Source of the DNA: Candidatus Enterousia sp.
GTDB taxonomy: Bacteria > Pseudomonadota > Alphaproteobacteria > Rs-D84
Reading direction: 5' to 3'
Assembly (NCBI GenBank): GCA_045613445.1
Contig: JAZLAZ010000027.1
Location: 674-64,673 of the forward strand
Length of the DNA: 64,000 bases
Below the pieces are notes generated by a model. The model did no database searches. It saw only the letters and a list, made by a program, of their open reading frames with translations, and was not told the DNA's origin. Positions 1 to 64,000 of the stretch are shown one piece after another. Both the position numbers and the translations under genes were made by a program. Each line of letters starts with the position of its first letter. Position 1 is the stretch's first letter.

Positions 1-1167
1 AACATCCAACAGCAATACATCCTTTACATCACCTTTTAATACACCACCCTGAATTGCAGCACCCATACCAACAACTTCATCTGGGTTTACACCCTTGTGT
101 GGTTCACGACCAAAGAATTCTTTTACTGTTTCTGCAACCTTTGGCATACGGGTTTGCCCACCAACCAAGATAACTTCATTGATTTGTGATTTTTCCAAAC
201 CTGCATCCTTTAACGCTTTCTTGCATGGTTCGATTGTGCGTTCAATCAAATCAGCAACCAATGATTCCAACTTTGCGCGTGTCAGTGTTGTATTAAAGTG
301 TTTTGGTCCTGTGGCATCTGCTGTCAAGTATGGCAAATTGATATCTGTTGTTGTCTTTGATGACAATTCGATTTTTGCCTTTTCTGCCGCTTCTTTCAAA
401 CGTTGTAATGCCAATTTATCACCGGACAAATCAATACCGGTCTGCGATTTGAATTCTGCAATCAAATGTTCCAAGATACGCGCGTCAAAGTCAGAACCAC
501 CCAATGCCGTATCACCATTTGTAGATTTTACTTCGAATACACCATCAACAATTTCCAAAATAGACACATCGAATGTTCCACCACCAAGGTCATAAACAGC
601 AATTACACCGTCTTTACCTTTGTCTAAACCATATGCCAACGCGGCGGCTGTTGGTTCATTGACGATACGCAAAACATTTAACCCCGCGATACGACCAGCA
701 TCTTTTGTTGCTTGGCGTTGGGAATCGTTAAAGTATGCAGGCACTGTAATAACAGCATCTGTTACCGTTTCACCCAGATAACTTTCAGCATCTTTCTTTA
801 ATTTTGCTAAAATCATTGCAGAAATCTGAGACGGTGCATATTTTTTACCATCCATTTCAACCCATGCATCACCGTTTTCGCCCGCAACGATTTTATATGG
901 TACGCGTGCAGCGATTTCTTTGACAGCAGGGCTGTCAAAGCGCAACCCCATCAAGCGTTTGATTTCATAGATTGTATTTTCAGGATTTGTTACCGCCTGA
1001 TTTTTGGCAGTAATACCAACCAACTGTTCTCCGTTATTTGTCAACGCAACAACCGAAGGTGTTGTTCGTTGTCCTTCGGAATTTTCAATAATTTTTGGTT
1101 CTGTTCCGTCCATGAACGCCATGGCCGAATTAGTTGTTCCAAGGTCAATACCTAGTACTTTTCCCAT
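1..1167 (-). CDS. dnaK: Molecular chaperone DnaK (Hsp70), N-terminal ~389 codons; the gene runs off the window start
   Basis: Reverse-strand translation from the ATG at 1167 reads [19 protein letters not shown] and continues in frame to position 1 (..[21 protein letters not shown]). Missing from the ORF track only because it is truncated by the window edge. Confidence 0.92.
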
Positions 1168-1299
1168 AATTTCACTCCTTAAAATTTTCGCTTACCCACC
1201 ATATAGTTATGCAAAAAATGTTTTCAAGGGGCAACAGACATATTTTCTTAAAAAAAATCCGTCCATGACGGACGGATAATTTGCAATATAATCAGAAGA

Positions 1300-1914
1300 T
1301 TATTTCTTTGAAGCAGCCATTGCAGCAGCTTTTGCTTTTTCATCTTCTTCCATTGGCATTTTTCCACCGATAATTGCGAATGCCAATTCTGCTTGATGCA
1401 AGCCCAATTCAATACCAGCTGGCAAAACCAAGTCTGAACCGTGAACTACATCGCCAATTGTCAAGTTAGCCAAATCAATAACGATTTTTTCTGGCATTGC
1501 ATCAACCAAGCCTCGCAAAGCAACTTTACGAACAGCAAAGTTCAATGTTCCACCCAATTTCAAACCTTTTGATGTTTCAGCGTTGACAACTTCGACAGGC
1601 ACAACGACATTTACAGGTTTTTTTACATCGATACGTTTAAAATCAACATGAATTGGCGCATCAGATACAGGATGATATTGAATATCCATCAACATTGCAT
1701 CTTCTGTACCTTCAGCTGTTTTGATTTGGAATAATTTTGTCCGCAAACTTGGTGTGTTCAACAACATCCCAAATTCATGACCATTTAATTCGATTGCGAC
1801 AGGGGCTTTCTTTTCCCCATAGATAACAGCAGGGATATTTTTATTATTGCGGATGCTACGTGCGGCCCCCTTGCCAGCAACATTGCGAATTTCTGCATTT
1901 ACATTGATTGCCAT
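1300..1914 (-). CDS. rplY: 50S ribosomal protein L25 / general stress protein Ctc
   Basis: 204-aa ORF with L25/Ctc-type N-terminal beta-barrel (MAINVNAEIRNVAGKGAARSIRNNKNIPAVIYG) and an Ala/Lys-rich acidic tail. Confidence 0.85.
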   Translation of the reverse strand: MAINVNAEIRNVAGKGAARSIRNNKNIPAVIYGEKKAPVAIELNGHEFGMLLNTPSLRTKLFQIKTAEGTEDAMLMDIQYHPVSDAPIHVDFKRIDVKKPVNVVVPVEVVNAETSKGLKLGGTLNFAVRKVALRGLVDAMPEKIVIDLANLTIGDVVHGSDLVLPAGIELGLHQAELAFAIIGGKMPMEEDEKAKAAAMAASKK

Positions 1915-2014
1915 TTTTTATCCTTTTTATAGCATTTTGTTACTCTTACACAGCCTCCAAGGGTGCTGTGCGGGGCATATTATTACTTAAAACATTGGAA
2001 AAATCAAGGACTTT

Positions 2015-3646
2015 TTACTTCCATGCACTTGGTATTGATGACCAATCTGCCAGTCCTGTATCTTCTGAATACATTTTACCGACATGTGAATTTGATGCGT
2101 CCGGCCAAATTTCATATAAATATTTGCCACCAATTTTTGCAGAATCACCCGTCAAGGAATAGTTACGATAAAAAGTTTCTGCGAACATCTGCGCCTGTGG
2201 TGTTCCTGTTAAATCACCAAACACACCATCTTGGATGCCAGTCAGACCTGAACAGTTAAAGAATGTTCTATAAAAGATTTGTGGTGCAACATTTCCGTAT
2301 ATTTTAGCAAACAAACCACTTGGCACATCGCCAGTCAATCCTGCACATCCCGCAAAGGTATTATAAAACATCTTTTCTGCAGGTGCGCCTTCTATATCTG
2401 CGAATAAATTGTGTGGGATTTGCCCGAACAAGCTATCACACATATTAAATGTACTTTCAAACATACGCTTTACGGGCGCGCCTGTAATTCCAGCAAATAA
2501 ATCCCCAGGAATTTCACCTGTCAACTGGCCGCATCCATAAAAAGTATTTCCAAACATCAATTCTTGTGGTCCTGCGTTAAATCGACCGAACAATCCTGCT
2601 GGTATGTTACCTGTCAATCCAGAACAACCTGAAAAAGTTGCATTATACATACGCTGGGCAGGCGCACCAAAAATACCTGCGAACAATCCTGTTGGAATCG
2701 CAGTCAGCCCAGAACAGCCTGAAAATGTCGAGTGAAACATATCGCGTGCAGGTGGTCCAGAAATTCCAGCAAACAATTTGGCAGGAATTTCTCCACTTAT
2801 TCCGGAACAATTTTCAAATGTTCTGTAAAACAAGCCTTCGGTTGGTTCACCTGTGATGCCGGCAAACAAGTCGCTTGGGATTTGACCAATCAGTTTGTTA
2901 TCCCCGTAAAAAGTTCCGTAAAACATATTTTTGGCAGGTTTGCCAGAAATCCCTGAAAACAACGATGGCGGTATCGTACCAGATAAGTTTGAATTATTTC
3001 CAAATGTATAATAGAACTTTGGCTGTGTTCCATTTGCCAATGTTGAAAAAACTTGACCCAAACTGCCAGATATTCCAGCGATATTTTGATTGTTGTTAAA
3101 ACTGATTGCAGCTGTTGTCCCACCGTTATTATATGCGGTTGCTTTACCATCTAATTCAACTATATATTTACCAGGTGTATCATATTTATGACTGTACAGA
3201 ACTTCGTTAGTATTTTGTTTATCTAACACTTCTTCGTGTCCGTCCCCCCATTTTACATAGAATTTTCCCTTGGCAGATATAGTAAATTCTATATCTTTGG
3301 CTGTGTCAGTTGTATTTAATTTGAATGGGAACCCAATGAATTTGATTAGTGTATCAACTGCTTGTTGTGCTGCGATGGTATCTGCGGCGGCAGTTGTTGC
3401 GTATTCTGTTTCGCCATAATTAGTTGTCGGCCAACCATTTAACTTATAGTTTGCGACATCTATTGCAGTCAATAAATACTTCATATTTACTGCTACACTA
3501 GTATCAGTCAACTGCTCATTGATAGGGACAACGATATTCCACTTTTGCAAAATCAACTTATGAACATAATCAACATTCACAATCTGCGCAGCCCGCACAT
3601 CTAGAACAGAAAGAATCCAAATAAATGCAGCAAACAACCATTTCAT
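2015..3646 (-). CDS. Secreted repeat protein: N-terminal PKD-like domain followed by ~10 degenerate ~30-aa BspA-type LRR-like repeats (consensus LFAGIxGxPAxxMFxxTFxGCxGLTGxIP)
   Basis: Long ORF with signal peptide MKWLFAAFIWILSVLDVRA. Start chosen at the internal ATG at 3646, which is translationally coupled to the upstream small ORF stop; the ORF track start at 3685 is the alternative. Contains a WGDG...H.Y...G.Y PKD-like signature and a clearly periodic repeat. Paralog of 51773..53521. Confidence 0.75.
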   Translation of the reverse strand: MKWLFAAFIWILSVLDVRAAQIVNVDYVHKLILQKWNIVVPINEQLTDTSVAVNMKYLLTAIDVANYKLNGWPTTNYGETEYATTAAADTIAAQQAVDTLIKFIGFPFKLNTTDTAKDIEFTISAKGKFYVKWGDGHEEVLDKQNTNEVLYSHKYDTPGKYIVELDGKATAYNNGGTTAAISFNNNQNIAGISGSLGQVFSTLANGTQPKFYYTFGNNSNLSGTIPPSLFSGISGKPAKNMFYGTFYGDNKLIGQIPSDLFAGITGEPTEGLFYRTFENCSGISGEIPAKLFAGISGPPARDMFHSTFSGCSGLTAIPTGLFAGIFGAPAQRMYNATFSGCSGLTGNIPAGLFGRFNAGPQELMFGNTFYGCGQLTGEIPGDLFAGITGAPVKRMFESTFNMCDSLFGQIPHNLFADIEGAPAEKMFYNTFAGCAGLTGDVPSGLFAKIYGNVAPQIFYRTFFNCSGLTGIQDGVFGDLTGTPQAQMFAETFYRNYSLTGDSAKIGGKYLYEIWPDASNSHVGKMYSEDTGLADWSSIPSAWK

Positions 3647-3650
3647 GACA

Positions 3651-3848
3651 CTAATCCGCTGGTGGTAATGGTGGGGTAGGTACATTAAACGAACCTGTTA
3701 CAGTATATTCTCCGGCCATTGTTTGTTTTGTATCTGCAGAAACACCGACACGCGTTTCGATAGCTTCGTTCACATAATTGGTAGACGGAATAGCTGCCCA
3801 AACAGGCAATACAAAAAACACCGCCAAAAATATGACGATAACACGCAT
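3651..3848 (-). CDS. Small secreted peptide, 65 aa (signal peptide plus ~40-aa mature part), copy 1
   Basis: ORF with a strong RBS (GAGGAAG 10 nt upstream of the ATG) and N-terminal signal peptide MRVIVIFLAVFFVLPVWA. Near-identical second copy at 4148..4345 within the tandem duplication. Confidence 0.6.
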   Translation of the reverse strand: MRVIVIFLAVFFVLPVWAAIPSTNYVNEAIETRVGVSADTKQTMAGEYTVTGSFNVPTPPLPPAD

Positions 3849-3922
3849 TAGATTCCGACTTCCTCTCGTTCCTTAAATATCTATGGTAAATAGGCTACAA
3901 AAAAATACAGACTGTATGCAAC

Positions 3923-4120
3923 TGTATTTTTATAAGATTCAAAAATCTGGCACGACCATATGTTTTGTCACGCAGAACACCCCATTTTATCGTATTTGGT
4001 GCTGTGAAGTTAGATACCTCTTGTTCCTAAACAACAATTGTTCCTGTGTGAACAATTTTTCCCAACCGTTTTACAAACGCCACACCTAAATTAGCCATTG
4101 TATATGGCGGATCAACAAAA
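3923..4120 (-). pseudogene. Orphan 3' fragment of rsmD created by tandem duplication. Retains ..VDPPYTMANLGVAFVKRLGKIV.. but carries an in-frame TAG where the intact copy has Trp
   Basis: Sequence 3849-4120 is near-identical to 4346-4617, the 3' end of the intact rsmD. Reverse-strand translation gives VDPPYTMANLGVAFVKRLGKIVHTGTIVV then a stop (plus-strand cctaaacaac here versus cccaaacaac in copy 2). Confidence 0.7.
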
Positions 4121-4147
4121 AACCACTAATCCTTTTCATATTATTCT

Positions 4148-4345
4148 TTATTCTGGTGACGGTAATGGCTGGGTAGGCACTTTTAAAGAACCTGTTACAG
4201 TATATTCTCCAGCCATTGTTTGTTTTGTATCCGCAGAAACGCCGACACGCGTTTCAATAGCTTCGTTCACATAATTGGTAGACGGAATAGCTGCCCAAAC
4301 AGGCAATACAAAAAACACCGCCAAAAATATGACGATAACACGCAT
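4148..4345 (-). CDS. Small secreted peptide, 65 aa, copy 2 (C-terminal 12 aa diverged from copy 1)
   Basis: Same signal peptide and RBS as copy 1. The C-terminus is LKVPTQPLPSPE here versus FNVPTPPLPPAD in copy 1. Confidence 0.6.
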   Translation of the reverse strand: MRVIVIFLAVFFVLPVWAAIPSTNYVNEAIETRVGVSADTKQTMAGEYTVTGSLKVPTQPLPSPE

Positions 4346-4418
4346 TAAATTCCGACTTCCTCTCGTTCCTTAAAGATCTATGGTAAATAGGCTACAAAAA
4401 AATACAGACTGTATGCAA

Positions 4419-4979
4419 CTATTTTTTTACAAGAATCAAAAATCTGGCACGACCATATGTTTTGTCACGCAGAACACCCCATTTCATCGTATTTGGTACT
4501 GTGAAGTTAGATGTCTCTTGTTCCCAAACAACAATTGTTCCTGTGCGAACAATTTTCCCCAACCGTTTTACAAACGCCACACCTAAATTAGCCATTGTAT
4601 ATGGCGGATCAACAAAAATAACATCTGAGATTGGGGCATATTGTGGAATGGCGGCAATTGCATCACCATGATATGTTTGTGCCCGCCCACCAACAGATAA
4701 CATTGCCAAATTACTACGCACAGTCTGTACAGAACTGAATGCAACATCACTGAACAAAACGCAAGACTGTGGATAACGTGACAGACATTCAATTCCTAAC
4801 GCCCCACTACCTGCAAACGCATCCCAAACAGTAAATTGGGAATATGGGTCTGCAATTATACCTTCCAGCATGTTAAACAACGCAATTCGCGCCATATTCT
4901 GTGTAGGACGTGCATTTGGTGGCAATTTCAAGCGTCGTCCATGAAACATCCCAGAAATAATTTGCAATTTTGAATCCAT
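4419..4979 (-). CDS. rsmD: 16S rRNA (guanine966-N2)-methyltransferase RsmD
   Basis: 186-aa ORF with the class I methyltransferase motifs DAFAGSGALGIE and DPPY typical of RsmD. Confidence 0.85.
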   Translation of the reverse strand: MDSKLQIISGMFHGRRLKLPPNARPTQNMARIALFNMLEGIIADPYSQFTVWDAFAGSGALGIECLSRYPQSCVLFSDVAFSSVQTVRSNLAMLSVGGRAQTYHGDAIAAIPQYAPISDVIFVDPPYTMANLGVAFVKRLGKIVRTGTIVVWEQETSNFTVPNTMKWGVLRDKTYGRARFLILVKK

Positions 4980-4996
4980 GCTGTAAAGTATAAACC

Positions 4997-5485
4997 ATGA
5001 AATTTATGAATCAAGCCCTTGTTTTAGCAAAAAAAGCATTTGAACACGACGATGTACCAATCGGCGCTGTGATTGTTCGTGATGGCAAAATAATTGCGCG
5101 TGGTGAAAATCAGGTACAAATGCGCAAAAATCCAACATTACACGCAGAAATAGTCGCAATAAATCGTGCCTGTAAAAAACTGGGAACAAAATTTTTAGAC
5201 GGCTGTGATATTTATGTATCTTTGGAACCTTGTGCGATGTGTGCAACCGCAATATCTTTGGCACGCATAAATAACATTTACTTTGCAGCAACTGATGAAA
5301 AGGGCGGTGGAATTACATCAAACGCACGCATTTATGAAACAGACAAACACCTATGGAAACCAAAAGTGTATCAAGTCCCAGAATATGCAGACGAATCCGC
5401 ACAATTATTGAAAGTTTTTTTTCAAAAACAACGAAATAAGAAAAAGGACGTAAAATGCAAAAAGAAACAACACACTATTTTATGA
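4997..5485 (+). CDS. tadA: tRNA-specific adenosine deaminase TadA, with a Lys-rich C-terminal extension
   Basis: CMP/dCMP-type deaminase zinc motifs HAE(x)nPCAMC are present (PTLHAEIVAI .. SLEPCAMCATAI). Confidence 0.9.
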   Translation: MKFMNQALVLAKKAFEHDDVPIGAVIVRDGKIIARGENQVQMRKNPTLHAEIVAINRACKKLGTKFLDGCDIYVSLEPCAMCATAISLARINNIYFAATDEKGGGITSNARIYETDKHLWKPKVYQVPEYADESAQLLKVFFQKQRNKKKDVKCKKKQHTIL

Positions 5486-5892
5486 TAGACAAAGATTCTT
5501 TCGACAATGGTACCGCAGAAAGATGTTCAGTAATATCATTAGATGCAACATCTGAAAATCCTTTTCGTACAGCAATTTTTCACACAAGATACGAAGCAAA
5601 CCCATGTGGATTTGGCTCTATTATCAAAATGAACGACAATAATTACTGGGTAAGAACTCTCAAATACAATGAACATAATTATGATTATGTCGTTGTTTTG
5701 GAAAAAGGTACTGATAAGTTAGTTGTTTATGGCAACAAAACGGGTGAGCGCACTATTAAAAGTCCAATTAAAGCAGAACGTGGCGATTATTTGTTGTTAC
5801 ACACAAAACATAATACAATTATTCATAATGTGACCCGTGCCAAGATGAAATTTGAAATACAAAAAATGCTGATAAACTTTAAAGAAAAATAA
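5455..5892 (+). CDS. Hypothetical protein, 145 aa
   Basis: ORF overlapping the tadA 3' end by 31 nt, with an RBS-like AAGGACG upstream of its ATG. I recognise no motifs. Confidence 0.5.
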   Translation: MQKETTHYFMIDKDSFDNGTAERCSVISLDATSENPFRTAIFHTRYEANPCGFGSIIKMNDNNYWVRTLKYNEHNYDYVVVLEKGTDKLVVYGNKTGERTIKSPIKAERGDYLLLHTKHNTIIHNVTRAKMKFEIQKMLINFKEK

Positions 5893-5897
5893 TATTA

Positions 5898-7364
5898 TCA
5901 CACCAACGAATTACCAGTCATTTCGGCTGGTTTTTGTATCCCTAAGATTTTCAAAATTGTTGGGGCAACATCTGCCAATCCACCATTATGCACAGATTTA
6001 ATGCCGTCCCCAACAACAATAAAATTCACAGGATTCGTTGTGTGTGCCGTCCATGGCAAACCGTTATCAGACATCTGTTCTGCATTTCCATGATCTGCAG
6101 TTATCAATACGACACCACCCATTTTTAACACAGCTGGTACCAAACGCGCCAATTGTGCATCTAATATTTCCAATGCTTTTATCGTTGCTATCATATTCCC
6201 TGTGTGTCCAACCATATCACCATTTGCATAGTTTAAAATAACGACATCATATTCTGGCAATACAGCCAATAATTTATCAGTAATTTCCCTTGCGGACATT
6301 TCAGGTTTCATATCAAATGTCGCCACATCTGGCGAAGGCACTAAAATCTTTTTACCGCCAACAAAATCAATATTTCTTTCTGCATCAAAAAAGTAAGTTA
6401 CATGATTATATTTTTCCGTTTCGGATATACGCAACTGTCGCAGACCGTTTTCTGCCAAAACATCCCCCAATGTGTTTTCAACCACCAAATCCGTCAACAG
6501 TGCAGGGCAACGCTCATTCAAACCTTCACCATATTGTGAAAAACATAAAATTTTTGCCCCAGTGGTCAATATCGTACGCATTATCTGTCTGGCGCGATCA
6601 CTACGATAATTTCCAAAAATAAATCCATCTTTATTTGTAATTGGCATATCACCACTAATTACAATTGGTTTAATAAATTCATCTGTTTCGCCATTTGAAT
6701 AAGCTGTTTTTAATGCAGAATCAATGTCCGGTGCAATACTATCAGATTGCGCCAACGCAATTGCATCAAAAGCCATTTTTGTTCGTTCGTTATTATTGTT
6801 TCTATCCATGGCATAATATCTGCCCGACACGGTACCAAAAAACACACTATTATCTTGTAATTCTGCAGCCAATTCTGATTTTATTAAATCGATATACTGC
6901 TGTGCAGATTGCGGTGGCGTATCGCGACCATCTGCGATAAAGTGCAAACATACACGCAATCCAGTTCCTGTAACATACTTTATTATCGTCAATATATCAT
7001 TTATATCAGAATGTACGCGCCCGTCAGACATCAGACCTGCAACATGCACAATCCCGCCAGACATTTTTACAGAACGCACAAAATCATTTAACGGCTGATT
7101 CTTTGTCCAATCTTCCAATTGAAATCTACGCAAGAATTGATTGACAACACGTCCAGCCCCAATTGTAATATGTCCAACTTCTGAATTTCCCATAACACCG
7201 TCTGGCAATCCAACAGATATACCACTGGCATTTAATTCAGAATGTGGATATTCTTTCAACAGTTTATTAAAAAAAGGCATATTTGCCTGTGCGACGGCAT
7301 TACTTTTTGTTTCTTTAGCTATACCCACACCATCCATGATACATAATACGATTGGTTTTGTCAT
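5898..7364 (-). CDS. gpmI: 2,3-bisphosphoglycerate-independent phosphoglycerate mutase
   Basis: 488-aa ORF with an iPGM N-terminus (IVLCIMDGVGI) and metal-binding regions (TADHGNAE). Confidence 0.9.
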   Translation of the reverse strand: MTKPIVLCIMDGVGIAKETKSNAVAQANMPFFNKLLKEYPHSELNASGISVGLPDGVMGNSEVGHITIGAGRVVNQFLRRFQLEDWTKNQPLNDFVRSVKMSGGIVHVAGLMSDGRVHSDINDILTIIKYVTGTGLRVCLHFIADGRDTPPQSAQQYIDLIKSELAAELQDNSVFFGTVSGRYYAMDRNNNNERTKMAFDAIALAQSDSIAPDIDSALKTAYSNGETDEFIKPIVISGDMPITNKDGFIFGNYRSDRARQIMRTILTTGAKILCFSQYGEGLNERCPALLTDLVVENTLGDVLAENGLRQLRISETEKYNHVTYFFDAERNIDFVGGKKILVPSPDVATFDMKPEMSAREITDKLLAVLPEYDVVILNYANGDMVGHTGNMIATIKALEILDAQLARLVPAVLKMGGVVLITADHGNAEQMSDNGLPWTAHTTNPVNFIVVGDGIKSVHNGGLADVAPTILKILGIQKPAEMTGNSLV

Positions 7365-7415
7365 AAATATTCCTTTGTTTCCTTACCATAACAGGGTATC
7401 ACAACTGTTTTTTAA

Positions 7416-7444
7416 TTGCAAAAGCAAAAGAAAAAATGTATAAC
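7416..7444 (+). promoter_or_regulatory. Putative sigma70 promoter for the XRE regulator gene (TTGCAA, 17-nt spacer, TATAAC)
   Basis: Hexamer match read directly from the sequence, about 40 nt upstream of the ATG at 7482. Confidence 0.35.
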
Positions 7445-7481
7445 ATTAGGATGTATATCTTAAACCAAGGAAACATACAAT

Positions 7482-7901
7482 ATGAGTGGCAAACCTTTTT
7501 TACCAACATCTACAGACGAACACATTGGTCAACGCATGCAATTGCGTCGCGTTATGATGGGTATGTCTCAGAAAGATTTGGCCAAAATCTGTGGTGTTAC
7601 ATTTCAGCAAATTCAAAAATATGAATCTGCTGGCAATCGCATATCTGCATCGCGTCTATTTGATTTAAGTGTTGCACTACAAACACCGATTGCATTTTTC
7701 TTTCATGGATTACCTGGACATATCGATCACGAATCCAGAAACGGAAAATTACCAAAAAATTATGTCAGTGATCAACCTGCGAACGATCCACTATCAAAAA
7801 ATGAATCTTTACAATTGATAAATTTATATTGGAAATTACCAAACGACAGCCAACGCGAAGCAATTATGAAAATGTTAAAGGCATTAAACGGTCAAGAATA
7901 A
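7482..7901 (+). CDS. XRE-family helix-turn-helix transcriptional regulator
   Basis: N-terminal Cro/C1-type HTH (LRRVMMGMSQKDLAKICGVTFQQIQKYESAGNRISASRLFDLSVAL). Confidence 0.8.
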   Translation: MSGKPFLPTSTDEHIGQRMQLRRVMMGMSQKDLAKICGVTFQQIQKYESAGNRISASRLFDLSVALQTPIAFFFHGLPGHIDHESRNGKLPKNYVSDQPANDPLSKNESLQLINLYWKLPNDSQREAIMKMLKALNGQE

Positions 7902-7904
7902 CAA

Positions 7905-7940
7905 AATAAAAAAGTCCCGAAATCGGGATTTTTTTATTAT
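7905..7940. terminator. Rho-independent terminator hairpin (GTCCCGAAATCGGGAT) flanked by an A-run and a T-run
   Basis: Inverted repeat followed by TTTTTTT, immediately after the XRE gene stop. Confidence 0.6.
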
Positions 7941-7943
7941 CTA

Positions 7944-8030
7944 TGGTGGGGATAGTGGGACTCGAACCCACACGGTCGCAATGACCAAAGGATTTTAAGT
8001 CCTCAGCGTCTACCATTCCGCCATATCCCC
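7944..8030 (-). tRNA. tRNA-Leu(TAA)
   Basis: 87-nt cloverleaf folded by hand: acceptor stem GGGGATA/TATCCCC, GGCGGAATGGTAGACGC D-arm typical of tRNA-Leu, anticodon loop CTTAAAA, long variable arm, T-arm GTGGGTTCGAGTCCCAC, encoded CCA. Confidence 0.85.
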
Positions 8031-8045
8031 GAAGACTTACATGTT

Positions 8046-8121
8046 TGGTGGAGCTGATGGGACTCAAACCCACGACCTCTACGATGCGAACGTAGCGCTC
8101 TATCAACTGAGCTACAACCCC
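8046..8121 (-). tRNA. tRNA-Ala(CGC)
   Basis: 76-nt cloverleaf GGGGTTGTAGCTCAGTTGATAGAGCGCTACGTTCGCATCGTAGAGGTCGTGGGTTTGAGTCCCATCAGCTCCACCA. Carries the G3:U70 alanine identity pair, anticodon loop TTCGCAT, encoded CCA. Confidence 0.8.
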
Positions 8122-8129
8122 AAAAAGCA

Positions 8130-8216
8130 TGGTGGGCGTAAGAAGACTCGAACTTCCAAGGTATTGCTACCACTAGTACCTGAAACTAGCGCGTCTACCA
8201 ATTCCGCCATACGCCC
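8130..8216 (-). tRNA. tRNA-Leu(CAG)
   Basis: 87-nt cloverleaf: acceptor stem GGGCGTA/TACGCCC, GGCGGAATTGGTAGACGC D-arm, anticodon loop TTCAGGT, long variable arm, encoded CCA. Confidence 0.85.
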
Positions 8217-8354
8217 ATAACAGCGACACTGATAATAATGCAAATTCAATATAATTGCAACAAGAAAATCGATTTTATTTTTTCATAAAACATTGGCAAA
8301 ATTTGATTATTCGCTTGCACAGAAAATCACAAATTTGCTAACATTTTACCAGAG

Positions 8355-10808
8355 ATGAAGAAAATTCTAGTTTTTGCAACAAATTTATTACTCTGTATTG
8401 GTGTCGCTGATGCAGCTGTTCGTGATGCTACTGGTATGCCACGTGCAAAAACAGACCGCACACCAACACAATCACGCGTTGCCACAACAAACAAGCGCGC
8501 TACAACAAAAAAAACTGTTTTGTCGCCACGCACACCCGCAACAAACAAGCGAACAACTACTGCACGTACTGCGATACAAACGACAAAGTCTGTTATATCA
8601 CGTGCAGGTGACACAATCGCAATATCTGATACACGCACCGGTGCGGAATACGAAAAATGTAAAAACACATACTTTACCTGTATGGATCAGTTTTGCACAC
8701 TAAAGAACGATGATTATCGACGCTGTTCATGCAGTGATCGTGTGTTTAACATGATTGATCAGCGCAACACTTTGGAAGACGCAAACGAACAATTGACAGT
8801 ATTTACAGAAAGTCTTGATGCAGTTGGCATGACAGCATCTCAGGCAGCGGCGATGAAGCAAGCATCCGAAGGTGAAAATGCTCTGACCAGTGACAAATCC
8901 GCATCCAAGGCATTATTACAGGCAATCATGAACTCTATTCGTGGCAAAGACGCCAATGTTGGTGGAAAATATTCTGATCTCAACAGTATCAATATATCTT
9001 TTGATACCGCCAACGCATTTGGCATGGCAGATGCTGGTCAGGCAATCGCAGCATACAATGGTGTTGCGCTGTATAACGCTGTATATCCACAATGTCGTCA
9101 GGCCGTCAAAAAAGATTGTTCTGACGCGTCATTACAACGTGCAGTAACCGCATATTTAATGGCCGTCGAACAAGATTGCAATACAGTACAATCAGCAATT
9201 GAAACAACACAAAAACAATTAAAATCCGCTGTCCGCGAAGGCAGCGCAATGTTGGATTTGGCACGTGTTGAAAATCGTCAAAAACACAATTCTTCAAATT
9301 TAACAACATGTATCAATGAAATCGAATCTGCAATACTCAGCGAAGAAGTTTGCGGTGCTAACTATCATAAATGCTTGGACAACGGTGAATACATAGATGT
9401 ATCAACAGGTAAACCAATCACTGGCGTATCTGACTTTTACAAACTGGGCGAACTGTTAAAATTTGCAGACGGTATTGATTCTGCGAATCAAAAACTGTCC
9501 AAACTGTCCAACAATCGCACATTCATTCAAAACTTTGAAAATCGGGTTAAAAAATTCGCAGAACCAGCATTGAACAAATGTACAGAACAGGCTGACATTG
9601 CATGGGCCAATTATCTAGACAAGGCATTATTAGATATTTATTATGCCCAACAATCAAAAGTTAGTGAAATCAAGCAAGCTTGTTTTGATTTCGTTTCATC
9701 CTGCTATATAAACGCAAATAAATCAATAACCACCGCTATGAGTGTATTGACCAATGGCAACGAAATCGTAATCAATCCTGACAAAATTGCATTGACTGAT
9801 AAAATGTGCAAAGATTATATAGATTCATGTGACGGCATGTTCAAAGATCCAGATGATCCAAATCTTGGAATTATTGCACAATACATCGAATCTCAGAAAC
9901 AAACTGATATGTTGGCGTCTTGTCGCGCTGTCGCAAAACAATGTTTTGATAAATACGGTGGGACAAATTATGAAAACTTTTATTATCCATACAGCGGTCT
10001 GTTCCAACCAGGATATGCACCGGATTGGTTTGCATTACATGAATATAACGTAATAGAAAAACAAGATAGCAACGGTAAAAATACATATGAATACCAGCTG
10101 CCTTCTGCTACATCCTATGTGTCAACATGTGCTGCACAATTGGCAGACATTGCATCTTGCAGCAAAACTGAAATAATGGAAAAAACATTTGGTGGATTTA
10201 ACAAATATATTGTTACAGACGAAAACAATAACAACAAATATGTTGTATACGGTACACATGCAGAAAATTCTACATCGGCACCAAACAATCGTTTTTCACG
10301 TTCATCAGGTGTCGCCACCGAAGTTTATAATCAAGTATTATCCGTCTTGTCTACACAATGTATGAATATTCAAGGACGTTTTGTAGAATATCAAAATGCA
10401 ATTACAGACAAAATTTATGACAATGGAACATGCAAGTTTGGAAAGCTGCCAGACTATACAGTGGTATACAAAAACTTATATAACATCCAACAGAACGAAT
10501 ATATATGCCCACGCGACTATGATATGAATGTTGACACAGAATCTTGGGGTATTTGTTCATGTTGGGCAAATGGTGCGCGTCGCAGCCAAAATAATTATAC
10601 CACAAAATGCGTTGAAAAATACAAAAACGCTAACAATGAATGGACTGATAAGGGCGTTGCCATATCTTCCAAGAATCAGGTTTGTGTATATTATATTTCA
10701 AAAACAGAAAACGCCACCTTACAAATAAAATGCACTTCTGAACCCAATTTAGAAAATAGCAATTTCGATATCATACCTGATGTTGCATATTTACCCGAAG
10801 GCATTTAA
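8355..10808 (+). CDS. Large secreted cysteine-rich protein, 817 aa, paralog A: signal peptide, then a basic Thr/Arg-rich low-complexity region, then a helical Cys-containing body
   Basis: Signal peptide MKKILVFATNLLLCIGVADA. Conserved motif YxxCxxTYFTCMDQFC...YRRCSCS and many further Cys positions shared with 12422..14893. Confidence 0.8.
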   Translation: MKKILVFATNLLLCIGVADAAVRDATGMPRAKTDRTPTQSRVATTNKRATTKKTVLSPRTPATNKRTTTARTAIQTTKSVISRAGDTIAISDTRTGAEYEKCKNTYFTCMDQFCTLKNDDYRRCSCSDRVFNMIDQRNTLEDANEQLTVFTESLDAVGMTASQAAAMKQASEGENALTSDKSASKALLQAIMNSIRGKDANVGGKYSDLNSINISFDTANAFGMADAGQAIAAYNGVALYNAVYPQCRQAVKKDCSDASLQRAVTAYLMAVEQDCNTVQSAIETTQKQLKSAVREGSAMLDLARVENRQKHNSSNLTTCINEIESAILSEEVCGANYHKCLDNGEYIDVSTGKPITGVSDFYKLGELLKFADGIDSANQKLSKLSNNRTFIQNFENRVKKFAEPALNKCTEQADIAWANYLDKALLDIYYAQQSKVSEIKQACFDFVSSCYINANKSITTAMSVLTNGNEIVINPDKIALTDKMCKDYIDSCDGMFKDPDDPNLGIIAQYIESQKQTDMLASCRAVAKQCFDKYGGTNYENFYYPYSGLFQPGYAPDWFALHEYNVIEKQDSNGKNTYEYQLPSATSYVSTCAAQLADIASCSKTEIMEKTFGGFNKYIVTDENNNNKYVVYGTHAENSTSAPNNRFSRSSGVATEVYNQVLSVLSTQCMNIQGRFVEYQNAITDKIYDNGTCKFGKLPDYTVVYKNLYNIQQNEYICPRDYDMNVDTESWGICSCWANGARRSQNNYTTKCVEKYKNANNEWTDKGVAISSKNQVCVYYISKTENATLQIKCTSEPNLENSNFDIIPDVAYLPEGI

Positions 10809-10861
10809 TAATACACAAATATTTTTCGGGGCAGGGAACAACCAATAAAAGTTACAGTCAA

Positions 10862-10893
10862 ATAAAAAATCCCCATTTTGGGGATTTTTTATT
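10862..10893. terminator. Bidirectional terminator hairpin of the AAAAAATCCCC..GGGGATTTTTT family
   Basis: AAAAAATCCCCATTTTGGGGATTTTTT, sitting between a plus-strand gene end and a minus-strand gene end. Confidence 0.65.
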
Positions 10894-12418
10894 TTTCAGA
10901 TATACATTTTTTATATTCATCTGGATTAGCCTTGGTCCAACATTGTTCATCCAACGACAGAATCGATTCGCTAACACCGACCAATTCACGCTGATTCAAT
11001 GGTGTTGCATCAACACATTGACCATCACTGTATACTTTACCAATTTCACATGTGATACACATACCATTCGCCCCCAGTCCCAAACGCTTTGGATGAATTG
11101 TTGCATCCGCAGATATTGCACAACTTACACATGTGTAATCACCGCTAATTTTTGGATCAGACGCGTATCCCATACCATCTTTACATACAAAAATTGTACA
11201 TGTTGCATCTGCGCTTGCATACAACTGATTGTATCTATCAGAACAAGATTTTGAACATATTTGTAATTCGTCACCTGTCTTCTGACTGCACGCAGAATTA
11301 CATTTGTCTGCAATCAGTGCATCTGTACCAGCTTCTTTTGTACGCCAATTCTTATATTCAAACTTATTGGTGTTTAATTCGTGAATTTTATTGTCGTACT
11401 TTGATCTATCAAAACCCGGACACAACAAATCCAAACCAGACAACTCAATTATTTTTGCCTGTTCCAATGCCGATTCATAGGCAGCTTTTTCAGTGTGACT
11501 GACATCCTGTACATCCGCCGTCTTTTGGCTGTATCCGATGCATCCACCATCATCACTATGTAAAAACTTTTCATTTGGACAATAATCTTTGGATTCTTTA
11601 CCAGTCCATGAAATCATTGGCCAACCTGTGTCAGCATAATTCTTGGCACTTGCCGCGCGAACAACCATTGGTTGTAATGTATATGTTACGCGCGCAATAC
11701 CATCTGTTTCAATATTTTTAATTGCCAGAACAACATCATGCTCTTGTGATTTCGACATTTTACGCAAGTCAACCTGTATACCACCAGAACACGCTGTATA
11801 ATTTCCATGAAAAAACATTGGAATACTGTTTTTTTGACCTGCGCCCTTCTTCAATGTTGCAACAGTTGAAGAATCTAATGGGTTTGCGTTTAAACCCGCT
11901 GCAATCTTTGCACGATTTTGAATTATTATGAAATCACTTCCATCACTATCAGGTTCTATTGCAGATGGGGTTGATGATGCACACTTATTACCATAATAAC
12001 CTTTTTCGCACAACCAAAAACAATTTTCGCCATTATCTTTATTGGCATCCGCCTTGGCAACATAGTTTGTAAATGGTGACTTTGTTATTCCGTTCCGATC
12101 TGCACCAACCGCAGTCTTACAGAATCTGTATCCATGATCATTCATTTCATGTGCAATCCAATACCATGCACCATATCCCAAATCCCCCTTACCAGACTCA
12201 GTAAAACTTGCCGCTAAATATTTACGCCATTTAAGATTTGTTTTAATATTTTCACTGCTGCCATCAAAACCAGCATCCGCACCACTACCTTTACATGTTG
12301 GATAACTGGCAGACACTTCCCATTTTGTACGATATGCAGCACCATCTTCTTTTGCAGCAAGGGCATCAGAAACAAATGAAATTGAAACCAACAAAGCAAC
12401 GAATGATATCTTATTCAT
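10889..12418 (-). CDS. Secreted cysteine-rich hypothetical protein, 509 aa
   Basis: Signal peptide MNKISFVALLVSISFVSDALA and about 30 Cys residues. Its start lies 4 nt downstream of the stop of the 823-aa paralog, so co-transcription is likely. Confidence 0.75.
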   Translation of the reverse strand: MNKISFVALLVSISFVSDALAAKEDGAAYRTKWEVSASYPTCKGSGADAGFDGSSENIKTNLKWRKYLAASFTESGKGDLGYGAWYWIAHEMNDHGYRFCKTAVGADRNGITKSPFTNYVAKADANKDNGENCFWLCEKGYYGNKCASSTPSAIEPDSDGSDFIIIQNRAKIAAGLNANPLDSSTVATLKKGAGQKNSIPMFFHGNYTACSGGIQVDLRKMSKSQEHDVVLAIKNIETDGIARVTYTLQPMVVRAASAKNYADTGWPMISWTGKESKDYCPNEKFLHSDDGGCIGYSQKTADVQDVSHTEKAAYESALEQAKIIELSGLDLLCPGFDRSKYDNKIHELNTNKFEYKNWRTKEAGTDALIADKCNSACSQKTGDELQICSKSCSDRYNQLYASADATCTIFVCKDGMGYASDPKISGDYTCVSCAISADATIHPKRLGLGANGMCITCEIGKVYSDGQCVDATPLNQRELVGVSESILSLDEQCWTKANPDEYKKCISEK

Positions 12419-12421
12419 TTC

Positions 12422-14893
12422 TTATTCCCCCTGAACATAATAACAAGTGTTATTTTCATAATACCCGCCAATCCATGCACATCTTTCTTGATGCCATTTT
12501 TCTGTAAATATACACTGATCTTTTTCCGCATCATACACTGCATATTCTTCGCCACCTTGGGCTTCACATTGAATTTGAACAGAATTTTGATAACAAGTAC
12601 CATACGATCCAGCAATTTTATCTGCACTTGCCCCAATTGCATCATAGAATTTCAATTCGGTTGCACCATTTAATGTTCTTGCACCATCAGAACCCGCTGA
12701 TCCCATATTACATACCTTCTTGGTCCAATCGCTGCCAGTCCCTGTTGCACCGGTATCTTCTTCACAAGTTGCATCGACCCATAAACCACCAAACTTATCA
12801 CATTCATCCGCCAACATTGTTCCCACTTCGGCATAAATTGTATCGACCAGTCTTGTAACAGTTGTATTCGGATCGATTAAAGTATCATTTAATGTACCAT
12901 CCGTGTTATTGACAGCACAATATACAGTCGCCCGTGAGTCAAAACTAGCGGCTAAATCCGCGGGTTTCATTGAACGACAGCCCCATGGATATTGATGTGA
13001 AGAATCTGACGATGCAGGCGCACATGTTTCACGAGCATACTTTGCCATCGCATCTGCGCAACCTTCTGCTATCTTGGTACTGTCAACTGTTGCAACATAC
13101 GCCAACAATTCCGATAATCCGCACTGTGTTGCATTTAAGACACGACCTTGATTATCAAAGTTACAATTTGCACCATTTCCATACAATGCAGCACAAGCTG
13201 CAACCTTGTCAGAACACATTGCACGCGCAGCATTGGCCGCAATTGCACCTGCAGACTGTGCAGATGTTGTATCAAAATCTTTTAATGCACCAGATTGTTT
13301 GTCATAACAATCACCCATTGTTGCAACGCAAGTCGATTTGACTTCTTCGATTTTTTCATCTTGAGCCTGGGCAATTTCGATAATTGCAGTACGTTTGAAT
13401 TCTGTCCAAACTGTATCAGCAATATCACGACAAGAATCCAATGCTGTTGTTGCAAACATCTTTTTCGAATCTAAGAATTTATTGAATTCTGTATTATTAG
13501 TCAATACATCACCAAATGAATCAGAACCTGAAGAATACAGATTTATCATTTCTGTCAATTTGAACAACAATGGGGAATAAATTGCTTCACCTGTTGTCTG
13601 ATTGATATATTGCCCAGAATAGTCCAAACAACGGTTATAATCCGAACCACATGCAGTATCTTGCAACATTGCACTGCGAACCTTGGAAATACATTCGTTC
13701 ACATCTGCCGAATTATGTGCACGATATTCTTCCAATCGAGCATCGCGCAACATTTTTTCCGCTTCGCGTACAGTGTTCATAATTGCTTGACGCTGAGTAT
13801 CCAACTTCTTTTCATACAAATTACAATCTTGAGTAATCATCAAACTGTATGAACTGGTTGCCATATTCAATATTGCATTTGAAGAACAAGAATCAGCAAT
13901 AATTTCTAAGCATTGTTTGTTTGATTCATTGTACAATTGCTGTCCCGACATTTCTGTCATATTTGGACCACCACGGCTGGAACCGCCACCAAATATGGAA
14001 TCAACAGAACCACCACCCCATAAATCATCCATGTCGATCGAAAAGCCATTTGTTAAACTGCTAAAATCCAAGGTATTTAATTTCTTTTCTTCTGTTTTTT
14101 TCTTTTTACCAGACAACAAATCACCAATCTCATTCAAAACAGATTGCGCGCCACTTACATCTTTTTTAATTGCAGCTTCGCCAACAGTTGCTGTATACAT
14201 TGCCTTTACTTCTGCAGCAGTTTTATCAACGGCATTCAAATTATTATCTTCAAAGCGCTGTAATAATGTTTTTACTTCTTCAAACATAGCTTCGGTTTCT
14301 TGAAACTGAGTAAACTTTTCACTGCAATAACAGCGGCGAAAAGTATCGTTTGCGTTTGCACAAAACTGATCCATACATGTCGCATAAGAATCACGACACT
14401 GTGCATATCCACCACCAATCTTAGAAATATCGTTAAATACAGCTGTTGCACGCGCCATATTTGCTACACGTGCCATCCCCATATTTGAAACAGATTTAGA
14501 AGCACTGCGCGCATTGTTTTTCATCCCAACAACTGCGCTACGCACCGGATTCGCCTTGGTTGCACTGCGAACAGTTGTCGTTGCCGAACGATTCGACACA
14601 GTTGCATGACGCGTAACATCGCGCCCCGTTCTGGCCACAGTTGATTTATTTGTCGCACCACGCGCTGTAACACTACCAGAATTACGGGCTTTGACAGCAC
14701 CACGGCTGACCACAGGTGCCGACGAACCATCACCACGCGTCATAACCCTGGACGATGAATTTCGCACTGCATTCACATCAGCAGAAACTGCACTGCGCGG
14801 ATTTGGCGCCTGATCTGCAACCCCAGATGTCGCACACAAACACATTGTCAAAACCGCAGGAAACCGATAAAAATGTTTAAACATGGCCTTCAC
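12422..14893 (-). CDS. Large secreted cysteine-rich protein, 823 aa, paralog B of 8355..10808
   Basis: Signal peptide, then a basic Ser/Arg/Thr-rich low-complexity region, then YAQCRDSYATCMDQFC..FRRCYCS. Collinear similarity to paralog A across most of the length (e.g. DCNxx..L..AR.E..R..HNS..N.CI..V.SA.L....CG..Y..CLD). Confidence 0.8.
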   Translation of the reverse strand: MKAMFKHFYRFPAVLTMCLCATSGVADQAPNPRSAVSADVNAVRNSSSRVMTRGDGSSAPVVSRGAVKARNSGSVTARGATNKSTVARTGRDVTRHATVSNRSATTTVRSATKANPVRSAVVGMKNNARSASKSVSNMGMARVANMARATAVFNDISKIGGGYAQCRDSYATCMDQFCANANDTFRRCYCSEKFTQFQETEAMFEEVKTLLQRFEDNNLNAVDKTAAEVKAMYTATVGEAAIKKDVSGAQSVLNEIGDLLSGKKKKTEEKKLNTLDFSSLTNGFSIDMDDLWGGGSVDSIFGGGSSRGGPNMTEMSGQQLYNESNKQCLEIIADSCSSNAILNMATSSYSLMITQDCNLYEKKLDTQRQAIMNTVREAEKMLRDARLEEYRAHNSADVNECISKVRSAMLQDTACGSDYNRCLDYSGQYINQTTGEAIYSPLLFKLTEMINLYSSGSDSFGDVLTNNTEFNKFLDSKKMFATTALDSCRDIADTVWTEFKRTAIIEIAQAQDEKIEEVKSTCVATMGDCYDKQSGALKDFDTTSAQSAGAIAANAARAMCSDKVAACAALYGNGANCNFDNQGRVLNATQCGLSELLAYVATVDSTKIAEGCADAMAKYARETCAPASSDSSHQYPWGCRSMKPADLAASFDSRATVYCAVNNTDGTLNDTLIDPNTTVTRLVDTIYAEVGTMLADECDKFGGLWVDATCEEDTGATGTGSDWTKKVCNMGSAGSDGARTLNGATELKFYDAIGASADKIAGSYGTCYQNSVQIQCEAQGGEEYAVYDAEKDQCIFTEKWHQERCAWIGGYYENNTCYYVQGE

Positions 14894-14955
14894 TTTCTTT
14901 CTCTCTTTTATTGTATTTTATCATTTTTTGTACATTTGAATCAACAGCAAATTTT

Positions 14956-15348
14956 TTACTTTATATCCCCAGCATCAATCAATTCCATATTGATTCCCCA
15001 AAATAACGAATATTTTTCATACGCGCTGTCATATAACTTATAAGCTTCAGCATTGTTCCCACATGTCAACTGTTTATCACCATCGACCATCAGCCGCATC
15101 GATTCTAACAACAGTTGTTCAGATAACAATCTGTTTTTATCTGATTTTTTTACAATTTTATCCATCAGCTTTGATTGTATATTGTGCACTATTTTTGATA
15201 AATCAGAATCATTATTCAAATAGTCTTTGATAAACAACAAATTCATCATACCGATTGTCAAATCCTGATCCGAAGACAAATCAAGCGCATTGACTTTTTT
15301 TGCAGAATCCGCACATTCGACCATATGTTTCAAATCAATGTTTTTCAT
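14956..15348 (-). CDS. Hypothetical protein, 130 aa, sitting where ftsL would be expected after rsmH but with no transmembrane segment
   Basis: ORF overlapping the rsmH stop by 14 nt. No recognisable motifs and no hydrophobic helix. Confidence 0.5.
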   Translation of the reverse strand: MKNIDLKHMVECADSAKKVNALDLSSDQDLTIGMMNLLFIKDYLNNDSDLSKIVHNIQSKLMDKIVKKSDKNRLLSEQLLLESMRLMVDGDKQLTCGNNAEAYKLYDSAYEKYSLFWGINMELIDAGDIK

Positions 15349-16195
15349 TATAATTCCTTTTTATTACACCACGCATATGCGCTGATCTGGCACGCGAATT
15401 ATTTGCCAGTTCTATATCAGACGGTGTTTGCGCCCGTATCATATCAAATGGGGCAGGTTGCAACATAGGTAATCGCGGATTACCTAATGGTGTTGTCCAT
15501 TCACGAAAGGTATTCTTTACAATCCTATCTTCTAATGAATGGAAAGTCACACAAATACACTTTCCACCCGAATTTAATAATTCAGGCACCGCCAACAAAG
15601 CCCGTTCTAATTCACCCATTTCATCATTCACGGCGATACGCAACGCTTGAAAAACCGGTGCAACATCATTTGGATTATAAATCAAATCACGCAATTCAAA
15701 TGTTGTCTGTGGCTTTGCCTCTTTTATCGCATTGGCCAATATATTTGCTTTTTTTACATCACCATATTTACGCAAAATATCTGCCAATTCCGCCACTGAC
15801 ATCTGTTCTATCAACTGTGCTGCAGTGGTACCAACATTAGACATACGCATATCCAATGGCGCATCAAAACGGAACGAAAAACCACGCGTTGGCACATCTA
15901 TCTGCATCGAAGATATTCCTAAATCAAACACAATTGCATCAACAGACGACTTTAATTCAGATATGCAAGAAAAAGTCTTTGGCACAAAGCGAAAACGACT
16001 TCCAAACTCGCGCTGCATTTCATTTGCATCTGCGACAACATTTGAATCTCTGTCAAAAGCAATAACATTTGCGCCAGCATTCAAAAAAGCCCGTGAATAA
16101 CCACCAGCGCCAAAAGTACAATCAATAACTGTTTTGCCAGATATATCACCCAAAGCATTTAATACACAATCCAGCAGTACAGGTACATGTTTCAT
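15335..16195 (-). CDS. rsmH: 16S rRNA (cytosine1402-N4)-methyltransferase RsmH (MraW)
   Basis: 286-aa ORF with the RsmH motifs DCTFGAGGYS, FDLGISSMQID and VTFHSLEDRIVK. Confidence 0.9.
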   Translation of the reverse strand: MKHVPVLLDCVLNALGDISGKTVIDCTFGAGGYSRAFLNAGANVIAFDRDSNVVADANEMQREFGSRFRFVPKTFSCISELKSSVDAIVFDLGISSMQIDVPTRGFSFRFDAPLDMRMSNVGTTAAQLIEQMSVAELADILRKYGDVKKANILANAIKEAKPQTTFELRDLIYNPNDVAPVFQALRIAVNDEMGELERALLAVPELLNSGGKCICVTFHSLEDRIVKNTFREWTTPLGNPRLPMLQPAPFDMIRAQTPSDIELANNSRARSAHMRGVIKRNYNEKH

Positions 16196-19100
16196 TATTC
16201 CACCTCTATCCGCAGTCCCAACGCAGCCAAATCTGCGATTGTCGTATTTCCTAGTTCAACCCCCCCAGGCAATGCCAAAGTTGCCACTTTATCAGCGCCA
16301 TGCAAATTCAATACAACCTGCGTATAACCGCGTGGCAGGGCAATAATAGCCTTTTTAACATCTTGCAACACAGCCTTATCCCGAATATCCATTGTGATTC
16401 TTTTAGCGATTTTTGCTACCCACTGCGTCAATGGGATAATAGAATCAACAAATACAGATACGCGATCATCACGATTTGATGTTTTTCCTGATATCAAAAC
16501 AACCGTTTCGCTGGACAAAATCTGAGAAAATTCAATCGCAGAATCCCCAAATGCAACTGCATCGATATTCCCTAAACTGTCGGATGCATTTATTGTTATC
16601 ATTTCTTTACCTGTCTTGGTACGACGACGGCCAAAAGAATTCACATTCACTGCAATTTGAACAGATTTTCTGTCCCCCAATGTTGCCAATGTTGCACTGG
16701 TTGCCAAACCAGCTGATTTTATCAAATGCTTATATTGATCCAACGGATGCGCAGAAATATAAAACCCAAGTGCAGATAATTCGTGTTCCAACCGTTGTCC
16801 AAATGTCCAAGGCGTTGTTTTTGGCATGTTTTTATGCAATCTATCTTCAACAACATCATCTTCTACAGTATTTGCAAACAATGACAGCATATTTGCACCA
16901 TCACGCGATTTTGCAGCATACGATAAAATTGCATCTGCATTCATATAAATCGCGGCACGATTTGATTCCAAAGAATCCAACACACCTGTTTTTGCAAAAG
17001 CTTCCAATATTCGTTTGTTCATAATCGGTGCACAACGCTTGGCAAAATCGGTCAAATTCTTAAATTTGCCATTTGCTTTTCTTTCTGCAACAATTGCATC
17101 AGTTGCAACTGTTCCAACCCCTTTTAACGCTGCCAAACCATAAACAATCTTTCCGTCACGCACAGTAAACAACGATTCGCTTTCGTTTATATCTGGTGCA
17201 ACAATCTGGATTCCAAAATTAGACTTAGCATCATCAACAAACAACGCTAACTGATCTGTATCATTCAAGTTACTGGACATTGAAGCCGCTAAAAATTCTG
17301 GGGTATAGTTTGCTTTTAAATACGCACATTGATTTGCAACGATTGAATACGCGATAGCATGCGATTTATTAAACGCATATTTTGCGAATTCCTTAAATTT
17401 TTCCCATAAATCTTTTGCCGTTGCACGATCCAGTGTTTGTTCTTTTTCGCACCCCTCATAAAACTTACCTTCCAGTTCGTTCAACATTTCAATCAGTTTT
17501 TTACCCATTGCCTTACGCACATTATCTGATTGGCCACGGGTAAATCCTGCCAATGCGCGTGTCAACTGCATAACCTGTTCTTGGTAAACGATAATGCCGT
17601 ATGTTTCTTTTAAGATTGGTTCTGCCTTTGGATGAACATATTCGATCTGTTCTTCACCATGCATACGAGCGATAAACTGAGGAATAAATGCGATTGGCCC
17701 CGGACGGTTCAATGCATTCAGTGCAGAAATTTCCAAAAAACTTGTTGGATGCATCTTGCGCAGGGTCTGTTTAACAAACGGCGCATCGAACTGGAATATA
17801 CCTTCGGTCAGTCCTGCTTGCCATAACTTCATTGTTTTTGGATCATCTGTTGGGATTTGATCTAAATCGATATTGATCCCACGCGTTTGCTGAATCAAAC
17901 GCGTTGCATACTTTAACACCACCAGCGTTTCCAATCCCAAAAAGTCAAATTTTATCAGCCCAGATTTTTCCAAATATTTTCCATCAAATTGACATGATGG
18001 CAATGGGTTCGCAGGATCACGATACACTGGTGCAATCTTGGTTGTTGGTCTGTCGCCAATAACCACACCACACGCATGCTGTCCCAAATTACGCAACGAG
18101 CCTTCCAGTTCTTCGGCAATGGTTACAACTTTATTCAAATCTTGATCATTATTCAAAATTTCCTGTATTTCACCAGACATATCCACCGCATCTTTCAATG
18201 TTTTGGCATCCTGTGGAATCAGTTTAGATAATCTGTCTGACTTAGAATAGGGCATACCATACACGCGTCCAATATCACGAATTGCGCCACGCGCCTGCAA
18301 ACTGCCAAAAGTTATAATACGGCAAACAGAATCATGTCCATATTTATCACAAACATACGCCAAAACGCGTTCGATACCTGTTGGTTCAAAATCCACATCA
18401 AAGTCCGGCATCGATATACGATCAGGATTCAAGAATCTTTCGAACAGTAATCCATATTTTAACGGATCAACATTTGTAATCCCCAGCGCCCACGCAACAA
18501 TAGACCCAGCACCAGAACCACGCCCAGGCCCAGTCAAAACATCGTTATTCCGACACCAATCGATATAATCCGCAACAATCAAGAAATACCCTGGGAATCC
18601 CATACCAATAATAACACCCAGTTCAAATTCAGCCTGTTCATAATACGGTGCCGTATCAGTAATATTATGCTGTTCCAATCTGCGCTTTAAACCCGCCATC
18701 GTATTATCGCGCAGCATTTGACATTCTGTTTCTAAATCATCCCCAAATCGTGGCAACAGCGGTTTTTCATGAACATTTACCATAAAACCACAGCGTTTTG
18801 CGATACGAACAGTGTTTTCAACTGCTTCGGGCAAATCAGAAAATATTTTTGACATCTGTTCATATGATTTAAAATACTGTTCTGATGATTTACGTGGTCG
18901 TTCTGGATCAATCACCTTGGTCTGGCCCAGTACACATCCCAACGCGTCAGCAGATTCATAGTCATTATCTGCCGCAAAACAAACATCATTTGTCGCAACA
19001 ATTGGGATATTTAATTCTTGAGCAATTTTCAAAAATCCTGGTTCTGTTTTAATTTCTGCATCCAATCCATGTCGCTGAATTTCAATATAAAATCTGTTAC

Positions 19101-19641
19101 CAAACATTTTCAAGAAATCATTGGCATACATTTGCGCCTGACTATCTTGCCCATTTAACAATGCCATACCAATTGGTCCTGTATGCGCCCCTGACAAACA
19201 AATAAGTCCATTACTGTGCGCAATCAATTCTTCCATTGTTATATACGCCCCCAAATGATGATTATCAGCCCGCATATACATGACCTTATTCAATTCGCAC
19301 AAATTCAGATAACCGTCGTGATTTTGTGCCAGCAACACAATCTTTGACAAAGATTCAGAACGCAAAATTTTTGGATCTACATTATGATGATTCAATGATA
19401 TCTCAATACCAATAATTGGCTGTAATTTATTTTTTGGCATAACATCTGAAAATTCTGCACAACCAGACATTAAATTTGTATCAGTCAGCGCACACGCAGA
19501 CATCCCAGCCGCCACACATAACGCCGGTATTTTTTTTATTGTCAGCGTACTGGCCCCAACAGAAAACCTTGAATGTGTACGAAGATGAATGAATTGATTT
19601 TCCATGCTAAATACCATAGCAAAATGCCACACCCAAGGCAA
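16195..19641 (-). CDS. dnaE: DNA polymerase III subunit alpha
   Basis: 1148-aa ORF with the PHP domain (FIHLRTHSRFS) and the polymerase core. The annotated start is a TTG with an AGGA RBS. An internal ATG at about 19605 (MENQFIHL..) would match the usual DnaE N-terminus better. Confidence 0.9.
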   Translation of the reverse strand: MPWVWHFAMVFSMENQFIHLRTHSRFSVGASTLTIKKIPALCVAAGMSACALTDTNLMSGCAEFSDVMPKNKLQPIIGIEISLNHHNVDPKILRSESLSKIVLLAQNHDGYLNLCELNKVMYMRADNHHLGAYITMEELIAHSNGLICLSGAHTGPIGMALLNGQDSQAQMYANDFLKMFGNRFYIEIQRHGLDAEIKTEPGFLKIAQELNIPIVATNDVCFAADNDYESADALGCVLGQTKVIDPERPRKSSEQYFKSYEQMSKIFSDLPEAVENTVRIAKRCGFMVNVHEKPLLPRFGDDLETECQMLRDNTMAGLKRRLEQHNITDTAPYYEQAEFELGVIIGMGFPGYFLIVADYIDWCRNNDVLTGPGRGSGAGSIVAWALGITNVDPLKYGLLFERFLNPDRISMPDFDVDFEPTGIERVLAYVCDKYGHDSVCRIITFGSLQARGAIRDIGRVYGMPYSKSDRLSKLIPQDAKTLKDAVDMSGEIQEILNNDQDLNKVVTIAEELEGSLRNLGQHACGVVIGDRPTTKIAPVYRDPANPLPSCQFDGKYLEKSGLIKFDFLGLETLVVLKYATRLIQQTRGINIDLDQIPTDDPKTMKLWQAGLTEGIFQFDAPFVKQTLRKMHPTSFLEISALNALNRPGPIAFIPQFIARMHGEEQIEYVHPKAEPILKETYGIIVYQEQVMQLTRALAGFTRGQSDNVRKAMGKKLIEMLNELEGKFYEGCEKEQTLDRATAKDLWEKFKEFAKYAFNKSHAIAYSIVANQCAYLKANYTPEFLAASMSSNLNDTDQLALFVDDAKSNFGIQIVAPDINESESLFTVRDGKIVYGLAALKGVGTVATDAIVAERKANGKFKNLTDFAKRCAPIMNKRILEAFAKTGVLDSLESNRAAIYMNADAILSYAAKSRDGANMLSLFANTVEDDVVEDRLHKNMPKTTPWTFGQRLEHELSALGFYISAHPLDQYKHLIKSAGLATSATLATLGDRKSVQIAVNVNSFGRRRTKTGKEMITINASDSLGNIDAVAFGDSAIEFSQILSSETVVLISGKTSNRDDRVSVFVDSIIPLTQWVAKIAKRITMDIRDKAVLQDVKKAIIALPRGYTQVVLNLHGADKVATLALPGGVELGNTTIADLAALGLRIEVE

Positions 19642-19687
19642 CCCAATATTTCCTAAAAAACAATAAAAAATCGCCCAAAGGCGATAT

Positions 19688-20401
19688 CTATTTCAATTTA
19701 CTTTTATATCGATTCCAATACTTCAAAAATATTGTCGTATCAGTCGTCGGATTATTCGCAATCGACAGTGTATCCCAGTCGATAACAGAACAAATATTTA
19801 ATTCATCATCAAACAAGAAATTTAACATATTCAAATCAAAATGTGCCAGCACTTGTTTTGGTTTGCGACACGGCTGTTCAACCGTTCTTCGTTGTAGACT
19901 GTATATAAATCTTTCTTTATTTGGTATATCATCTACCTTGATGCGTTGCAATTGACGAATAACGCCATGTGCTTGTTTTAATATTTTATCATAATTATCT
20001 GCGACATACTTTTTATCAAAATCAGTTATTGACTTTCCTGCAACGCGTTCACACACATACATTGGTATTTTTTTATGAACAATCACATGAGGCACAGTGA
20101 CCTTCATTCGTCGTTCGACATATTCTGATAAAAATTCAAAATCTTTTAACTGTTGAATAGTCACATTTCTGAAAACTTTTACAAAATATCTGTCATTTAC
20201 AACACATACCATACGGTTCAGTGTAATCTGACGAATAAAACGTACAGATTTTACACGCACCCCATATGTTTTCTTTACGAACCGAATAACAAATGGACGA
20301 AATAACAAAGTATTTATTCGTCCACGCCATTTTTGGCGATTTTTTGATCCATAAATAAAACAAGAAATTAAATTACTGATAAAAAACGGTATTTTATACA
20401 T
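19688..20401 (-). CDS. Kinase-like phosphotransferase-fold protein, 237 aa
   Basis: Catalytic-loop-like HFDLNMLNFL (HxDxxxxN) followed by IDWD, as in the APH / choline-kinase / Kdo-kinase families. Substrate unknown. Confidence 0.5.
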   Translation of the reverse strand: MYKIPFFISNLISCFIYGSKNRQKWRGRINTLLFRPFVIRFVKKTYGVRVKSVRFIRQITLNRMVCVVNDRYFVKVFRNVTIQQLKDFEFLSEYVERRMKVTVPHVIVHKKIPMYVCERVAGKSITDFDKKYVADNYDKILKQAHGVIRQLQRIKVDDIPNKERFIYSLQRRTVEQPCRKPKQVLAHFDLNMLNFLFDDELNICSVIDWDTLSIANNPTTDTTIFLKYWNRYKSKLK

Positions 20402-20485
20402 TTACATCCCCTAAAATCGTTAAAAATTGTAACGAATTAGCACAATTTTATCAAGAAAAACTTTCCTATGTTTCAGCAAAATAAA

Positions 20486-20516
20486 AACCCTGTTTAATTA
20501 TCAGGGTTTTATTTTT
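20486..20516 (-). terminator. Rho-independent terminator downstream of secA (AAAACCCTG..CAGGGTTTT plus T-run on the minus strand)
   Basis: Inverted repeat with flanking A/T runs, read from the sequence. Confidence 0.55.
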
Positions 20517-23128
20517 TAATGTAACTTGCCACAACAATGTTTATATTTTAACCCAGAACCACATGGGCAAGGCGCATTTCTGCGACCATTACCAATGGCC
20601 TGATTCAGTTTTTCATCATGTTTTTCTTGTTCAACTTGTTTAGCAGCCACATCTTCACGCGTCAATTCCATACGACTGATATAAGACACAGACATAATTT
20701 TGAAATTATTGACTGTATTCTTAAACAAATCTAGTGCTTCGCGTTTATATTCATACAATGGGTTTTTCTGGGCATAACCACGCAAACCGATTGCACTTTG
20801 CAGGTAATCCATCTGTTGCAGATGTTTTTTCCACACGGCATCCAAAGCCCCCAACATCATTTGTCTTGATGCCATTTGCATCAATTCTGGGCCATATTTA
20901 GCAGTCTGTTGTTCATAACGACGATTTGCCAAATTTACCAATGCTTCATAAGCTTTACGTTCTGTAATTAAATCGTCTGTTTTCCATTTTTCTATATCTG
21001 TAATATCCATTGCGAACACTCGCAACATTGCATTATGAATTGCTTCTACATTCCAATCCGCAGATGTTGATTTTTCTGGCATACTGTTTTCACAAATGAT
21101 TTCCACAACATCAGCAATCATTTCATGTGCCAATGGTGTCAAATCTTCTGAAACCATCAAATCATCGCGTTGCTTGTATATAACAGTTCTTTGTTCATTC
21201 ATAACATCGTCATATTTCAACAATTCTTTACGCGCTTCGAAATATCTTGCTTCGACGCGTTTTTGAGCTTTTTCCAATGCCTTTGTTATCCATGGATGAG
21301 TAATTGCTTCACCTGTTTTCAACCCCAGCGTTGTCAACATCCCCTGTAAACGCGCTGCACCAAAAATACGCATTAAATCGTCATCCAACGCCAAAAAGAA
21401 CTTTGAATCACCTGGATCACCTTGGCGACCAGAACGCCCACGCAATTGATTATCAATACGACGCGATTCATGTCTTTCTGTACCAATTACATATAAACCA
21501 CCAGCATCCAAAACTTGTTTTTTATTAGTTTCGATTGTCGCATATATTTCTTTCTTTTTATCTTCATAATCTGGCGCAGTCGAATCTAATTCTGCAATCA
21601 GCGCTTCTGCATTACCGCCCAGTTTAATATCCGTACCGCGTCCTGCCATATTTGTTGCAATTGTAACTGCACCTGGCGCACCGGCCTGAGCAACGATTTT
21701 TGCTTCAGATTCATGGTGTTTTGCATTTAATACCGCAGGATTGATATTCAATTGTTTACGAACAATCGCAGCCAATTCTTCGGACTTTTCAATTGAAACA
21801 GTACCAACCAACACAGGCTGTTTTCGTTGTACACAATCAGAAATTTGCTTTAATATCGCATCATATTTTTCTGTTTTATTCAAGTATATTTCATCATGAT
21901 GGTCTATACGCGCCACAGGACGATTTGTTGGAATTGAAACTACACGCAATTTATAAATTTCTTCAAATTCTGATGCTTCGGTCATTGCTGTACCGGTCAT
22001 ACCAGACAATGTTGGATACAAACGGAACAGGTTTTGGTATGAAATACTAGACACAGTCTGATTTTCTGGCTGAACTTTCACATGTTCTTTGGCTTCGATT
22101 GCCTGATGCAACCCTTTACCAAATCGACGACCAGACATAACACGACCTGTAAATTCATCAACAATTAAAATTTCACCATTACGGACAACATAATTTACAT
22201 TTTTCTGGAACAAATGATGTGCCAACAACGATTGTTGAATATGCATAACCAAGGCAGCATTTTCCGCAGCATATAAATTATCCCCTGTCAACAAACCAGC
22301 GTCTTTTAACAAACGAGTTGCATTATCAACACCAATTTCTGTCAATGTAACATGTCTGTCTTTTTCATCTTTTTTGAAATCAACATCTGTCAACTGTGCA
22401 ACCACCGCATCAACCTTGGCGTATAATTCGCTGGTATCTTCTGCTGGACCAGAAATAATCAGCGGGGTACGTGCTTCATCGATTAAAATACTATCAACTT
22501 CGTCAACAATCGCATAAAAGAACGGGCGCAAAACCTGTTGTTTTTTTGTAAATTTCATATTATCACGCAGATAATCAAACCCTAATTCTGAATTTGTTAC
22601 ATATGTAATATCGCATGCATATGCATCTCTGCGTTCATCATCTGTCATATCGTGTTGAATAATACCCACAGACATACCCAAGAATCTGTATATTTCGCCC
22701 ATCCATTCTGCGTCACGCGACGCCAAATAGTCATTGACAGTAATTAAATGAGCGCCTTTACCGTGTAATGCCTTTAAGAACATAGCCAATGTTGCAACCA
22801 GTGTTTTACCTTCACCAGTTTTCATTTCTGCGATTTGCCCATTATTCAAAACCATCCCGCCAATCATTTGAACATTAAAATGTCGCAATCCAATTGTACG
22901 AACAGAAGCTTCTCGCACCAACGCAAATGCATCAGGCAAAATATCTTTTTCTTTTTCCCCAGCTGCCAATCTTGCCCGCAGCAAATTTGTCTGTTCGCGC
23001 AACTGTTCATCTGACATTGCATGATACTTCGGCTCTAAATCATTGATTAAAGACACAGTTTTATCATAACTTTTAACCAAACGGTCATTTGCAGACCCTA
23101 ATAATTTACCAATAATATTTTTTACCAT
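20516..23128 (-). CDS. secA: Preprotein translocase ATPase SecA
   Basis: 870-aa ORF with a DEAD-motor N-terminus (MVKNIIGKLLGSANDRLVK) and the C-terminal zinc finger CPCGSGLKYKHCCG. Confidence 0.95.
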   Translation of the reverse strand: MVKNIIGKLLGSANDRLVKSYDKTVSLINDLEPKYHAMSDEQLREQTNLLRARLAAGEKEKDILPDAFALVREASVRTIGLRHFNVQMIGGMVLNNGQIAEMKTGEGKTLVATLAMFLKALHGKGAHLITVNDYLASRDAEWMGEIYRFLGMSVGIIQHDMTDDERRDAYACDITYVTNSELGFDYLRDNMKFTKKQQVLRPFFYAIVDEVDSILIDEARTPLIISGPAEDTSELYAKVDAVVAQLTDVDFKKDEKDRHVTLTEIGVDNATRLLKDAGLLTGDNLYAAENAALVMHIQQSLLAHHLFQKNVNYVVRNGEILIVDEFTGRVMSGRRFGKGLHQAIEAKEHVKVQPENQTVSSISYQNLFRLYPTLSGMTGTAMTEASEFEEIYKLRVVSIPTNRPVARIDHHDEIYLNKTEKYDAILKQISDCVQRKQPVLVGTVSIEKSEELAAIVRKQLNINPAVLNAKHHESEAKIVAQAGAPGAVTIATNMAGRGTDIKLGGNAEALIAELDSTAPDYEDKKKEIYATIETNKKQVLDAGGLYVIGTERHESRRIDNQLRGRSGRQGDPGDSKFFLALDDDLMRIFGAARLQGMLTTLGLKTGEAITHPWITKALEKAQKRVEARYFEARKELLKYDDVMNEQRTVIYKQRDDLMVSEDLTPLAHEMIADVVEIICENSMPEKSTSADWNVEAIHNAMLRVFAMDITDIEKWKTDDLITERKAYEALVNLANRRYEQQTAKYGPELMQMASRQMMLGALDAVWKKHLQQMDYLQSAIGLRGYAQKNPLYEYKREALDLFKNTVNNFKIMSVSYISRMELTREDVAAKQVEQEKHDEKLNQAIGNGRRNAPCPCGSGLKYKHCCGKLH

Positions 23129-23259
23129 TTTTCTTCCTTAAACTTATCACGAAATATATAGCAATTTTGAGTCTTGCGGTCAAGACACTTTATGATATAA
23201 TGACAATAAACTTATTAAACAAGTACAAAACAATTTTTTTTACCAATGGGGGGATAAAT

Positions 23260-23478
23260 ATGCCAGAACCAGCTGTACAGCAGTTAAATCCAGAATCAAT
23301 TACCAGCGATGTTTATATAATTGCACCAACACAAATCGAATACATTGCGCACATTTTTGGTAATACTGTTGCAGACACAATGAACATGCGAACATTTGCA
23401 CCAAAAATTCGCCAAATTGCCGAACAAGCGTTACGACATGCATTACAATCTGCGAAACACATGGGCGAAAAGAAATAA
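23260..23478 (+). CDS. Hypothetical small protein, 72 aa
   Basis: ATG at 23260 preceded by a GGGGGGA RBS. The ORF track's longer 23167 start lacks an RBS. Confidence 0.4.
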   Translation: MPEPAVQQLNPESITSDVYIIAPTQIEYIAHIFGNTVADTMNMRTFAPKIRQIAEQALRHALQSAKHMGEKK

Positions 23479-23517
23479 AATATTGAATTTTACCAGAATA
23501 ATGATAATATACCCCAC

Positions 23518-23842
23518 GCAAGATAGACTGGACATGGCTGATGTTTATCAGAGGAAAGTCCGGGCTGCATGGGACAACGCACCGGCTAATATACCGGGCA
23601 GGGCGACCTGACGATAAGAGCAACAGTGACGAAACGATTTAATTCGAGTGAAACGGGCAATCTCTGCGTGCAGCAACTTCAAATAGACCCCCTCATATGC
23701 GTCCCACATCGGGGGCGGGTAGAAGGCTTGACATATGCAGTAATGCAATATGCAGACTAATCATGTCCACTACCGTTATACGGTATACGAAAATATACTG
23801 AATACCGGCAGAACAGAACCCGGCTTATATGTTTATCTTCAC
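23518..23842 (+). ncRNA. rnpB: RNase P RNA (bacterial type A), a compact ~325-nt version
   Basis: Universally conserved GAGGAAAGTCCGGGCT (23551 onward) and 3'-terminal ACAGAACCCGGCTTAT motifs. P2 pairing TGGACATG/CATGTCCA, P3 hairpin CTGATGTTTATCAG, P1 pairing AAGATA/TATCTT. Followed directly by a terminator. Confidence 0.85.
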
Positions 23843-23868
23843 CACGCACCTACGGGTGCGTGTTTTTT
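23843..23868 (+). terminator. Intrinsic terminator of rnpB (CACGCACC-TACG-GGTGCGTG plus TTTTTT)
   Basis: Perfect 8-bp stem and T-tract. Confidence 0.7.
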
Positions 23869-24952
23869 ATTTTTGTTTGCTGCAAAATTCCAAAAATCCG
23901 AACATTGATTTATACATATCATATGTAGTCTCTATTGCAGCCTGACGCCATTCTGCATCTGATGGGCAAAAAATCTGTTTCAGTGCGCTCTTGGTCTGCG
24001 GGCTAACTTCCTTGAAATATCTGTATTCATATTTAGCGTTTCCCATATGATAAAATTTATTCATTTGGGCCTTATTTGCATCTACATCTGTACAAACACA
24101 AAAATCTGCACCATAGACACGATTGTGTGGTATATCATAACGTTGCTCCAACACACGCAACAAACCACCATTTATACACAACGGCAACTGTGTAGTTGTA
24201 TAATAAAATCGCTCAAAGAATCTGTGTTGGTTGTAATGATTCCCATATGGGCTGTGGAATTGGCCGTCACCTGGAACACTGTTATATCTGTAATACAATT
24301 CATTACCAGTAACCATCGCTATCGGAAACAAACCAGTTGCATTTTCTGCAATTTTATCGAACACAGACAACAGCATCTTGTTTTCAATAGTTGGGGCATT
24401 ACCGCCATAAAATAATCCTGTTGATTGTTTATATTGCCCCTGTTGAATCGCACTCCATTCTTTGAAAATCATATCGCGTTGTCGTATAATATCAATATGA
24501 TTCATCTTTTCGGCATGTGGTTTTTTAACCAAATATTTATGCACAGCGCTGTACAATGGGTTTAATGGTTTATGTTGAAAATCTGGAACAAAATTTCTAC
24601 CTAAATCTACTAATGTACCGTTTGAATCGCATGTTTCATGCATACCGTTATCCATTCCCCAACCGTTTACGACATGAATCAACACAATTGTATACTTTTT
24701 ACGCAAATCATACGATAAATTCGGTGCAAACTTATCCAAGAACAAATTCTGGGCAGCACTACCATAAAACGCATCAAGCCCACTGACACCAGAATAAAAC
24801 ACTACCTTTTCTGGTCCATCACCGATGATAACATATGGAATATCATACGAATGATTTTTTGCTACACACCAATTCAAATCACCTACATTGTGTGCATTAT
24901 GAACAAATTTTTCTGTTGCGTGCTGCCAATTTATCGGAAAGTAATTCTGCAT
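23867..24952 (-). CDS. Hypothetical protein, 361 aa; possibly an M14/AstE-AspA-like (DUF2817-like) metallohydrolase fold
   Basis: Long ORF with His/Glu-rich N-terminal region (HATEKFVHNAHN). The family assignment is from memory of sequence style only. Confidence 0.4.
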   Translation of the reverse strand: MQNYFPINWQHATEKFVHNAHNVGDLNWCVAKNHSYDIPYVIIGDGPEKVVFYSGVSGLDAFYGSAAQNLFLDKFAPNLSYDLRKKYTIVLIHVVNGWGMDNGMHETCDSNGTLVDLGRNFVPDFQHKPLNPLYSAVHKYLVKKPHAEKMNHIDIIRQRDMIFKEWSAIQQGQYKQSTGLFYGGNAPTIENKMLLSVFDKIAENATGLFPIAMVTGNELYYRYNSVPGDGQFHSPYGNHYNQHRFFERFYYTTTQLPLCINGGLLRVLEQRYDIPHNRVYGADFCVCTDVDANKAQMNKFYHMGNAKYEYRYFKEVSPQTKSALKQIFCPSDAEWRQAAIETTYDMYKSMFGFLEFCSKQK

Positions 24953-25008
24953 TTCATAAGTGCCTTTGGTTTTATATTATCTCTCCACCCCGCCGGCCCA
25001 CATATCTC

Positions 25009-25746
25009 CTACATGACTTTGCCTTGATTTGGGTAAAAAGTCAACTGAATATCACGCCATTTTTCGAATTCATTGACCGGCAACATACGAAATGGCTGAC
25101 ATGTATCAATTGCTTCCTGAATGGTTTCTAACACATATGCGAACGCTGGATCTGTTTCTGCACGCACAGCAGATTCAAACCAAACACCCTGAACAGTACC
25201 ATTTTTACGCATTTTCAAATGTGCCACTGCACGAATATCAGCAATATCAGACCGCCCATTATCAATCACCCAGCATCGCGTCATTGCAACACGCAACGCA
25301 TCAACAACCGATATTGTCAATGTTCTATCCAAAGACAAAACCTCGCGGTTTACTTTAATTACACGTTTTTTCTTTGGCGCATTTTCGTTTTTTTGTTCTG
25401 TTTTTTTATCTTGTTTTTCTTTTTCAATCTCTTTTATATCATTTTCAACCAAAGTCGTTGTTTTTATTTCAGTTTTTTCAACCGGCACCTCTTTTTTTTC
25501 TGGGCTAGTATCTTGTTTTTTTTCTGCCTTATTTTCTGGAACACCAGTATTATACAATTTTGTCTCATCGCCAGACACAACAACCTTATCCAAGTCTATT
25601 TCAATAATCTGGATTCTATCTGGCACAACTAATTTTGCGCGATTTACAACAACAGCGAACGAAGTGATCATTATCGCCACTAAAACCAAATGTCCACAAA
25701 CGGACATCAGTAAATTTTCTGTTGAAAATTGATTAAATTTACCCAT
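25009..25746 (-). CDS. tolA: TolA-like protein: N-terminal transmembrane anchor, Lys/Glu-rich linker, small C-terminal domain
   Basis: Position after tolQ-tolR. One N-terminal hydrophobic helix, then a KEKQDKKTEQKNE-type charged linker. Confidence 0.6.
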   Translation of the reverse strand: MGKFNQFSTENLLMSVCGHLVLVAIMITSFAVVVNRAKLVVPDRIQIIEIDLDKVVVSGDETKLYNTGVPENKAEKKQDTSPEKKEVPVEKTEIKTTTLVENDIKEIEKEKQDKKTEQKNENAPKKKRVIKVNREVLSLDRTLTISVVDALRVAMTRCWVIDNGRSDIADIRAVAHLKMRKNGTVQGVWFESAVRAETDPAFAYVLETIQEAIDTCQPFRMLPVNEFEKWRDIQLTFYPNQGKVM

Positions 25747-25749
25747 GTT

Positions 25750-26148
25750 TTATTCCGGTTGTGTTCGCAATCCAACTTTTTGAAATCCTGCATCCTTCAA
25801 TTTTCCCATCACAGACATAACAGCACCATAGTCTGCATGCGTATCACCACTAATCATAATTGTCAAATTTGGATTTTCACCACGCATTGCAACTGCACGT
25901 TTTACCACTTCATCACGCGACAACTGCGTTTCTGACAAGAAATAGCGTCCACTAGAATCCACACTGATTTGAATTGCGTGATCATTACCTGTCATAGCAG
26001 AAGCACCAGCACGGGGCAGTTCCAAATCGATACCGGTTGTCATCATTGGTGTTGTAACCATAAATACCGCCAACAGCACTGTCATAACATCAATCATTGG
26101 TGTCAACTGAATACTGCCATCAGATTGTCTTTTTCTTATTCTGGACAT
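25750..26148 (-). CDS. tolR: Biopolymer transport protein TolR/ExbD
   Basis: 132-aa ORF with the ExbD/TolR signature (IQLTPMIDVMTVLLAVFMV). Confidence 0.85.
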   Translation of the reverse strand: MSRIRKRQSDGSIQLTPMIDVMTVLLAVFMVTTPMMTTGIDLELPRAGASAMTGNDHAIQISVDSSGRYFLSETQLSRDEVVKRAVAMRGENPNLTIMISGDTHADYGAVMSVMGKLKDAGFQKVGLRTQPE

Positions 26149-26157
26149 TGTTCTGCC

Positions 26158-26649
26158 TTATTTTTTACACTTTAATTCGCAAACATCCTGGGTCAATTTA
26201 TCGTATAAATCATCCGACTTTTTTGCAAAATACTGATAAGCAATTGCTGCTGGCACTGCTGCAATCAATCCCAACGCAGTTGTTCCCAACGCAGCCGCCA
26301 ACCCAGGTGCGATTACACCAATACTGACTGATTGATTTACGCCAATTGCTGCAAAAGAATCCATAACCCCCCACACAGTCCCAAACAAACCGATAAAAGG
26401 AGAAATATAGGCGACCATTGACAAGAACCATAAATTTTTATCAAAGGGCGCAATTATTTTATCTGCAACTGTTTCTAAAACACAATTATTTTTCACAGAA
26501 ACAGGTGTTCTTTTAACAGATTTCCATAAACGAATTTTTTCAATAATAATCGCCCAAGACCAAACACTGAAACCAACCAAAACCAACGACACGAATAATG
26601 TCATTAAATCACCAGTAAATAAATTTAACATTGAAAAATTATTTTCCAT
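26158..26649 (-). CDS. tolQ: MotA/TolQ/ExbB-family proton-channel protein, a short 163-aa form
   Basis: Hydrophobic helices and a conserved C-terminal helix region (GLFGTVWGVMDSF). Sits downstream of ybgC as in tol operons. Confidence 0.8.
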   Translation of the reverse strand: MENNFSMLNLFTGDLMTLFVSLVLVGFSVWSWAIIIEKIRLWKSVKRTPVSVKNNCVLETVADKIIAPFDKNLWFLSMVAYISPFIGLFGTVWGVMDSFAAIGVNQSVSIGVIAPGLAAALGTTALGLIAAVPAAIAYQYFAKKSDDLYDKLTQDVCELKCKK

Positions 26650-26673
26650 ATTCCTTTCCTTTTTTATTTTTCC

Positions 26674-27048
26674 TTAAATCAAACCACTAATCAACTTTGT
26701 TGGTATTCGTTTTGGACGCATATCCGCCCCCAAATACGCCACTTTTAAGTTTATTATAGCACATTCAACCCCATTTTTCACGAACTTTTGTTCTATCTTG
26801 ACAGTTGCAGCCCCAGCATCTGTCATTTTTGTTTCTACGATAAATTCATCTGCAACTTTTAATGGTTGAATATACTTTATATTTAATTCACGGACAACGA
26901 ATCCAATATCTTCACTTTCTACCATATAACCATGCAACCAATTCATTCTGGCACGTTCCGCAATTTCCAGATATCTGGCATGATAAACAATACCTTCTGC
27001 ATCTGTGTCCGCATACGCAATTGTAAATGGGAATTTATGTATTTTCAT
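26674..27048 (-). CDS. ybgC: Tol-Pal-associated acyl-CoA thioesterase YbgC (4HBT fold)
   Basis: 124-aa ORF with the hotdog-thioesterase motif YADTDAEGIVYHARYLE. Confidence 0.8.
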   Translation of the reverse strand: MKIHKFPFTIAYADTDAEGIVYHARYLEIAERARMNWLHGYMVESEDIGFVVRELNIKYIQPLKVADEFIVETKMTDAGAATVKIEQKFVKNGVECAIINLKVAYLGADMRPKRIPTKLISGLI

Positions 27049-27653
27049 TTTATCAAATCTCTCTCGTCAACACCTAATTCATTTTTTAATCGCAATGCGA
27101 CACGATGACGAATTTCATCAAATATGCCACGCAAAGCAGGTTCAAAATCAAACATAGTCGCAATTTCGTTACCAAAAAACATTTTCCAATAAAAACCATC
27201 AGCATATTCACCAACATATGCCAAATTCTGGGCACACATATGCTGTACAGCTGTATCTAAAACATCCAATGCCTTGACCAGTCTAGATTCATAACTTTGA
27301 CGTGCATCATACTCATCAAAACGCACACGAACAACATCATCTCTTAGCAGTTCTACAATCTTTGCAACTGCAGCACTCTCATCAATCTGCTTTTGTATAC
27401 GCACAGAATTCGTCTGTTCGTGCAACGGTATATCATGTGCAATTGCTTCAGGCAAATCGTGCAACATACACAACTCATAAACCCGTTCCATATTGACCGA
27501 TTTTTTCAAGTACGGTCGCAACACCATTGCCATCATCGCCATATTCCAAGAATGAGCTGCCACAGATTGCTGTTTACCATCACTTTTCCGTGTCAATCGA
27601 TACTCGCATTCAAGCCGTTCGGCAATCTCAAAAAAATCCACTAAGTTATGCAT
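27045..27653 (-). CDS. HD-domain hydrolase, YfbR-like 5'-deoxynucleotidase family
   Basis: HD motif region HSWNMAMMAMVL...MLHDLPEAIAHD. Confidence 0.7.
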   Translation of the reverse strand: MHNLVDFFEIAERLECEYRLTRKSDGKQQSVAAHSWNMAMMAMVLRPYLKKSVNMERVYELCMLHDLPEAIAHDIPLHEQTNSVRIQKQIDESAAVAKIVELLRDDVVRVRFDEYDARQSYESRLVKALDVLDTAVQHMCAQNLAYVGEYADGFYWKMFFGNEIATMFDFEPALRGIFDEIRHRVALRLKNELGVDERDLIK

Positions 27654-27658
27654 ATTAT

Positions 27659-28648
27659 TTACTTTTCTAACCCCAAATGTGCATATCCTAAATCTGTAAT
27701 AACGCGCCCACGTGGCGTACGCTGAACAAACCCCAATTGCATCAAATAAGGTTCAATAACATCTTCAATTGTATCGGATGGTTCTGACAGTGCGGCGGCC
27801 AAATTTTCAATACCAACCGGACCACCCGCATAAAATTTGATAATTGTATTCATATACTCGCGATCAATTTCATCCAGTCCACAATCATCGATATGTAATT
27901 GGAACAGGGTGGTTTTTATTATATCTGCTGTGATTTGTTGTTTATTTAGCGCACATGCAAAATCACGTGCACGTTTTAACAAACGGTTGGCAATACGCGG
28001 TGTTCCGCGTGCGGACCGCGCCAACATCAACGCGCCATCATCATCAATTGGTGTACCCAAAATATTTGCACTGCGCTTTATAATTTTAGCCAAATCTTCG
28101 GGTGAATAGAAAGACAATCTTAAATCGATACCAAACCTGTCACGCAATGGGTTAGACAGCAATCCAGTTCGCGTTGTTGCCCCAACCAATGTAAACGGAG
28201 GCAGGTCGATACGCACACTTTTTGCACTTGGACCTTCGCCCAGCATGATATCCAACTTAAAGTCTTCCATTGCAGAATACAAAACTTCTTCAATCGCGGT
28301 TGGCAAACGATGTATTTCATCAATAAACAAAACATCCATTGGTTCCAACGCTGTCAGAATAGCCGCCAAATCACCTTGTTTTGTCAACATTGGCGCTGAA
28401 GTCGCCCTAAAATTAGTCCCTAATTCATTGGCAACAATGTGTGCCAATGTCGTTTTCCCCAATCCTGGGGGACCATATAACAAAACATGATCCATCGCTT
28501 CGCCACGACTGCGGGCACCGGACACAAACACGGACAGATTTTGTTTCAAACTATCATGACCAATAAAGTCCAACAAACTGCGCGGACGAATTGTTGCAGC
28601 CATATCATCTGGAATATTTGCATCTAAAAATCTTTCTTTGTTTTGCAT
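27659..28648 (-). CDS. ruvB: Holliday junction branch-migration helicase RuvB
   Basis: Walker [14 protein letters not shown], Walker [10 protein letters not shown], sensor regions and the winged-helix C-terminus. Confidence 0.95.
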
Positions 28649-28650
28649 GA

Positions 28651-29310
28651 TTACAACAACTTATCTTCTTCGTTTTCGCGACCAACATATGCTTTCAAAT
28701 CATTGTACATTTGACGCAAATCAGCAGGCTGGCTGTACATCGAATCCGCACCTTTGACCCGAATTGTTTCCAAATCGATTTGCGCCTGTTTTTTCAAAAT
28801 CTGTGTTAAATGCGATCCAAACGCGCGTGCATCATCAGATTCTGATGCGCCTTGCAACAACAATCCACGATTTGGTCGTGGCGATAAAAATGCAAAATCT
28901 GAAACCGACGCATCAGGCGACACCAGTGCAAAACCAGAAATTTCAGGTCGACGCATCATTGCCTGCAACACATACCACGCGCCTAATTGATGACCTGCCA
29001 ACCAAATTTTATCACTATCTTCATTATGGTTTTGAATCCAATCGATAACAGTTGCGATATCCAGCATATTTTCTGATGTTGTACCAATCACACCTTCGGA
29101 ATCGCCGACACCACGATAATTAAATCTGACCACAGAAAAACCGATATCCATAAACGCACGAAACATCGCATACGATACACGATCATTCATATGATATTTT
29201 TGTCGTGGATTACCTGACAGAACAACAGCCAACGGTGCAGCCTCGTTTGCAGACTTATGATACACAGCATGTAATTTACCAGTTTCTCCTGAAATAATGA
29301 TATCAACCAT
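28651..29310 (-). CDS. Alpha/beta-hydrolase-fold protein (COG2945-like) whose nucleophile elbow reads G-H-Q-L-G, not G-x-S-x-G
   Basis: [11 protein letters not shown] motif typical of small alpha/beta hydrolases. The elbow is AGHQLGA (codon CAA checked on the reverse strand). It occupies the position normally held by ruvA. Confidence 0.65.
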
Positions 29311-29391
29311 ACCTTTATACCTTTCTTTATATTTAATTCACAGATAACTTAGAACAAAGCGAACACAAATTTCAATAAAAATATTTTTGTT

Positions 29392-29421
29392 TTGACACAA
29401 ATATCTAAAATGTTCTAAGAT
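29392..29421 (+). promoter_or_regulatory. Putative sigma70 promoter (TTGACA, 18-nt spacer, TAAGAT) with a 9-bp inverted repeat CTTAGAACA...TGTTCTAAG; one arm overlaps the -10
   Basis: Perfect -35 hexamer at 29392-29397. Repeat arms at 29348-29356 and 29411-29419. Sits upstream of the secreted-protein / response-regulator / kinase operon. Confidence 0.4.
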
Positions 29422-29448
29422 TTACCTGAGAGAACAAAAGGTCATATC

Positions 29449-30366
29449 ATGATGAAACTGTTTTTGACATCGGTTTTTGCAGTAATTTGCGGTTTTTCCG
29501 CCTATGCTCAGGATGAATTTATGTATCAAGATTTTCAGACAATCTATACAGAAACACCTGTGCAATCATATTATGCATATCCAGACGATCCAAACTTTAT
29601 TCCAGAAACAGAATTTATGGAACGCGCAGACAGCTTAAATTACGACCAAAACATAATTGATGCACGCAATGCAGAATCTGTAGCACACCCTGGTGTGATG
29701 TTTGCAGATCGTCCGATGGTAATTTGCAGAAACTTTGGTTGCACTCGTCTGAACGACCGTATTACCCGTTCATTTTTATTCAACAGTTTGGCCAACATGT
29801 TCATGATGAACGCCCATTCTCGCGTTTATATTTGCGAAGCAGACCCATTTTCCCGCGACTGTCTGCAATCTGGTATTTCATTTCCTGTCCGCAGCGGTAT
29901 TGCAAATGCAATGCTCAAAATTCCAAAGGCGACAATATCACAAGTCAGCGTTTCTACTGGTTTATCCAAGGCAACTGTTGGTATGACATATGAATTTTTG
30001 GTAAATGGTATTGATCGCAAATGCGAACCAACTGTGATGGACATTATGGTTCCTGTAAATTCCGAAGCAGTATTATCAAATCGTGAATTTGCATGTAACA
30101 TGACCAGCGACGGCATCAGCAGTGTATCATTGATTGTCAGCTTGGATTACATTGATTTAGATTATGGTATTCTGGGTGGTTATTATTCACTGGGAATGCA
30201 GGGACCAACCACAGGTGGTGGCACAGGATATGCACTGTTCAAGACAGAATTTACAACTGGTGGAATGCAATTCCGTGCATCTACATATAACACAGACAGC
30301 ATACCGGCCAACGGCGCGCGCACAATTCAGCCTGGCGAATACGCTGTTGAACCAATGAAAAGATGA
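29449..30366 (+). CDS. Secreted hypothetical protein, 305 aa, first gene of a three-gene two-component operon
   Basis: Signal peptide MMKLFLTSVFAVICGFSAYA. Its stop overlaps the response-regulator start (ATGA). Confidence 0.7.
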   Translation: MMKLFLTSVFAVICGFSAYAQDEFMYQDFQTIYTETPVQSYYAYPDDPNFIPETEFMERADSLNYDQNIIDARNAESVAHPGVMFADRPMVICRNFGCTRLNDRITRSFLFNSLANMFMMNAHSRVYICEADPFSRDCLQSGISFPVRSGIANAMLKIPKATISQVSVSTGLSKATVGMTYEFLVNGIDRKCEPTVMDIMVPVNSEAVLSNREFACNMTSDGISSVSLIVSLDYIDLDYGILGGYYSLGMQGPTTGGGTGYALFKTEFTTGGMQFRASTYNTDSIPANGARTIQPGEYAVEPMKR

Positions 30367-31022
30367 ACAAAACCATACTTGTTATAGACGACGACGATAT
30401 TTTACGCAACACTTTATCCAAGGGTTTGCGTCAAGACGGCTTTAATGTTGTCGCGGCCAAATCAGCTGAAATTGCGGACGAAATTTTATCCAGAATACGT
30501 GTTGATGCAATTGTACTGGATCGTATGATGGCCGGCATGGACGGTTTAACTTTTTTGAAAAAGATACGCACATGTGGCAATAAAACACCTGTAATTATGC
30601 TGACAGCGATGACAGGTCCAGATAACACAATTGATGGTTTGTCCCATGGTGCAAACGATTATCTGGCAAAACCTTTTCAAATGCGTGAACTGGTACTGCG
30701 CTTGAACAACATAATATCACAAGTTACTGCAACACCATCAAATATGCCAAATGGATTAAATTTTACAGATAACGAATTCTTTATAACCAACCCAGCAAAC
30801 AACACATCACATATACTGGCGTTGTCTGGCGAAGAAAAGAAACTGTTACAAAATTTGACCAACCCCACAGGCAATATTGTGCCCGCATCTGCGATGGTCG
30901 CAAAACGCTTGCGAAGTAAATTAAATTTAGTATTATCAAACCTAGATATAATAACTGTTCGTGGTCGTGGTTATAAATTATTAGACACAACAACGAACAC
31001 AACCAACAAGGACACAATATGA
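30363..31022 (+). CDS. OmpR-family two-component response regulator (receiver domain plus winged helix)
   Basis: Receiver motifs ILVIDDDD..D..VLDRMMAGMDG..TAMT..KPF. C-terminal ..TVRGRGYKL. Confidence 0.85.
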   Translation: MNKTILVIDDDDILRNTLSKGLRQDGFNVVAAKSAEIADEILSRIRVDAIVLDRMMAGMDGLTFLKKIRTCGNKTPVIMLTAMTGPDNTIDGLSHGANDYLAKPFQMRELVLRLNNIISQVTATPSNMPNGLNFTDNEFFITNPANNTSHILALSGEEKKLLQNLTNPTGNIVPASAMVAKRLRSKLNLVLSNLDIITVRGRGYKLLDTTTNTTNKDTI

Positions 31023-32299
31023 GATTGACACCACGCAGTTTCTTATGGCGTACAATATTGATGATTTTAATTCCGCTGGTCGTTGCACAAATAATCGTTG
31101 CGAACGCATTTTTCAGCAACCATTGGTCACGTGTTCATAATACATTGGCCCGAACACTATCTGGCGAAATTGTAACTATGATGAACTTTATCGACCAAAA
31201 CAAAATCTCAGAATCCCAACAACTGGCGCGTGACATTGGCATCAATTTCAGTATAAATCAGAAATTAAATCGCCCAAAGCACAATGATAATAATGCACAT
31301 GAAACAGGCGAACTGGCATCTGAATTGTCAAAACGGTTAAAGCGTCCTGCAAACATTTACATGGACAAGGGCAAACGACTGGTATTTATTGATGTTCCAA
31401 CCAAAGATAACCAGATTGCAACATTTGGCACATCACTGTACCGCATATATTCAACCAGCACCGAAGTATTTATAATCTGGTTGTTGGGTTCTATATTGAT
31501 TGTATCAATATTGATATCTCCATTTATCATAATGCACACACGCAGCATCAGACGCATTGCACGTGCCGCCAATCGTTTCGGACGCGGGTTGGACGCACCA
31601 GGGTTTGTACCCAGTGGTTCCAAAGAAATTCGTGAAGCCGCAGCATCCATGATTACGATGAAAGAAAGACTGGACAGATACAACCGTACTCGCACAGACA
31701 TGTTAAATGCAGTCAGTCATGATTTAAAAGCACCATTGACTCGTATGCGCTTGGCCGTTGAAACCAACACTGCATCTAATGATGATTTAATCCGTGACAT
31801 TGATCGTATGACAGAAATGGTAAATGGATATCTGGCGTTTGCGCGTGGCGAAACCCCAGAAATCGAACAAGCAACAGAATTACCACCAATGCTGACACGA
31901 ATTGCACGCGACGCAGCATCAGATAAAAAGATTATTACAAACTTTCCTGACACACCCGTACAATTCTATGCCAGACCAATGGCATTAGCACGCGCATTTG
32001 GAAATATAATTGAAAATGCTGCACGATACGCAAAATCCAAGATAAAAATCACAGAAATAGACTCAACCGACAGTGTTGAAATCATTATCGAAGACGACGG
32101 CATCGGTATACCAGATGAACGCAAAAAAGACGCATTACGCCCATTTGTACGTTTGGACGACTCGCGCAGTTCTGACACTGGCGGAACAGGACTGGGGTTA
32201 TCTATTGCCCAAACAGCAATTGAAAACCATGGCGGTCAATTATTCTTAGAAAACAGCGAACTGGGCGGATTAAAAGCTAGAATAGTATTACCGATATAA
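31019..32299 (+). CDS. Sensor histidine kinase: two transmembrane segments, HAMP-like linker, HisKA and HATPase_c domains
   Basis: H-box AVSHDLKAPLTRMRL. N, G1 and G2 boxes (NIIENAARYA .. EDDGIGIP .. GGTGLGLSIA). Confidence 0.85.
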   Translation: MRLTPRSFLWRTILMILIPLVVAQIIVANAFFSNHWSRVHNTLARTLSGEIVTMMNFIDQNKISESQQLARDIGINFSINQKLNRPKHNDNNAHETGELASELSKRLKRPANIYMDKGKRLVFIDVPTKDNQIATFGTSLYRIYSTSTEVFIIWLLGSILIVSILISPFIIMHTRSIRRIARAANRFGRGLDAPGFVPSGSKEIREAAASMITMKERLDRYNRTRTDMLNAVSHDLKAPLTRMRLAVETNTASNDDLIRDIDRMTEMVNGYLAFARGETPEIEQATELPPMLTRIARDAASDKKIITNFPDTPVQFYARPMALARAFGNIIENAARYAKSKIKITEIDSTDSVEIIIEDDGIGIPDERKKDALRPFVRLDDSRSSDTGGTGLGLSIAQTAIENHGGQLFLENSELGGLKARIVLPI

Positions 32300-32317
32300 T
32301 GTAAAAGGCAAAAAAAG

Positions 32318-34024
32318 ATGAATTTATATAAATATGTATCAAACGCAATAAATGAAAAATTAGGCACAACTGTAAATTTGGAAGTACCAAGGAATCGTGA
32401 TTTTGGGGATTTTTCAACAAATGCAGCAATGGTTATGGCAAAATCTGCTGGCAAAAACCCGCGCGAACTTGCATCAGAAATTGCGCCCAAATTAAATGAA
32501 CTTGATTTTATTGCAGAAACATCTGTTGCAGGCCCTGGATTCATCAACATCAAATTAAAAGATGACTTCATTTGGTCTGCTGTAACCCAGCCACAAAACC
32601 CAAAATCAACCACAATACAAACAATTGATTTGGATTACGGCGCATACAATGTTGCAAAATCATTACACATTGGACACCTGCGCACATCTATTGTAGGAGA
32701 TACATTTAATCGAATTGCCAAATTATTAGGGCATAAAACTTTTTCATGGAATCATATTGGTGACTGGGGGAAACCAATGGCGCTGGTAATTGCATGGATT
32801 GAAAGGCTGCACCCAGAATTACCATATTTCCAAGACAATTTTGATCCAAAAACATCCGTAGATTTTGAAATTAGTCCATCTGAACTGAATACATATTATC
32901 CATCTGCCAGTACATTGGCAAAACAAGACCCTGAATTTCAAGCACATGCACAAGAAATCAAGGCAAAATTCCAAGACGGTCACGCAGGATACTTTGCGCT
33001 GTATGAAAAGTTTTTGAAAATTTCTTTGGAAATGATGAACGAAACAGTCCAGCGTCTGAATATTTTACCTTTTGATTATGATCTGGGCGAACGCAATGCC
33101 GCGCAATACTTGCCAGAAGTTGAAAAAATTCTGCGCGCTAAAAATTTAATCCAAGAAAGTGATGGCGCCGAAGTTATTATTGTAAAGAAAGAAACAGATA
33201 ACAAACCAATGCCACCTTATATGTGGACAGATTCACGTGGTGCAGACACATATGATTCCACTGACTTAGCCGCTGTATATTGCCGTAAAAAAACTGACAA
33301 TCCAGACAAGATCATATACTTTACAGACCTGCGCCAAGGCTTACATTTTGAACAACTATTTCGTGCATCAGAACTATCTGGAATATACAACTATTCAGAT
33401 TTAGAACATATCGGATATGGCACAATAAATGGCAATGATGGCAAACCTTTCAAAACGCGTGATGGCAACGCCGCAGGACTTGACGACATTATTGACGCAG
33501 TAAACGACGCAGTCAAAGCACGCGTATCTGAATCTGGTAAAACACTTGACGACGACACAATCGGTGCGATTGCATTAGCCGCCGTTAAATTCAACGATTT
33601 AATGCACGATGTTCGTTCTGATTATATATTTGACCCAACATCTGTCACCAGTTTCGAAGGCAGAACAGGGCCATACATTTTGTATACTGCGGTGCGCCTA
33701 AACAGCGTATTGAAACGCGCAACATTTGACGCATCGTCAACATATATGCCAATAACATCAGATGAACGCAATCTGCTGATTGGGATACTTGATTTTGAAC
33801 GCACTGTCTTGACTGCTTTTGAAAATCGTGCGACGGACATGATTGCAAATTATGCATATGATTTGTGTCAATTGATAAACACATTCTATCATAACTGCCC
33901 CATTTTGCGCGATGATATCCCCACAGAAGTACGGGCAGGGCGTCTATATATTGTTCACAAAGCACGCGAAACACTGACCACAACTATTGATTTAATGGGT
34001 CTAAAAATTCCGAATGAAATGTAA
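32318..34024 (+). CDS. argS: Arginine--tRNA ligase
   Basis: HIGH-type motif SLHIGHLR, class I fold and the ArgRS N-terminal domain. Confidence 0.9.
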   Translation: MNLYKYVSNAINEKLGTTVNLEVPRNRDFGDFSTNAAMVMAKSAGKNPRELASEIAPKLNELDFIAETSVAGPGFINIKLKDDFIWSAVTQPQNPKSTTIQTIDLDYGAYNVAKSLHIGHLRTSIVGDTFNRIAKLLGHKTFSWNHIGDWGKPMALVIAWIERLHPELPYFQDNFDPKTSVDFEISPSELNTYYPSASTLAKQDPEFQAHAQEIKAKFQDGHAGYFALYEKFLKISLEMMNETVQRLNILPFDYDLGERNAAQYLPEVEKILRAKNLIQESDGAEVIIVKKETDNKPMPPYMWTDSRGADTYDSTDLAAVYCRKKTDNPDKIIYFTDLRQGLHFEQLFRASELSGIYNYSDLEHIGYGTINGNDGKPFKTRDGNAAGLDDIIDAVNDAVKARVSESGKTLDDDTIGAIALAAVKFNDLMHDVRSDYIFDPTSVTSFEGRTGPYILYTAVRLNSVLKRATFDASSTYMPITSDERNLLIGILDFERTVLTAFENRATDMIANYAYDLCQLINTFYHNCPILRDDIPTEVRAGRLYIVHKARETLTTTIDLMGLKIPNEM

Positions 34025-34090
34025 TAAAGCGCCCAAACGGGCGTTTTATTATAATTATCATACGGTACAATAATACCGCATTGATTTTTC

Positions 34091-34119
34091 TTGACTTTTC
34101 TGCTGGTTTGCGTCATAAT
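34091..34119 (+). promoter_or_regulatory. Putative sigma70 promoter for rplM-rpsI (TTGACT, 17-nt spacer, CATAAT)
   Basis: Hexamers read from the sequence, 40 nt upstream of the rplM ATG. Confidence 0.45.
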
Positions 34120-34158
34120 GCCTGACGCTATAACAATAAAACAATAGGAAAAACAAAA

Positions 34159-34632
34159 ATGGCAGCGACAAAATCGTTAAAAAAGTGCGAATTAGAAGCC
34201 AAATGGTATCTGATTGACGCAACAGATTGCACGCTGGGTCGTTTGGCAGCATACACTGCAAACATCTTGCGCGGCAAACATAAACCAACATGGACACCAA
34301 ATATGGATTGTGGCGATCATGTTATCATCATCAACGCTGACAAGGTTGCATTATCTGGTCACAAGGCTGACAAAGATCGCTTCTTCTGGCACTCTTTGTG
34401 GACAGGTTCTTTGAAATCTCGCACATTGGGTCAGATGCGTGATGAAAAACCAGAAAAATTGGTTTTCAACGCAGTTAAACGCATGATGGGCCGCCGCACA
34501 GCAGTTGCATTGGCGAATCAACGTCTGACAAAATTGCATGTGTACGCAGGCAGCGAACACAAACATTCTGCACAAAACCCACAGGTTATTGATTTCGCAG
34601 GATTGAACCGTAAAAACAAAAGGGGCGAATAA
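34159..34632 (+). CDS. rplM: 50S ribosomal protein L13
   Basis: Conserved L13 N-terminus ([29 protein letters not shown]). Confidence 0.92.
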
Positions 34633-35114
34633 TGGCAGAAACAAAGAAAACAGCAACAAAGACAGTTAAAAAAGCTGCCCCTGCAAAGAAAACAGCACCA
34701 AAGGCAGCAGTTGCAACACCAAAATTAAACGACGCAACATACGCAACAGGCAAACGTAAAGATTCTGTTGCACGCGTATACTTGATGCCAGGCAAAGGCA
34801 ACATCACAATCAATGGCAAAGCATCAAATGAATACTTCCGTCGCGCAGTATTACAAATGATTATTGCACAACCATTTGAAATCACAAAACGCGAATCTGC
34901 ATACGACATCGTCGCAATGGTTGAAGGTGGTGGCTTGTCTGGTCAAGCAGGCGCAGTAAAACACGGCATTTCCAAAGCATTGGAAAAAGCAGAACCAGAA
35001 TTACGCGCAGCATTGAAGTCAGCTGGCTTCTTGACACGCGACAGCCGTGTTGTTGAACGTAAACACTATGGTTACCGCAAGGCTCGTCGTTCAACTCAGT
35101 TCTCTAAACGTTAA
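34632..35114 (+). CDS. rpsI: 30S ribosomal protein S9
   Basis: Conserved C-terminus [15 protein letters not shown]. Confidence 0.92.
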
Positions 35115-35127
35115 ATCGTTTGGTTCA

Positions 35128-35160
35128 GAAAAAAATCCCCGTTTGGGGATTTTTTTATTA
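35128..35160. terminator. Bidirectional terminator hairpin of the AAAAAATCCCC..GGGGATTTTTT family
   Basis: AAAAAATCCCCGTTTGGGGATTTTTTT after rpsI. Confidence 0.65.
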
Positions 35161-35188
35161 TTGCTTTCAATCAAAAACATTGTATAAT
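35161..35188 (+). promoter_or_regulatory. Putative sigma70 promoter for tig (TTGCTT, 16-nt spacer, TATAAT)
   Basis: Hexamers read from the sequence, ~35 nt upstream of the tig ATG. Confidence 0.4.
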
Positions 35189-35222
35189 CACGGGGCAATA
35201 AAAATAATATTAGGGGAAACAT

Positions 35223-36530
35223 ATGTTCAAAAAAGAAAAAATCAAAGATTTACATTATTCGGTCAATGGCTTGATTTCTGCCGCTGATTTACAGACTGCC
35301 GCAGATGAAATATTATTAGAATACGGCAAAAAGGCTAAAATGCCAGGTTTCCGTGCCGGTAAAATTCCATTATCTATCTTGCGTCAAAAATACAATGCAT
35401 CTGCATACGGTGAAGCAATCGATAAATTGATGAATCAAGATTTGAACAACTATACCGCTGAAAAGAAAATCCGTTTGGCCGGCGCACCAAAAGCTGACTT
35501 GGCTGGTTGGGAAATCGGCAAAGATGTTGAATACTCTTTGGAATTTGATATTTTGCCAACATTGCCAGAAATTGATTTAGAAAAAATCACTGTAACAAAA
35601 AAAATTGCAGAACTGGATGAAAAAGAAGTTGATACAGCATTGGAAAACATCCGTAAAAGTCGCAGTATTGCTGAAAAACAGGACGAAAAATACCAGGCTG
35701 CAAACGGCGATGTTGCTGTAATCGATTTTACAGGCTTTATTGGCGACGACGCATTCGAAGGTGGCGCCGCAACAAAACATCATCTGATTTTGGGTTCTGG
35801 TTCGTTCATCCCAGGATTCGAAGACCAAATTATCGGTCACAAAATCAATGATGAGTTTGATGTAATTGTAAAATTCCCATCTGATTATCATGCAGAAAAC
35901 CTGGCTGGCAAAGACGCACGTTTTGCAGTCAAAATTCATGAAATCCGCAAACATATCTTGCCAGAATTAAACGATGATTTGGCAAAGCAGGTCGGTCAAG
36001 AAACAGTTGACGCATTAAAAGAACACATTCGTAAAATCATCAACGAACAATATGTCGAAGCTGCACAACGCGATATGCGCAACGAATTACTGGATATCTT
36101 GGCTGATAAAGTAAAATTAGAATTGCCAGAAACATTGGTCGAACAAGAAATGAATATGGCAAAATCTGAATTTGAACGTTCACACGCACATTGCCATGAT
36201 GCAAAATGTGAACACAAATGGGATGAAAAAGCAGAACGCAAAGAAGCAGAACGCCGTGTAAAACTGGGTTTAATCTTGGCAGAATGGGGCACCCAGAACA
36301 AGGTCGAAGTAACACGCGAAGATCTGCAACAAGCCATCTGGGCCGAAGCATCACGTTACCCAGACCCAAAACAAGTATTTGAATTCTATAACAAGAATCA
36401 GAACGCATTGGCAATGTTGCGTGGCATGTTGTTTGAACGCAAAGCACTGGATGCAATGCTGACACATGTAAAAACAAAAGAAAAGAAAGTCAACGCAGAC
36501 GACTTATTCAAACAGGCATCTGTAAAATAA
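35223..36530 (+). CDS. tig: Trigger factor
   Basis: Ribosome-binding N-domain motif GFRAGKIPL and PPIase-like central domain. 435 aa. Confidence 0.9.
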   Translation: MFKKEKIKDLHYSVNGLISAADLQTAADEILLEYGKKAKMPGFRAGKIPLSILRQKYNASAYGEAIDKLMNQDLNNYTAEKKIRLAGAPKADLAGWEIGKDVEYSLEFDILPTLPEIDLEKITVTKKIAELDEKEVDTALENIRKSRSIAEKQDEKYQAANGDVAVIDFTGFIGDDAFEGGAATKHHLILGSGSFIPGFEDQIIGHKINDEFDVIVKFPSDYHAENLAGKDARFAVKIHEIRKHILPELNDDLAKQVGQETVDALKEHIRKIINEQYVEAAQRDMRNELLDILADKVKLELPETLVEQEMNMAKSEFERSHAHCHDAKCEHKWDEKAERKEAERRVKLGLILAEWGTQNKVEVTREDLQQAIWAEASRYPDPKQVFEFYNKNQNALAMLRGMLFERKALDAMLTHVKTKEKKVNADDLFKQASVK

Positions 36531-36562
36531 CAACAAACGCACCATCTGGTGCGTTTTTTTCG
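36531..36562 (+). terminator. Intrinsic terminator after tig (ACGCACCATCTGGTGCGT plus TTTTTTT)
   Basis: Inverted repeat plus T-tract. Confidence 0.6.
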
Positions 36563-36576
36563 GAGATTTATAAATA

Positions 36577-37518
36577 ATGAAAGCATATCTTGATATCCTG
36601 AACAACTGTTTAAACAACGGAACAATGTCTGATAATCGCACAGGCATAAAAACTCTTCGTATTCCATGGGGCGCAACATTTGAACACGATATGTCAACTG
36701 GATTCCCATTGGTTACAACAAAAAAAATGGGATTAAAAAATATCGCAACAGAACTAGAATTCTTTATACACGGAATAACAGACAAAAAATGGTTGATTGA
36801 CAGAAAGTGCCACATTTGGGACGAATGGTCCAACCCAACAAAATGGCAACAAAAATACGAACAAGCCATCAAAACCAACCCAAACTTGTCTGACGCAGAA
36901 AAAACAGAGATAAAAAATCAACTTATGTCATCTGAACGCGATTTAGGCCCAATATACGGATGGCAATGGCGCCACTTTGGCGGAAAATACCAATGGAATC
37001 CAGAAAACACACATGATAATTACGACATCAAGCAACCTGGTATCGACCAACTGGCAAATGCAATAAACACAATAAAGAAAGATCCAAACAACCGTCGCAT
37101 CATTGTAAACGCATGGAATCCAGTTGACCAACATCAAATGGCATTACCGCCATGTCACATTATGCATCAGGTTCTGGTACACAATAATAAACTGAATTTG
37201 ATTTGGACCCAGCGTTCATGCGATATGTTTCTGGGTATTCCGTATAACATTGCATCATATGCACTGTTATTGATGTTATACGCCAAAGAAGCAGGGCTGC
37301 AACCGGGTATATTGCGTGGCGAACTGCACGATGTTCACATTTACGAAAATCATATCGATCAAGCACACAAACAAATCGCACGCACACCATATAAATTACC
37401 AACTGTTGAAATACCGAACGAAAATTGGAAAGGCATGCTGAATTGGCATGCCCACGATGGTTTTCAATTAAACGATTACATCTGTCACGAACGCTTGCGC
37501 GGTGATGTTGCCCGATAA
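36577..37518 (+). CDS. thyA: Thymidylate synthase ThyA, long form with a ~45-aa insertion
   Basis: Motifs TGFPLVTTKK, GPIYGWQWRHFG and the catalytic-Cys region ALPPCHIMHQ. Extra segment between ..WDEW.. and ..DLGPIYG... Confidence 0.9.
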   Translation: MKAYLDILNNCLNNGTMSDNRTGIKTLRIPWGATFEHDMSTGFPLVTTKKMGLKNIATELEFFIHGITDKKWLIDRKCHIWDEWSNPTKWQQKYEQAIKTNPNLSDAEKTEIKNQLMSSERDLGPIYGWQWRHFGGKYQWNPENTHDNYDIKQPGIDQLANAINTIKKDPNNRRIIVNAWNPVDQHQMALPPCHIMHQVLVHNNKLNLIWTQRSCDMFLGIPYNIASYALLLMLYAKEAGLQPGILRGELHDVHIYENHIDQAHKQIARTPYKLPTVEIPNENWKGMLNWHAHDGFQLNDYICHERLRGDVAR

Positions 37519-37548
37519 AAAAATCCCCCAAAAACTGGGGCTTTTTTG
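37517..37548. terminator. Terminator hairpin after thyA (AAAAAAATCCCCCAAAAACTGGGGCTTTTTTG)
   Basis: Member of the same hairpin family. Confidence 0.55.
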
Positions 37549-37599
37549 TGGACATCTGCTGTTTTTATTATACAATCACAAAAAATCAAAGGTAAAGAT

Positions 37600-37935
37600 A
37601 TGTCAATGGAACACGAATTTTGCGACGGATGCAACCAACATTGTAAACTGGGGGCCGTTATTACAGCAAACGCCAATTGGATAATAACCACCAAACCAAC
37701 CATAAACAATAAAATTTTATTCGGTTATTATGACGAAAAAGATAATTTCAAATTGATAAAAGGCAACCAGGCAGTGGTCAGACAAGAAAAAGACAATAAC
37801 AATGTAGAAACAGCCTTGAACAAATCAAAAAAAGAAGCAATCAAATACGCCCAAATATGCGCAAAACAATACTTAGATTACACCAAACGGGCAATATTTC
37901 TAAATGAAGTAGTAGCGTTACAGCTACACAAATAA
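37600..37935 (+). CDS. Hypothetical protein, 111 aa, with an N-terminal CxxC..C cluster (CDGCNQHC)
   Basis: ATG at 37600 with an AAAGGTAAAG RBS. The longer GTG start at 37546 lies inside the upstream terminator. Confidence 0.5.
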   Translation: MSMEHEFCDGCNQHCKLGAVITANANWIITTKPTINNKILFGYYDEKDNFKLIKGNQAVVRQEKDNNNVETALNKSKKEAIKYAQICAKQYLDYTKRAIFLNEVVALQLHK

Positions 37936-37957
37936 ATCAAAATTATGCAAATAAAAA

Positions 37958-38010
37958 GAAATCGGAAATCGTAGTGAACAGACGCTACATAAGATTTCCG
38001 ATTTATTTTT
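37958..38010. terminator. Large bidirectional terminator: 12-bp perfect stem AAATCGGAAATC/GATTTCCGATTT, 22-nt loop, T-runs on both strands
   Basis: Sits between convergent genes (37600..37935 plus-strand and 38038..40155 minus-strand). Confidence 0.65.
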
Positions 38011-38037
38011 AGATAAATTACTATAATTTATTTACCC

Positions 38038-40155
38038 CTACATAGGTGGGAAACATTCCCCGGTACTTTCTGCACAACAGGCCCGTTCACCATCTGGGAA
38101 CAAAATAAATTCTTCACCTGTACAGCAACCATACATATCAGGCGGATTTCCATCAGAACATGTTTCTTCTTCGACAATCAGTTCATCGGTATATTCTGTA
38201 ACAATCTCAGGCTTATCCATTGTAACAACAGGATTTTGCACAACAGTTTCTGTTTCATATTCTGGTGATGCAACAAACATTTCATCAGAACGAGAAGCCG
38301 CACCATATGCAGGTTTTGAAGCCAAAACCTCATCTTCTGTTGGAACATATGGTTTTTCTTCAACTGGCGCTTCTGCCATTGGTCCAATCACAGGCCCCAA
38401 AGTCTCCAATTCTATAAACGGACTAACGATTTCTGGTGCATCATTTATCGGTTCTTTTTCAATAATAACAGGCTCTGTTTTTTGCTCTGTCACGGGTACA
38501 ATTTCTGCTTCCACAGCAGATTCAATCACTGGTTCTATAACTTCTACTACAACTGGTTCAATTTCTGGCACTATCACAGGTTCAACGGTCACAGATTCAA
38601 CCACAGCCGGTTCAACCACAACAGGTTCTACATCAACGACAGATTCAACCTCTGTAACAACGGGTTCTGTTTTAGCCCCCAACACAGGCATTGTATCATT
38701 CATAGACCGTTGATACACCCACAATGTAAAAACAGACAATATAATCAAAACACCCAACAAAACATAATATAACATTGTCGGTTTAACACGATTTACATCA
38801 TTTCCAACAGATGTCACAGCCATTGGTACTTCGTTTGTAATTGGTGACACAGGACGAAAATCCGATGAAACAGGCGCAGGCTCAATATCATCTGATGCAT
38901 ATTCAGGCGCAACCACAGGTTCCAGCACATCCTGAACAGGTTTCTGTTCCTGCATTACAACCGGTTCTGATTTTTTTTGCCAAACTTCATCTGTCTGAAC
39001 ATCAGCCATTGGAATCGGTGTAAACCCATCAAAAAGCGGTGTAGTTTCAATTTCTTCTTGAACATCGACATGTACATCATCTGGGCTAAAATCGGTTGGT
39101 GGCGTAAAAGACAATGGTTGAACAAATGTTTCTTGTTCAGATACCTCAACATCTGGCACATCCACAGGCTCAATCATCGGCACAACTGGGGCAGGGGTAC
39201 TTTCCTCAACCACAGGTGCAACAACAGGCACAACCGGTTCCGGCATCACTGCTGGTGCATTAAAATCAATTGGTTTGAACGCAATTTCTTCATCGATAAT
39301 ATCCGGATTAGTATCAAACAGCGGTTTAACTTCTTCGGCCATCGTTTCTGCCTTTGTTTCAATAATTTCAGTTTTTGTTTCTGTGATTTCTGCCGGCACA
39401 GGTGCAGATTTCGCAACAACAATTTCCGCCGGTGCAGGCACAACAGGCAAATTGATATTCAGCTTATCCAATATTGACTGTGCAACATCAATTTCATCTT
39501 GCGCAGCCGCCAGTCTGTTCTGAGCATTAGTTAAACGTTTTTTTGCCCGTTTCAGCTTATCATTCACAGAATCAATCTGGGACTCAATACGCAAAATCTT
39601 GGCAGCAGACTGTTTTGTAGGTTCTTTACCAATCGCACGCTTCGCATCTGTCAGCTTTTGACGCAAAGTCTTTATACGATTTTGCAATTCGATAATTTTT
39701 TCATTTGTCTTGTCAATCGTTTCACGACTGCGACTGACAGTAAGTTCCGCAGCCCCCAAGCGTTCAATCGCCGCGCGTTTAGCTGCGACATGACGAAATT
39801 CAACCAACGCATGCAACGGCTCATTTAACACATCATCTGATTCATATGCATGAATCAAGTCATCGTATTGTGCCAGTCCTGCATACTCAATATCCAGTTT
39901 TTGATATTTATTATCCTTCTTTGGGCGAACTGTTTCTAAATCGACACCATAGTCATTTTCCAGAATATCATCCCACTTGCGGTCCCCAACAGGATTTATA
40001 ACCAACAATACATTCGGTTTAATATCGTCAACCAAGAAATCTATGATGAACACCAATTTATTATCAGCGTCATAATACGCCCGAAAAGAATATCCTGCGA
40101 TACTATAATCGACTGATGTCAATGGTTGAAAAAATGTTTCTCTCTCGTTTGTCAT
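38038..40155 (-). CDS. Bitopic membrane protein, 705 aa: cytoplasmic N-domain plus coiled coil, one transmembrane helix, long Pro/Val/Glu-rich low-complexity periplasmic region, Cys-rich C-terminal knot
   Basis: Coiled-coil segment (IELQNRIKTLRQKLTDAKRAI..), transmembrane helix LYYVLLGVLIILSVFTLWVY, EPVVV-type repeats, C-terminal CSDGNPPDMYGCCTGEEFILFPDGERACCAESTGEC. Its start is 16 nt downstream of the gcrA stop. Confidence 0.75.
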   Translation of the reverse strand: MTNERETFFQPLTSVDYSIAGYSFRAYYDADNKLVFIIDFLVDDIKPNVLLVINPVGDRKWDDILENDYGVDLETVRPKKDNKYQKLDIEYAGLAQYDDLIHAYESDDVLNEPLHALVEFRHVAAKRAAIERLGAAELTVSRSRETIDKTNEKIIELQNRIKTLRQKLTDAKRAIGKEPTKQSAAKILRIESQIDSVNDKLKRAKKRLTNAQNRLAAAQDEIDVAQSILDKLNINLPVVPAPAEIVVAKSAPVPAEITETKTEIIETKAETMAEEVKPLFDTNPDIIDEEIAFKPIDFNAPAVMPEPVVPVVAPVVEESTPAPVVPMIEPVDVPDVEVSEQETFVQPLSFTPPTDFSPDDVHVDVQEEIETTPLFDGFTPIPMADVQTDEVWQKKSEPVVMQEQKPVQDVLEPVVAPEYASDDIEPAPVSSDFRPVSPITNEVPMAVTSVGNDVNRVKPTMLYYVLLGVLIILSVFTLWVYQRSMNDTMPVLGAKTEPVVTEVESVVDVEPVVVEPAVVESVTVEPVIVPEIEPVVVEVIEPVIESAVEAEIVPVTEQKTEPVIIEKEPINDAPEIVSPFIELETLGPVIGPMAEAPVEEKPYVPTEDEVLASKPAYGAASRSDEMFVASPEYETETVVQNPVVTMDKPEIVTEYTDELIVEEETCSDGNPPDMYGCCTGEEFILFPDGERACCAESTGECFPPM

Positions 40156-40170
40156 TTACAAACCCCTGTC

Positions 40171-40776
40171 TTATTTCTTTTTTGGTGGTGCAAATTGATA
40201 TGCCTGCTTGCAGTGTTCATAACAATAAGGCTTTCCCACAAAAACCGTTTCCCCACAGAAATGAAAATGTTCAGAATCAGGATCCCCGATTGGCCAACGA
40301 CACTGATTAGGCTTCAAGTTAGCCATTTCTAGTGAATGTTGAATAATACGCTGATGAACAGCCAAACTCTTGGCATCATTTCTAACAGCAGTCACTGTTT
40401 TTTTTGTATTTTCTTTTGGTTCTTCAACTTTTTTAGTCGCTGTCGTTTTTTTAACAGTACTTTTTTCTGTCACTTTTTCTACAGGTTTCACCGCCGCTTT
40501 CTTCGTGACAGATTTTACAGTCGTTTTCTTTTCAGCTGTTGCAGATTTTGCAGTCTTCGCTGTACTGGCCACTTTTTTTACGATTCCAGTCTTTTTTTCT
40601 GGGATTTCGACAGTTGATGCACCACCCGCCTTGGCATTCCAACCAAGTCTGTTTAATTTACCCACAATTGCATTTTTTGACATCCCCAGTCTTTTACCAA
40701 TTTCAGATGTAGACAGTCCTTTGCCAGTCAATGCTTTTAACTTTTTTAATGTTGCGTTATCCCAACCTTTGCTCAT
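40171..40776 (-). CDS. gcrA: Cell-cycle transcriptional regulator GcrA
   Basis: N-terminal GcrA DNA-binding signature W..ATLKKLKALTGKGLSTSEIGKRLGMSKNAIVGKLNRLG. C-terminal CRWPIGDPDSEHFHFCGE...GKPYCYEHC..AYQ. Lys/Ala/Thr-rich linker. Confidence 0.88.
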   Translation of the reverse strand: MSKGWDNATLKKLKALTGKGLSTSEIGKRLGMSKNAIVGKLNRLGWNAKAGGASTVEIPEKKTGIVKKVASTAKTAKSATAEKKTTVKSVTKKAAVKPVEKVTEKSTVKKTTATKKVEEPKENTKKTVTAVRNDAKSLAVHQRIIQHSLEMANLKPNQCRWPIGDPDSEHFHFCGETVFVGKPYCYEHCKQAYQFAPPKKK

Positions 40777-40849
40777 TTTACAAAACCCTTAGATTACATT
40801 ATAATATAATTGTAACATAATTCCGATTCGAAACGCAAGGGAGAAAAAT

Positions 40850-41308
40850 ATGATTTCTTATATCTTTTTCATTATTTTACTAGCTTTTGCGGCATTTTTG
40901 TCTATTAAAATATCAATTGCTGACCTGCGTCGCAGAATCATACCAGACGCATACTTATTTCCATTGATGCTGATTGGGTTGACTTTGATATCATTTTATT
41001 CTTTTCCAACAAACATTCAAACAGCAACTATTGGCGCTATATTTGGCTATACAATGGCGGCCATTATCGGAATCATATTTGAAAAAACAAAGAAATCTAA
41101 CGATGCACCGATTGGCATGGGCGACCTAAAATTATTAGGGGTAGGCGGGATATGGCTGGGCACAAATGGACTGGCAATTGCACTGATCATCGCATGCATT
41201 TCCGGCATGATATGGTCAAGACAAAAACAACAAAAATATATCCCTTTTGCACCATTCTTTATATTTGGGGGATTTTTATCTTTTATTATAAATCTGTTTT
41301 TGTTATAA
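40850..41308 (+). CDS. A24-family prepilin peptidase (CpaA/TadV-like), orphan: no pilus-assembly genes nearby
   Basis: 152-aa polytopic ORF with the two Asp motifs (ISIADLRRRIIPD and GMGDLKLLG) characteristic of Flp prepilin peptidases. Confidence 0.7.
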   Translation: MISYIFFIILLAFAAFLSIKISIADLRRRIIPDAYLFPLMLIGLTLISFYSFPTNIQTATIGAIFGYTMAAIIGIIFEKTKKSNDAPIGMGDLKLLGVGGIWLGTNGLAIALIIACISGMIWSRQKQQKYIPFAPFFIFGGFLSFIINLFLL

Positions 41309-41330
41309 TCAATCAAACAGGGAACCGGAA

Positions 41331-43511
41331 GTGAGAAACAGTTTCAATAAATTTCTTTGTATTTTCATTGGATTATCTGCGCTTTGTGCAGTTGCACATG
41401 CAGTAACGCCATTTTCAAAATATGGCGTGATTCAGAATGTTCAGAATTATTCTACGAACCCGTTTTGGAATCCAAATTCACCATATCATAATACAAATAT
41501 GCCACAACCGGTATATGCCACTGGTCCAGATGTAAACACAGATGAATGTCAACGCATCGTAACCAGTTTGGTCACAGTTCAATGTATGAACATGAACAAC
41601 TGTATTGATGCACAAATCAGCGATATACGACCTGCAATTATGTTGCAGTTATCGCGCATGACTGGTGGCAATTATGCAACTGCATGCGGTGGCTATTTAG
41701 ACGGTGCGTTTAATGATTATGTTGCACAATACGCAAATGCTGCGCCACATGGTGCTGCAACAGCATTTCCAAATGCAGTCATGCCAAATCCAAACGCATC
41801 TGGCACAGCAATCCAAATTCCAAATCCATTGGCACCCCAAGCACCTGATTGGGCAACCGACATGATGGAACGCAAACAGGAATTACAAGAATTACAATCA
41901 TTAAACGGTGCTGGCAATTCTGGTGTATATGCTGCAAATTTTCCAACCACATATGCCGATTTATCTTTTTCAGAACGCATGGAAAACGCCCAGGCTGGAT
42001 ATGAACCATATAAAGACACCAAGGTGTTTCATGAAATAAAAATTGAAGACGAAAAAACATATCTCAATCGCATAAATCGACCAGCAACCACAACAACAAA
42101 TAATTCCGCAACAACAAATAATTCTACAACAACAAACAACGCCCAACCATCACCGGTTGACACGGGTAGCAATACACCAGCAACACCGGCAGAAACCAAC
42201 ACTCCCGCATTGATAACCGAAGATATTCCTGACGAATTCGAAGCCTTACTGCCATGGTATGGCATTTTAATTGTAAAAGCAGGCAGTCTTGACAGATATG
42301 CCAGCCTTGATTTACCAATTGTATCGACAGAATATATGAAATCGCATCGCGATGAATTTTTTCCCGCAAATTCAGACAGGGCACTTGGACTCAGACGTGG
42401 CTGTACACACTCTAATCATACCGCGCACGACAAAGATGTTATCAATCGTGCTGCGCATAAAACAATGGGCGAACAAGACAGTTTTTGGTCAGGCAGTGAT
42501 TTTTATGTATATGATGGCCAAGATGTATATTGGGGATGGGCAACAATTGTTGGCGAAGTTGTATTGGCATTGCTAACCATGGGGATTAGTGCCGAGGCCA
42601 GCGCCGCAGCAGCTGCAGGACAGGCCGCATCTGCAGGACAGGCCGCAGTCGCTGGTGCACAAACAGCACATGGTGCTGTTGCTGCTGCAAGGGGGGTACG
42701 TATATCATCAAATGCATTAAAAATATTCGAATCATCCAGTTCTGCAATCAAGGCTGTAAAACTGACAAAAAATGGAAGCAAAATAGATGACGCTATCAGA
42801 TTGGCCAAAGCTGCAAAAAGCGGCCAAGATACTGCTGCGATAAAGTCGCGTGCCGATGCAGTAAAAGCATTGGCGGACGCTGGCATTACCGTAAAAAAAG
42901 GTCCAAACGCAAATACATTGAAAGCTATTGGTAGAGCATTAGCAACAGCAAAATCTACCGTCAAACCACTAACATGGACATCATCACTGTACAGACCATG
43001 GCGCTTGGTTGCAGCTGGGGTAAAAAACATAAAACCAACAACATCTAAATATCTGGGACGTGGTGCAACATGGGCAACCCGTTTCAAAACGCTGGGGGTT
43101 GTTGGTGGTGCGGTTGGACTAAACTATTTCGGACGTGAACTTCTAAAAGGATTTGGTTACAGTTCTGCTGTGTTACAAGATCCGACAACTGGTGATGTTG
43201 GATTTAACAGTTTTGGATTATTATCCGACGACAATGTCGAAGGACGCGAAAATGTCATATCACATGGCACATGGGTACAATTCGATGCCGTGGGCGGTGC
43301 CAACGAAGACGATGCATTGAACGAGGCAATGCGATTTGCTGAAGAATTGACCAAAGACATCAATTCTATCAATGCATCCGATCCATTATGCGATGTTGAT
43401 ATCTATGTTGTACAACCAGCAATCAGTAACCCAGAAAAAATACCTGGCGCCAGATCAATATATTATATATTGATGAATGACGACATGAAATTAAAAGTTC
43501 GTACAAAATAA
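41331..43511 (+). CDS. Secreted hypothetical protein, 726 aa, tandem paralog 1
   Basis: GTG start with an AGGGAA RBS. Signal peptide MRNSFNKFLCIFIGLSALCAVAHA, Thr/Asn-rich linker, internal hydrophobic segment WATIVGEVVLALLTMGISA, Ala/Lys-rich region. C-terminal domain ..PLCDVDIYVVQPAISNP...YYILMND.. is shared with 43512..45185. Confidence 0.75.
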   Translation: MRNSFNKFLCIFIGLSALCAVAHAVTPFSKYGVIQNVQNYSTNPFWNPNSPYHNTNMPQPVYATGPDVNTDECQRIVTSLVTVQCMNMNNCIDAQISDIRPAIMLQLSRMTGGNYATACGGYLDGAFNDYVAQYANAAPHGAATAFPNAVMPNPNASGTAIQIPNPLAPQAPDWATDMMERKQELQELQSLNGAGNSGVYAANFPTTYADLSFSERMENAQAGYEPYKDTKVFHEIKIEDEKTYLNRINRPATTTTNNSATTNNSTTTNNAQPSPVDTGSNTPATPAETNTPALITEDIPDEFEALLPWYGILIVKAGSLDRYASLDLPIVSTEYMKSHRDEFFPANSDRALGLRRGCTHSNHTAHDKDVINRAAHKTMGEQDSFWSGSDFYVYDGQDVYWGWATIVGEVVLALLTMGISAEASAAAAAGQAASAGQAAVAGAQTAHGAVAAARGVRISSNALKIFESSSSAIKAVKLTKNGSKIDDAIRLAKAAKSGQDTAAIKSRADAVKALADAGITVKKGPNANTLKAIGRALATAKSTVKPLTWTSSLYRPWRLVAAGVKNIKPTTSKYLGRGATWATRFKTLGVVGGAVGLNYFGRELLKGFGYSSAVLQDPTTGDVGFNSFGLLSDDNVEGRENVISHGTWVQFDAVGGANEDDALNEAMRFAEELTKDINSINASDPLCDVDIYVVQPAISNPEKIPGARSIYYILMNDDMKLKVRTK

Positions 43512-45185
43512 ATGATATCACGAATCGTTTGTCTTTTTATCTCAATATGTTTACTGCCATCATTATCGCATGCGGTTCAGATCGAAACACCATGTGCAAC
43601 GCAAATTTACGCATCAAAACTGGCACAAACTGTAAGTACAATTGACGAATCCGATGACGAAGAAGTTATCAAACAATGGATTTATTCTATATTTACAAAC
43701 AAAGATACTGTATCCGATATCTTAAAATGTCCAGAATTAAATATCTCTGATAACGCTACGATAAAATTTACCCCCATAAAATATGTATTTCCAATGGGGC
43801 GCGAAGTCGTCATAAATTATGAAACCCAACCAAAAATATTAAAACAACGATTGGCACTGGCAGACAAGCGCGACTTGCCACCTTATGACGCAAACCCACG
43901 CATCGGCGAAATGGGGGATGGAACAATATGGACAAATACAGATCCTGCATGGTATGCAATAATGGTTGTTGAATCTGGTGCATTAAACAATTTTGTTGGT
44001 GAACATAAAAACAACACCATATCAGTTCAATATATACATGATAATATTGACGCCCTGTACCCAAAAAATCGTGGTTGTACAACAAAACACGCACTGGCCC
44101 GTGATTCCAAACCAATCAATCGTGCTGTAAAACAGGCTGTTGATATTGAAAATGATTCAAATGACTATTATGTGGCAGGTGATGCAAATCTGGCATGGAT
44201 TGGATATGCAGAAATCGCAATGGATGTTGCAATAACTGTTGCAACCATGGGCGGTGGCGTATTGATATCAGGCGCCACAAAATCTGCCCGTGCATCACGC
44301 GCATTAAAGGGCATGGCCACATCACTGAAACAATTACGCAATCTGGATTCTGTTCGTGATTACATAAAATATACATCACGCGCAGCACAACTGACAGATG
44401 AAATAAAAAAGTTAGACAAAGTTACCGATGCTGCAAAAATCGCAGAAAAAACAGCCGAACTTGATAAATTAAAAGATGCTATCAAGGGTTTAGAATCAAT
44501 CGATGATGTAAAAAAATATAAGCAGACATCCGAAACCTTTTCAGATTTGAATAAATATCGCAGAACTTTGAACGGAATCAAAGCGTTAAAACAGGCACAG
44601 CGTGGAAATATAATCGCACGCGGCGTCAAGGTTGCAAAAAGTGCAAACGCCGCCATGTCAGGCAATAAATTGATTGCAAAAGGTGCAAAACTAGGTCGCG
44701 CCAGCAAAGTGTCAACCCGTGTAAACGATTGGCTGTTTCATTCAACATTGAAAAACATTGGCATGCTGGGAAAAATGGAAACATTTGGTGGTGCAATTTA
44801 CGGTGGCATACAATTTATTGGTGGCATGATGTATGACTTTACAGAAACCAGCACAGGCGAATTTACAAACGATATTCAATTTCAACCTTTGTTATTATTA
44901 TCCGCAGACGATTTGCAAGGCGGTCAAGCCGATAAAATAAATTATGGAATGTGGTTGATGTGGTCTGGGGATTCGACCAATCCCGCCGATGATGACGCAG
45001 CATATTTGCAAGCAATGGACTTTGCTGCAAAATTCCACGAAGATTTAATGGATGTTCAAAATAACACAAACCGTCCATGTAATGTTGATATATATGTTGC
45101 AAAGCCTATCATACGCAACCCAGGTTCGGCCAATCCAGAATTATACTATCTGATTATGAACGATACGCCATGGACAACAAAATAA
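43512..45185 (+). CDS. Secreted hypothetical protein, 557 aa, tandem paralog 2
   Basis: Starts 1 nt after the stop of the previous gene. Signal peptide MISRIVCLFISICLLPSLSHA. Shares RGCT..H....INRA...hydrophobic segment, Lys/Ala-rich region and the C-terminal RPCNVDIYVAKPIIRNP..LYYLIMND with 41331..43511. Confidence 0.75.
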   Translation: MISRIVCLFISICLLPSLSHAVQIETPCATQIYASKLAQTVSTIDESDDEEVIKQWIYSIFTNKDTVSDILKCPELNISDNATIKFTPIKYVFPMGREVVINYETQPKILKQRLALADKRDLPPYDANPRIGEMGDGTIWTNTDPAWYAIMVVESGALNNFVGEHKNNTISVQYIHDNIDALYPKNRGCTTKHALARDSKPINRAVKQAVDIENDSNDYYVAGDANLAWIGYAEIAMDVAITVATMGGGVLISGATKSARASRALKGMATSLKQLRNLDSVRDYIKYTSRAAQLTDEIKKLDKVTDAAKIAEKTAELDKLKDAIKGLESIDDVKKYKQTSETFSDLNKYRRTLNGIKALKQAQRGNIIARGVKVAKSANAAMSGNKLIAKGAKLGRASKVSTRVNDWLFHSTLKNIGMLGKMETFGGAIYGGIQFIGGMMYDFTETSTGEFTNDIQFQPLLLLSADDLQGGQADKINYGMWLMWSGDSTNPADDDAAYLQAMDFAAKFHEDLMDVQNNTNRPCNVDIYVAKPIIRNPGSANPELYYLIMNDTPWTTK

Positions 45186-45258
45186 TTCAAATAGATTCCC
45201 ATTGTATTTTTTATAATTTTTAACTATAATGAATATGAGAAAGGCAAGGGGTTAAAAC

Positions 45259-45576
45259 ATGAAAAAGATTTTAGCGTCTACAATTGCTGTAATAATGACA
45301 ATTGCATCTGCAAATGCATATCAGGTTTTATCATCCAAAGAACTGGGTAAAAACGATGCAAAGAATCAAAATATTGTTGTAAAATGCACAACTGATGCGG
45401 GTCGCATATCGAATCAAACATGTTCTTTACGCAGATACGCAAAATGTACCGGCACCGGGAATAACAAGCGTTGCAGCGGCTGGCAACCATGGCGTGATTT
45501 GCGTAATCCATCCACAGCACACAGCAGTTGGCAATCTGCCGCATCTGCATGTTGTCGTGCAAAAGGCTTAAGATAA
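45259..45576 (+). CDS. Small secreted Cys-rich protein, 105 aa
   Basis: Signal peptide MKKILASTIAVIMTIASANA. Eight Cys in the mature part. Confidence 0.6.
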   Translation: MKKILASTIAVIMTIASANAYQVLSSKELGKNDAKNQNIVVKCTTDAGRISNQTCSLRRYAKCTGTGNNKRCSGWQPWRDLRNPSTAHSSWQSAASACCRAKGLR

Positions 45577-45607
45577 TAAAAAAACACCCACTTGGGTGTT
45601 TTTTATT
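45577..45607. terminator. Bidirectional terminator hairpin (AAAAAAACACCCACTTGGGTGTTTTTTATT)
   Basis: Sits between convergent gene ends at 45576 and 45617. Confidence 0.65.
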
Positions 45608-45616
45608 AAATCTTTT

Positions 45617-45874
45617 TTATTCAATCCACATCAATGCACGACCTTCAACAGGCTGAACTTTTTCTGGTTTACCCAATGGTACACTATCAAATCTGTTATC
45701 GTTACCAGCAGCCACAGAACGCGCATCCGTACCAACCGGCAAGCGTTCAACATTTACCGTACCCTTGGTTAAATTGCTAGCATTGCTGACATACGACACA
45801 GTTGGCACACTGCCGACCTGTGCAAATGCGCAAAAACAAAACATGCAGAAAAACACCATTGATACAAAACGCAT
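45617..45874 (-). CDS. Small secreted protein, 85 aa
   Basis: ATG at 45874 with a strong AAGGAG RBS at 8-nt spacing. Signal peptide MRFVSMVFFCMFCFCAFAQ. The ORF track's earlier start lacks an RBS. Confidence 0.6.
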   Translation of the reverse strand: MRFVSMVFFCMFCFCAFAQVGSVPTVSYVSNASNLTKGTVNVERLPVGTDARSVAAGNDNRFDSVPLGKPEKVQPVEGRALMWIE

Positions 45875-45940
45875 ATTCTTTCTCCTTGAACTTATGTTCA
45901 TAATCATAACATATTTTGCTACCCAAATCCAACATTTTTT

Positions 45941-47068
45941 TTATTTCAATACATCTGCCGCAATCAAAGCTGCCGCCCCCCCATCTGGTTTACGCCACAA
46001 ATCATCTGCACCTGCCAATGCTTCTACCATTTTTTTGCGCTTTGACGGTATTATTACCTGTTGTACTGCTTCCAAAACACATTCTGCATTTGCATCCCCG
46101 CCCAAACATTCTGGATATACACCACAATTTAACAAAATATTTACCAGTGACACCCACTTTACTTGAATCAATTTGCGCCCAATCCAAGTCGTTATCGGAT
46201 TCATTTTATACACAACAACAGTTGGAATATGCAACATTGCCAGTTCCGCTGACACGGTGCCACTGGCTGCAATCGCGATATATGTTTTGGCATATACATT
46301 ATATCTATCAGACGAACTAATCAACTGTGGTTTAACAGGCCATTTTTTCACTACCTGTCTGATATAATCATCAGTCGTTTCAACTGTTGGTATCACGAAT
46401 TGATATTTACTGTAGCCATTACGCACCAACATGTCCACAACATCACGCATCAACGGCAACAATCGTTTAACCTCACTAATTCTGCTGCCTGGAATAAGAG
46501 TAATAATTTTATCTGCATTTTCTGTTTTATACTTACCAATCAAACCATCTGCAATCGGATGCCCAACCGCAACTGTATCCAAACCATACTTGGTAAAATA
46601 GGGCACTTCAAAATCAAAAAAAGCATACAACTTATCAAAAAGTTTTGCATATTTTTTTGCACGCCCAGATCGCCATGCCCAAACCTGAGGCGCAACAACA
46701 TGATGGAACTTTAATCCATTTTTAATCAACGCCTTGCCTGCATCACTGTTACGCACTTGTTTGATTACGCTTCTTGCAAACCCAGGAGAATCGATAGTTA
46801 GAACAACATCTGGCTGACATTCTAATATTGCATCCACCGTCTGTTTAATACGACGGGTCAATGTTTTTGCATGCATTAAAACTTCTATGATTCCCATAAC
46901 AGATAAATCACCCATCGGGAACAATGATTTTAGCCCTGCGCGTTGCATATTTTCACCACCAATACCGACGAATTCAGCCGATTTAGCATGTGACATAATA
47001 TGCCCGCCTAAAACATCACCAGAAACTTCACCAGCAATTATAAAGATGCGTTTTTTCTTATTCTGCAT
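45941..47068 (-). CDS. lpxB: Lipid-A-disaccharide synthase
   Basis: Conserved N-terminus KKRIFIIAGEVSGDVLGGHIM and the GT19 family body. Start chosen at MQNKKKRIF; the ORF track start at 47131 is the alternative. Confidence 0.85.
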   Translation of the reverse strand: MQNKKKRIFIIAGEVSGDVLGGHIMSHAKSAEFVGIGGENMQRAGLKSLFPMGDLSVMGIIEVLMHAKTLTRRIKQTVDAILECQPDVVLTIDSPGFARSVIKQVRNSDAGKALIKNGLKFHHVVAPQVWAWRSGRAKKYAKLFDKLYAFFDFEVPYFTKYGLDTVAVGHPIADGLIGKYKTENADKIITLIPGSRISEVKRLLPLMRDVVDMLVRNGYSKYQFVIPTVETTDDYIRQVVKKWPVKPQLISSSDRYNVYAKTYIAIAASGTVSAELAMLHIPTVVVYKMNPITTWIGRKLIQVKWVSLVNILLNCGVYPECLGGDANAECVLEAVQQVIIPSKRKKMVEALAGADDLWRKPDGGAAALIAADVLK

Positions 47069-47867
47069 TTTTGGCTGTACCAATTCCGCGTTTTGAACGA
47101 TTTTCAATAAAATCAATTGCATCCATTGCATACTTGTTGTTTTTTACTTCTTTGCGCACCTTGGCCAACCGTTCTGCAACAGTACCGTCATCTGCACGGA
47201 ACACAGCAGAATAAACAGCATGAATTGCATGCATATCTTCATTTGAAAAACCGTGACGCATCAAACCGACACGATTGATTGTACGATATACAGCACGCGC
47301 ACCATCATAAATTGCATATGGCAATACATCATTTCCAACCCCAGACATACCGCCAACAAATGCGTTACGCCCAATACGCGCAAATTGCAATACCATTGCA
47401 CCACCAGACAAAATTGCAAAATCTTCAACTTCTACATGTCCAGCAACCTGAACCAAATTAGACATAACAACACTGTTTCCAATTTTACAGTCATGTCCGA
47501 CATGCGCATTTACCATAATTTGACAATCATCACCAATTACCGTGCCATCAGATGCCGGCGTTCCAGAATGTATTGTAACATATTCGCGAATTTTGCATCT
47601 TTTACCGATACGCAATCCGGTCATCGTAGCTTCATCTTGCCATTTCAAATCCTGACTCATTACGCCCAGCACTGCGAAAGGATAGACAATTGAATCATCA
47701 CCAATCGATGTTTTACCATCAATAACAACATGTGAAATCAGTTCAACACGATCACCCAAAACGACATTTGGGCCAACAATACAATATGGACCAATTTTAC
47801 AATCTGCGCCCAATTTTGCACCTTCTTGAATAATTGCTGTTGGATGTATTTGCATAATAATTCTCAC
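47058..47867 (-). CDS. lpxA: Acyl-ACP--UDP-N-acetylglucosamine O-acyltransferase
   Basis: Left-handed beta-helix hexapeptide repeats. N-terminus IHPTAIIQEGAKLGADCKIGPYCIVGPNV. Confidence 0.9.
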   Translation of the reverse strand: MRIIMQIHPTAIIQEGAKLGADCKIGPYCIVGPNVVLGDRVELISHVVIDGKTSIGDDSIVYPFAVLGVMSQDLKWQDEATMTGLRIGKRCKIREYVTIHSGTPASDGTVIGDDCQIMVNAHVGHDCKIGNSVVMSNLVQVAGHVEVEDFAILSGGAMVLQFARIGRNAFVGGMSGVGNDVLPYAIYDGARAVYRTINRVGLMRHGFSNEDMHAIHAVYSAVFRADDGTVAERLAKVRKEVKNNKYAMDAIDFIENRSKRGIGTAKNAE

Positions 47868-47939
47868 TTTTACTATATATTAAACATGCTGAATAATATA
47901 CTATTGTGGCAAGAATTTGTATTCAATAAATATAACAAA

Positions 47940-48938
47940 TTATAACAACACCTTGAAATCATTCCAGAAATCTACTTTGGAAGTATCTTTGGAAACAACC
48001 TTCCAAAAAATCAATCCCATCGCACATATCACAGGCATTACTGTAATAATACCAAAACTGATTAAACTGATTGCAAACAGTTTATTTCCCAGTCCATACA
48101 GTGGATTTGTAGCATGAATCACAGACAACACAAACATCGCAGCACATATTACCATTACCCCAGCATAAACAGGCACAGCTTCGGTCAAAACGAACAATGA
48201 CATCGCCAACAAAGTCAAAACACGTCCCAACCACTTTAATTTTACAAACACTGATTTATGAATTTTACCCAACGGCTTGACATTTGACGCCACAACTGCT
48301 CCAACCGCCGAAACAACAAATACCAACACAGATAATAAATGCCAAACTGTCAAATTTCCCAACTGACCAAATCTAAAAAATTCAGGCTGCATCAATATCG
48401 CCATCATTGTTGTCATCATAACCAAAACACAACCGCCCATCGGCCGCATTTTTCCACCTGCGACACGACCGCAAACAGCACCTAAAAACAACGCGCTGAT
48501 TTGCAATATTGGCCCCCACCACGCATGCATATCCGACATGCCAACAAACAACAAAACCACAAATACAACCAACCATTGTTTCCACCCCTTGTGTGGCAAG
48601 GGATATTCGCGTACATGTGAAGACACAAATAACGCTGACAAAAATACAATAACTGCAGTCAACATCGGCAAAACAGACAAATCATCACGCAAAACGGCAT
48701 AATTACCACCAAACAAGACAACCCATATAAAAATAAAAATTACAGTCCAAACAGATACTTGCGACAACAAATTATCACGATTCCAACCGATGCGTTTGAT
48801 AAAATCACCCGCGTATAAATAAACCATATAGAATAACGGCAACATCAAAACAGCCCACCATAAAAACGCAGGGCCAACCAATGCAGCATTATTAAATGCA
48901 CTAACTGCGCTTTGCACAACAGAAACATAATCAAACAT
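47940..48938 (-). CDS. Polytopic inner-membrane protein, ~10 transmembrane helices, function unknown
   Basis: 332-aa ORF made almost entirely of hydrophobic helices. Occupies the position where fabZ usually precedes lpxA. Confidence 0.65.
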   Translation of the reverse strand: MFDYVSVVQSAVSAFNNAALVGPAFLWWAVLMLPLFYMVYLYAGDFIKRIGWNRDNLLSQVSVWTVIFIFIWVVLFGGNYAVLRDDLSVLPMLTAVIVFLSALFVSSHVREYPLPHKGWKQWLVVFVVLLFVGMSDMHAWWGPILQISALFLGAVCGRVAGGKMRPMGGCVLVMMTTMMAILMQPEFFRFGQLGNLTVWHLLSVLVFVVSAVGAVVASNVKPLGKIHKSVFVKLKWLGRVLTLLAMSLFVLTEAVPVYAGVMVICAAMFVLSVIHATNPLYGLGNKLFAISLISFGIITVMPVICAMGLIFWKVVSKDTSKVDFWNDFKVLL

Positions 48939-48978
48939 ATACTTGCCTTTTAACTTTTTATATTTATTATAAATACCA

Positions 48979-49665
48979 ATGAGTACAAAACAAGCAATTT
49001 TTACCTTGATGGGTGGTCGTGTCGAAATGCACCGCAGTTTTTACAACCCGACATCAGATGCTGTGTGGTTGGCCGCATTTGCACCGACACACGCAAAAAC
49101 CGTTCTGGATGTTGGCATTGGTACAGGCGGCGTATCATTGTGTTTATTAGCACACAATTCAGAAGCCCAAATTACAGGCATTGACAATTCACCAGAAATG
49201 CTGGACGAATGTCGCAAGAACATCGTACTAAACAATCGCACAATAGAGTTGATAGAAGAGGATATATTCAAATGGAAAACCGAACGCACATTTGATTTAG
49301 TCATCACGAATCCTCCTTATTTTACAGGCACACCAGCGCGTCATCATGCGCATCATAATGTTGATTTGACCAGATGGGTTGCGCGTTGCATGTGCAGACT
49401 ACGTTCAATGGGAACATTTTGCATAATCACAGACGCAACAACAATTGCGATTGTTTTACCAGAAATGACAAAAAAGCTGGCCGACATTAAAATATTTCCA
49501 TTATTTGGTGGCAAAGATACTGCCGAACGCGTTTTAATATCTGGCCGCTTAGGCACACGCGGTATCAGTTCTGTTCATCGCGGATTATCAATGAATTATG
49601 AACCAGTTTTGCGTGATGGCTTGACTATTGAAGAAGCGTTGTCTAAAATATCCCAGACATGTTAA
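48979..49665 (+). CDS. SAM-dependent methyltransferase, TrmN6/YfiC-like (tRNA m6A37 type)
   Basis: Motif I VLDVGIGTGGVSL and motif IV DLVITNPPYF. Confidence 0.7.
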   Translation: MSTKQAIFTLMGGRVEMHRSFYNPTSDAVWLAAFAPTHAKTVLDVGIGTGGVSLCLLAHNSEAQITGIDNSPEMLDECRKNIVLNNRTIELIEEDIFKWKTERTFDLVITNPPYFTGTPARHHAHHNVDLTRWVARCMCRLRSMGTFCIITDATTIAIVLPEMTKKLADIKIFPLFGGKDTAERVLISGRLGTRGISSVHRGLSMNYEPVLRDGLTIEEALSKISQTC

Positions 49666-50939
49666 ACTTTATAACACGATATTTTACATCACTGTGGGCA
49701 TTTGTCACATCGCCATTTCGTGCGATATGGCGTATAATTTCACGCATTTTCCCACCGCGTCAGTTTACAGTAATGGACACCCCGAACGGTAATGTGTATT
49801 CGTACGAACAAAGCAGTTTTTGGCGTTTTACACGCTTTTGTGGCAAGGTTGGATTATTTTTATGGGCAACATGGTCTACATATGTTTTTGTGTACCATCG
49901 TCCATTATTACAAATGCGCACACAACAGCTGGAACAAGTTCGTGACACGCATTCACGTCACATGACAGACTTACAAACATACCTGGCAAAGTACACAACA
50001 TTGGCGCGCGACTTGAACATTATCGACGACAAAATCCTGAATGCCAAAGACAAAACAGACAAAGAAAAAGAATCATTGATGAACAGTCGCAGCAAGACAT
50101 GGGGCGAATTAGAATTCTTGCGCACACGCATTGTCGAAATGTTAAAAGACGAAGATTACACCCCAGAACATACAAAAATGTCAGAACTATCGACTGAATA
50201 TGAGCTGACACGCGCTGAAAATGACGAATTAAAGAAACGCAACACTCAAATGCTAGAAGCAATGTTACAAATTGCCGAAGCAGACAACATCATCGTTGAT
50301 ACTGTGGGCAGTTTAACCAAGACCAACACTGATGAATTACACAAAAATATAAAACAAATCAATAACACTCTTTCGACATTGGGGTTAAACGAAAAAGCAC
50401 TTATACGCAGTGTAAATAAATACTCTAATCCACTGGTCGGATCTGCATTTACACCTATTGAATTTAACAAAGATTTAGATGAAAAATATCAAAAACTAGC
50501 AGATGGTTTGGAACGCTGGAACGGTCTGCGTCGCTTAAATGAAGTTTTACCACTGGGCAAGCCTGTTAAATCCAGAATTACATCAAATTATGGTACACGC
50601 AACGATCCATTTACAGGCAAACCGAAAAAGCATCGTGGCATTGATTTTGCAGGAAAAATCGGCACAGAATTGATGGCTGTCGCCCCAGGTCGTGTTGTAT
50701 CTGCGGGCGAACGCGTTGGGTATGGCACAACCGTTGAAATTGATCATGGACTTGGGTTTACAACACTGTATGCACACTTGTCCCAAATAAATGTATCGCG
50801 TGGCGACTGGGTTCGCCCAGGCACAGTAATTGGTTTGGCTGGTTCTTCTGGCCGTTCAACTGGTCCGCACTTGCATTACGAAATCAGATACAAGGGCGCA
50901 CCATTTGATCCAACAAAATTCGTACAAGGGGAAAAATAA
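49659..50939 (+). CDS. M23-family metallopeptidase (LytM domain) with N-terminal transmembrane helix and coiled coil (LmdC-like)
   Basis: C-terminal HRGIDFAG...GYGTTVEIDHGLGFTTLYAHLS...GSSGRSTGPHLHYEIR. Confidence 0.85.
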   Translation: MLNFITRYFTSLWAFVTSPFRAIWRIISRIFPPRQFTVMDTPNGNVYSYEQSSFWRFTRFCGKVGLFLWATWSTYVFVYHRPLLQMRTQQLEQVRDTHSRHMTDLQTYLAKYTTLARDLNIIDDKILNAKDKTDKEKESLMNSRSKTWGELEFLRTRIVEMLKDEDYTPEHTKMSELSTEYELTRAENDELKKRNTQMLEAMLQIAEADNIIVDTVGSLTKTNTDELHKNIKQINNTLSTLGLNEKALIRSVNKYSNPLVGSAFTPIEFNKDLDEKYQKLADGLERWNGLRRLNEVLPLGKPVKSRITSNYGTRNDPFTGKPKKHRGIDFAGKIGTELMAVAPGRVVSAGERVGYGTTVEIDHGLGFTTLYAHLSQINVSRGDWVRPGTVIGLAGSSGRSTGPHLHYEIRYKGAPFDPTKFVQGEK

Positions 50940-50940
50940 A

Positions 50941-51306
50941 ATGCTGGCATTTACAAACGCATCAGAAAAACAATCGCCGACCGTCATTGGGGCAGGCTGC
51001 AAACTAACAGGCGACATAAAAACAGACCATAATGTACAAATTCATGGTGAAGTTGTTGGTAATATCACAGCAGAAACAGTTGTTATTGGTCGTGGTGGGA
51101 TTGTTATTGGTGACATAAATGCACCTGTATTATTTTTACATGGCACACTGGATGGTTCTGCAACGGTCAACACAGCCAATATTTTTAATGCCGCAAAAAT
51201 GACAGGGACACTGGCATACAACACATTGAACATTACAGGCAACACAGGTCTGGATTGTAAATTATCGAAACGCAAGGAAAATAAAAAAGGAAAAACCAAT
51301 GAATAA
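50941..51306 (+). CDS. Bactofilin (DUF583 beta-helical cytoskeletal protein)
   Basis: ATG directly after the M23 stop. Repetitive Gly/Val/Ile-rich beta-helix sequence (GDIKTDHNVQIHGEVVGNITAETVVIGRGGIVIGDI). Confidence 0.8.
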   Translation: MLAFTNASEKQSPTVIGAGCKLTGDIKTDHNVQIHGEVVGNITAETVVIGRGGIVIGDINAPVLFLHGTLDGSATVNTANIFNAAKMTGTLAYNTLNITGNTGLDCKLSKRKENKKGKTNE

Positions 51307-51745
51307 AAATGTATCACGTGTTTTTATTGCGGCAGACCATCGTGGGGTCGGTCTAAAGTTATACTTGATTGAAATGTTGGCCGCAGCCGGATACAACACT
51401 GTAAATCTGGGCGTTGACGACCCGAACACATCTGTTGATTATCCTGATATTGCGGCGACACTGGCGGATGCCATGTTGAACGAACCAGATTCCCGTGGCA
51501 TTATTATTTGTGGTACAGGAGCAGGAATTATGATTGCTGCAAACAGATACAAGCACATTCGCGCATCGCGTTGCAATACACCAAATCAGGCACGCGACGA
51601 CCGTTTTCACGATGACACAAATGTAATTGCATTGGCGGCAGATGATATCGATATCGAAGTTGCATTTCTGTGTGTCCAAGCATTCTTGGAATCACCATTT
51701 GATGCATCAGAGCGTCGCATTCGTCGCATACAAAAGATATCATAA
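51299..51745 (+). CDS. rpiB: Ribose-5-phosphate isomerase B
   Basis: RpiB/LacAB family motifs (IAADHRGVGLK ... GIIICGTGAGIMIAANR). Confidence 0.85.
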   Translation: MNKNVSRVFIAADHRGVGLKLYLIEMLAAAGYNTVNLGVDDPNTSVDYPDIAATLADAMLNEPDSRGIIICGTGAGIMIAANRYKHIRASRCNTPNQARDDRFHDDTNVIALAADDIDIEVAFLCVQAFLESPFDASERRIRRIQKIS

Positions 51746-51776
51746 AAAAATCCCCCAAACTGGGGGATTTTTTTAC
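51744..51776. terminator. Bidirectional terminator hairpin AAAAAAATCCCCCAAACTGGGGGATTTTTTT, 31-nt core identical to the copy at 53844
   Basis: Shared between the rpiB 3' end (plus strand) and the 3' end of the minus-strand repeat-protein gene. Confidence 0.7.
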
Positions 51777-53521
51777 ATTGGCACAATCGTAGTTATATCA
51801 TAAACATGATAAATCATATCGTTATATTTTATTTTTAGTTTATTTGTACTATCCCGCATGATATTTGTTTCAATTGGTGTCATTGCCCCATAGTACAAAG
51901 CATCATCAACAACGACATGTAATGCAGGTTCAGTTGTTTTATACGACAACAAACCCACCGTATCATCATTTACATGTAACTTTCGCAAATTCCCACGATA
52001 ACACATACGAGCATCTGTTGCGCCAAGAACAGAATTCGGAAAGTCATCAGGGCACGGCGCACACGCAACTTTTTTGTTCCAATCTTGTTCAAACCCAGTA
52101 ATATACTGATAATATCTTGGCGGACATTTGGTAGTCAAACTAGTCGCATTAAAAATACCACCCATCACCCCTAATTTATTGTCATTATTTAACCCAGCGA
52201 ACAAAGTATCTGGCACAAAACCAGACAAATTTGAACATCCACCGAACATATATCCGAACATTTCAACATCTAAGGTTCCAGAAATATTTCCAAACAATTT
52301 TTCAGGTAATTTTGTCAAACCAGAACAATAATAAAAAGTTGAATAAAACATACTTTTTGCAATTCCACTTACACCGGCAAACAAATTTTCTGGTATCGAC
52401 TTTATCCCAGAACATCTGCTAAAAGTTCCTTTGAACATTGAATCTGCTGCACCATACACTCCTGCAAATAAGTTTTCTGGTATTGCGGTTATGTTTGTAC
52501 ATCCATTAAAAGTATTCTCAAACATCCCAATACTTGAACCACTAATTCCCAAAAATAAATTCTTTGGAATTTCAGTCAGTTTTGAGCATCCATAAAAGGT
52601 ATGTGAAAATGCAGCACGTGCATTACCTGTTACATGAGAAAATAAATTTTCAGGAATTTTTTTCAAATTTGAGCACCCCGAAAAAGTAGCACAAAACAAC
52701 CATTCCCCCGCTACTGTAATACCAGCGAACAGATTTTCTGGGATATTTTCTAATTTACTGCACCCATAAAAAGTATAGTAAAACACAGAATTATTTATAC
52801 CCGTAATACTTGCAAATAATCCTGTTGGCACATTTACTAAACTAGTACATTCTGCAAATGTATACGAAAACAAACTATAACCAATGCCATGAACACCAGA
52901 AAACAAATCTGCGGGCACAGTTGTTAAACCCGTACAACCACGAAAAGTTTCTTTGAACATCGCATCACCAATATTTACAATAAAATTTGGGAACAAATTT
53001 TCTGGCAATTCCTTCAACCCAACACAGCCAGCAAATGCTTGCGCAAACATATTGCTAAATCCATAATAATCACCCGCAAACAAATTTTTTGGAATCGATA
53101 CAAGATTTTTACAATTTTGAAAAACACCGTTAAATCGGACTGGCAAATATGTACCACTGCTATTACGTAATGTCGGAAACAACGCTGTCAAAGAGCCCTC
53201 TAAACGACTGATATTCAAATTATTCGCAAACGATATTGACGCTGTAGCAGAAGTATATCCAGTTGCAACACCATCAAATCCAATTATATACTCATTGGCA
53301 ATGTCATATATATGCGAATACACTGTTTGAATCGTATCTGTTCTATTTATCGTTTCAACAGTTCCATCTCCCCAATCCACCGTAAAAAAACCTTGTGCCG
53401 ACATACTAAAACTGAATTCCACTGTATCAGGTGTGGTCACAACCGTAAACTTCGGCTTTATTGACTCCGCATGTGCAACAGAACATAGCATAATTAAACA
53501 TATACATAAAATTTTTATCAT
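51773..53521 (-). CDS. Secreted PKD-like plus BspA-type LRR-like repeat protein, paralog 2
   Basis: ATG at 53521 with a GGGGGG RBS; the TTG at 53548 is the alternative. Signal peptide MIKILCICLIMLCSVAHA, VDWGDGTVE..YSHIYD PKD-like signature, then ~12 repeats of FxxTFxGCxxLxxIPxNLFAGIxG. Confidence 0.75.
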   Translation of the reverse strand: MIKILCICLIMLCSVAHAESIKPKFTVVTTPDTVEFSFSMSAQGFFTVDWGDGTVETINRTDTIQTVYSHIYDIANEYIIGFDGVATGYTSATASISFANNLNISRLEGSLTALFPTLRNSSGTYLPVRFNGVFQNCKNLVSIPKNLFAGDYYGFSNMFAQAFAGCVGLKELPENLFPNFIVNIGDAMFKETFRGCTGLTTVPADLFSGVHGIGYSLFSYTFAECTSLVNVPTGLFASITGINNSVFYYTFYGCSKLENIPENLFAGITVAGEWLFCATFSGCSNLKKIPENLFSHVTGNARAAFSHTFYGCSKLTEIPKNLFLGISGSSIGMFENTFNGCTNITAIPENLFAGVYGAADSMFKGTFSRCSGIKSIPENLFAGVSGIAKSMFYSTFYYCSGLTKLPEKLFGNISGTLDVEMFGYMFGGCSNLSGFVPDTLFAGLNNDNKLGVMGGIFNATSLTTKCPPRYYQYITGFEQDWNKKVACAPCPDDFPNSVLGATDARMCYRGNLRKLHVNDDTVGLLSYKTTEPALHVVVDDALYYGAMTPIETNIMRDSTNKLKIKYNDMIYHVYDITTIVPM

Positions 53522-53548
53522 ACACCCCCCGATATAATGGTGGGGCAA

Positions 53549-53843
53549 TAATTACTGTCAAGGTTTCGGTCAGAAATATTACCCCAAAAGAAAACCGCCA
53601 CAAAAATGACGGTCGGGAAGGTTGATAAACATACAAAGTAATGCCCCCATGGTCTTTAGGAAATTTCCCTGAACATACACCACAGGCCCCCCAACCACAA
53701 TCAGGGTAAAAACGGTGCGATGGCACCGAATTGCTTCGGATTACGATGCATTCGCACCGACTTTGTATGAGCTTATCAAGGCCCGAACCGACATCCCTGT
53801 CAGTTCAGTTTACATTTTATTAAAATAACATATGCTATTTCAA
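53549..53843 (-). other. 325-bp noncoding leader upstream of the repeat-protein gene, with nested inverted repeats
   Basis: No credible ORF. Minus-strand transcript would contain GGTGCGA..(CCGAA-GCAA-TTCGG)..TCGCACC and further hairpins. Confidence 0.4.
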
Positions 53844-53877
53844 TAAAAAAATCCCCCAAACTGGGGGATTTTTTTAT
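53844..53877. terminator. Bidirectional terminator hairpin AAAAAAATCCCCCAAACTGGGGGATTTTTTT, identical to the copy at 51744
   Basis: Immediately downstream of the minus-strand gene 53874..54593. Confidence 0.7.
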
Positions 53878-54593
53878 TTCATTTTACATCCAATCGCTTT
53901 TTTCAAACCTGCTGTTATATCTTTGTTATTTTCATATATTTTTAACACATTTTCTGTTTCAGCCGCATGCGTTCTTAAATAACCATCTAAAATTGCAACA
54001 GCCATATCTGTAAATACTTTATCATCTTTAATAGAAATTTTACCACTTGATAACATATCAAAATAAACACGTTCTTTCGCAGACATACGACCAATAATAT
54101 CCCCAGATGCCGCCACCAATTTTGCAACTTGCGTATCACTTAAACGATGTTTTCCTTGCAGTTCTTTTAACTCGCTCATCATATCAATTGTATCTAAATC
54201 CATTTTTGTTTGCTTAAAATACCATGCAGTAACAGACAACCACCATAATGACAACAGCAGATTTGCCAGCCAAGTACCATGCGCACGAAATCCAGGATTT
54301 GGATTGACTTTTAATTCACCTGTTTTATATGTGTTATCATCAACAATATACTTATCCACAGGAATATATGCATCATGGATTGCCTTTTTATACGGCATAT
54401 AGATTTTATTTTTCGCACGACACAGCATTGTATCCGGTGTAGATTGCAAAAACATCCAAGAAACATTTCCTATAAAAAACAACGCAATTGCACCCGCAAT
54501 ATTCGTTTGAACAAAATTCGAAAACATTAAATCTTTACGAGTAAAATTTGTATACTTTTTATACAAAGCATCATTTTTTTCGTTTTTTTGCAT
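53874..54593 (-). CDS. Hypothetical membrane protein, 239 aa (two hydrophobic helices)
   Basis: ORF with predicted transmembrane helices (IAGAIALFFIGNVSWMF and LLLSLWWLSVTAWYF). Confidence 0.55.
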   Translation of the reverse strand: MQKNEKNDALYKKYTNFTRKDLMFSNFVQTNIAGAIALFFIGNVSWMFLQSTPDTMLCRAKNKIYMPYKKAIHDAYIPVDKYIVDDNTYKTGELKVNPNPGFRAHGTWLANLLLSLWWLSVTAWYFKQTKMDLDTIDMMSELKELQGKHRLSDTQVAKLVAASGDIIGRMSAKERVYFDMLSSGKISIKDDKVFTDMAVAILDGYLRTHAAETENVLKIYENNKDITAGLKKAIGCKMK

Positions 54594-54612
54594 ATTCTAC
54601 CCCCATTGCCTC

Positions 54613-55335
54613 TTATTGTAATTTTTTCGTCCATTCGTTATCTGGGAAATTCAGTTTCAGCATCTGCGCATATCCATCTGCTTGTTCTGGCAACCCAATC
54701 GCAGTATAACATTCTGTCAAACGATACATTGCCTCTGCTGTCATAACTGTTTCTTGGGCATCTGTCACAACAGACTGTAAACGATTTATTGCACTGGCCC
54801 AATTTTCTTTTTTCATATCATTTCGTGCAGAATACATAACTTTACCTGCGATATAGTTTTTTAAGATAACAATCTTGTTTTCTGCATTTTTTGCATACGG
54901 GCTGCGCGGGAAACGTTTTACCAGTGCTTGAAACTGTTGCAACGCATACGCACTCATCCCTGGTTCGCGACGCACATCACTGACCTGACGGTAATAGCAC
55001 ATTCCGCGCAAATACATTACATACGGAACATCCTTATGTCCCGGATGAAAGCGCATAAATCTGTCTGTGGCCAATATTGCACCAGGGAAATCCCCATCCA
55101 TATACTGCGAATACGCTGCCATAATCAATGCGTCTGCAGCCCACGGACTGGCCGGATATTGTGTTTCTGCCTTTAAGAAATCTGCAGCGGCCTGTTCATA
55201 ATTTTCATCGTTAAATTCTTCATACGCAGATGTATATATATCCACCAAAGGCAATTCTGTAACAACAAAATCTTCTGTTCCAGCACATCCTGTCAGAACA
55301 GATGTCAACACCATAAGCATTACAATTTTTTTCAT
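54613..55335 (-). CDS. bamD: Outer-membrane protein assembly factor BamD (lipoprotein with TPR repeats)
   Basis: Lipobox LTGCAG after the signal peptide, and TPR-like repeats typical of BamD/YfiO/ComL. Confidence 0.8.
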   Translation of the reverse strand: MKKIVMLMVLTSVLTGCAGTEDFVVTELPLVDIYTSAYEEFNDENYEQAAADFLKAETQYPASPWAADALIMAAYSQYMDGDFPGAILATDRFMRFHPGHKDVPYVMYLRGMCYYRQVSDVRREPGMSAYALQQFQALVKRFPRSPYAKNAENKIVILKNYIAGKVMYSARNDMKKENWASAINRLQSVVTDAQETVMTAEAMYRLTECYTAIGLPEQADGYAQMLKLNFPDNEWTKKLQ

Positions 55336-55387
55336 AACTTAAATCCTGTCTTGATTTTCAATTTCATAACGCAGTATAATCTAAACT

Positions 55388-56848
55388 ATGAAACTAGGCA
55401 AACATATTTTCGGCGTTGGCGCAATGACTGGAATCAGTCGCATATTTGGATTTATTCGTGACATGCTGATTGCGCGCGTTTTGGGAGCAGGGCGTCTGTC
55501 CGACATATTCTTGGCTGCGTTCAAGTTACCAAACATGTTTCGTGATCTATTGGGCGAAGGCGCATTGTCTGCCATATTTATTCCAATGTATACAGATTCT
55601 AAAAAAGACGAAGGATTTGCACGAAATGCTTTTTCTTGGCTGATGGTTATATTACTAGGCATAACTATTCTGTTTGAAATATTTATGCCATTAGTCATAT
55701 GGTTCTTGGCACCTGGGTTTGATGCCACACCTGGCAAAATGGAAATGACAATCATTATATCACGCATAATGTTTGTATATGTAATCTTTATATGTGGCGC
55801 TGCTTTTTTATCTGCGATATTAAATGCATTTTCAAGATTTTTACTGGCTGCATTTATGCCTGTACTATTAAATATTATGCTGATATGCACATTACTGTTT
55901 GCCATGCTGTTTGGCAGTACACATATACTATATCTAATGGCTATTACAGTTGTATTATCTGGCATTATTCAGTTTGGTGTTTTGTGGTCGCGTATTCGCC
56001 GAAAACATTTCGGTCTGTATTTAGTAAAACCGCGTTGGACACCGAAAATCAGCAGCATGTTCAAGCGTCTTGGGGTCAGCATTATTGGTAATGGTTTTTA
56101 TCAGATTACCATTATTATCGGCACACTGGTTGCCAGTTTCCAAAGCGGGGCAGTATCATGGCTATATTATTCTGACAGAATTGTACAATTACCATTTGCG
56201 ATGATTGGTCTGGCGGTTGGCACAGTTTTAATGTCATCAATATCAAACGCTTTGACCAACAACAACATGCGCAGTGTATATATTCAGCAAAATTCAACAC
56301 TTCGTCGTTCAATGATGTTGATATTACCGTGCGTTGCGGGGTTATTTGTACTGGCCGAACCGATTATAAAGTTCTTGTTTGAATATGGTGCATGGACATC
56401 TGAATCGACCCATGCTGTTGCACTGGCGATTATGATCCAAGTATTTGTATTACCAGCGATGCTTATCAGTCAGATATATAACAAAACACTGTACGCATCC
56501 CAAGATGTAAAAACCCCTGTAAAGACCAGTATAATATCACTTAGTGTTGCTGCGTTATTGTATTTAGCATTATTCCCAGTCACAGGATATCTGGCGATAC
56601 CAATTGGCATTGTTGTCAGCGGTTATCTTAAAAACTATTTATTGGGGCGCGCGTGTCACAAGCGCGGTTTGGCGCAGCACGACAGCCGTACTATCCGTGC
56701 AATCATTACATTTGGCATACTGGCCACAATTTTAGGTGCTATATTATCAATGATTACTATTTCTAATATATGGACTCTGGGATTGGCGATTGTCGGATAC
56801 GGCATCATATATCTACCAATTGCGTATTTAATCGACCGCAAAATTTAA
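55388..56848 (+). CDS. murJ: Lipid II flippase MurJ (MviN)
   Basis: 486-aa polytopic ORF with the MurJ N-terminal signature ISRIFGFIRDMLIARVLGAG. Confidence 0.88.
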   Translation: MKLGKHIFGVGAMTGISRIFGFIRDMLIARVLGAGRLSDIFLAAFKLPNMFRDLLGEGALSAIFIPMYTDSKKDEGFARNAFSWLMVILLGITILFEIFMPLVIWFLAPGFDATPGKMEMTIIISRIMFVYVIFICGAAFLSAILNAFSRFLLAAFMPVLLNIMLICTLLFAMLFGSTHILYLMAITVVLSGIIQFGVLWSRIRRKHFGLYLVKPRWTPKISSMFKRLGVSIIGNGFYQITIIIGTLVASFQSGAVSWLYYSDRIVQLPFAMIGLAVGTVLMSSISNALTNNNMRSVYIQQNSTLRRSMMLILPCVAGLFVLAEPIIKFLFEYGAWTSESTHAVALAIMIQVFVLPAMLISQIYNKTLYASQDVKTPVKTSIISLSVAALLYLALFPVTGYLAIPIGIVVSGYLKNYLLGRACHKRGLAQHDSRTIRAIITFGILATILGAILSMITISNIWTLGLAIVGYGIIYLPIAYLIDRKI

Positions 56849-56925
56849 TACAAAAATAAAATTTGAATACAGGTCTTTTTTATGATAAAATAAAATCATA
56901 AATGTAATGGAAGGAGTCCTAAATC

Positions 56926-57807
56926 ATGAAAAAATTAGTTTCTTTGGCGGCATTGACCGCAATTCTGACAGGATGCGCAGATCTAAGTACAACAGGCCGC
57001 AGCACTAATTACGGTGCAGACGGTTTTGGCGAAGAACCATTGGTTGCAACAGCTGCGCCAGCTGAATCACTAAACGACGCATATTTATTGGCAGCTGCAC
57101 CAAAATATTATGTTGGATCTGCATACAAGGTTGATGATGTACAATACATCCCTGTAGAAGATATGACATACAATCAAACAGGTATCGCGGGTATAATCCC
57201 TACTGAATTAAACAGCAGCAAAACCAGTAACGGCGAAGTGTTTGATATAAATCAAATGGTCGCAACCAGCAAAACATTACCATTGCCAACAATTGCCCGT
57301 GTAACTAATTTAGACAACGGTCAATCTGTTATTGTACGCGTAAACAATCGCGGTCCGTTTGTAAACACTCGTTTAATGGACTTATCGCCAGCAGCCGCAC
57401 AAAAAATCGGTCTAAACGGTCAAGCAAAAGTACAAATTCAAGTTATGCCAGAACAATCAACTGCTGTTAAAAACGCAACATTGGGTGCATCTACACCACA
57501 ACCAGTTGTACAGCCAACAGCAACGACACCGATTGAAACAACAACAGTTGCTGCAACACCAGCATCTGGCCCATACAGCATCCAATTGGCCGCTTTCTAT
57601 GCACAAGACAGCGCAGATGCATTAGCAAACCGTATAAAAACATACGGCGATGCAGTCGTCGTCAACGAAGGCGACCTGTTCAAAGTCCGCATTATCAACA
57701 TGGATGCCACCAAGGCACGTAGCGTTATTGATGCATTACGCACAAACGAAGGCATGGCCCCAGGCTTATTAAAAGATGGTCGTTGGGTAAACGCTGACAG
57801 CATTTAA
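56926..57807 (+). CDS. rlpA: Septal-ring lytic transglycosylase RlpA-like lipoprotein (DPBB domain plus C-terminal SPOR domain)
   Basis: Lipobox LTGCAD. DPBB region ..IARVTNLDNGQSVIVRVNNRGPF... C-terminal SPOR-like YSIQLAAFYAQDSADALANRI. Confidence 0.8.
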   Translation: MKKLVSLAALTAILTGCADLSTTGRSTNYGADGFGEEPLVATAAPAESLNDAYLLAAAPKYYVGSAYKVDDVQYIPVEDMTYNQTGIAGIIPTELNSSKTSNGEVFDINQMVATSKTLPLPTIARVTNLDNGQSVIVRVNNRGPFVNTRLMDLSPAAAQKIGLNGQAKVQIQVMPEQSTAVKNATLGASTPQPVVQPTATTPIETTTVAATPASGPYSIQLAAFYAQDSADALANRIKTYGDAVVVNEGDLFKVRIINMDATKARSVIDALRTNEGMAPGLLKDGRWVNADSI

Positions 57808-57840
57808 TAAAAATCCCCCAAAATGGGGGATTTTTATTTC
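57807..57840. terminator. Bidirectional terminator hairpin (AAAAATCCCCCAAAATGGGGGATTTTT), same family
   Basis: Sits between rlpA (plus strand) and a convergent minus-strand gene. Confidence 0.65.
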
Positions 57841-58664
57841 TTTTTGAATACAGGCAATTGGCCTGACTTTATCAACTCTTTATACTTTTTTATATTTTCA
57901 TATTTTTGTTCAACGAGTTTCTTTGAATCATGATATACATCCCGCACATCATCCATTGTTGAGCAATAAACTTCCATCGCTTCATCAAACAATTTTTGAC
58001 GTGCTTCAAACCGATATTCATACACAGAAACAATATCCGGATAATCAGGCCACAAAACATTTGCGAATTCCAGCCTTGCCTTATCACTCTGCAATTTCAA
58101 ATAAAAGCACAAAATTTGAAATACCAATTCAGTACCATACAGACAGAAAGCACGCAAGCACCCAAGCTTTACCAACAAAATATCCACTTTCTTGGAATCA
58201 TTATAAATATAATCAGACCGATAATCTAAGCCAAATTTATTCAGCACATTATCACGTTCAGACAATTTTAATACAGCTTCTTCTGTTTTTGGACTATTTG
58301 CAATCAGCTCATTGATAAAACTATCATTTTTCTTGTCCAATTTTGGATTATCAATCAATTTAACAAAAGCACGATATCCGGCGATATCACCATTTGACCC
58401 CGCCTTTATATCCGCCAAAACCTGTTTTCTAGATCGTTTGTATTGATCCGGATCTATCAATTTAATCCACTGTAACAACCTGTGCAGTTTTCGTGCCAAT
58501 TTTACATCTGGCGCGGTTTTCCATTTGTATTCAACAACCATACGCACCAAAGAAAAGTTATCACAAAACATACGATGTAATTCCACAGGCCCACGACGCA
58601 TCAGCCGCCTTGCAACCAATGAATCCCAGCACCCTAAACCAACATCATAATTTTCTTCTGCCAC
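57834..58664 (-). CDS. Hypothetical protein, 276 aa
   Basis: Long ORF with a soluble, helical look and no recognisable motifs. Confidence 0.55.
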   Translation of the reverse strand: MAEENYDVGLGCWDSLVARRLMRRGPVELHRMFCDNFSLVRMVVEYKWKTAPDVKLARKLHRLLQWIKLIDPDQYKRSRKQVLADIKAGSNGDIAGYRAFVKLIDNPKLDKKNDSFINELIANSPKTEEAVLKLSERDNVLNKFGLDYRSDYIYNDSKKVDILLVKLGCLRAFCLYGTELVFQILCFYLKLQSDKARLEFANVLWPDYPDIVSVYEYRFEARQKLFDEAMEVYCSTMDDVRDVYHDSKKLVEQKYENIKKYKELIKSGQLPVFKKK

Positions 58665-58678
58665 AGACTAACAAACCC

Positions 58679-61075
58679 TTACTTTTTTACAACAAAATTG
58701 ACCAGCTTCTTTGGCACAACAATTGTTTTAATTATTTCACAACCGTCTAATTTTGTACCCACAGCAATTTTAGCAGCATCAACAATCGCCCGTTCATCTG
58801 CATCGGCCGCAGCTACAAAGTCCGTTGCGCGTTTACCATTTATCGACGCAACGATTGTCATTTGCGTTTCAACCAACTTTGACGCATCAAATGTTGGCCA
58901 CGGTTCAAACACCAGCATATCCGCATGTCCCAGTTTTTCCCACATTTCTTCGGTCAAATGCGGTGCAAATGGGTTCAATACTTGCAATAATGTTTCGTAT
59001 GCAGGGCGGGGCATTTTACCACCAAACGCATTGATATATTCCATCATTGCAGAAATTGTTGTATTAAATTTCATACTTTCCAGACGTTCTGTTGCATCTG
59101 CAATCAGTTTATGTTGCAAACGTTCTTGCTCTGCGGTCATCGGTTCTTCTGTTAAATTATCAGCCAAATTTTCCACACGTTTCAAAAACCTTTCAACACC
59201 GCGCAATGTGTCTTCGGACCAATTCGCACTTTGTTCCCATGGTCCAAGATACAAAATAGCCAAACGACACGCATCTGCACCACTGCGTTCAACAACATCG
59301 GAACTTGGTACCGTATTCCCACGCGACTTTGACATTTTTGTACCATCTGCCGCCATAATCAAACCATTGCTGGTGCGTTTTTTATATGGTTCAACGCCTG
59401 GAACAAAACCTAAATCGAACAACACCTTGTACCAAAATCTTGAATACAAAACATGACGTGTCGTGTGTTCCATACCGCCATTATAGTGATCAATTGGCAT
59501 CCACTTATCTAGCTGAGCAGGTTCACAAAACGCATTATTATTTTTCGAATCTAAATATCGCAAGAAATACCATGACGAACCCGCCCATTGTGGCATCGTA
59601 TCTGTTTCGCGCTTTGCAGGCGCACCACAATGCGGACAAGTTGTATTTACCCAATCTGTTGCACGTGCCAATGGACCTTCGCCATCATCTGTTGGTTTAT
59701 AATCAGACATATATGGTTGCATCAGTGGCAATTCTGATTCTGGCACAGGCACCCAACCACATTTTTCACAATGAACCATTGGAATTGGTTCACCCCAGTA
59801 CATTTGACGCGAAAATCCCCAGTCCTTTAATTTATACTTGGTTGTGCCACGTGCAAAACCATGTTCTGTACCATATTTAATAGCGACTGCAATTGCATCT
59901 TCTTTGCCCATACCATCCAAGAAAGATGAATTTATATGCGCACCATCACCTTCCCAAACAATGTCTGGTTCACCACCCGCCAACACTGGGATAATATCCA
60001 AACCAAACTTTTTTGCAAACTCCCAATCACGACCATCATGTGCAGGTACCGCCATAATTGCACCAAAACCATAATCTGCCAAAACATAATCAGAAATAAA
60101 AATTGGAATTTGACGCCCATTAAATGGATTTGTTGCCATAACACCCCGTAATTGCACACCTGTCTTTTCACGTGTAACATCTGTACGTTCAATTTCTGTT
60201 TTTGCACGTGCAGCGGCAATATATTCATTTACAGCATCAGAATTTTCAATTTTACCTTCGTTCAACCATTTTTTTACCAATGCATGTTCCGGCGCCAACA
60301 CACAGAATGTTACACCAAATATGGTATCAATACGTGTTGTATAAACAGTCATAACATCATCACCGACCTGAAACTTCACATCTGCACCATGCGAACGACC
60401 AATCCAGTTAATCTGTTCTGTTTTAACACGTTCTGGATAGTCAACCAATTCCAAATCATCAATCAATCTGTCTGCATATTTTGTAATCGCCAGATTCCAT
60501 TGCAATTTCATTTTCTTTTCAACAGGACCGTGACAGCGTTCACATTTACCATCTTCCAGTTCTTCGTTTGTCAGATTTGTTTTACAATTTGGACACCAGT
60601 TCATTGGCAATTCTGATTTATATGCCAAACCAGCCTTAAAAAACTGAATAAACATCCACTGTGTCCATTTTATAAATTCCGGATCAGATGTTGACAGCTT
60701 TGATTCTGGATTAAAAGACAGCCCCATTATAGAAATATCGCGTTCAAAAATTTTAATCAATTCTGCAACAGATTCACTGGGGTGTTTACCAATTTTTGTT
60801 GCATAATTTTCAGACGAAATCCCCATTGAATCATATCCAATTGGATACAACACATCAAATCCACGCATACGACGATAGCGCGCCAAAACATCCATACCTG
60901 TATACGGCAACATATGTCCAACATGCAACCCAGACCCACTTGGGAACGGAAATTCGATCAAATTATAATATTTTGGCTTTGAACCATCATTTTTTGGCAC
61001 AAACGCACGTGCATCACGCCATTTATTTTGCCATTTTATTTCACGCTCATGAATTTTTTTGATATCATCTGCCAT
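58679..61075 (-). CDS. leuS: Leucine--tRNA ligase
   Basis: HIGH-type motif (PSGSGLHVGHM) and KMSKS. Start chosen at MADDIKK (ATG at 61075); the ORF track start at 61150 is the alternative. Confidence 0.92.
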   Translation of the reverse strand: MADDIKKIHEREIKWQNKWRDARAFVPKNDGSKPKYYNLIEFPFPSGSGLHVGHMLPYTGMDVLARYRRMRGFDVLYPIGYDSMGISSENYATKIGKHPSESVAELIKIFERDISIMGLSFNPESKLSTSDPEFIKWTQWMFIQFFKAGLAYKSELPMNWCPNCKTNLTNEELEDGKCERCHGPVEKKMKLQWNLAITKYADRLIDDLELVDYPERVKTEQINWIGRSHGADVKFQVGDDVMTVYTTRIDTIFGVTFCVLAPEHALVKKWLNEGKIENSDAVNEYIAAARAKTEIERTDVTREKTGVQLRGVMATNPFNGRQIPIFISDYVLADYGFGAIMAVPAHDGRDWEFAKKFGLDIIPVLAGGEPDIVWEGDGAHINSSFLDGMGKEDAIAVAIKYGTEHGFARGTTKYKLKDWGFSRQMYWGEPIPMVHCEKCGWVPVPESELPLMQPYMSDYKPTDDGEGPLARATDWVNTTCPHCGAPAKRETDTMPQWAGSSWYFLRYLDSKNNNAFCEPAQLDKWMPIDHYNGGMEHTTRHVLYSRFWYKVLFDLGFVPGVEPYKKRTSNGLIMAADGTKMSKSRGNTVPSSDVVERSGADACRLAILYLGPWEQSANWSEDTLRGVERFLKRVENLADNLTEEPMTAEQERLQHKLIADATERLESMKFNTTISAMMEYINAFGGKMPRPAYETLLQVLNPFAPHLTEEMWEKLGHADMLVFEPWPTFDASKLVETQMTIVASINGKRATDFVAAADADERAIVDAAKIAVGTKLDGCEIIKTIVVPKKLVNFVVKK

Positions 61076-61162
61076 AATACAAACCCTGTTGTTATAAATT
61101 ATTCCAACAGGAATTTTAGCCACAACTACCACATATTTCAAGAAAAACATTACATAAAAAAA

Positions 61163-61660
61163 CTATTCATCCATACCAACCGTCGCCAGAATCGATACTC
61201 TAAAATTATTATAATTATCTTTCATTCCATCACTTGCACAATATTTCGCACAGGTTTCGTTACACTTATTTGAATAAGTCCATATATTTACCCACTTTGA
61301 TTCAAACGGATGTATAATTTTACACCAGCATCTGTTACCATCATCACGGCCCTGAAAATTCGCATTTGTATCTGCACCATTTTTCGCATACGGACAACCA
61401 GCATATTGTGAAAAAACACCATTCACTATATTTGGACATTTTGTTGTATCTGAATCCAGCGATATGCACGAAGAAATCCCCGACACCGTCCCAAAACCAT
61501 TATAAAACACACGCCATTCATATGAACCATTATCATACGAAACAGATGTCGGTGCCTTTGGCGCCAAACCAATAACAACATTATTATCACGCGCACACAC
61601 AGTTGCGCCGTTCGCGCAAAAACAATATAAACTCAATAAGATAATCATTATTCTTTTCAT
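61163..61660 (-). CDS. Small secreted Cys-rich protein, 165 aa, CWC-motif family member 1
   Basis: Signal peptide MKRIMIILLSLYCFCANGA. Mature part has ~12 Cys, including GNRCWCKI. Confidence 0.7.
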   Translation of the reverse strand: MKRIMIILLSLYCFCANGATVCARDNNVVIGLAPKAPTSVSYDNGSYEWRVFYNGFGTVSGISSCISLDSDTTKCPNIVNGVFSQYAGCPYAKNGADTNANFQGRDDGNRCWCKIIHPFESKWVNIWTYSNKCNETCAKYCASDGMKDNYNNFRVSILATVGMDE

Positions 61661-61681
61661 GTTTTATCAACCTTTTTATTA

Positions 61682-62158
61682 TTACCAAACCGCCTCAAAA
61701 AAATTATCTCGGAATACATAGCTTTCAATCAAACTATCTGTACATAAACGCGCACAATTCGAAACACATGCATCAACATCATCATACACACGGACAAACA
61801 TTGGATATGTTGTCGCCGGCCGCAACATTGAACACCAGCAATTTTTACCACTATTATCACCAGCCACAACTATACCAGATGTATTTACATCATACATATC
61901 ACCACCGCCTGCAAATTCCGAACACGACACAATACCACGAATATTGCGCTGAGCACCGTACATTGTTGCCAATGTGTCATAATTTACATCAATACGCCAA
62001 TTCATACCATCAATAGACGGAACACCATATTTAACCACCCCATCTGCATCCTTGTCCAATACAATCAAGATCGAATAATCAGCCATACATATTTTCGCAT
62101 CCGCAACACCCGAACAACAAAAATAACAAGCCAACAAACAAAAATGCTTCATTTTCAC
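61682..62158 (-). CDS. Small secreted Cys-rich protein, 158 aa, CWC-motif family member 2
   Basis: GTG start. Signal peptide MKMKHFCLLACYFCCSGVADA. Contains GKNCWCSM and a collinear Cys pattern with member 1. Confidence 0.7.
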   Translation of the reverse strand: MKMKHFCLLACYFCCSGVADAKICMADYSILIVLDKDADGVVKYGVPSIDGMNWRIDVNYDTLATMYGAQRNIRGIVSCSEFAGGGDMYDVNTSGIVVAGDNSGKNCWCSMLRPATTYPMFVRVYDDVDACVSNCARLCTDSLIESYVFRDNFFEAVW

Positions 62159-62165
62159 CCTCTCT

Positions 62166-62942
62166 CTAATTCACCGTATGATACAGCGCATCATTATATT
62201 TAACATTTATCGCCCCCACAGCAGATTCCGGCAACATGTTCACATAACATGTTTTCGACGAACCAGATCGTATATTTAACGATGGCGTCGTCAATTTGCT
62301 GTTATACACCGGTGCAATAACACCTGTACTGGTCCGCAAATAGCGCAACCCCGAAACATTACACAATGCAACACAGTTACCTAAATAATTCATTTCATAG
62401 CCCACAGCACACATACGCAACACAATCATATTATCTGGAACATCCACATATGGATACGACCAAACATACATTTGCTGCTCATCCGACACATGCGAACCAT
62501 CATACCCACCCAAAACACTCAAACCAGACGGACATTCTGTATCATCAGAGGCCAACCGAACCGTATCCGCCGTAAACATATCACGATAACCCGACGGACA
62601 CAATTCGGCATTTTCAGTATACTTCACACATTCACTACCATTATAAAACCCATCATCACACACCACATTATCTTCAGCCATTAGCATATACACACCTTTG
62701 CCTTGGGCCGCCGCTGTGGCACACTTTCCATCAAACGACACCCCACTGTGATAAATTACGCGACGCGTATAACCAGTCATACACTTATCATTATCATACC
62801 GTTGACATCCATATGTTGCAGTACCATCAGAATCACTGGTCACCATTGTTGGAAACCCGCCATCACACAGCACCGTATCGGGCAGGGCGCCATTCGCCCC
62901 ACACATATACACACAACAAAAACAACAGACAATATATTTCAA
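62166..62942 (-). CDS. Secreted Cys-rich protein, ~259 aa from the proposed TTG start; third member of the tandem cluster
   Basis: An internal TTG gives the signal peptide (M)KYIVCCFCCVYMCGANGA, which resembles the CFCANGA signal-peptide end of member 1. The ORF track's 63119 start would add 58 non-signal residues. The start is uncertain by a few nt. Confidence 0.55.
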   Translation of the reverse strand: MKYIVCCFCCVYMCGANGALPDTVLCDGGFPTMVTSDSDGTATYGCQRYDNDKCMTGYTRRVIYHSGVSFDGKCATAAAQGKGVYMLMAEDNVVCDDGFYNGSECVKYTENAELCPSGYRDMFTADTVRLASDDTECPSGLSVLGGYDGSHVSDEQQMYVWSYPYVDVPDNMIVLRMCAVGYEMNYLGNCVALCNVSGLRYLRTSTGVIAPVYNSKLTTPSLNIRSGSSKTCYVNMLPESAVGAINVKYNDALYHTVN

Positions 62943-63249
62943 CCCAACACCCCCTACACATAAAAAAAAACCACCGCGACTTATCAGGTGGTTGGAGTTG
63001 GTAACAATAGCAAGAATTGCATGCTTATTCAATATATTCGCATACTCCAACCAACAGTTGGAATATGTTTTTACGTCTTTTCTGACGCTTGCTATATAGT
63101 GGGTTACCAGCCCAATCAACAGAACACCTGCAGACCCTATTAGTATATCACATCACTTTAACACATGTCAAACACATACATAAAAACACCTAGACTTTTG
63201 TTCCTATTTTCGTATAAAATTATCCCAACATAAATCCAGGGAAACTATT

Positions 63250-63795
63250 ATGTTCATTTTAAAACCATTTATTCTTACACTTATTGCGTGTGCTGTAACG
63301 ATTCCAAATATCGTACACGCAAACGATTTTGACATTGAACGAATTGGTGACTTATTGATGGTTATAACACCTGCATATGCACTGGGCATGACCAGTCGAG
63401 AAAACAATTTCGACGGCACAATTCAATTTATAAAAAGTTTTGCTGCAACACAATTAGCCACCGAAGGCATCAAAGCTTTTGAATTAGAAGAACGGCCAAA
63501 CGGTTCCAATCGTCGCTCTTTCCCCAGCGGTCACACTGCTGCTGCATTCAGTGGCGCAATGTTCATCCACAAACGATATGGATGGCAACCTGCAGTTATT
63601 CCATACATTATGGCCGGCGTAACAGGATGGACACGCGTACATGCAAAAATGCATTATTGGCACGATGTGTTCGCTGGTGCTGCAGTTGCTGCACTATGCA
63701 CATGGACATTAGTAGACAAATACAACACCGGATCATATATTACCGTTTCTGCAGATACAACTGGTGCAACGCTAAACTTTTCAACACAATTTTAA
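63250..63795 (+). CDS. PAP2-superfamily phosphatase (LpxE/LpxF-like candidate lipid phosphatase)
   Basis: The three PAP2 motifs: ..ERPNGSNRR.. (KxxxxxxRP-like), PSGH, and TRVHAKMHYWHD (SRxxxxxHxxxD-like). N-terminal signal/anchor. Confidence 0.7.
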   Translation: MFILKPFILTLIACAVTIPNIVHANDFDIERIGDLLMVITPAYALGMTSRENNFDGTIQFIKSFAATQLATEGIKAFELEERPNGSNRRSFPSGHTAAAFSGAMFIHKRYGWQPAVIPYIMAGVTGWTRVHAKMHYWHDVFAGAAVAALCTWTLVDKYNTGSYITVSADTTGATLNFSTQF

Positions 63796-64000
63796 GATTA
63801 TATATCTAAAAAGATATAGACTTTTAATCCTATTTAGATTACAAATACTTTCGTGTAAGATATACTTCATATATCTTTCACAAAGACATAGTTAGTGGCT
63901 TTGGCTTAGAACACCAAAACATTGATTTTTTGCCTCTGGCATGTCCCGACCAACGTGGTCGGGATGTCGTTATTCGCAAGGATAGCGAGGTCATTTCAAT

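Follow-up and report, generated by a model that had tools for sequence, protein, structure and literature searches.

Peptidases of the TadV/CpaA class are proteins of about 150 aa with a multi-pass membrane layout and two catalytic aspartates, the second of which lies in a GxGD motif; they lack an N-methyltransferase domain. In Tad (type IVc pilus) loci the peptidase is accompanied by the CpaF/TadA ATPase, the TadB/C platform, the CpaC/RcpA secretin, CpaB, CpaE and a pilin. We analyzed a stretch of DNA of 64 kb (the window) from a member of Rs-D84 (Candidatus Enterousia), an order of gut-dwelling Alphaproteobacteria whose genomes measure ~0.75-1 Mb. It carries a peptidase with all the TadV/CpaA traits, and this peptidase is the only part that the cluster has in common with Tad loci. 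None of the other Tad components listed above is present in the cluster. In contrast to TadV/CpaA, the peptidase has neither a Flp pilin, nor a TadE/F pseudopilin, nor any tad/cpa gene in the window, and it is co-operonic with Sec-exported non-pilin proteins. Positions 40850-45576 hold four plus-strand genes, encoding the A24 peptidase (152 aa), ORF2 (726 aa), ORF3 (557 aa) and O4 (105 aa).

Rs-D84/Enterousia bacteria occur widely in the guts of humans and animals. They have reduced genomes (below 1 Mb) that lack flagella, standard transporters and respiration, and a partner-dependent life has been proposed for them (PMC12306168). The same study, the only published survey, mentions type IV pili in a different lineage but not in Rs-D84, which reflects what its authors looked for (PMC12306168).

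The peptidase matches Pfam PF01478 with 55.6 bits (cutoff 26.5; E = 7.8e-15). Both aspartate motifs that an earlier note, made on this DNA from the letters, had read in it, D25 (in ADLRRRIIPD) and GxGD (IGMGD92), are invariant in 76 orthologs. Judged by alignment, the catalytic residues are intact. A homolog search with the protein returned Rs-D84 orthologs only; no NCBIfam model matched it at E <= 0.1, and a profile search of the PDB gave nothing significant.

Substrates were sought with two regular expressions, G-x4-E-[YFW] and G-[FMILVA][TSA][LIV][ILVMP]E followed by a hydrophobic stretch. No Flp/pilin-type cleavage motif was found in the six frames of the window, and across related loci totalling 1.59 Mb the same expressions gave five matches, which inspection by eye attributed to chance. 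By eye, no tad/cpa gene was recognized among the window ORFs of at least 140-150 aa, part of which were also run against Pfam. Precomputed Pfam lists showed no tad, cpa or pilus gene within 10 kb on either side in annotated relatives, so that the isolation of the peptidase from a Tad locus and from Flp pilins, as first proposed, is borne out. All cluster proteins carry ordinary Sec signal peptides; a class III (prepilin-type) signal is missing from all of them, and so is any conserved Gly placed immediately ahead of a strongly hydrophobic region. The sequences flanking the transmembrane helix of the neighbouring 705-aa protein were also inspected and contained no prepilin-type site. A G-x4-E/F-Y-like site after the signal peptide of the large proteins, which had been envisaged earlier, is absent from both, as is a type IV prepilin site. 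Because the cluster proteins have ordinary Sec signals and no prepilin site, no in-cluster substrate of the peptidase can be named and, with no class III signal in any of them, gene order alone ties the protease to a substrate.

Table 1. Features of the locus, with positions in the window.
Feature	Position	Strand	Description
705-aa protein, conserved block member by synteny	38038..40155	-	cytoplasmic coiled coil, one strong transmembrane helix
gcrA, divergent neighbour	40171..40776	-	Pfam PF07750, E = 4e-27
Promoter-like site	40777..40805	+	TTTACA-17-TATAAT, 11/12 consensus matches only; 45 bp upstream of the A24 start
A24-family aspartyl peptidase, TadV/CpaA size class	40850..41308	+	Pfam PF01478; 152 aa; 5 hydrophobic segments
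ORF2, 726 aa, GTG start	41331..43511	+	N-module and paralog core fused behind a signal peptide and joined by a Thr/Asn linker
N-module of ORF2 (aa 25-250)	41403..42080	+	begins FSKYGVIQNVQNYSTNPFW; 4-Cys helical bundle
Paralog core of ORF2 (aa 298-726)	42222..43508	+	homologous to ORF3 aa 147-557
ORF3, 557 aa, universally conserved family member	43512..45185	+	signal peptide; acidic N and C domains on either side of a basic middle
O4, 105 aa	45259..45576	+	variable Sec signal peptide; near-invariant 85-aa mature part with six invariant Cys
Terminator-like hairpin, both directions	45579..45604	.	A-run/T-run flanks (AAAAAACACCCAAGTGGGTGTTTTTT); between convergent O4 and a 96-aa ORF

The block was found at every one of the 82 related loci whose contig extends far enough. 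Its order-wide layout is 705-aa protein (minus strand), GcrA (minus strand), A24, N-module protein, a variable middle gene, ORF3, sometimes a GH108 muramidase, and O4. The 705-aa protein, GcrA, A24, ORF3 and O4 each occur in 74-78 of the 82 loci. The flanks outside the block are not conserved: thyA and tig are present in only 19-24 of the 82 loci and LpxB lies at varying distance. The peptidase gene stands directly 5' of the module in 76 of the 82 loci, the remaining six being contigs that end early, and is followed on the same strand by the next gene after a median gap of 22 bp (75 genomes). Thus the linkage of the peptidase to the module, previously called suggestive, is real and strong. In the window the gap between A24 and ORF2 is 22 bp and that between ORF2 and ORF3 is 0 bp, and no internal terminator is predicted from A24 to O4. 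By these predictions A24-ORF2-ORF3-O4 is a transcription-unit-like block, bounded by a predicted promoter and a predicted terminator. The promoter-like site falls within the 73-bp divergent gap shared by A24 and gcrA.

The chromosomal position of the block beside gcrA is fixed across 225 species genomes. The gcrA gene itself, present in 75 of the 82 loci, belongs to the conserved block by synteny and is functionally probably unrelated to it. As it is nevertheless equally syntenic, conserved order alone overstates functional coupling. The periplasmic part of the 705-aa protein is rich in Pro, Glu and Val, and the C-terminus of the protein is conserved and Cys-rich (C.DG..PD..GCC.GE...CC...ECFPPM).

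Identity across loci is 52-68% for ORF3 and 63-86% for O4, the most conserved gene of the block, and is comparable with that of GcrA and LpxB; by this measure the evolution of ORF3 and O4 is as slow as that of housekeeping genes. The description of O4 as a Cys-rich secreted protein agrees with its Sec-type signal peptide and its six invariant Cys. Co-occurrence of the peptidase with the two large proteins in relatives, also considered in the earlier note, holds for one part only: A24 and ORF3 are kept, together with O4, while the ORF2-type paralog is limited to a sub-lineage.

ORF2 and ORF3 had been presented as paralogs, and the comparisons leave no ambiguity on this point. BLASTP aligns ORF2 309-717 with ORF3 147-551 (E = 4e-33, 27% identity), and hhalign of the ORF2-core family against the ORF3 family gives a probability of 100% and E = 1.1e-39. 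Both proteins have the previously reported motifs, RGCT...INRA and P(L/R)C(D/N)VDIYV..P.I.NP...YY(I/L)(L/I)MND, and C189 and C523 (numbered on ORF3) are invariant in both. The hydrophobic stretch after an aromatic cluster, followed by a long helical region, is likewise seen in the two paralogs, the helical region being basic.

In ORF3 the signal peptide is followed by an acidic N domain (aa 25-228), then, after the aromatic cluster, by a marginally hydrophobic helix (aa 228-253; 44193-44270) that carries E234 and D238, a basic helical hairpin (aa 251-420, net charge ~+20), a Gly-rich segment (aa 421-442) and an acidic C domain (aa 443-557). Net charges in the ORF3 family are ~-12, ~+20 and ~-16 for the N domain, the middle and the C domain respectively. 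Rough insertion-energy estimates are ~+2.8 and +4.4 kcal/mol for the hydrophobic helices, against -3.3 to +1.6 for the helices of A24; on this estimate the second hydrophobic segment is too weakly hydrophobic for a transmembrane helix. Two AlphaFold models have a pLDDT of ~70 overall and a confidence below 50 exactly at the hydrophobic segments. The pore-forming role first put forward for these proteins is one candidate, but a membrane-anchored protein with a bipartite periplasmic domain would fit at least equally well, because of the charge pattern, the resemblance to a Get1-like hairpin and the C-terminal fusions.

ORF2 is composed of a signal peptide, an N-module of ~225 aa, a Thr/Asn-rich linker (aa 251-297) and the core (aa 298-726), whose hydrophobic helix lies at about aa 399-421 (42525-42593), after the aromatic cluster. 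Its start at GTG 41331 is backed by the conservation of N-terminal residues in orthologs; the database copy P0121 (670 aa) begins at Met57 and so has no signal peptide. The N-module is reused in other Rs-D84 proteins, either alone (~300 aa) or fused to GH108/PG_binding_3 or to Flg_new repeats. By its domain layout, ORF2 is a fusion of this widely reused N-module and the paralog core.

Tandem paralogs do not represent the general design of the module: the core2 paralog is found in only ~12 loci, confined to a sub-lineage. In most loci the middle slot is occupied by one of at least three other, non-homologous genes, whose products are secreted proteins with a signal peptide and Gly/Ala-rich hydrophobic segments. 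These genes were tried as homologs of the core and rejected (hhalign probability <= 7%). A DIDMY / DVDIYV motif is common to the middle-slot genes and the core, an anecdotal observation. Between ORF3 and O4, 23 of 77 loci (~30%) carry an N-module-GH108 gene; tblastn found no GH108 in the window. The ORF3-like protein P0216 has GH108 at its C-terminus (Pfam 2.4e-12; PHROG endolysin 2e-20).

Nothing significant came up in Pfam, NCBIfam, PHROGs, PADLOC, the PDB or BFVD for ORF2, ORF3, O4 or the N-module; profile searches of the PDB with the ORF3 family and O4 were among those without significant match. PHROGs returned no match for A24, ORF2 and O4, and only weak matches to unnamed families for ORF3 (E 0.017-0.039). 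With Foldseek, queried with full-length models that may hide domain-level matches, the best E values were 0.38 against the PDB (helical hairpins only, none significant) and 0.09 against BFVD. A profile search of 1.84 billion representatives yielded only 184 matches, all to the same family or its fragments. The 2055-aa repeat protein P0310 was discarded as a relative, its match being a spurious low-complexity one. These searches support the previous impression that the paralogs have no recognizable family, and as far as they reach, the ORF2/ORF3 large proteins belong to no described family.

Our tentative reading, to which we give somewhat less than an even chance, is that the block is a lineage-specific cell-envelope operon of Rs-D84/Candidatus Enterousia acting at the peptidoglycan and the membrane, by a mechanism that we infer as follows. 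ORF3 and the ORF2 core would be Sec-exported, with their acidic N- and C-terminal parts outside the cytoplasm and possibly joined through C189 and C523. The marginal helix, the basic hairpin and the Gly-rich segment would loop through the inner membrane into the cytoplasm, or insert on demand. ORF3/core, N-module proteins, O4 and, where present, the muramidase may form an envelope-embedded assembly at the peptidoglycan/membrane, of which one plausible use would be to contact surfaces or other cells, in bacteria that are poor in transporters and probably depend on partners. The co-transcribed A24 peptidase might cleave one of the parts of the assembly at a non-canonical site, or else process a protein encoded elsewhere. 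What argues for such an operon is the short gaps, the promoter match, the hairpin after O4 and the conservation of the block compared with its shuffled flanks; the invariant catalytic residues of A24; the conservation of ORF3 and O4; the GH108 fusion in P0216 and the GH108 genes inside the block; and the charge pattern, the invariant C189 and C523, the reduced genomes and the partner-dependent life proposed for these bacteria. It is weakened by the lack of a class III signal, by the marginal helices with their AlphaFold confidence below 50, by the absence of GH108 from the window and by the equal synteny of gcrA.

Reduced genomes often pack unrelated genes into common transcription units, and the peptidase could be such a passenger. 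It would then mature Flp, competence or pseudopilins encoded elsewhere, its position reflecting inherited gene order, and ORF2, ORF3 and O4 would be lineage-specific envelope proteins with their own role. We consider this rather unlikely, although every cluster protein has an ordinary Sec signal and none a prepilin-type site, and gcrA, without a plausible role in the module, is equally syntenic. Despite the reshuffled flanks, 75 genomes retain the same-strand junction of 22 bp, no internal terminator is predicted and, indirectly, the survey lists type IV pili in a different lineage but none in Rs-D84 (PMC12306168). A different possibility is raised by the hydrophobic helices, which are marginal and contain acidic residues, as expected of conditionally inserting helices. 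The block could be an offensive bacteriocin-like or two-component membrane-damaging toxin set directed against partner or prey cells, in which the hidden hydrophobic/glycine-zipper helices of the Sec-exported proteins insert, the muramidase breaches the wall of the partner or prey, and the N-module is a common domain that delivers or anchors C-terminal payloads which can be exchanged. The middle slot, filled by at least four unrelated families that all have a signal peptide and Gly/Ala-rich hydrophobic segments, is in line with this, as are the alternative fusions of the N-module to the core, GH108/PG_binding_3 or Flg_new repeats and the partner-dependent lifestyle proposed for these bacteria (PMC12306168). 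Such a toxin set is nonetheless improbable: ORF3 and O4 occur universally, with a single copy of each in the block, and their housekeeping-like conservation is not that of arms-race toxins; there is no co-varying immunity-like gene; the structural matches are to helical hairpins only, none of them significant; and the +20 basic region follows the positive-inside pattern of a resident membrane protein.

It is scarcely credible that the block is a remnant of, or was domesticated from, a phage lysis/tail cassette (endolysin plus membrane proteins). The GH108 family is frequent among endolysins, as the PHROG endolysin match illustrates, and the long Lys/Ala-rich helices and hydrophobic segments are reminiscent of tape-measure-like proteins. 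But 50,697 phage records and 72,556 plasmids contain no tblastn match to ORF2 or ORF3, so a phage or plasmid origin was rejected and this cassette is already largely refuted. Moreover, the PHROGs and BFVD results are as poor as described above, no phage genes adjoin the block, and its place beside gcrA does not vary.

A bolder form of the envelope operon, and a decidedly long shot, would have the A24 GxGD protease recruited into a pilus-independent envelope machine, an organelle for partner contact in which it cuts non-pilin Sec-exported proteins. Its substrates would be the ORF3 family or the variable middle-slot proteins, cut at a non-canonical Gly site. The assembly, with the invariant 85-aa disulfide-rich O4 and the muramidase, would contact or tap partner cells.

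In genomes this small, a block that essentially every member retains is conspicuous. It combines an intact membrane protease with proteins that lack relatives in any sequence or structure library, which makes it a leading candidate for an envelope or contact function that defines the lineage. Should the protease act on cluster proteins, the substrate range of prepilin peptidases would extend beyond pilins in bacteria. Whatever its role, at least three new protein families are defined (ORF3/core family, N-module and O4), with domain boundaries, conserved residues and fusion partners that can now guide experiments.

Apart from Tad loci, four known systems bear some likeness to this one. The ClyA family (XaxAB/YaxAB) also presents tandem paralogs with long helical hairpins and a hydrophobic segment, but there is no significant match in sequence or fold (Foldseek E = 3.7 for XaxA). 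In contrast, the proteins described here carry Sec signals, their globular N and C domains are conserved, their level of conservation resembles that of housekeeping genes, and their tandem paralogy is limited to a sub-lineage. Get1/WRB (Pfam CHD5) has the layout transmembrane helix, basic coiled-coil hairpin, transmembrane helix. A Pfam scan of 83 ORF3-family members gave sub-threshold CHD5 matches in 10 of them (best E = 3.8e-4), covering the hairpin only. ORF3 has one clear hydrophobic helix instead of three transmembrane helices, and no ATPase partner. This resemblance probably reflects composition or architecture and not homology. Colicins and pesticin share with the cluster an architecture, and only that, in which a conserved, partly disordered N-terminal module is joined to alternative C-terminal payloads, among them a membrane-active domain or a muramidase; the proteins here differ by the lack of sequence similarity, by their signal peptides and by the lack of an identifiable immunity gene. 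GH108-type muramidases, finally, are linked to muramidase-dependent secretion, a link for which our literature search found no statement, and are also endolysins. Genes of this type, with or without PG_binding_3, lie inside the block in ~30% of the relatives, and compared with the known GH108 muramidases their products carry in addition a Sec signal and the N-module.

Relatives of ORF3, the 557-aa protein of the module, were sought in one genome per species and found in 225 genomes. Among the 80 loci retrieved, most carry the label Candidatus Enterousia or uncultured gut Alphaproteobacteria, and the carriers are of the order Rs-D84. Genomes of this order are described as about 0.75-1.0 Mb in size and as encoding no flagella, respiratory chain or standard transporters, and its life as probably partner-dependent (PMC12306168). 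Co-occurrence in related genomes was checked by placing the window proteins in 82 non-redundant related loci with tblastn and blastp. ORF3 is present in 82/82, the secreted protein O4 in 78, the prepilin-type peptidase A24 in 76, GcrA in 75 and a 705-aa protein in 74; block genes were missed in some loci because contigs end too early. LpxB appears in 52 loci at variable distance, and thyA and tig, upstream in the window, in 19-24. Order and orientation of the block genes are constant, the median gap from the A24 stop to the next gene is 22 bp (75 genomes), and the catalytic Asp and GxGD motif of A24 are invariant across 76 orthologs. Thus the peptidase is robustly linked to the module throughout the order, where the earlier note had called the linkage suggestive but unproven.

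A24, ORF2, ORF3 and O4 sit where the earlier note placed them. From consensus scans they look like one transcription unit, since a promoter-like site and an end hairpin were found with no convincing terminator between them. A 96-aa ORF shares this hairpin; it lies outside the conserved block, as only 7/82 related loci have it.

Features of the module and of the surrounding window
Feature	Position	Strand	Remarks
F.G(C)..L..IP..LF repeat protein, secreted	2015-3685	-
tRNA cluster	7944-8216	-	Leu-TAA, Ala-CGC, Leu-CAG
large Cys-rich secreted protein	8355-10808	+	no Pfam match
large Cys-rich secreted protein	10889-12418	-	no Pfam match
large Cys-rich secreted protein	12422-14893	-	no Pfam match
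705-aa membrane protein	38038-40155	-	divergent, upstream of A24
gcrA		-	divergent, upstream of A24; Pfam E = 4e-27
promoter-like site	40777-40805		11/12 consensus positions matched
A24 peptidase, 152 aa	40850-41308	same for the four genes
ORF2, 726 aa	41331-43511	same for the four genes	GTG start
ORF3, 557 aa	43512-45185	same for the four genes	first base one after ORF2 stop
O4, 105 aa	45259-45576	same for the four genes
hairpin with A- and T-runs	45579-45604		directly after O4
96-aa secreted ORF	45617-45907	-	convergent with O4
F.G(C)..L..IP..LF repeat protein, secreted	51773-53548	-
Cys-rich secreted protein	61163-61660	-	no family match; paralog of next (BLASTP 2e-08)
Cys-rich secreted protein	61682-62158	-	no family match
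Cys-rich secreted protein	62166-63119	-	no family match

Elsewhere the window carries alphaproteobacterial housekeeping genes, recognised by eye (secA, dnaE, ruvB, argS, tig, thyA, lpxA/B, murJ, leuS). The Cys-rich secreted proteins at 61163-63119 form a run and are small to medium in size. Two of the large Cys-rich proteins (817 and 823 aa) are paralogs (BLASTP 2e-55, 31% identity over 448 aa) with a common CxxxYxTCMDQFC...RRCxCS motif, and one repeat protein has a sub-threshold match to BspA-type leucine-rich repeats (LRR_5, 9.5e-06). The 705-aa protein matches no family beyond coiled-coil noise. It has a cytoplasmic coiled coil and a single, strong transmembrane helix with RPVSPITG...KPT ahead of it; its periplasmic region is rich in Pro, Glu and Val, and its Cys-rich C-terminus (C.DG..PD..GCC.GE...CC...ECFPPM) is conserved. 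Some relatives (L001:20670-21671 and L002), but not the window, have a 973-aa Cas9-like gene with HNH and RuvC domains about 9 kb beyond the module on its downstream side; these tiny genomes thus keep a type II CRISPR nuclease.

Judged by sequence, ORF2 and ORF3 are paralogs, as the earlier note held: BLASTP aligns them over about 410 residues (E = 4e-33, 27% identity), and profile-profile comparison of their ortholog sets gives a probability of 100% (E = 1.1e-39). ORF2 is a fusion of an N-module (residues 25-250, starting with FSKYGVIQNVQNYSTNPFW), a Thr/Asn-rich linker and the paralog core (residues 298-726). In P0121, a database copy of ORF2 with 670 aa and 100% identity, Met57 is the first residue and the signal peptide is missing (window 41331-41498); the upstream GTG start is supported by the signal peptide and FSKYGVIQNVQNYSTNPFW stretch kept in orthologs. 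In other Rs-D84 proteins the N-module recurs at 45-69% identity, joined to GH108 and PG_binding_3, Flg_new repeats or unassigned regions.

The tandem-paralog design stands for the window but not in general. Most commonly A24 is followed by a stand-alone N-module protein (about 300 aa), a separate middle gene and ORF3. A paralog core occupies the middle slot in only about 12 loci, fused as in the window or separate; the remaining middle genes form at least three further groups (33, 13 and 9 loci), none of which resembles the core significantly in profile comparison (probability <= 7%). All these groups encode a signal peptide and hydrophobic segments rich in Gly and Ala, and a Cys-rich C-terminus is frequent. 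Between conserved genes, at least four secreted families with glycine-zipper-like segments, mutually unrelated, take each other's place. The slot is hypervariable in L007-L086 (e.g. L065:8810-9997, L001:8515-10008, L020:8750-9805). An N-module-GH108 muramidase gene lies between ORF3 and O4 in 23/77 loci; it is absent from the 64-kb window.

ORF3 identity over sampled loci is 52-68%, about as high as for GcrA and LpxB. Conservation is highest in O4 (63-86%), which has a variable signal peptide and an almost invariant 85-aa mature part with six Cys. ORF3 comprises a Sec-type signal peptide, an acidic N domain (pLDDT > 90 in the model), a marginally hydrophobic helix (228-253) with conserved E and D, a helical hairpin region of roughly 170 residues with a net charge of about +20, a Gly-rich segment too weakly hydrophobic for a clear transmembrane helix, and an acidic C domain. 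C189 and C523, invariant in both paralogs, and the C-terminal GH108 of the ORF3-like P0216 argue for an extracytoplasmic position of both end domains. In P0210 and P0225 the C-terminus is extended by a Cys-rich stretch. An out-in-out topology would match the charge pattern, and a conditionally inserting protein the weak hydrophobicity.

A24 is a peptidase with both catalytic Asp motifs, as noted earlier (Pfam Peptidase_A24, 55.6 bits, cutoff 26.5; five hydrophobic segments). The G-x4-E/F-Y-like site considered for the large proteins did not materialise: every block protein bears an ordinary Sec signal peptide, no frame of the window holds a Flp-type (G/XXXXEY) or type IV prepilin-type site with a hydrophobic stretch, and 1.59 Mb of related loci hold no credible prepilin-type site. 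The Gly ahead of the hydrophobic helix in ORF3 is not a conserved residue, and no Gly adjoins the transmembrane helix of the 705-aa protein. Gly427, nearly invariant, precedes a weakly hydrophobic Gly-rich segment; speculatively, it may be the sole conceivable non-canonical cleavage site.

We tentatively favour an envelope-embedded assembly that acts at peptidoglycan and membrane and to which the A24 protease would be coupled in function. Of the main rivals, one in which the protease matures pilins from genes elsewhere is rather unlikely; it would suit the missing substrate sites, but the order-wide linkage speaks against it, as does, indirectly, a report of type IV pili in another lineage, not in Rs-D84 (PMC12306168). 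A role of the secreted proteins as membrane-damaging effectors acting with the muramidase is more doubtful still; the weakly hydrophobic helices and the N-module fusions to GH108 speak for it, the housekeeping-like conservation of ORF3 and O4 against it. A phage-remnant origin is essentially excluded; no relative was found in phage and plasmid collections.

The module is an order-specific operon, mostly of protein families without known relatives. ORF2, ORF3, O4 and the N-module gave no significant match in Pfam, NCBIfam, PHROGs or PADLOC, in agreement with the earlier failure to recognise a family; PDB sequence profiles gave none, and the best Foldseek values were E = 0.38 (PDB) and 0.09 (BFVD). 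Of 1.84 billion representative proteins searched exhaustively with a profile, just 184 matched, all within the ORF3 family. The only recurrent weak signal is Get1/WRB (Pfam CHD5), sub-threshold in 10/83 members and consistent with superposition of the hairpin. We read this likeness of the ORF3 family as architectural resemblance, and consider that no described system comes close to the module.

Follow-up and report, generated by a model that had tools for sequence, protein, structure and literature searches.

The closest described counterparts of the locus analysed here are the variable proteins of diversity-generating retroelements (DGRs). A survey of these elements found that annotated variable regions lie systematically in C-type-lectin folds (PMC8144416). 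Scaffolds of that fold include Mtd of Bordetella phage BPP-1, TvpA of Treponema denticola and LdtA of Legionella. In the literature, we found no DGR in Rs-D84 or Enterousia and no Cys-rich variable region. Bacteria of the Candidatus Enterousia type have genomes of less than 1 Mb, in which the TCA cycle, respiration and standard transporters are missing (PMC12306168). The present locus, from Candidatus Enterousia sp., encodes two members of a protein family that we call CWC for its motif. The CWC homologues in related gut or rumen bacteria resemble DGR variable proteins in having a C-terminal variable region, adenine-directed differences, a template repeat by a reverse transcriptase and a hairpin, and they resemble TvpA and LdtA in being small secreted bacterial proteins. 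They differ in that sequence similarity to Mtd, FGE-sulfatase, DUF1566 or solved structures was not detected.

The window (the whole stretch of DNA that was analysed, 64 kb long) had been read by a first-pass annotation as holding three open reading frames between a tRNA synthetase gene and a PAP2 gene. All three frames are present on the minus strand at the coordinates given, and both neighbours are as described: leuS is identified by TIGR00396 at 843 bits, and the PAP2 gene is confirmed, its product being weakly LpxE-like. The features of the locus are as follows.

61163-61660, minus strand: m1, 165 aa, ATG start; secreted CWC-domain protein of subfamily c, C-terminus ...ATVGMDE
61166-61300, minus strand: residues 121-165 of m1, the counterpart of the DGR variable region in homologues
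61682-62158, minus strand: m2, 158 aa, GTG start; secreted CWC-domain protein of subfamily b, C-terminus ...FFEAVW
61685-61810, minus strand: m2 segment, residues 117-158, matching the DGR variable region of homologues
62166-62942, minus strand: m3, 258 aa, TTG start; secreted Cys-rich protein
62960-63138, minus strand: leader RNA, structured and conserved, ending in an intrinsic terminator
62962-62993, minus strand: the leader terminator, read from sequence
63142-63171, minus strand: promoter-like site that would start a transcript of leader RNA and cassette

An ATG two codons into the m2 frame gives a 156-aa form (P0003). The real start of leuS is the ATG at 61075, 87 nt past the m1 stop, and that gap also contains a promoter-like site. 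The genes of the neighbourhood are leuS, PAP2, a 276-aa protein without assignment, RlpA, MurJ and BamD. The best reading of the layout is a small operon, in which a promoter and a leader RNA with a terminator are followed by m3, m2 and m1. At least eight related metagenomic lineages retain the m3-m2-m1 cassette, which is single-copy and syntenic across species in the Enterousia-type loci examined and is present together with leuS in a Candidatus Enterousia MAG. In one locus (L009), five inserted genes separate it from leuS and the leader is kept, so the tie of the cassette to the leuS neighbourhood is loose. An HMM search of the window found no further paralogues of either the CWC or the m3 family. 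A phage origin was considered and rejected, since scans of IMG/VR found no viral relatives; the cassette is cellular, not viral.

The collinear Cys framework originally noted in m1 and m2 is borne out by BLASTP (E = 2e-8, 24% identity), by a family HMM that matches each of them at about 1e-40, and by the Cys alignment. Seven Cys are collinear: one following the signal peptide, one in G-x3-C, two in CWC-x4-P, and three in C-x3-C-x3-C, after which comes FR. Judged by sequence, m1 and m2 are true paralogues. Among 39 diverse CWC members, nine columns are invariant, and seven of these are Cys. A profile search returned 662 representative clusters at E <= 1e-3, 95 of them at E <= 1e-10. The majority are about 150 aa long and secreted, and the remainder include giant proteins of 784 to 6218 aa with four to seven CWC domains; in one of these giants, Listeria-Bacteroides repeats and an Endonuclease_I domain are present as well. 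The annotation had called the family unrecognisable, and the curated libraries agree. Nothing significant was found for m1, m2 or m3 in Pfam, NCBIfam or PHROG, the single PHROGs match being an insignificant one to m1 at E = 0.1. Neither the m1/m2 profile (A4) nor the m3 profile (A3) gave a significant match to any PDB sequence, and at E <= 10 the m1/m2 profile had only an irrelevant NAC-domain match. The CWC domain, as delimited by its profile, is a large, undescribed 7-Cys family. AlphaFold2 models reached pLDDT 48 for m1, built from an 11-sequence alignment, and 37 for m3, from nine sequences; both are unreliable and too poor to be compared with known folds.

The sole recurring Pfam family is the META domain (PF03724, HslJ-like), with weak matches on the N-terminal beta-rich half of CWC proteins (W..F.YG..SG...CN). 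Seven CWC family members have such matches, with E values between 7e-4 and 0.06, and all are below the 24-bit gathering threshold, the best being 20.1 bits (P0037). Four of the 39 A4 members match at E <= 1, and m1 and m2 do not match. META domains lack the CWC/Cx3Cx3C module.

The third protein is of a different kind. The array had been described as three CWC proteins with m3 as the larger member; that description stands for m1 and m2 and fails for m3. The mature form of m3 has 12 Cys arranged in LCDxGY..G..CV.Y....C..GY modules, and its C-terminus is a conserved beta-rich domain of about 75 aa, ..YLRTSTGV..PVY..KLTTPSLNI..CYVN..PES..GAINVKYNDALYHTVN. Homologues form nine clusters. We considered m3 as a divergent CWC protein and rejected this: it has no CWC motif, BLASTP gives E = 0.2 with m1 and 0.017 with m2, and the sole aligned stretch begins within the signal peptide. 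The m3 and CWC HMMs gave no cross-matches, and the probability reported by hhalign is 37%, for an alignment of profile columns 1-42 that spans the signal peptide plus some 20 residues at the start of the mature protein. Since m3 is not a CWC member, the locus consists of two paralogues and an unrelated Cys-rich partner. The adjacency of m3 and CWC genes recurs in the Enterousia loci, in a distant MAG (L012) with reversed order, and in L013 and L017, and two proteins (P0157 and P0128) combine an m3-type C-terminal domain and a CWC domain in one chain. Probably, m3 would scaffold or anchor a complex at the cell surface.

Secretion of all three products, as first proposed, is consistent with their N-termini. 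Each has Lys/Arg at the N-terminus, a hydrophobic core (maximum 10-residue Kyte–Doolittle hydropathy 2.4-2.7) and, at the cleavage site, small residues of the A-x-A or A-x-G type. The lipobox [LVI][ASTVI][GAS]C is absent from m1, m2 and m3, and the residue preceding the first mature Cys is V, I, L or M across all CWC family members. The Sec pathway would export the three proteins, signal peptidase I would cleave them, and disulfides would presumably form outside the cytoplasm. The proposed non-ATG start of m3 also holds up: the TTG at 62942 has a GGGGG Shine–Dalgarno sequence 8-12 nt upstream, and all m3 orthologues have an equivalent full-length signal peptide. The NCBI call (P0013, 246 aa) begins at an internal ATG that shortens the signal peptide. 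This amounts to a database correction, the deposited protein lacking most of its signal peptide.

Small size, secretion, richness in Cys, tandem arrangement and the lack of a curated-library match are what led to the original suggestion of a toxin, bacteriocin or effector array, which would act on competitors or host cells. The likeness to tandem Cys-rich toxins and bacteriocins ends there. No immunity gene, ABC/C39 exporter, double-glycine leader, modification enzyme or processing gene is encoded nearby, and the orthologous loci, which have the same kind of neighbours, hold no toxin-type helper genes either. The signal peptides are of the ordinary Sec/SPase I type. The genes form a conserved single-copy operon in a stable orthologous position across species, as opposed to the patchy spread typical of toxin loci, and the CWC domain is a repeat of giant surface proteins and a DGR target in relatives. 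Neither the insignificant PHROGs match nor the IMG/VR scans point to a viral relative. We therefore consider a toxin array very unlikely; the CWC proteins are more likely surface binding proteins.

The evidence on the homologues comes from metagenomic loci. In three of them (L013, L014 and L015), the gene order is an m3-like gene (292 aa), a CWC gene (153 aa), a 108-aa frame and an RVT_1 reverse transcriptase with the motif IGNLTSQ. Located 3' of the reverse transcriptase is a copy of the CWC C-terminus that is rich in Asn codons (AAC-rich), which is the template repeat. The CWC gene beside the L013 reverse transcriptase was considered as the target and rejected, having no DNA similarity to the template; the DGR targets therefore lie elsewhere. 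The 24-nt 3' end of the template is present in 52 metagenome loci, and about 100 variable regions occur in one metagenome (Ga0265298); orphan variable regions are among them, which may be decayed genes or retrohoming products. Across 79 ungapped variable-region copies, mismatches fall at 57% of template A positions versus 16% of C, 12% of G and 10% of T. Individual copies show the same bias, with differences at 16 of 25 A positions versus 3 of 108 non-A positions in L044, and at 10 of 25 versus 5 of 108 in L061. The variable region in these related gut or rumen bacteria is the last 44 codons of the CWC proteins, the Cx3Cx3C...FR segment, and in full-length secreted proteins it ends 6 nt before the stop. 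A GC-rich hairpin, GTCGGCCGG..CCGGACGAC, lies 3' of it. The proteins carrying variable regions in L019, L024, L041, L043, L044, L053 and L061 match the CWC HMM at E values of 1e-30 to 1e-40. The DGR-targeted CWC proteins are secreted and about 150 aa long, and identity among targets is 0.44 in the variable region versus 0.72 elsewhere.

Both m1 and m2 belong, by the same family HMM, with the proteins in which a variable region was demonstrated. Residues 117-150 of m2 align without gaps to the template and variable region of the homologues (TYPMFVRVYDDVDACVSNCARLCTDSLIESYVFR in m2 versus SAWVSRNENGSASECASNCANNCGNNVQNNSNFR). This raises the question of whether m1, m2 or both are actively diversified by a DGR outside the window, given that family members are DGR targets, that DGRs can act on remote targets, and that the window is 64 kb of an 83.6-kb contig in a genome of about 0.9 Mb (PMC12306168). 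Several results speak against it. A tblastn search with the L013 reverse transcriptase had no match in the window, nor any in Enterousia-type loci L001-L012. When the 3'-terminal 180-240 nt of each of the three genes were compared with the window by blastn, only self matches came back, giving no template-like second copy. The sequence after the m1 and m2 stops is AT-rich, with no GC-rich IMH or hairpin. Among m2 orthologues (subfamily b), identity is 0.61 in the segment equivalent to the variable region versus 0.62 elsewhere, so this segment is as conserved as the remainder across species and is not hypervariable. Among m1 orthologues, identity is 0.34 in the equivalent segment versus 0.48 in the N-terminal part; indels, a kind of change that DGRs do not produce, are among the differences, and so this divergence is ordinary rather than of the DGR type. 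Active diversification from outside the window accordingly has a very small probability in our estimation, and within the 64 kb seen the window copies show no sign of diversification and are read as fixed.

DGR targeting of the homologues is a signature of ligand-binding proteins, and the window copies, being fixed, are read as a module of constant specificity. We hold with moderate confidence that the cassette is an extracytoplasmic binding or adhesion module of constant specificity, kept as fixed copies by a gut alphaproteobacterium with a reduced genome. The Cx3Cx3C...FR segment would be the ligand-contacting surface of m1 and m2, because a DGR rewrites exactly that segment in related bacteria. 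As the window copies are not themselves DGR targets, the binding function is extrapolated from homologues with ~25-30% identity. The host organism would probably depend on a partner or host.

The odd Cys counts of the mature forms, 7 in m2 and 9 in m1, weigh against this best reading. They bring up another explanation, namely that CWC and Cx3Cx3C form a metal-binding or thiol-redox site in place of structural disulfides: the number of invariant Cys (7) is odd as well, and metal-binding motifs have spacings similar to CxC and Cx3Cx3C. A precise metal site is unlikely to tolerate the hypervariable residues found between the Cys in DGR targets, no known metal-binding family was matched, and none of the three Sec-type signal peptides contains a twin-arginine motif. 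We regard such a site as very unlikely, the least probable of the explanations discussed here.

The leader RNA lies between the promoter-like site and m3. The promoter-like site reads TTGACA, 18 nt, TG-TATACT, with 11 of 12 matches, and orthologous loci retain its -35 and -10 boxes. The leader, about 178 nt with a multi-branch fold, was compared in seven distinct orthologous copies. RNAalifold predicts 49 pairs, nine of them with compensatory double changes, and 98% of alignment cells are paired versus 30-49% when the partners are slid. The minimum free energy is -53.1 kcal/mol (z = -3.0). The terminator consists of AACCACC, an 11-nt loop, GGTGGTT and T9, ends about 20 nt 5' of the m3 start, and has a helix that is invariant in the seven sequences. 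An upstream segment, GGUUGGAG, may pair alternatively with UUCCAACC or with CUCCAACC, which overlaps the 5' arm of the terminator. A promoter, a covarying structure of about 150 nt, a terminator right before the open reading frame and exclusive pairing are also features of transcription-attenuating riboswitches. The leader is unlike known riboswitches in having no Rfam family: Rfam 15 gave no match at gathering level and, at E <= 10, only chance-level matches far below threshold. An sRNA gene with a read-through terminator is a possible alternative. No conserved small open reading frame for a leader peptide was seen in the leader copies. We regard the leader as a candidate attenuator, riboswitch or sRNA, and it is a concrete candidate for a new class of cis-regulatory RNA.

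A model of the leader (R1) finds it directly 5' of the CWC gene in the distant MAG L012 and also 5' of other genes, including the PAP2 gene of L002 (38 bits). A second copy in the window was considered at 53585-53808, before a PARCEL-repeat protein gene; it scored 24 bits by default and 11.7 bits (E = 0.38) with filters off and is unconfirmed. As a separate observation, the envelope-biogenesis genes nearby (PAP2, MurJ, RlpA and BamD), taken with the leader before PAP2 in L002, fit envelope housekeeping equally well.

The corresponding explanation is that m1, m2 and m3, rather than being adhesins, work in the periplasm in building or maintaining the cell envelope, under regulation shared with lipid-phosphatase genes. 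Conserved synteny with PAP2, leuS, MurJ, RlpA and BamD agrees with it, as do the L002 leader and the retention of a single-copy cassette in every Enterousia-type locus examined. The L009 cassette, parted from leuS by five genes with its leader retained, does not. Homologues that are diversified by DGRs and repeated in giant surface proteins would be unexpected for housekeeping periplasmic factors, and the family seems limited to a few uncultured lineages, word-based searches giving ~10 close clusters per protein. On balance we think an envelope role unlikely, though it has more in its favour than the toxin, active-DGR or metal explanations, and retain the binding module.

The CWC variable region differs from the described scaffolds in having three invariant Cys at i, i+4 and i+8 and in being predicted helical by a low-confidence model. 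Pfam families for Mtd, FGE-sulfatase and DUF1566 were absent from m1, m2, m3 and the 39 A4 members at E <= 1 and from 14 multi-domain relatives at E <= 0.01. To our knowledge, the region matches none of the VR classes in PMC5758913 at the level of their consensus sequences. The absence of a C-type-lectin sequence match and a Cys-stapled, apparently helical region together suggest either a highly derived C-type lectin or a second solution to massive variation. We put forward tentatively, as possible rather than probable, a joint proposal in which CWC would be an unrecognised DGR scaffold outside the C-type lectins, used in both a fixed and a massively multi-target diversified form, with at least the fixed cassette under a new riboswitch-like leader. 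About 13 variable codons would then be displayed on a helix that Cys i, i+4 and i+8 staple to the core, and roughly 10^13 variants are calculated for them. Gut alphaproteobacteria with reduced genomes would use the fixed form, as in the window operon, and the diversified form, as in the about 100 variable regions of one metagenome.

If true, a second structural solution would be attractive as a binding scaffold for engineering. There are few leads on the way in which the uncultured Candidatus Enterousia and the order Rs-D84 interact with their surroundings, and the cassette is one.

Open reading frame calling on the window gives three back-to-back frames at 61163-62942 on the minus strand, separated by gaps of 7 and 21 nt. 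The first-pass annotation described them as a tandem array of three related Cys-rich proteins, set between leuS and a PAP2 phosphatase gene. Both neighbours were correctly named: leuS lies downstream on the same strand (TIGR00396 match, 843 bits), and the PAP2 gene, encoding a weakly LpxE-like protein, is divergent.

Features of the cassette region
63250-63795, divergent: PAP2 phosphatase gene (PAP2 match)
63171-63142, minus strand: near-consensus promoter ahead of the leader RNA
62960-63138, minus strand: leader RNA, 178 nt, between the promoter and the m3 ribosome-binding site
62962-62993, minus strand: intrinsic terminator at the end of the leader
62166-62942, minus strand: m3, 258-aa ORF
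61682-62158, minus strand: m2, 158-aa ORF
61163-61660, minus strand: m1, 165-aa ORF

The array holds for two of its members. Judged from their sequences, m1 and m2 are paralogues (BLASTP E = 2e-8, 24% identity), and their seven Cys are collinear. The CWC motif is absent from m3. Pairwise comparison of m3 to m1 and m2 finds nothing significant beyond an N-terminal region beginning in the signal peptide, the family HMMs show no cross-hit, and hhalign of m3 against the CWC profile gives a match of 37% probability that spans only the signal peptide and ~20 residues at the mature N-terminus. We therefore reject m3 as a third family member and treat it as an unrelated partner.

All three proteins begin with a typical Sec/SPase I signal peptide, and a lipobox is absent from each. 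The mature m1, m2 and m3 contain 9, 7 and 12 Cys, respectively; the Cys inside the signal peptides are not conserved among orthologues, being no more than hydrophobic filler. The suspicion that the third gene starts at a non-ATG codon proved right. The conserved start of m3 is TTG 62942, which has a GGGGG Shine-Dalgarno upstream, and in the orthologue alignment all m3 orthologues show a complete signal peptide of corresponding length. The deposited NCBI protein, P0013 (246 aa), begins at the internal ATG 62906 and is without the hydrophobic core, i.e., most of the signal peptide.

Among 1.84 billion representative proteins, a CWC profile built on m1, m2 and orthologues of both has 662 matches at E <= 1e-3, of which 95 reach E <= 1e-10. 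Most of the matched proteins are 140-175 aa long, secreted and built on one invariant framework: a Cys directly after the signal peptide, G-x3-C, G-x2-CWC-x4-P, C-x3-C-x3-C, and then FR. Giant proteins of 784 to 6218 aa, with 4-7 copies of the CWC domain, are also among the matches, and one giant has Listeria-Bacteroides repeats and, at its C-terminus, an Endonuclease_I domain as well. As first supposed, the family is not a recognisable one: there is no match at a meaningful level in Pfam, NCBIfam, PHROGs or PDB sequences, and relatives were not found in IMG/VR. The sole recurring Pfam signal is a sub-threshold META-domain (PF03724) match to the N-terminal half (W..F.YG..SG...CN), observed in protein P0037, at metagenomic loci L061 (91-570) and L044 (4022-4450), and in 4 of the 39 sequences of the broad CWC alignment; the two may be remotely related. 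AlphaFold2 models, made from shallow early alignments, are unreliable.

The locus of the homologue P0027 is arranged as an m3-like protein (292 aa), a CWC protein (153 aa), a 108-aa accessory protein with no Avd-like Pfam match, and a 345-aa reverse transcriptase (RT). The RT matches RVT_1, is most similar, at sub-threshold scores, to the RTs of group II introns, and contains IGNLTSQ; [I/L]GxxxSQ is a hallmark of the RTs of diversity-generating retroelements (DGRs). Just downstream of it, a stretch translating to ...SAWVSRNENGSASECASNCANNCGNNVQNNSNFRGGVFGSAG repeats the C-terminus of the CWC domain in a form rich in Asn (AAC) and looks like a DGR template repeat (TR). RT and template lie at 4300-5764 of locus L013. 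The 24 nt at the 3' end of the template recur at 52 loci in JGI metagenomes; a single sample accounts for almost all of them. One, L063, has the same RT and TR. The CWC gene adjoining the RT was considered as the template's target and rejected by sequence comparison.

About 100 copies resembling a variable region (VR) align to the template. In the 79 ungapped copies, 57% of cells are mismatched at template A, versus 16% at C, 12% at G and 10% at T. In the freshest examples, the L044 VR differs at 16 of 25 A positions versus 3 of 108 non-A positions, and the L061 VR at 10 of 25 versus 5 of 108. Eleven VR copies make up the final 44 codons of complete CWC proteins with signal peptides (~150 aa), stopping 6 nt ahead of the stop codon, and a GC-rich hairpin, GTCGGCCGG..CCGGACGAC, follows the VR copies. 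Adenine-biased mismatch, C-terminal VRs and a GC-rich hairpin are the canonical DGR signature. The Cys codons of the VR contain no A and stay fixed. The template sequence provides 13 variable codons (nine AAC, one AAT, GAG, GAA and CAG), allowing about 5 x 10^13 protein variants. Among the targeted paralogues, mean identity is 44% in the VR versus 72% in the remainder.

The ratio of one template to ~100 copies over 52 contigs (L018-L069; metagenome Ga0265298 and two others, essentially one metagenome) reflects a target repertoire of unusual size or else extensive redundancy at strain level. Many copies are orphans, consisting of only a ~133-nt VR and IMH/hairpin in intergenic sequence with no upstream CWC half (for example L018 7539-7676; L051 6222-6354; L062 6003-6135 and 6360-6490, the latter pair directly after a CCA-adding-enzyme-like ORF). 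They are sometimes in tandem, about 355 nt apart. Decay of former targets, retrohoming to off-site positions or a mobile module could each account for them.

The m2 protein of the window lines up with the template peptide, from TYP... to ...FR, with no gap.

VR-equivalent segments in the window
61685-61810, minus strand: m2, by alignment to the template peptide
61166-61300, minus strand: m1

Neither segment looks diversified. Across species, the subfamily of m2 has identity of 0.61 in the VR-equivalent versus 0.62 in the remainder. The subfamily of m1 has 0.34 versus 0.48, and its extra divergence includes indels, a kind of change that DGRs do not make. The window has no RT, no TR-like second copy of the gene 3' ends, and no GC hairpin after the m1 or m2 stop codon; with the conservation pattern, this indicates that the window encodes fixed CWC family members.

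The m3 family is small and separate by word-based search. Its members carry between one and three LCDxGY..G..CV.Y....C..GY modules and, at the C-terminus, a strongly conserved domain of about 75 aa. This domain adjoins CWC genes in L013, L017 and, in reversed order, the distant alphaproteobacterial MAG L012, and it is fused to the CWC domain in P0157 and P0128. We infer from this that m3 may be a scaffold or anchor. Other secreted proteins of the lineage match the domain weakly; one in the window is a 591-aa PARCEL-repeat surface protein (51773-53548, minus strand; C-terminal match, E = 5e-4).

Word-based searches covering 5.8 billion proteins returned only ~10 close clusters per protein, nearly all metagenomic. 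On related contigs, the cassette keeps its order of a 245-332-aa protein, a 158-aa m2-type protein and a 161-170-aa m1-type protein, sometimes with a second m1-type copy, and its usual neighbours are leuS, PAP2, MurJ, RlpA and BamD. In L009, five inserted genes part it from leuS; the cassette thus stands as a unit by itself. It is a real, conserved feature. A scan of GTDB representative genomes found it in Candidatus Enterousia MAG L011. Enterousia, of the alphaproteobacterial order Rs-D84, lives in animal guts with genomes under 1 Mb and is without the TCA cycle, respiration and standard transporters (PMC12306168).

In the window, the conserved start of leuS is ATG 61075 rather than the upstream ATG of the longest ORF. 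The resulting 87-nt gap to the cassette contains a promoter-like site (TTGAAA-17-TAAAAT), so co-transcription of leuS with the cassette is not required. Directly downstream of leuS (57834-58664, minus strand) is a conserved 276-aa protein with orthologues in L002 and L011 and no Pfam or NCBIfam match; lptE/holA occupy this position in many proteobacteria. RNase P RNA (class A; 23520-23843, plus strand) and a tRNA-Leu/Ala/Leu cluster (7944-8216, minus strand) are ordinary housekeeping and confirm a bacterial chromosomal context. Near the Enterousia cassette in L002 (4880-6415, minus strand), four tandem small ORFs of 70-167 aa share a CNGC/CxxC...RC motif, have no signal peptide or Pfam match, and look like another lineage-specific Cys-motif family.

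The leader RNA is conserved far above the cassette proteins. From seven distinct copies, RNAalifold predicts a multi-branch fold, and compensatory double changes are seen at 9 of its 49 pairs. Pairing holds in 98% of cells, versus 30-49% with the 3' partners slid, and 0 of 500 shuffles reach the observed covariation score. The window copy folds with z = -3.0. The terminator ends about 20 nt before the m3 start, too close for another promoter to fit in between. Two CCAACC segments are alternative pairing partners for a conserved GGUUGGAG, and the overlap of one of them with the terminator arm would suggest attenuator-like logic. With no Rfam match, the leader is a candidate new regulatory RNA; the candidates are a riboswitch, an attenuator controlled by a protein or an sRNA, or an sRNA whose terminator leaks. 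Its covariance model finds a copy directly before the CWC gene of L012 (7500-7715, 72.9 bits) and copies before small ORFs in three DGR-population loci (L058 6653-6829, L049 6570-6747 and L051 6685-6896; 92-129 bits). A second window candidate (53585-53808, minus strand), a weak match, lies just upstream of the PARCEL-repeat protein gene.

We infer the function of the window's m1, m2 and m3 from sequence. The initial suggestion of a toxin or bacteriocin was not borne out, having found no positive support. The most serious rival is an envelope-housekeeping role, favoured by the cassette neighbourhood and by the same leader before a PAP2 gene in L002 (7832-8000, 38 bits). Functionally, the closest known things to m1 and m2 are DGR variable proteins, although these are defined by TR, RT and IMH, none of which was found for the window genes in the available sequence, and by sequence the CWC family matches none of the known CLec scaffolds of DGRs. 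In the relatives, the C-terminal Cys-stapled segment is a surface selected for rapid variation, and DGRs diversify ligand-binding surfaces (PMC2408619, PMC5758913); for these reasons, the most economical reading is that m1 and m2 would be extracytoplasmic binding proteins of constant specificity. The CWC proteins form a new family, undescribed so far, whose link to targeted hypermutation was unexpected.
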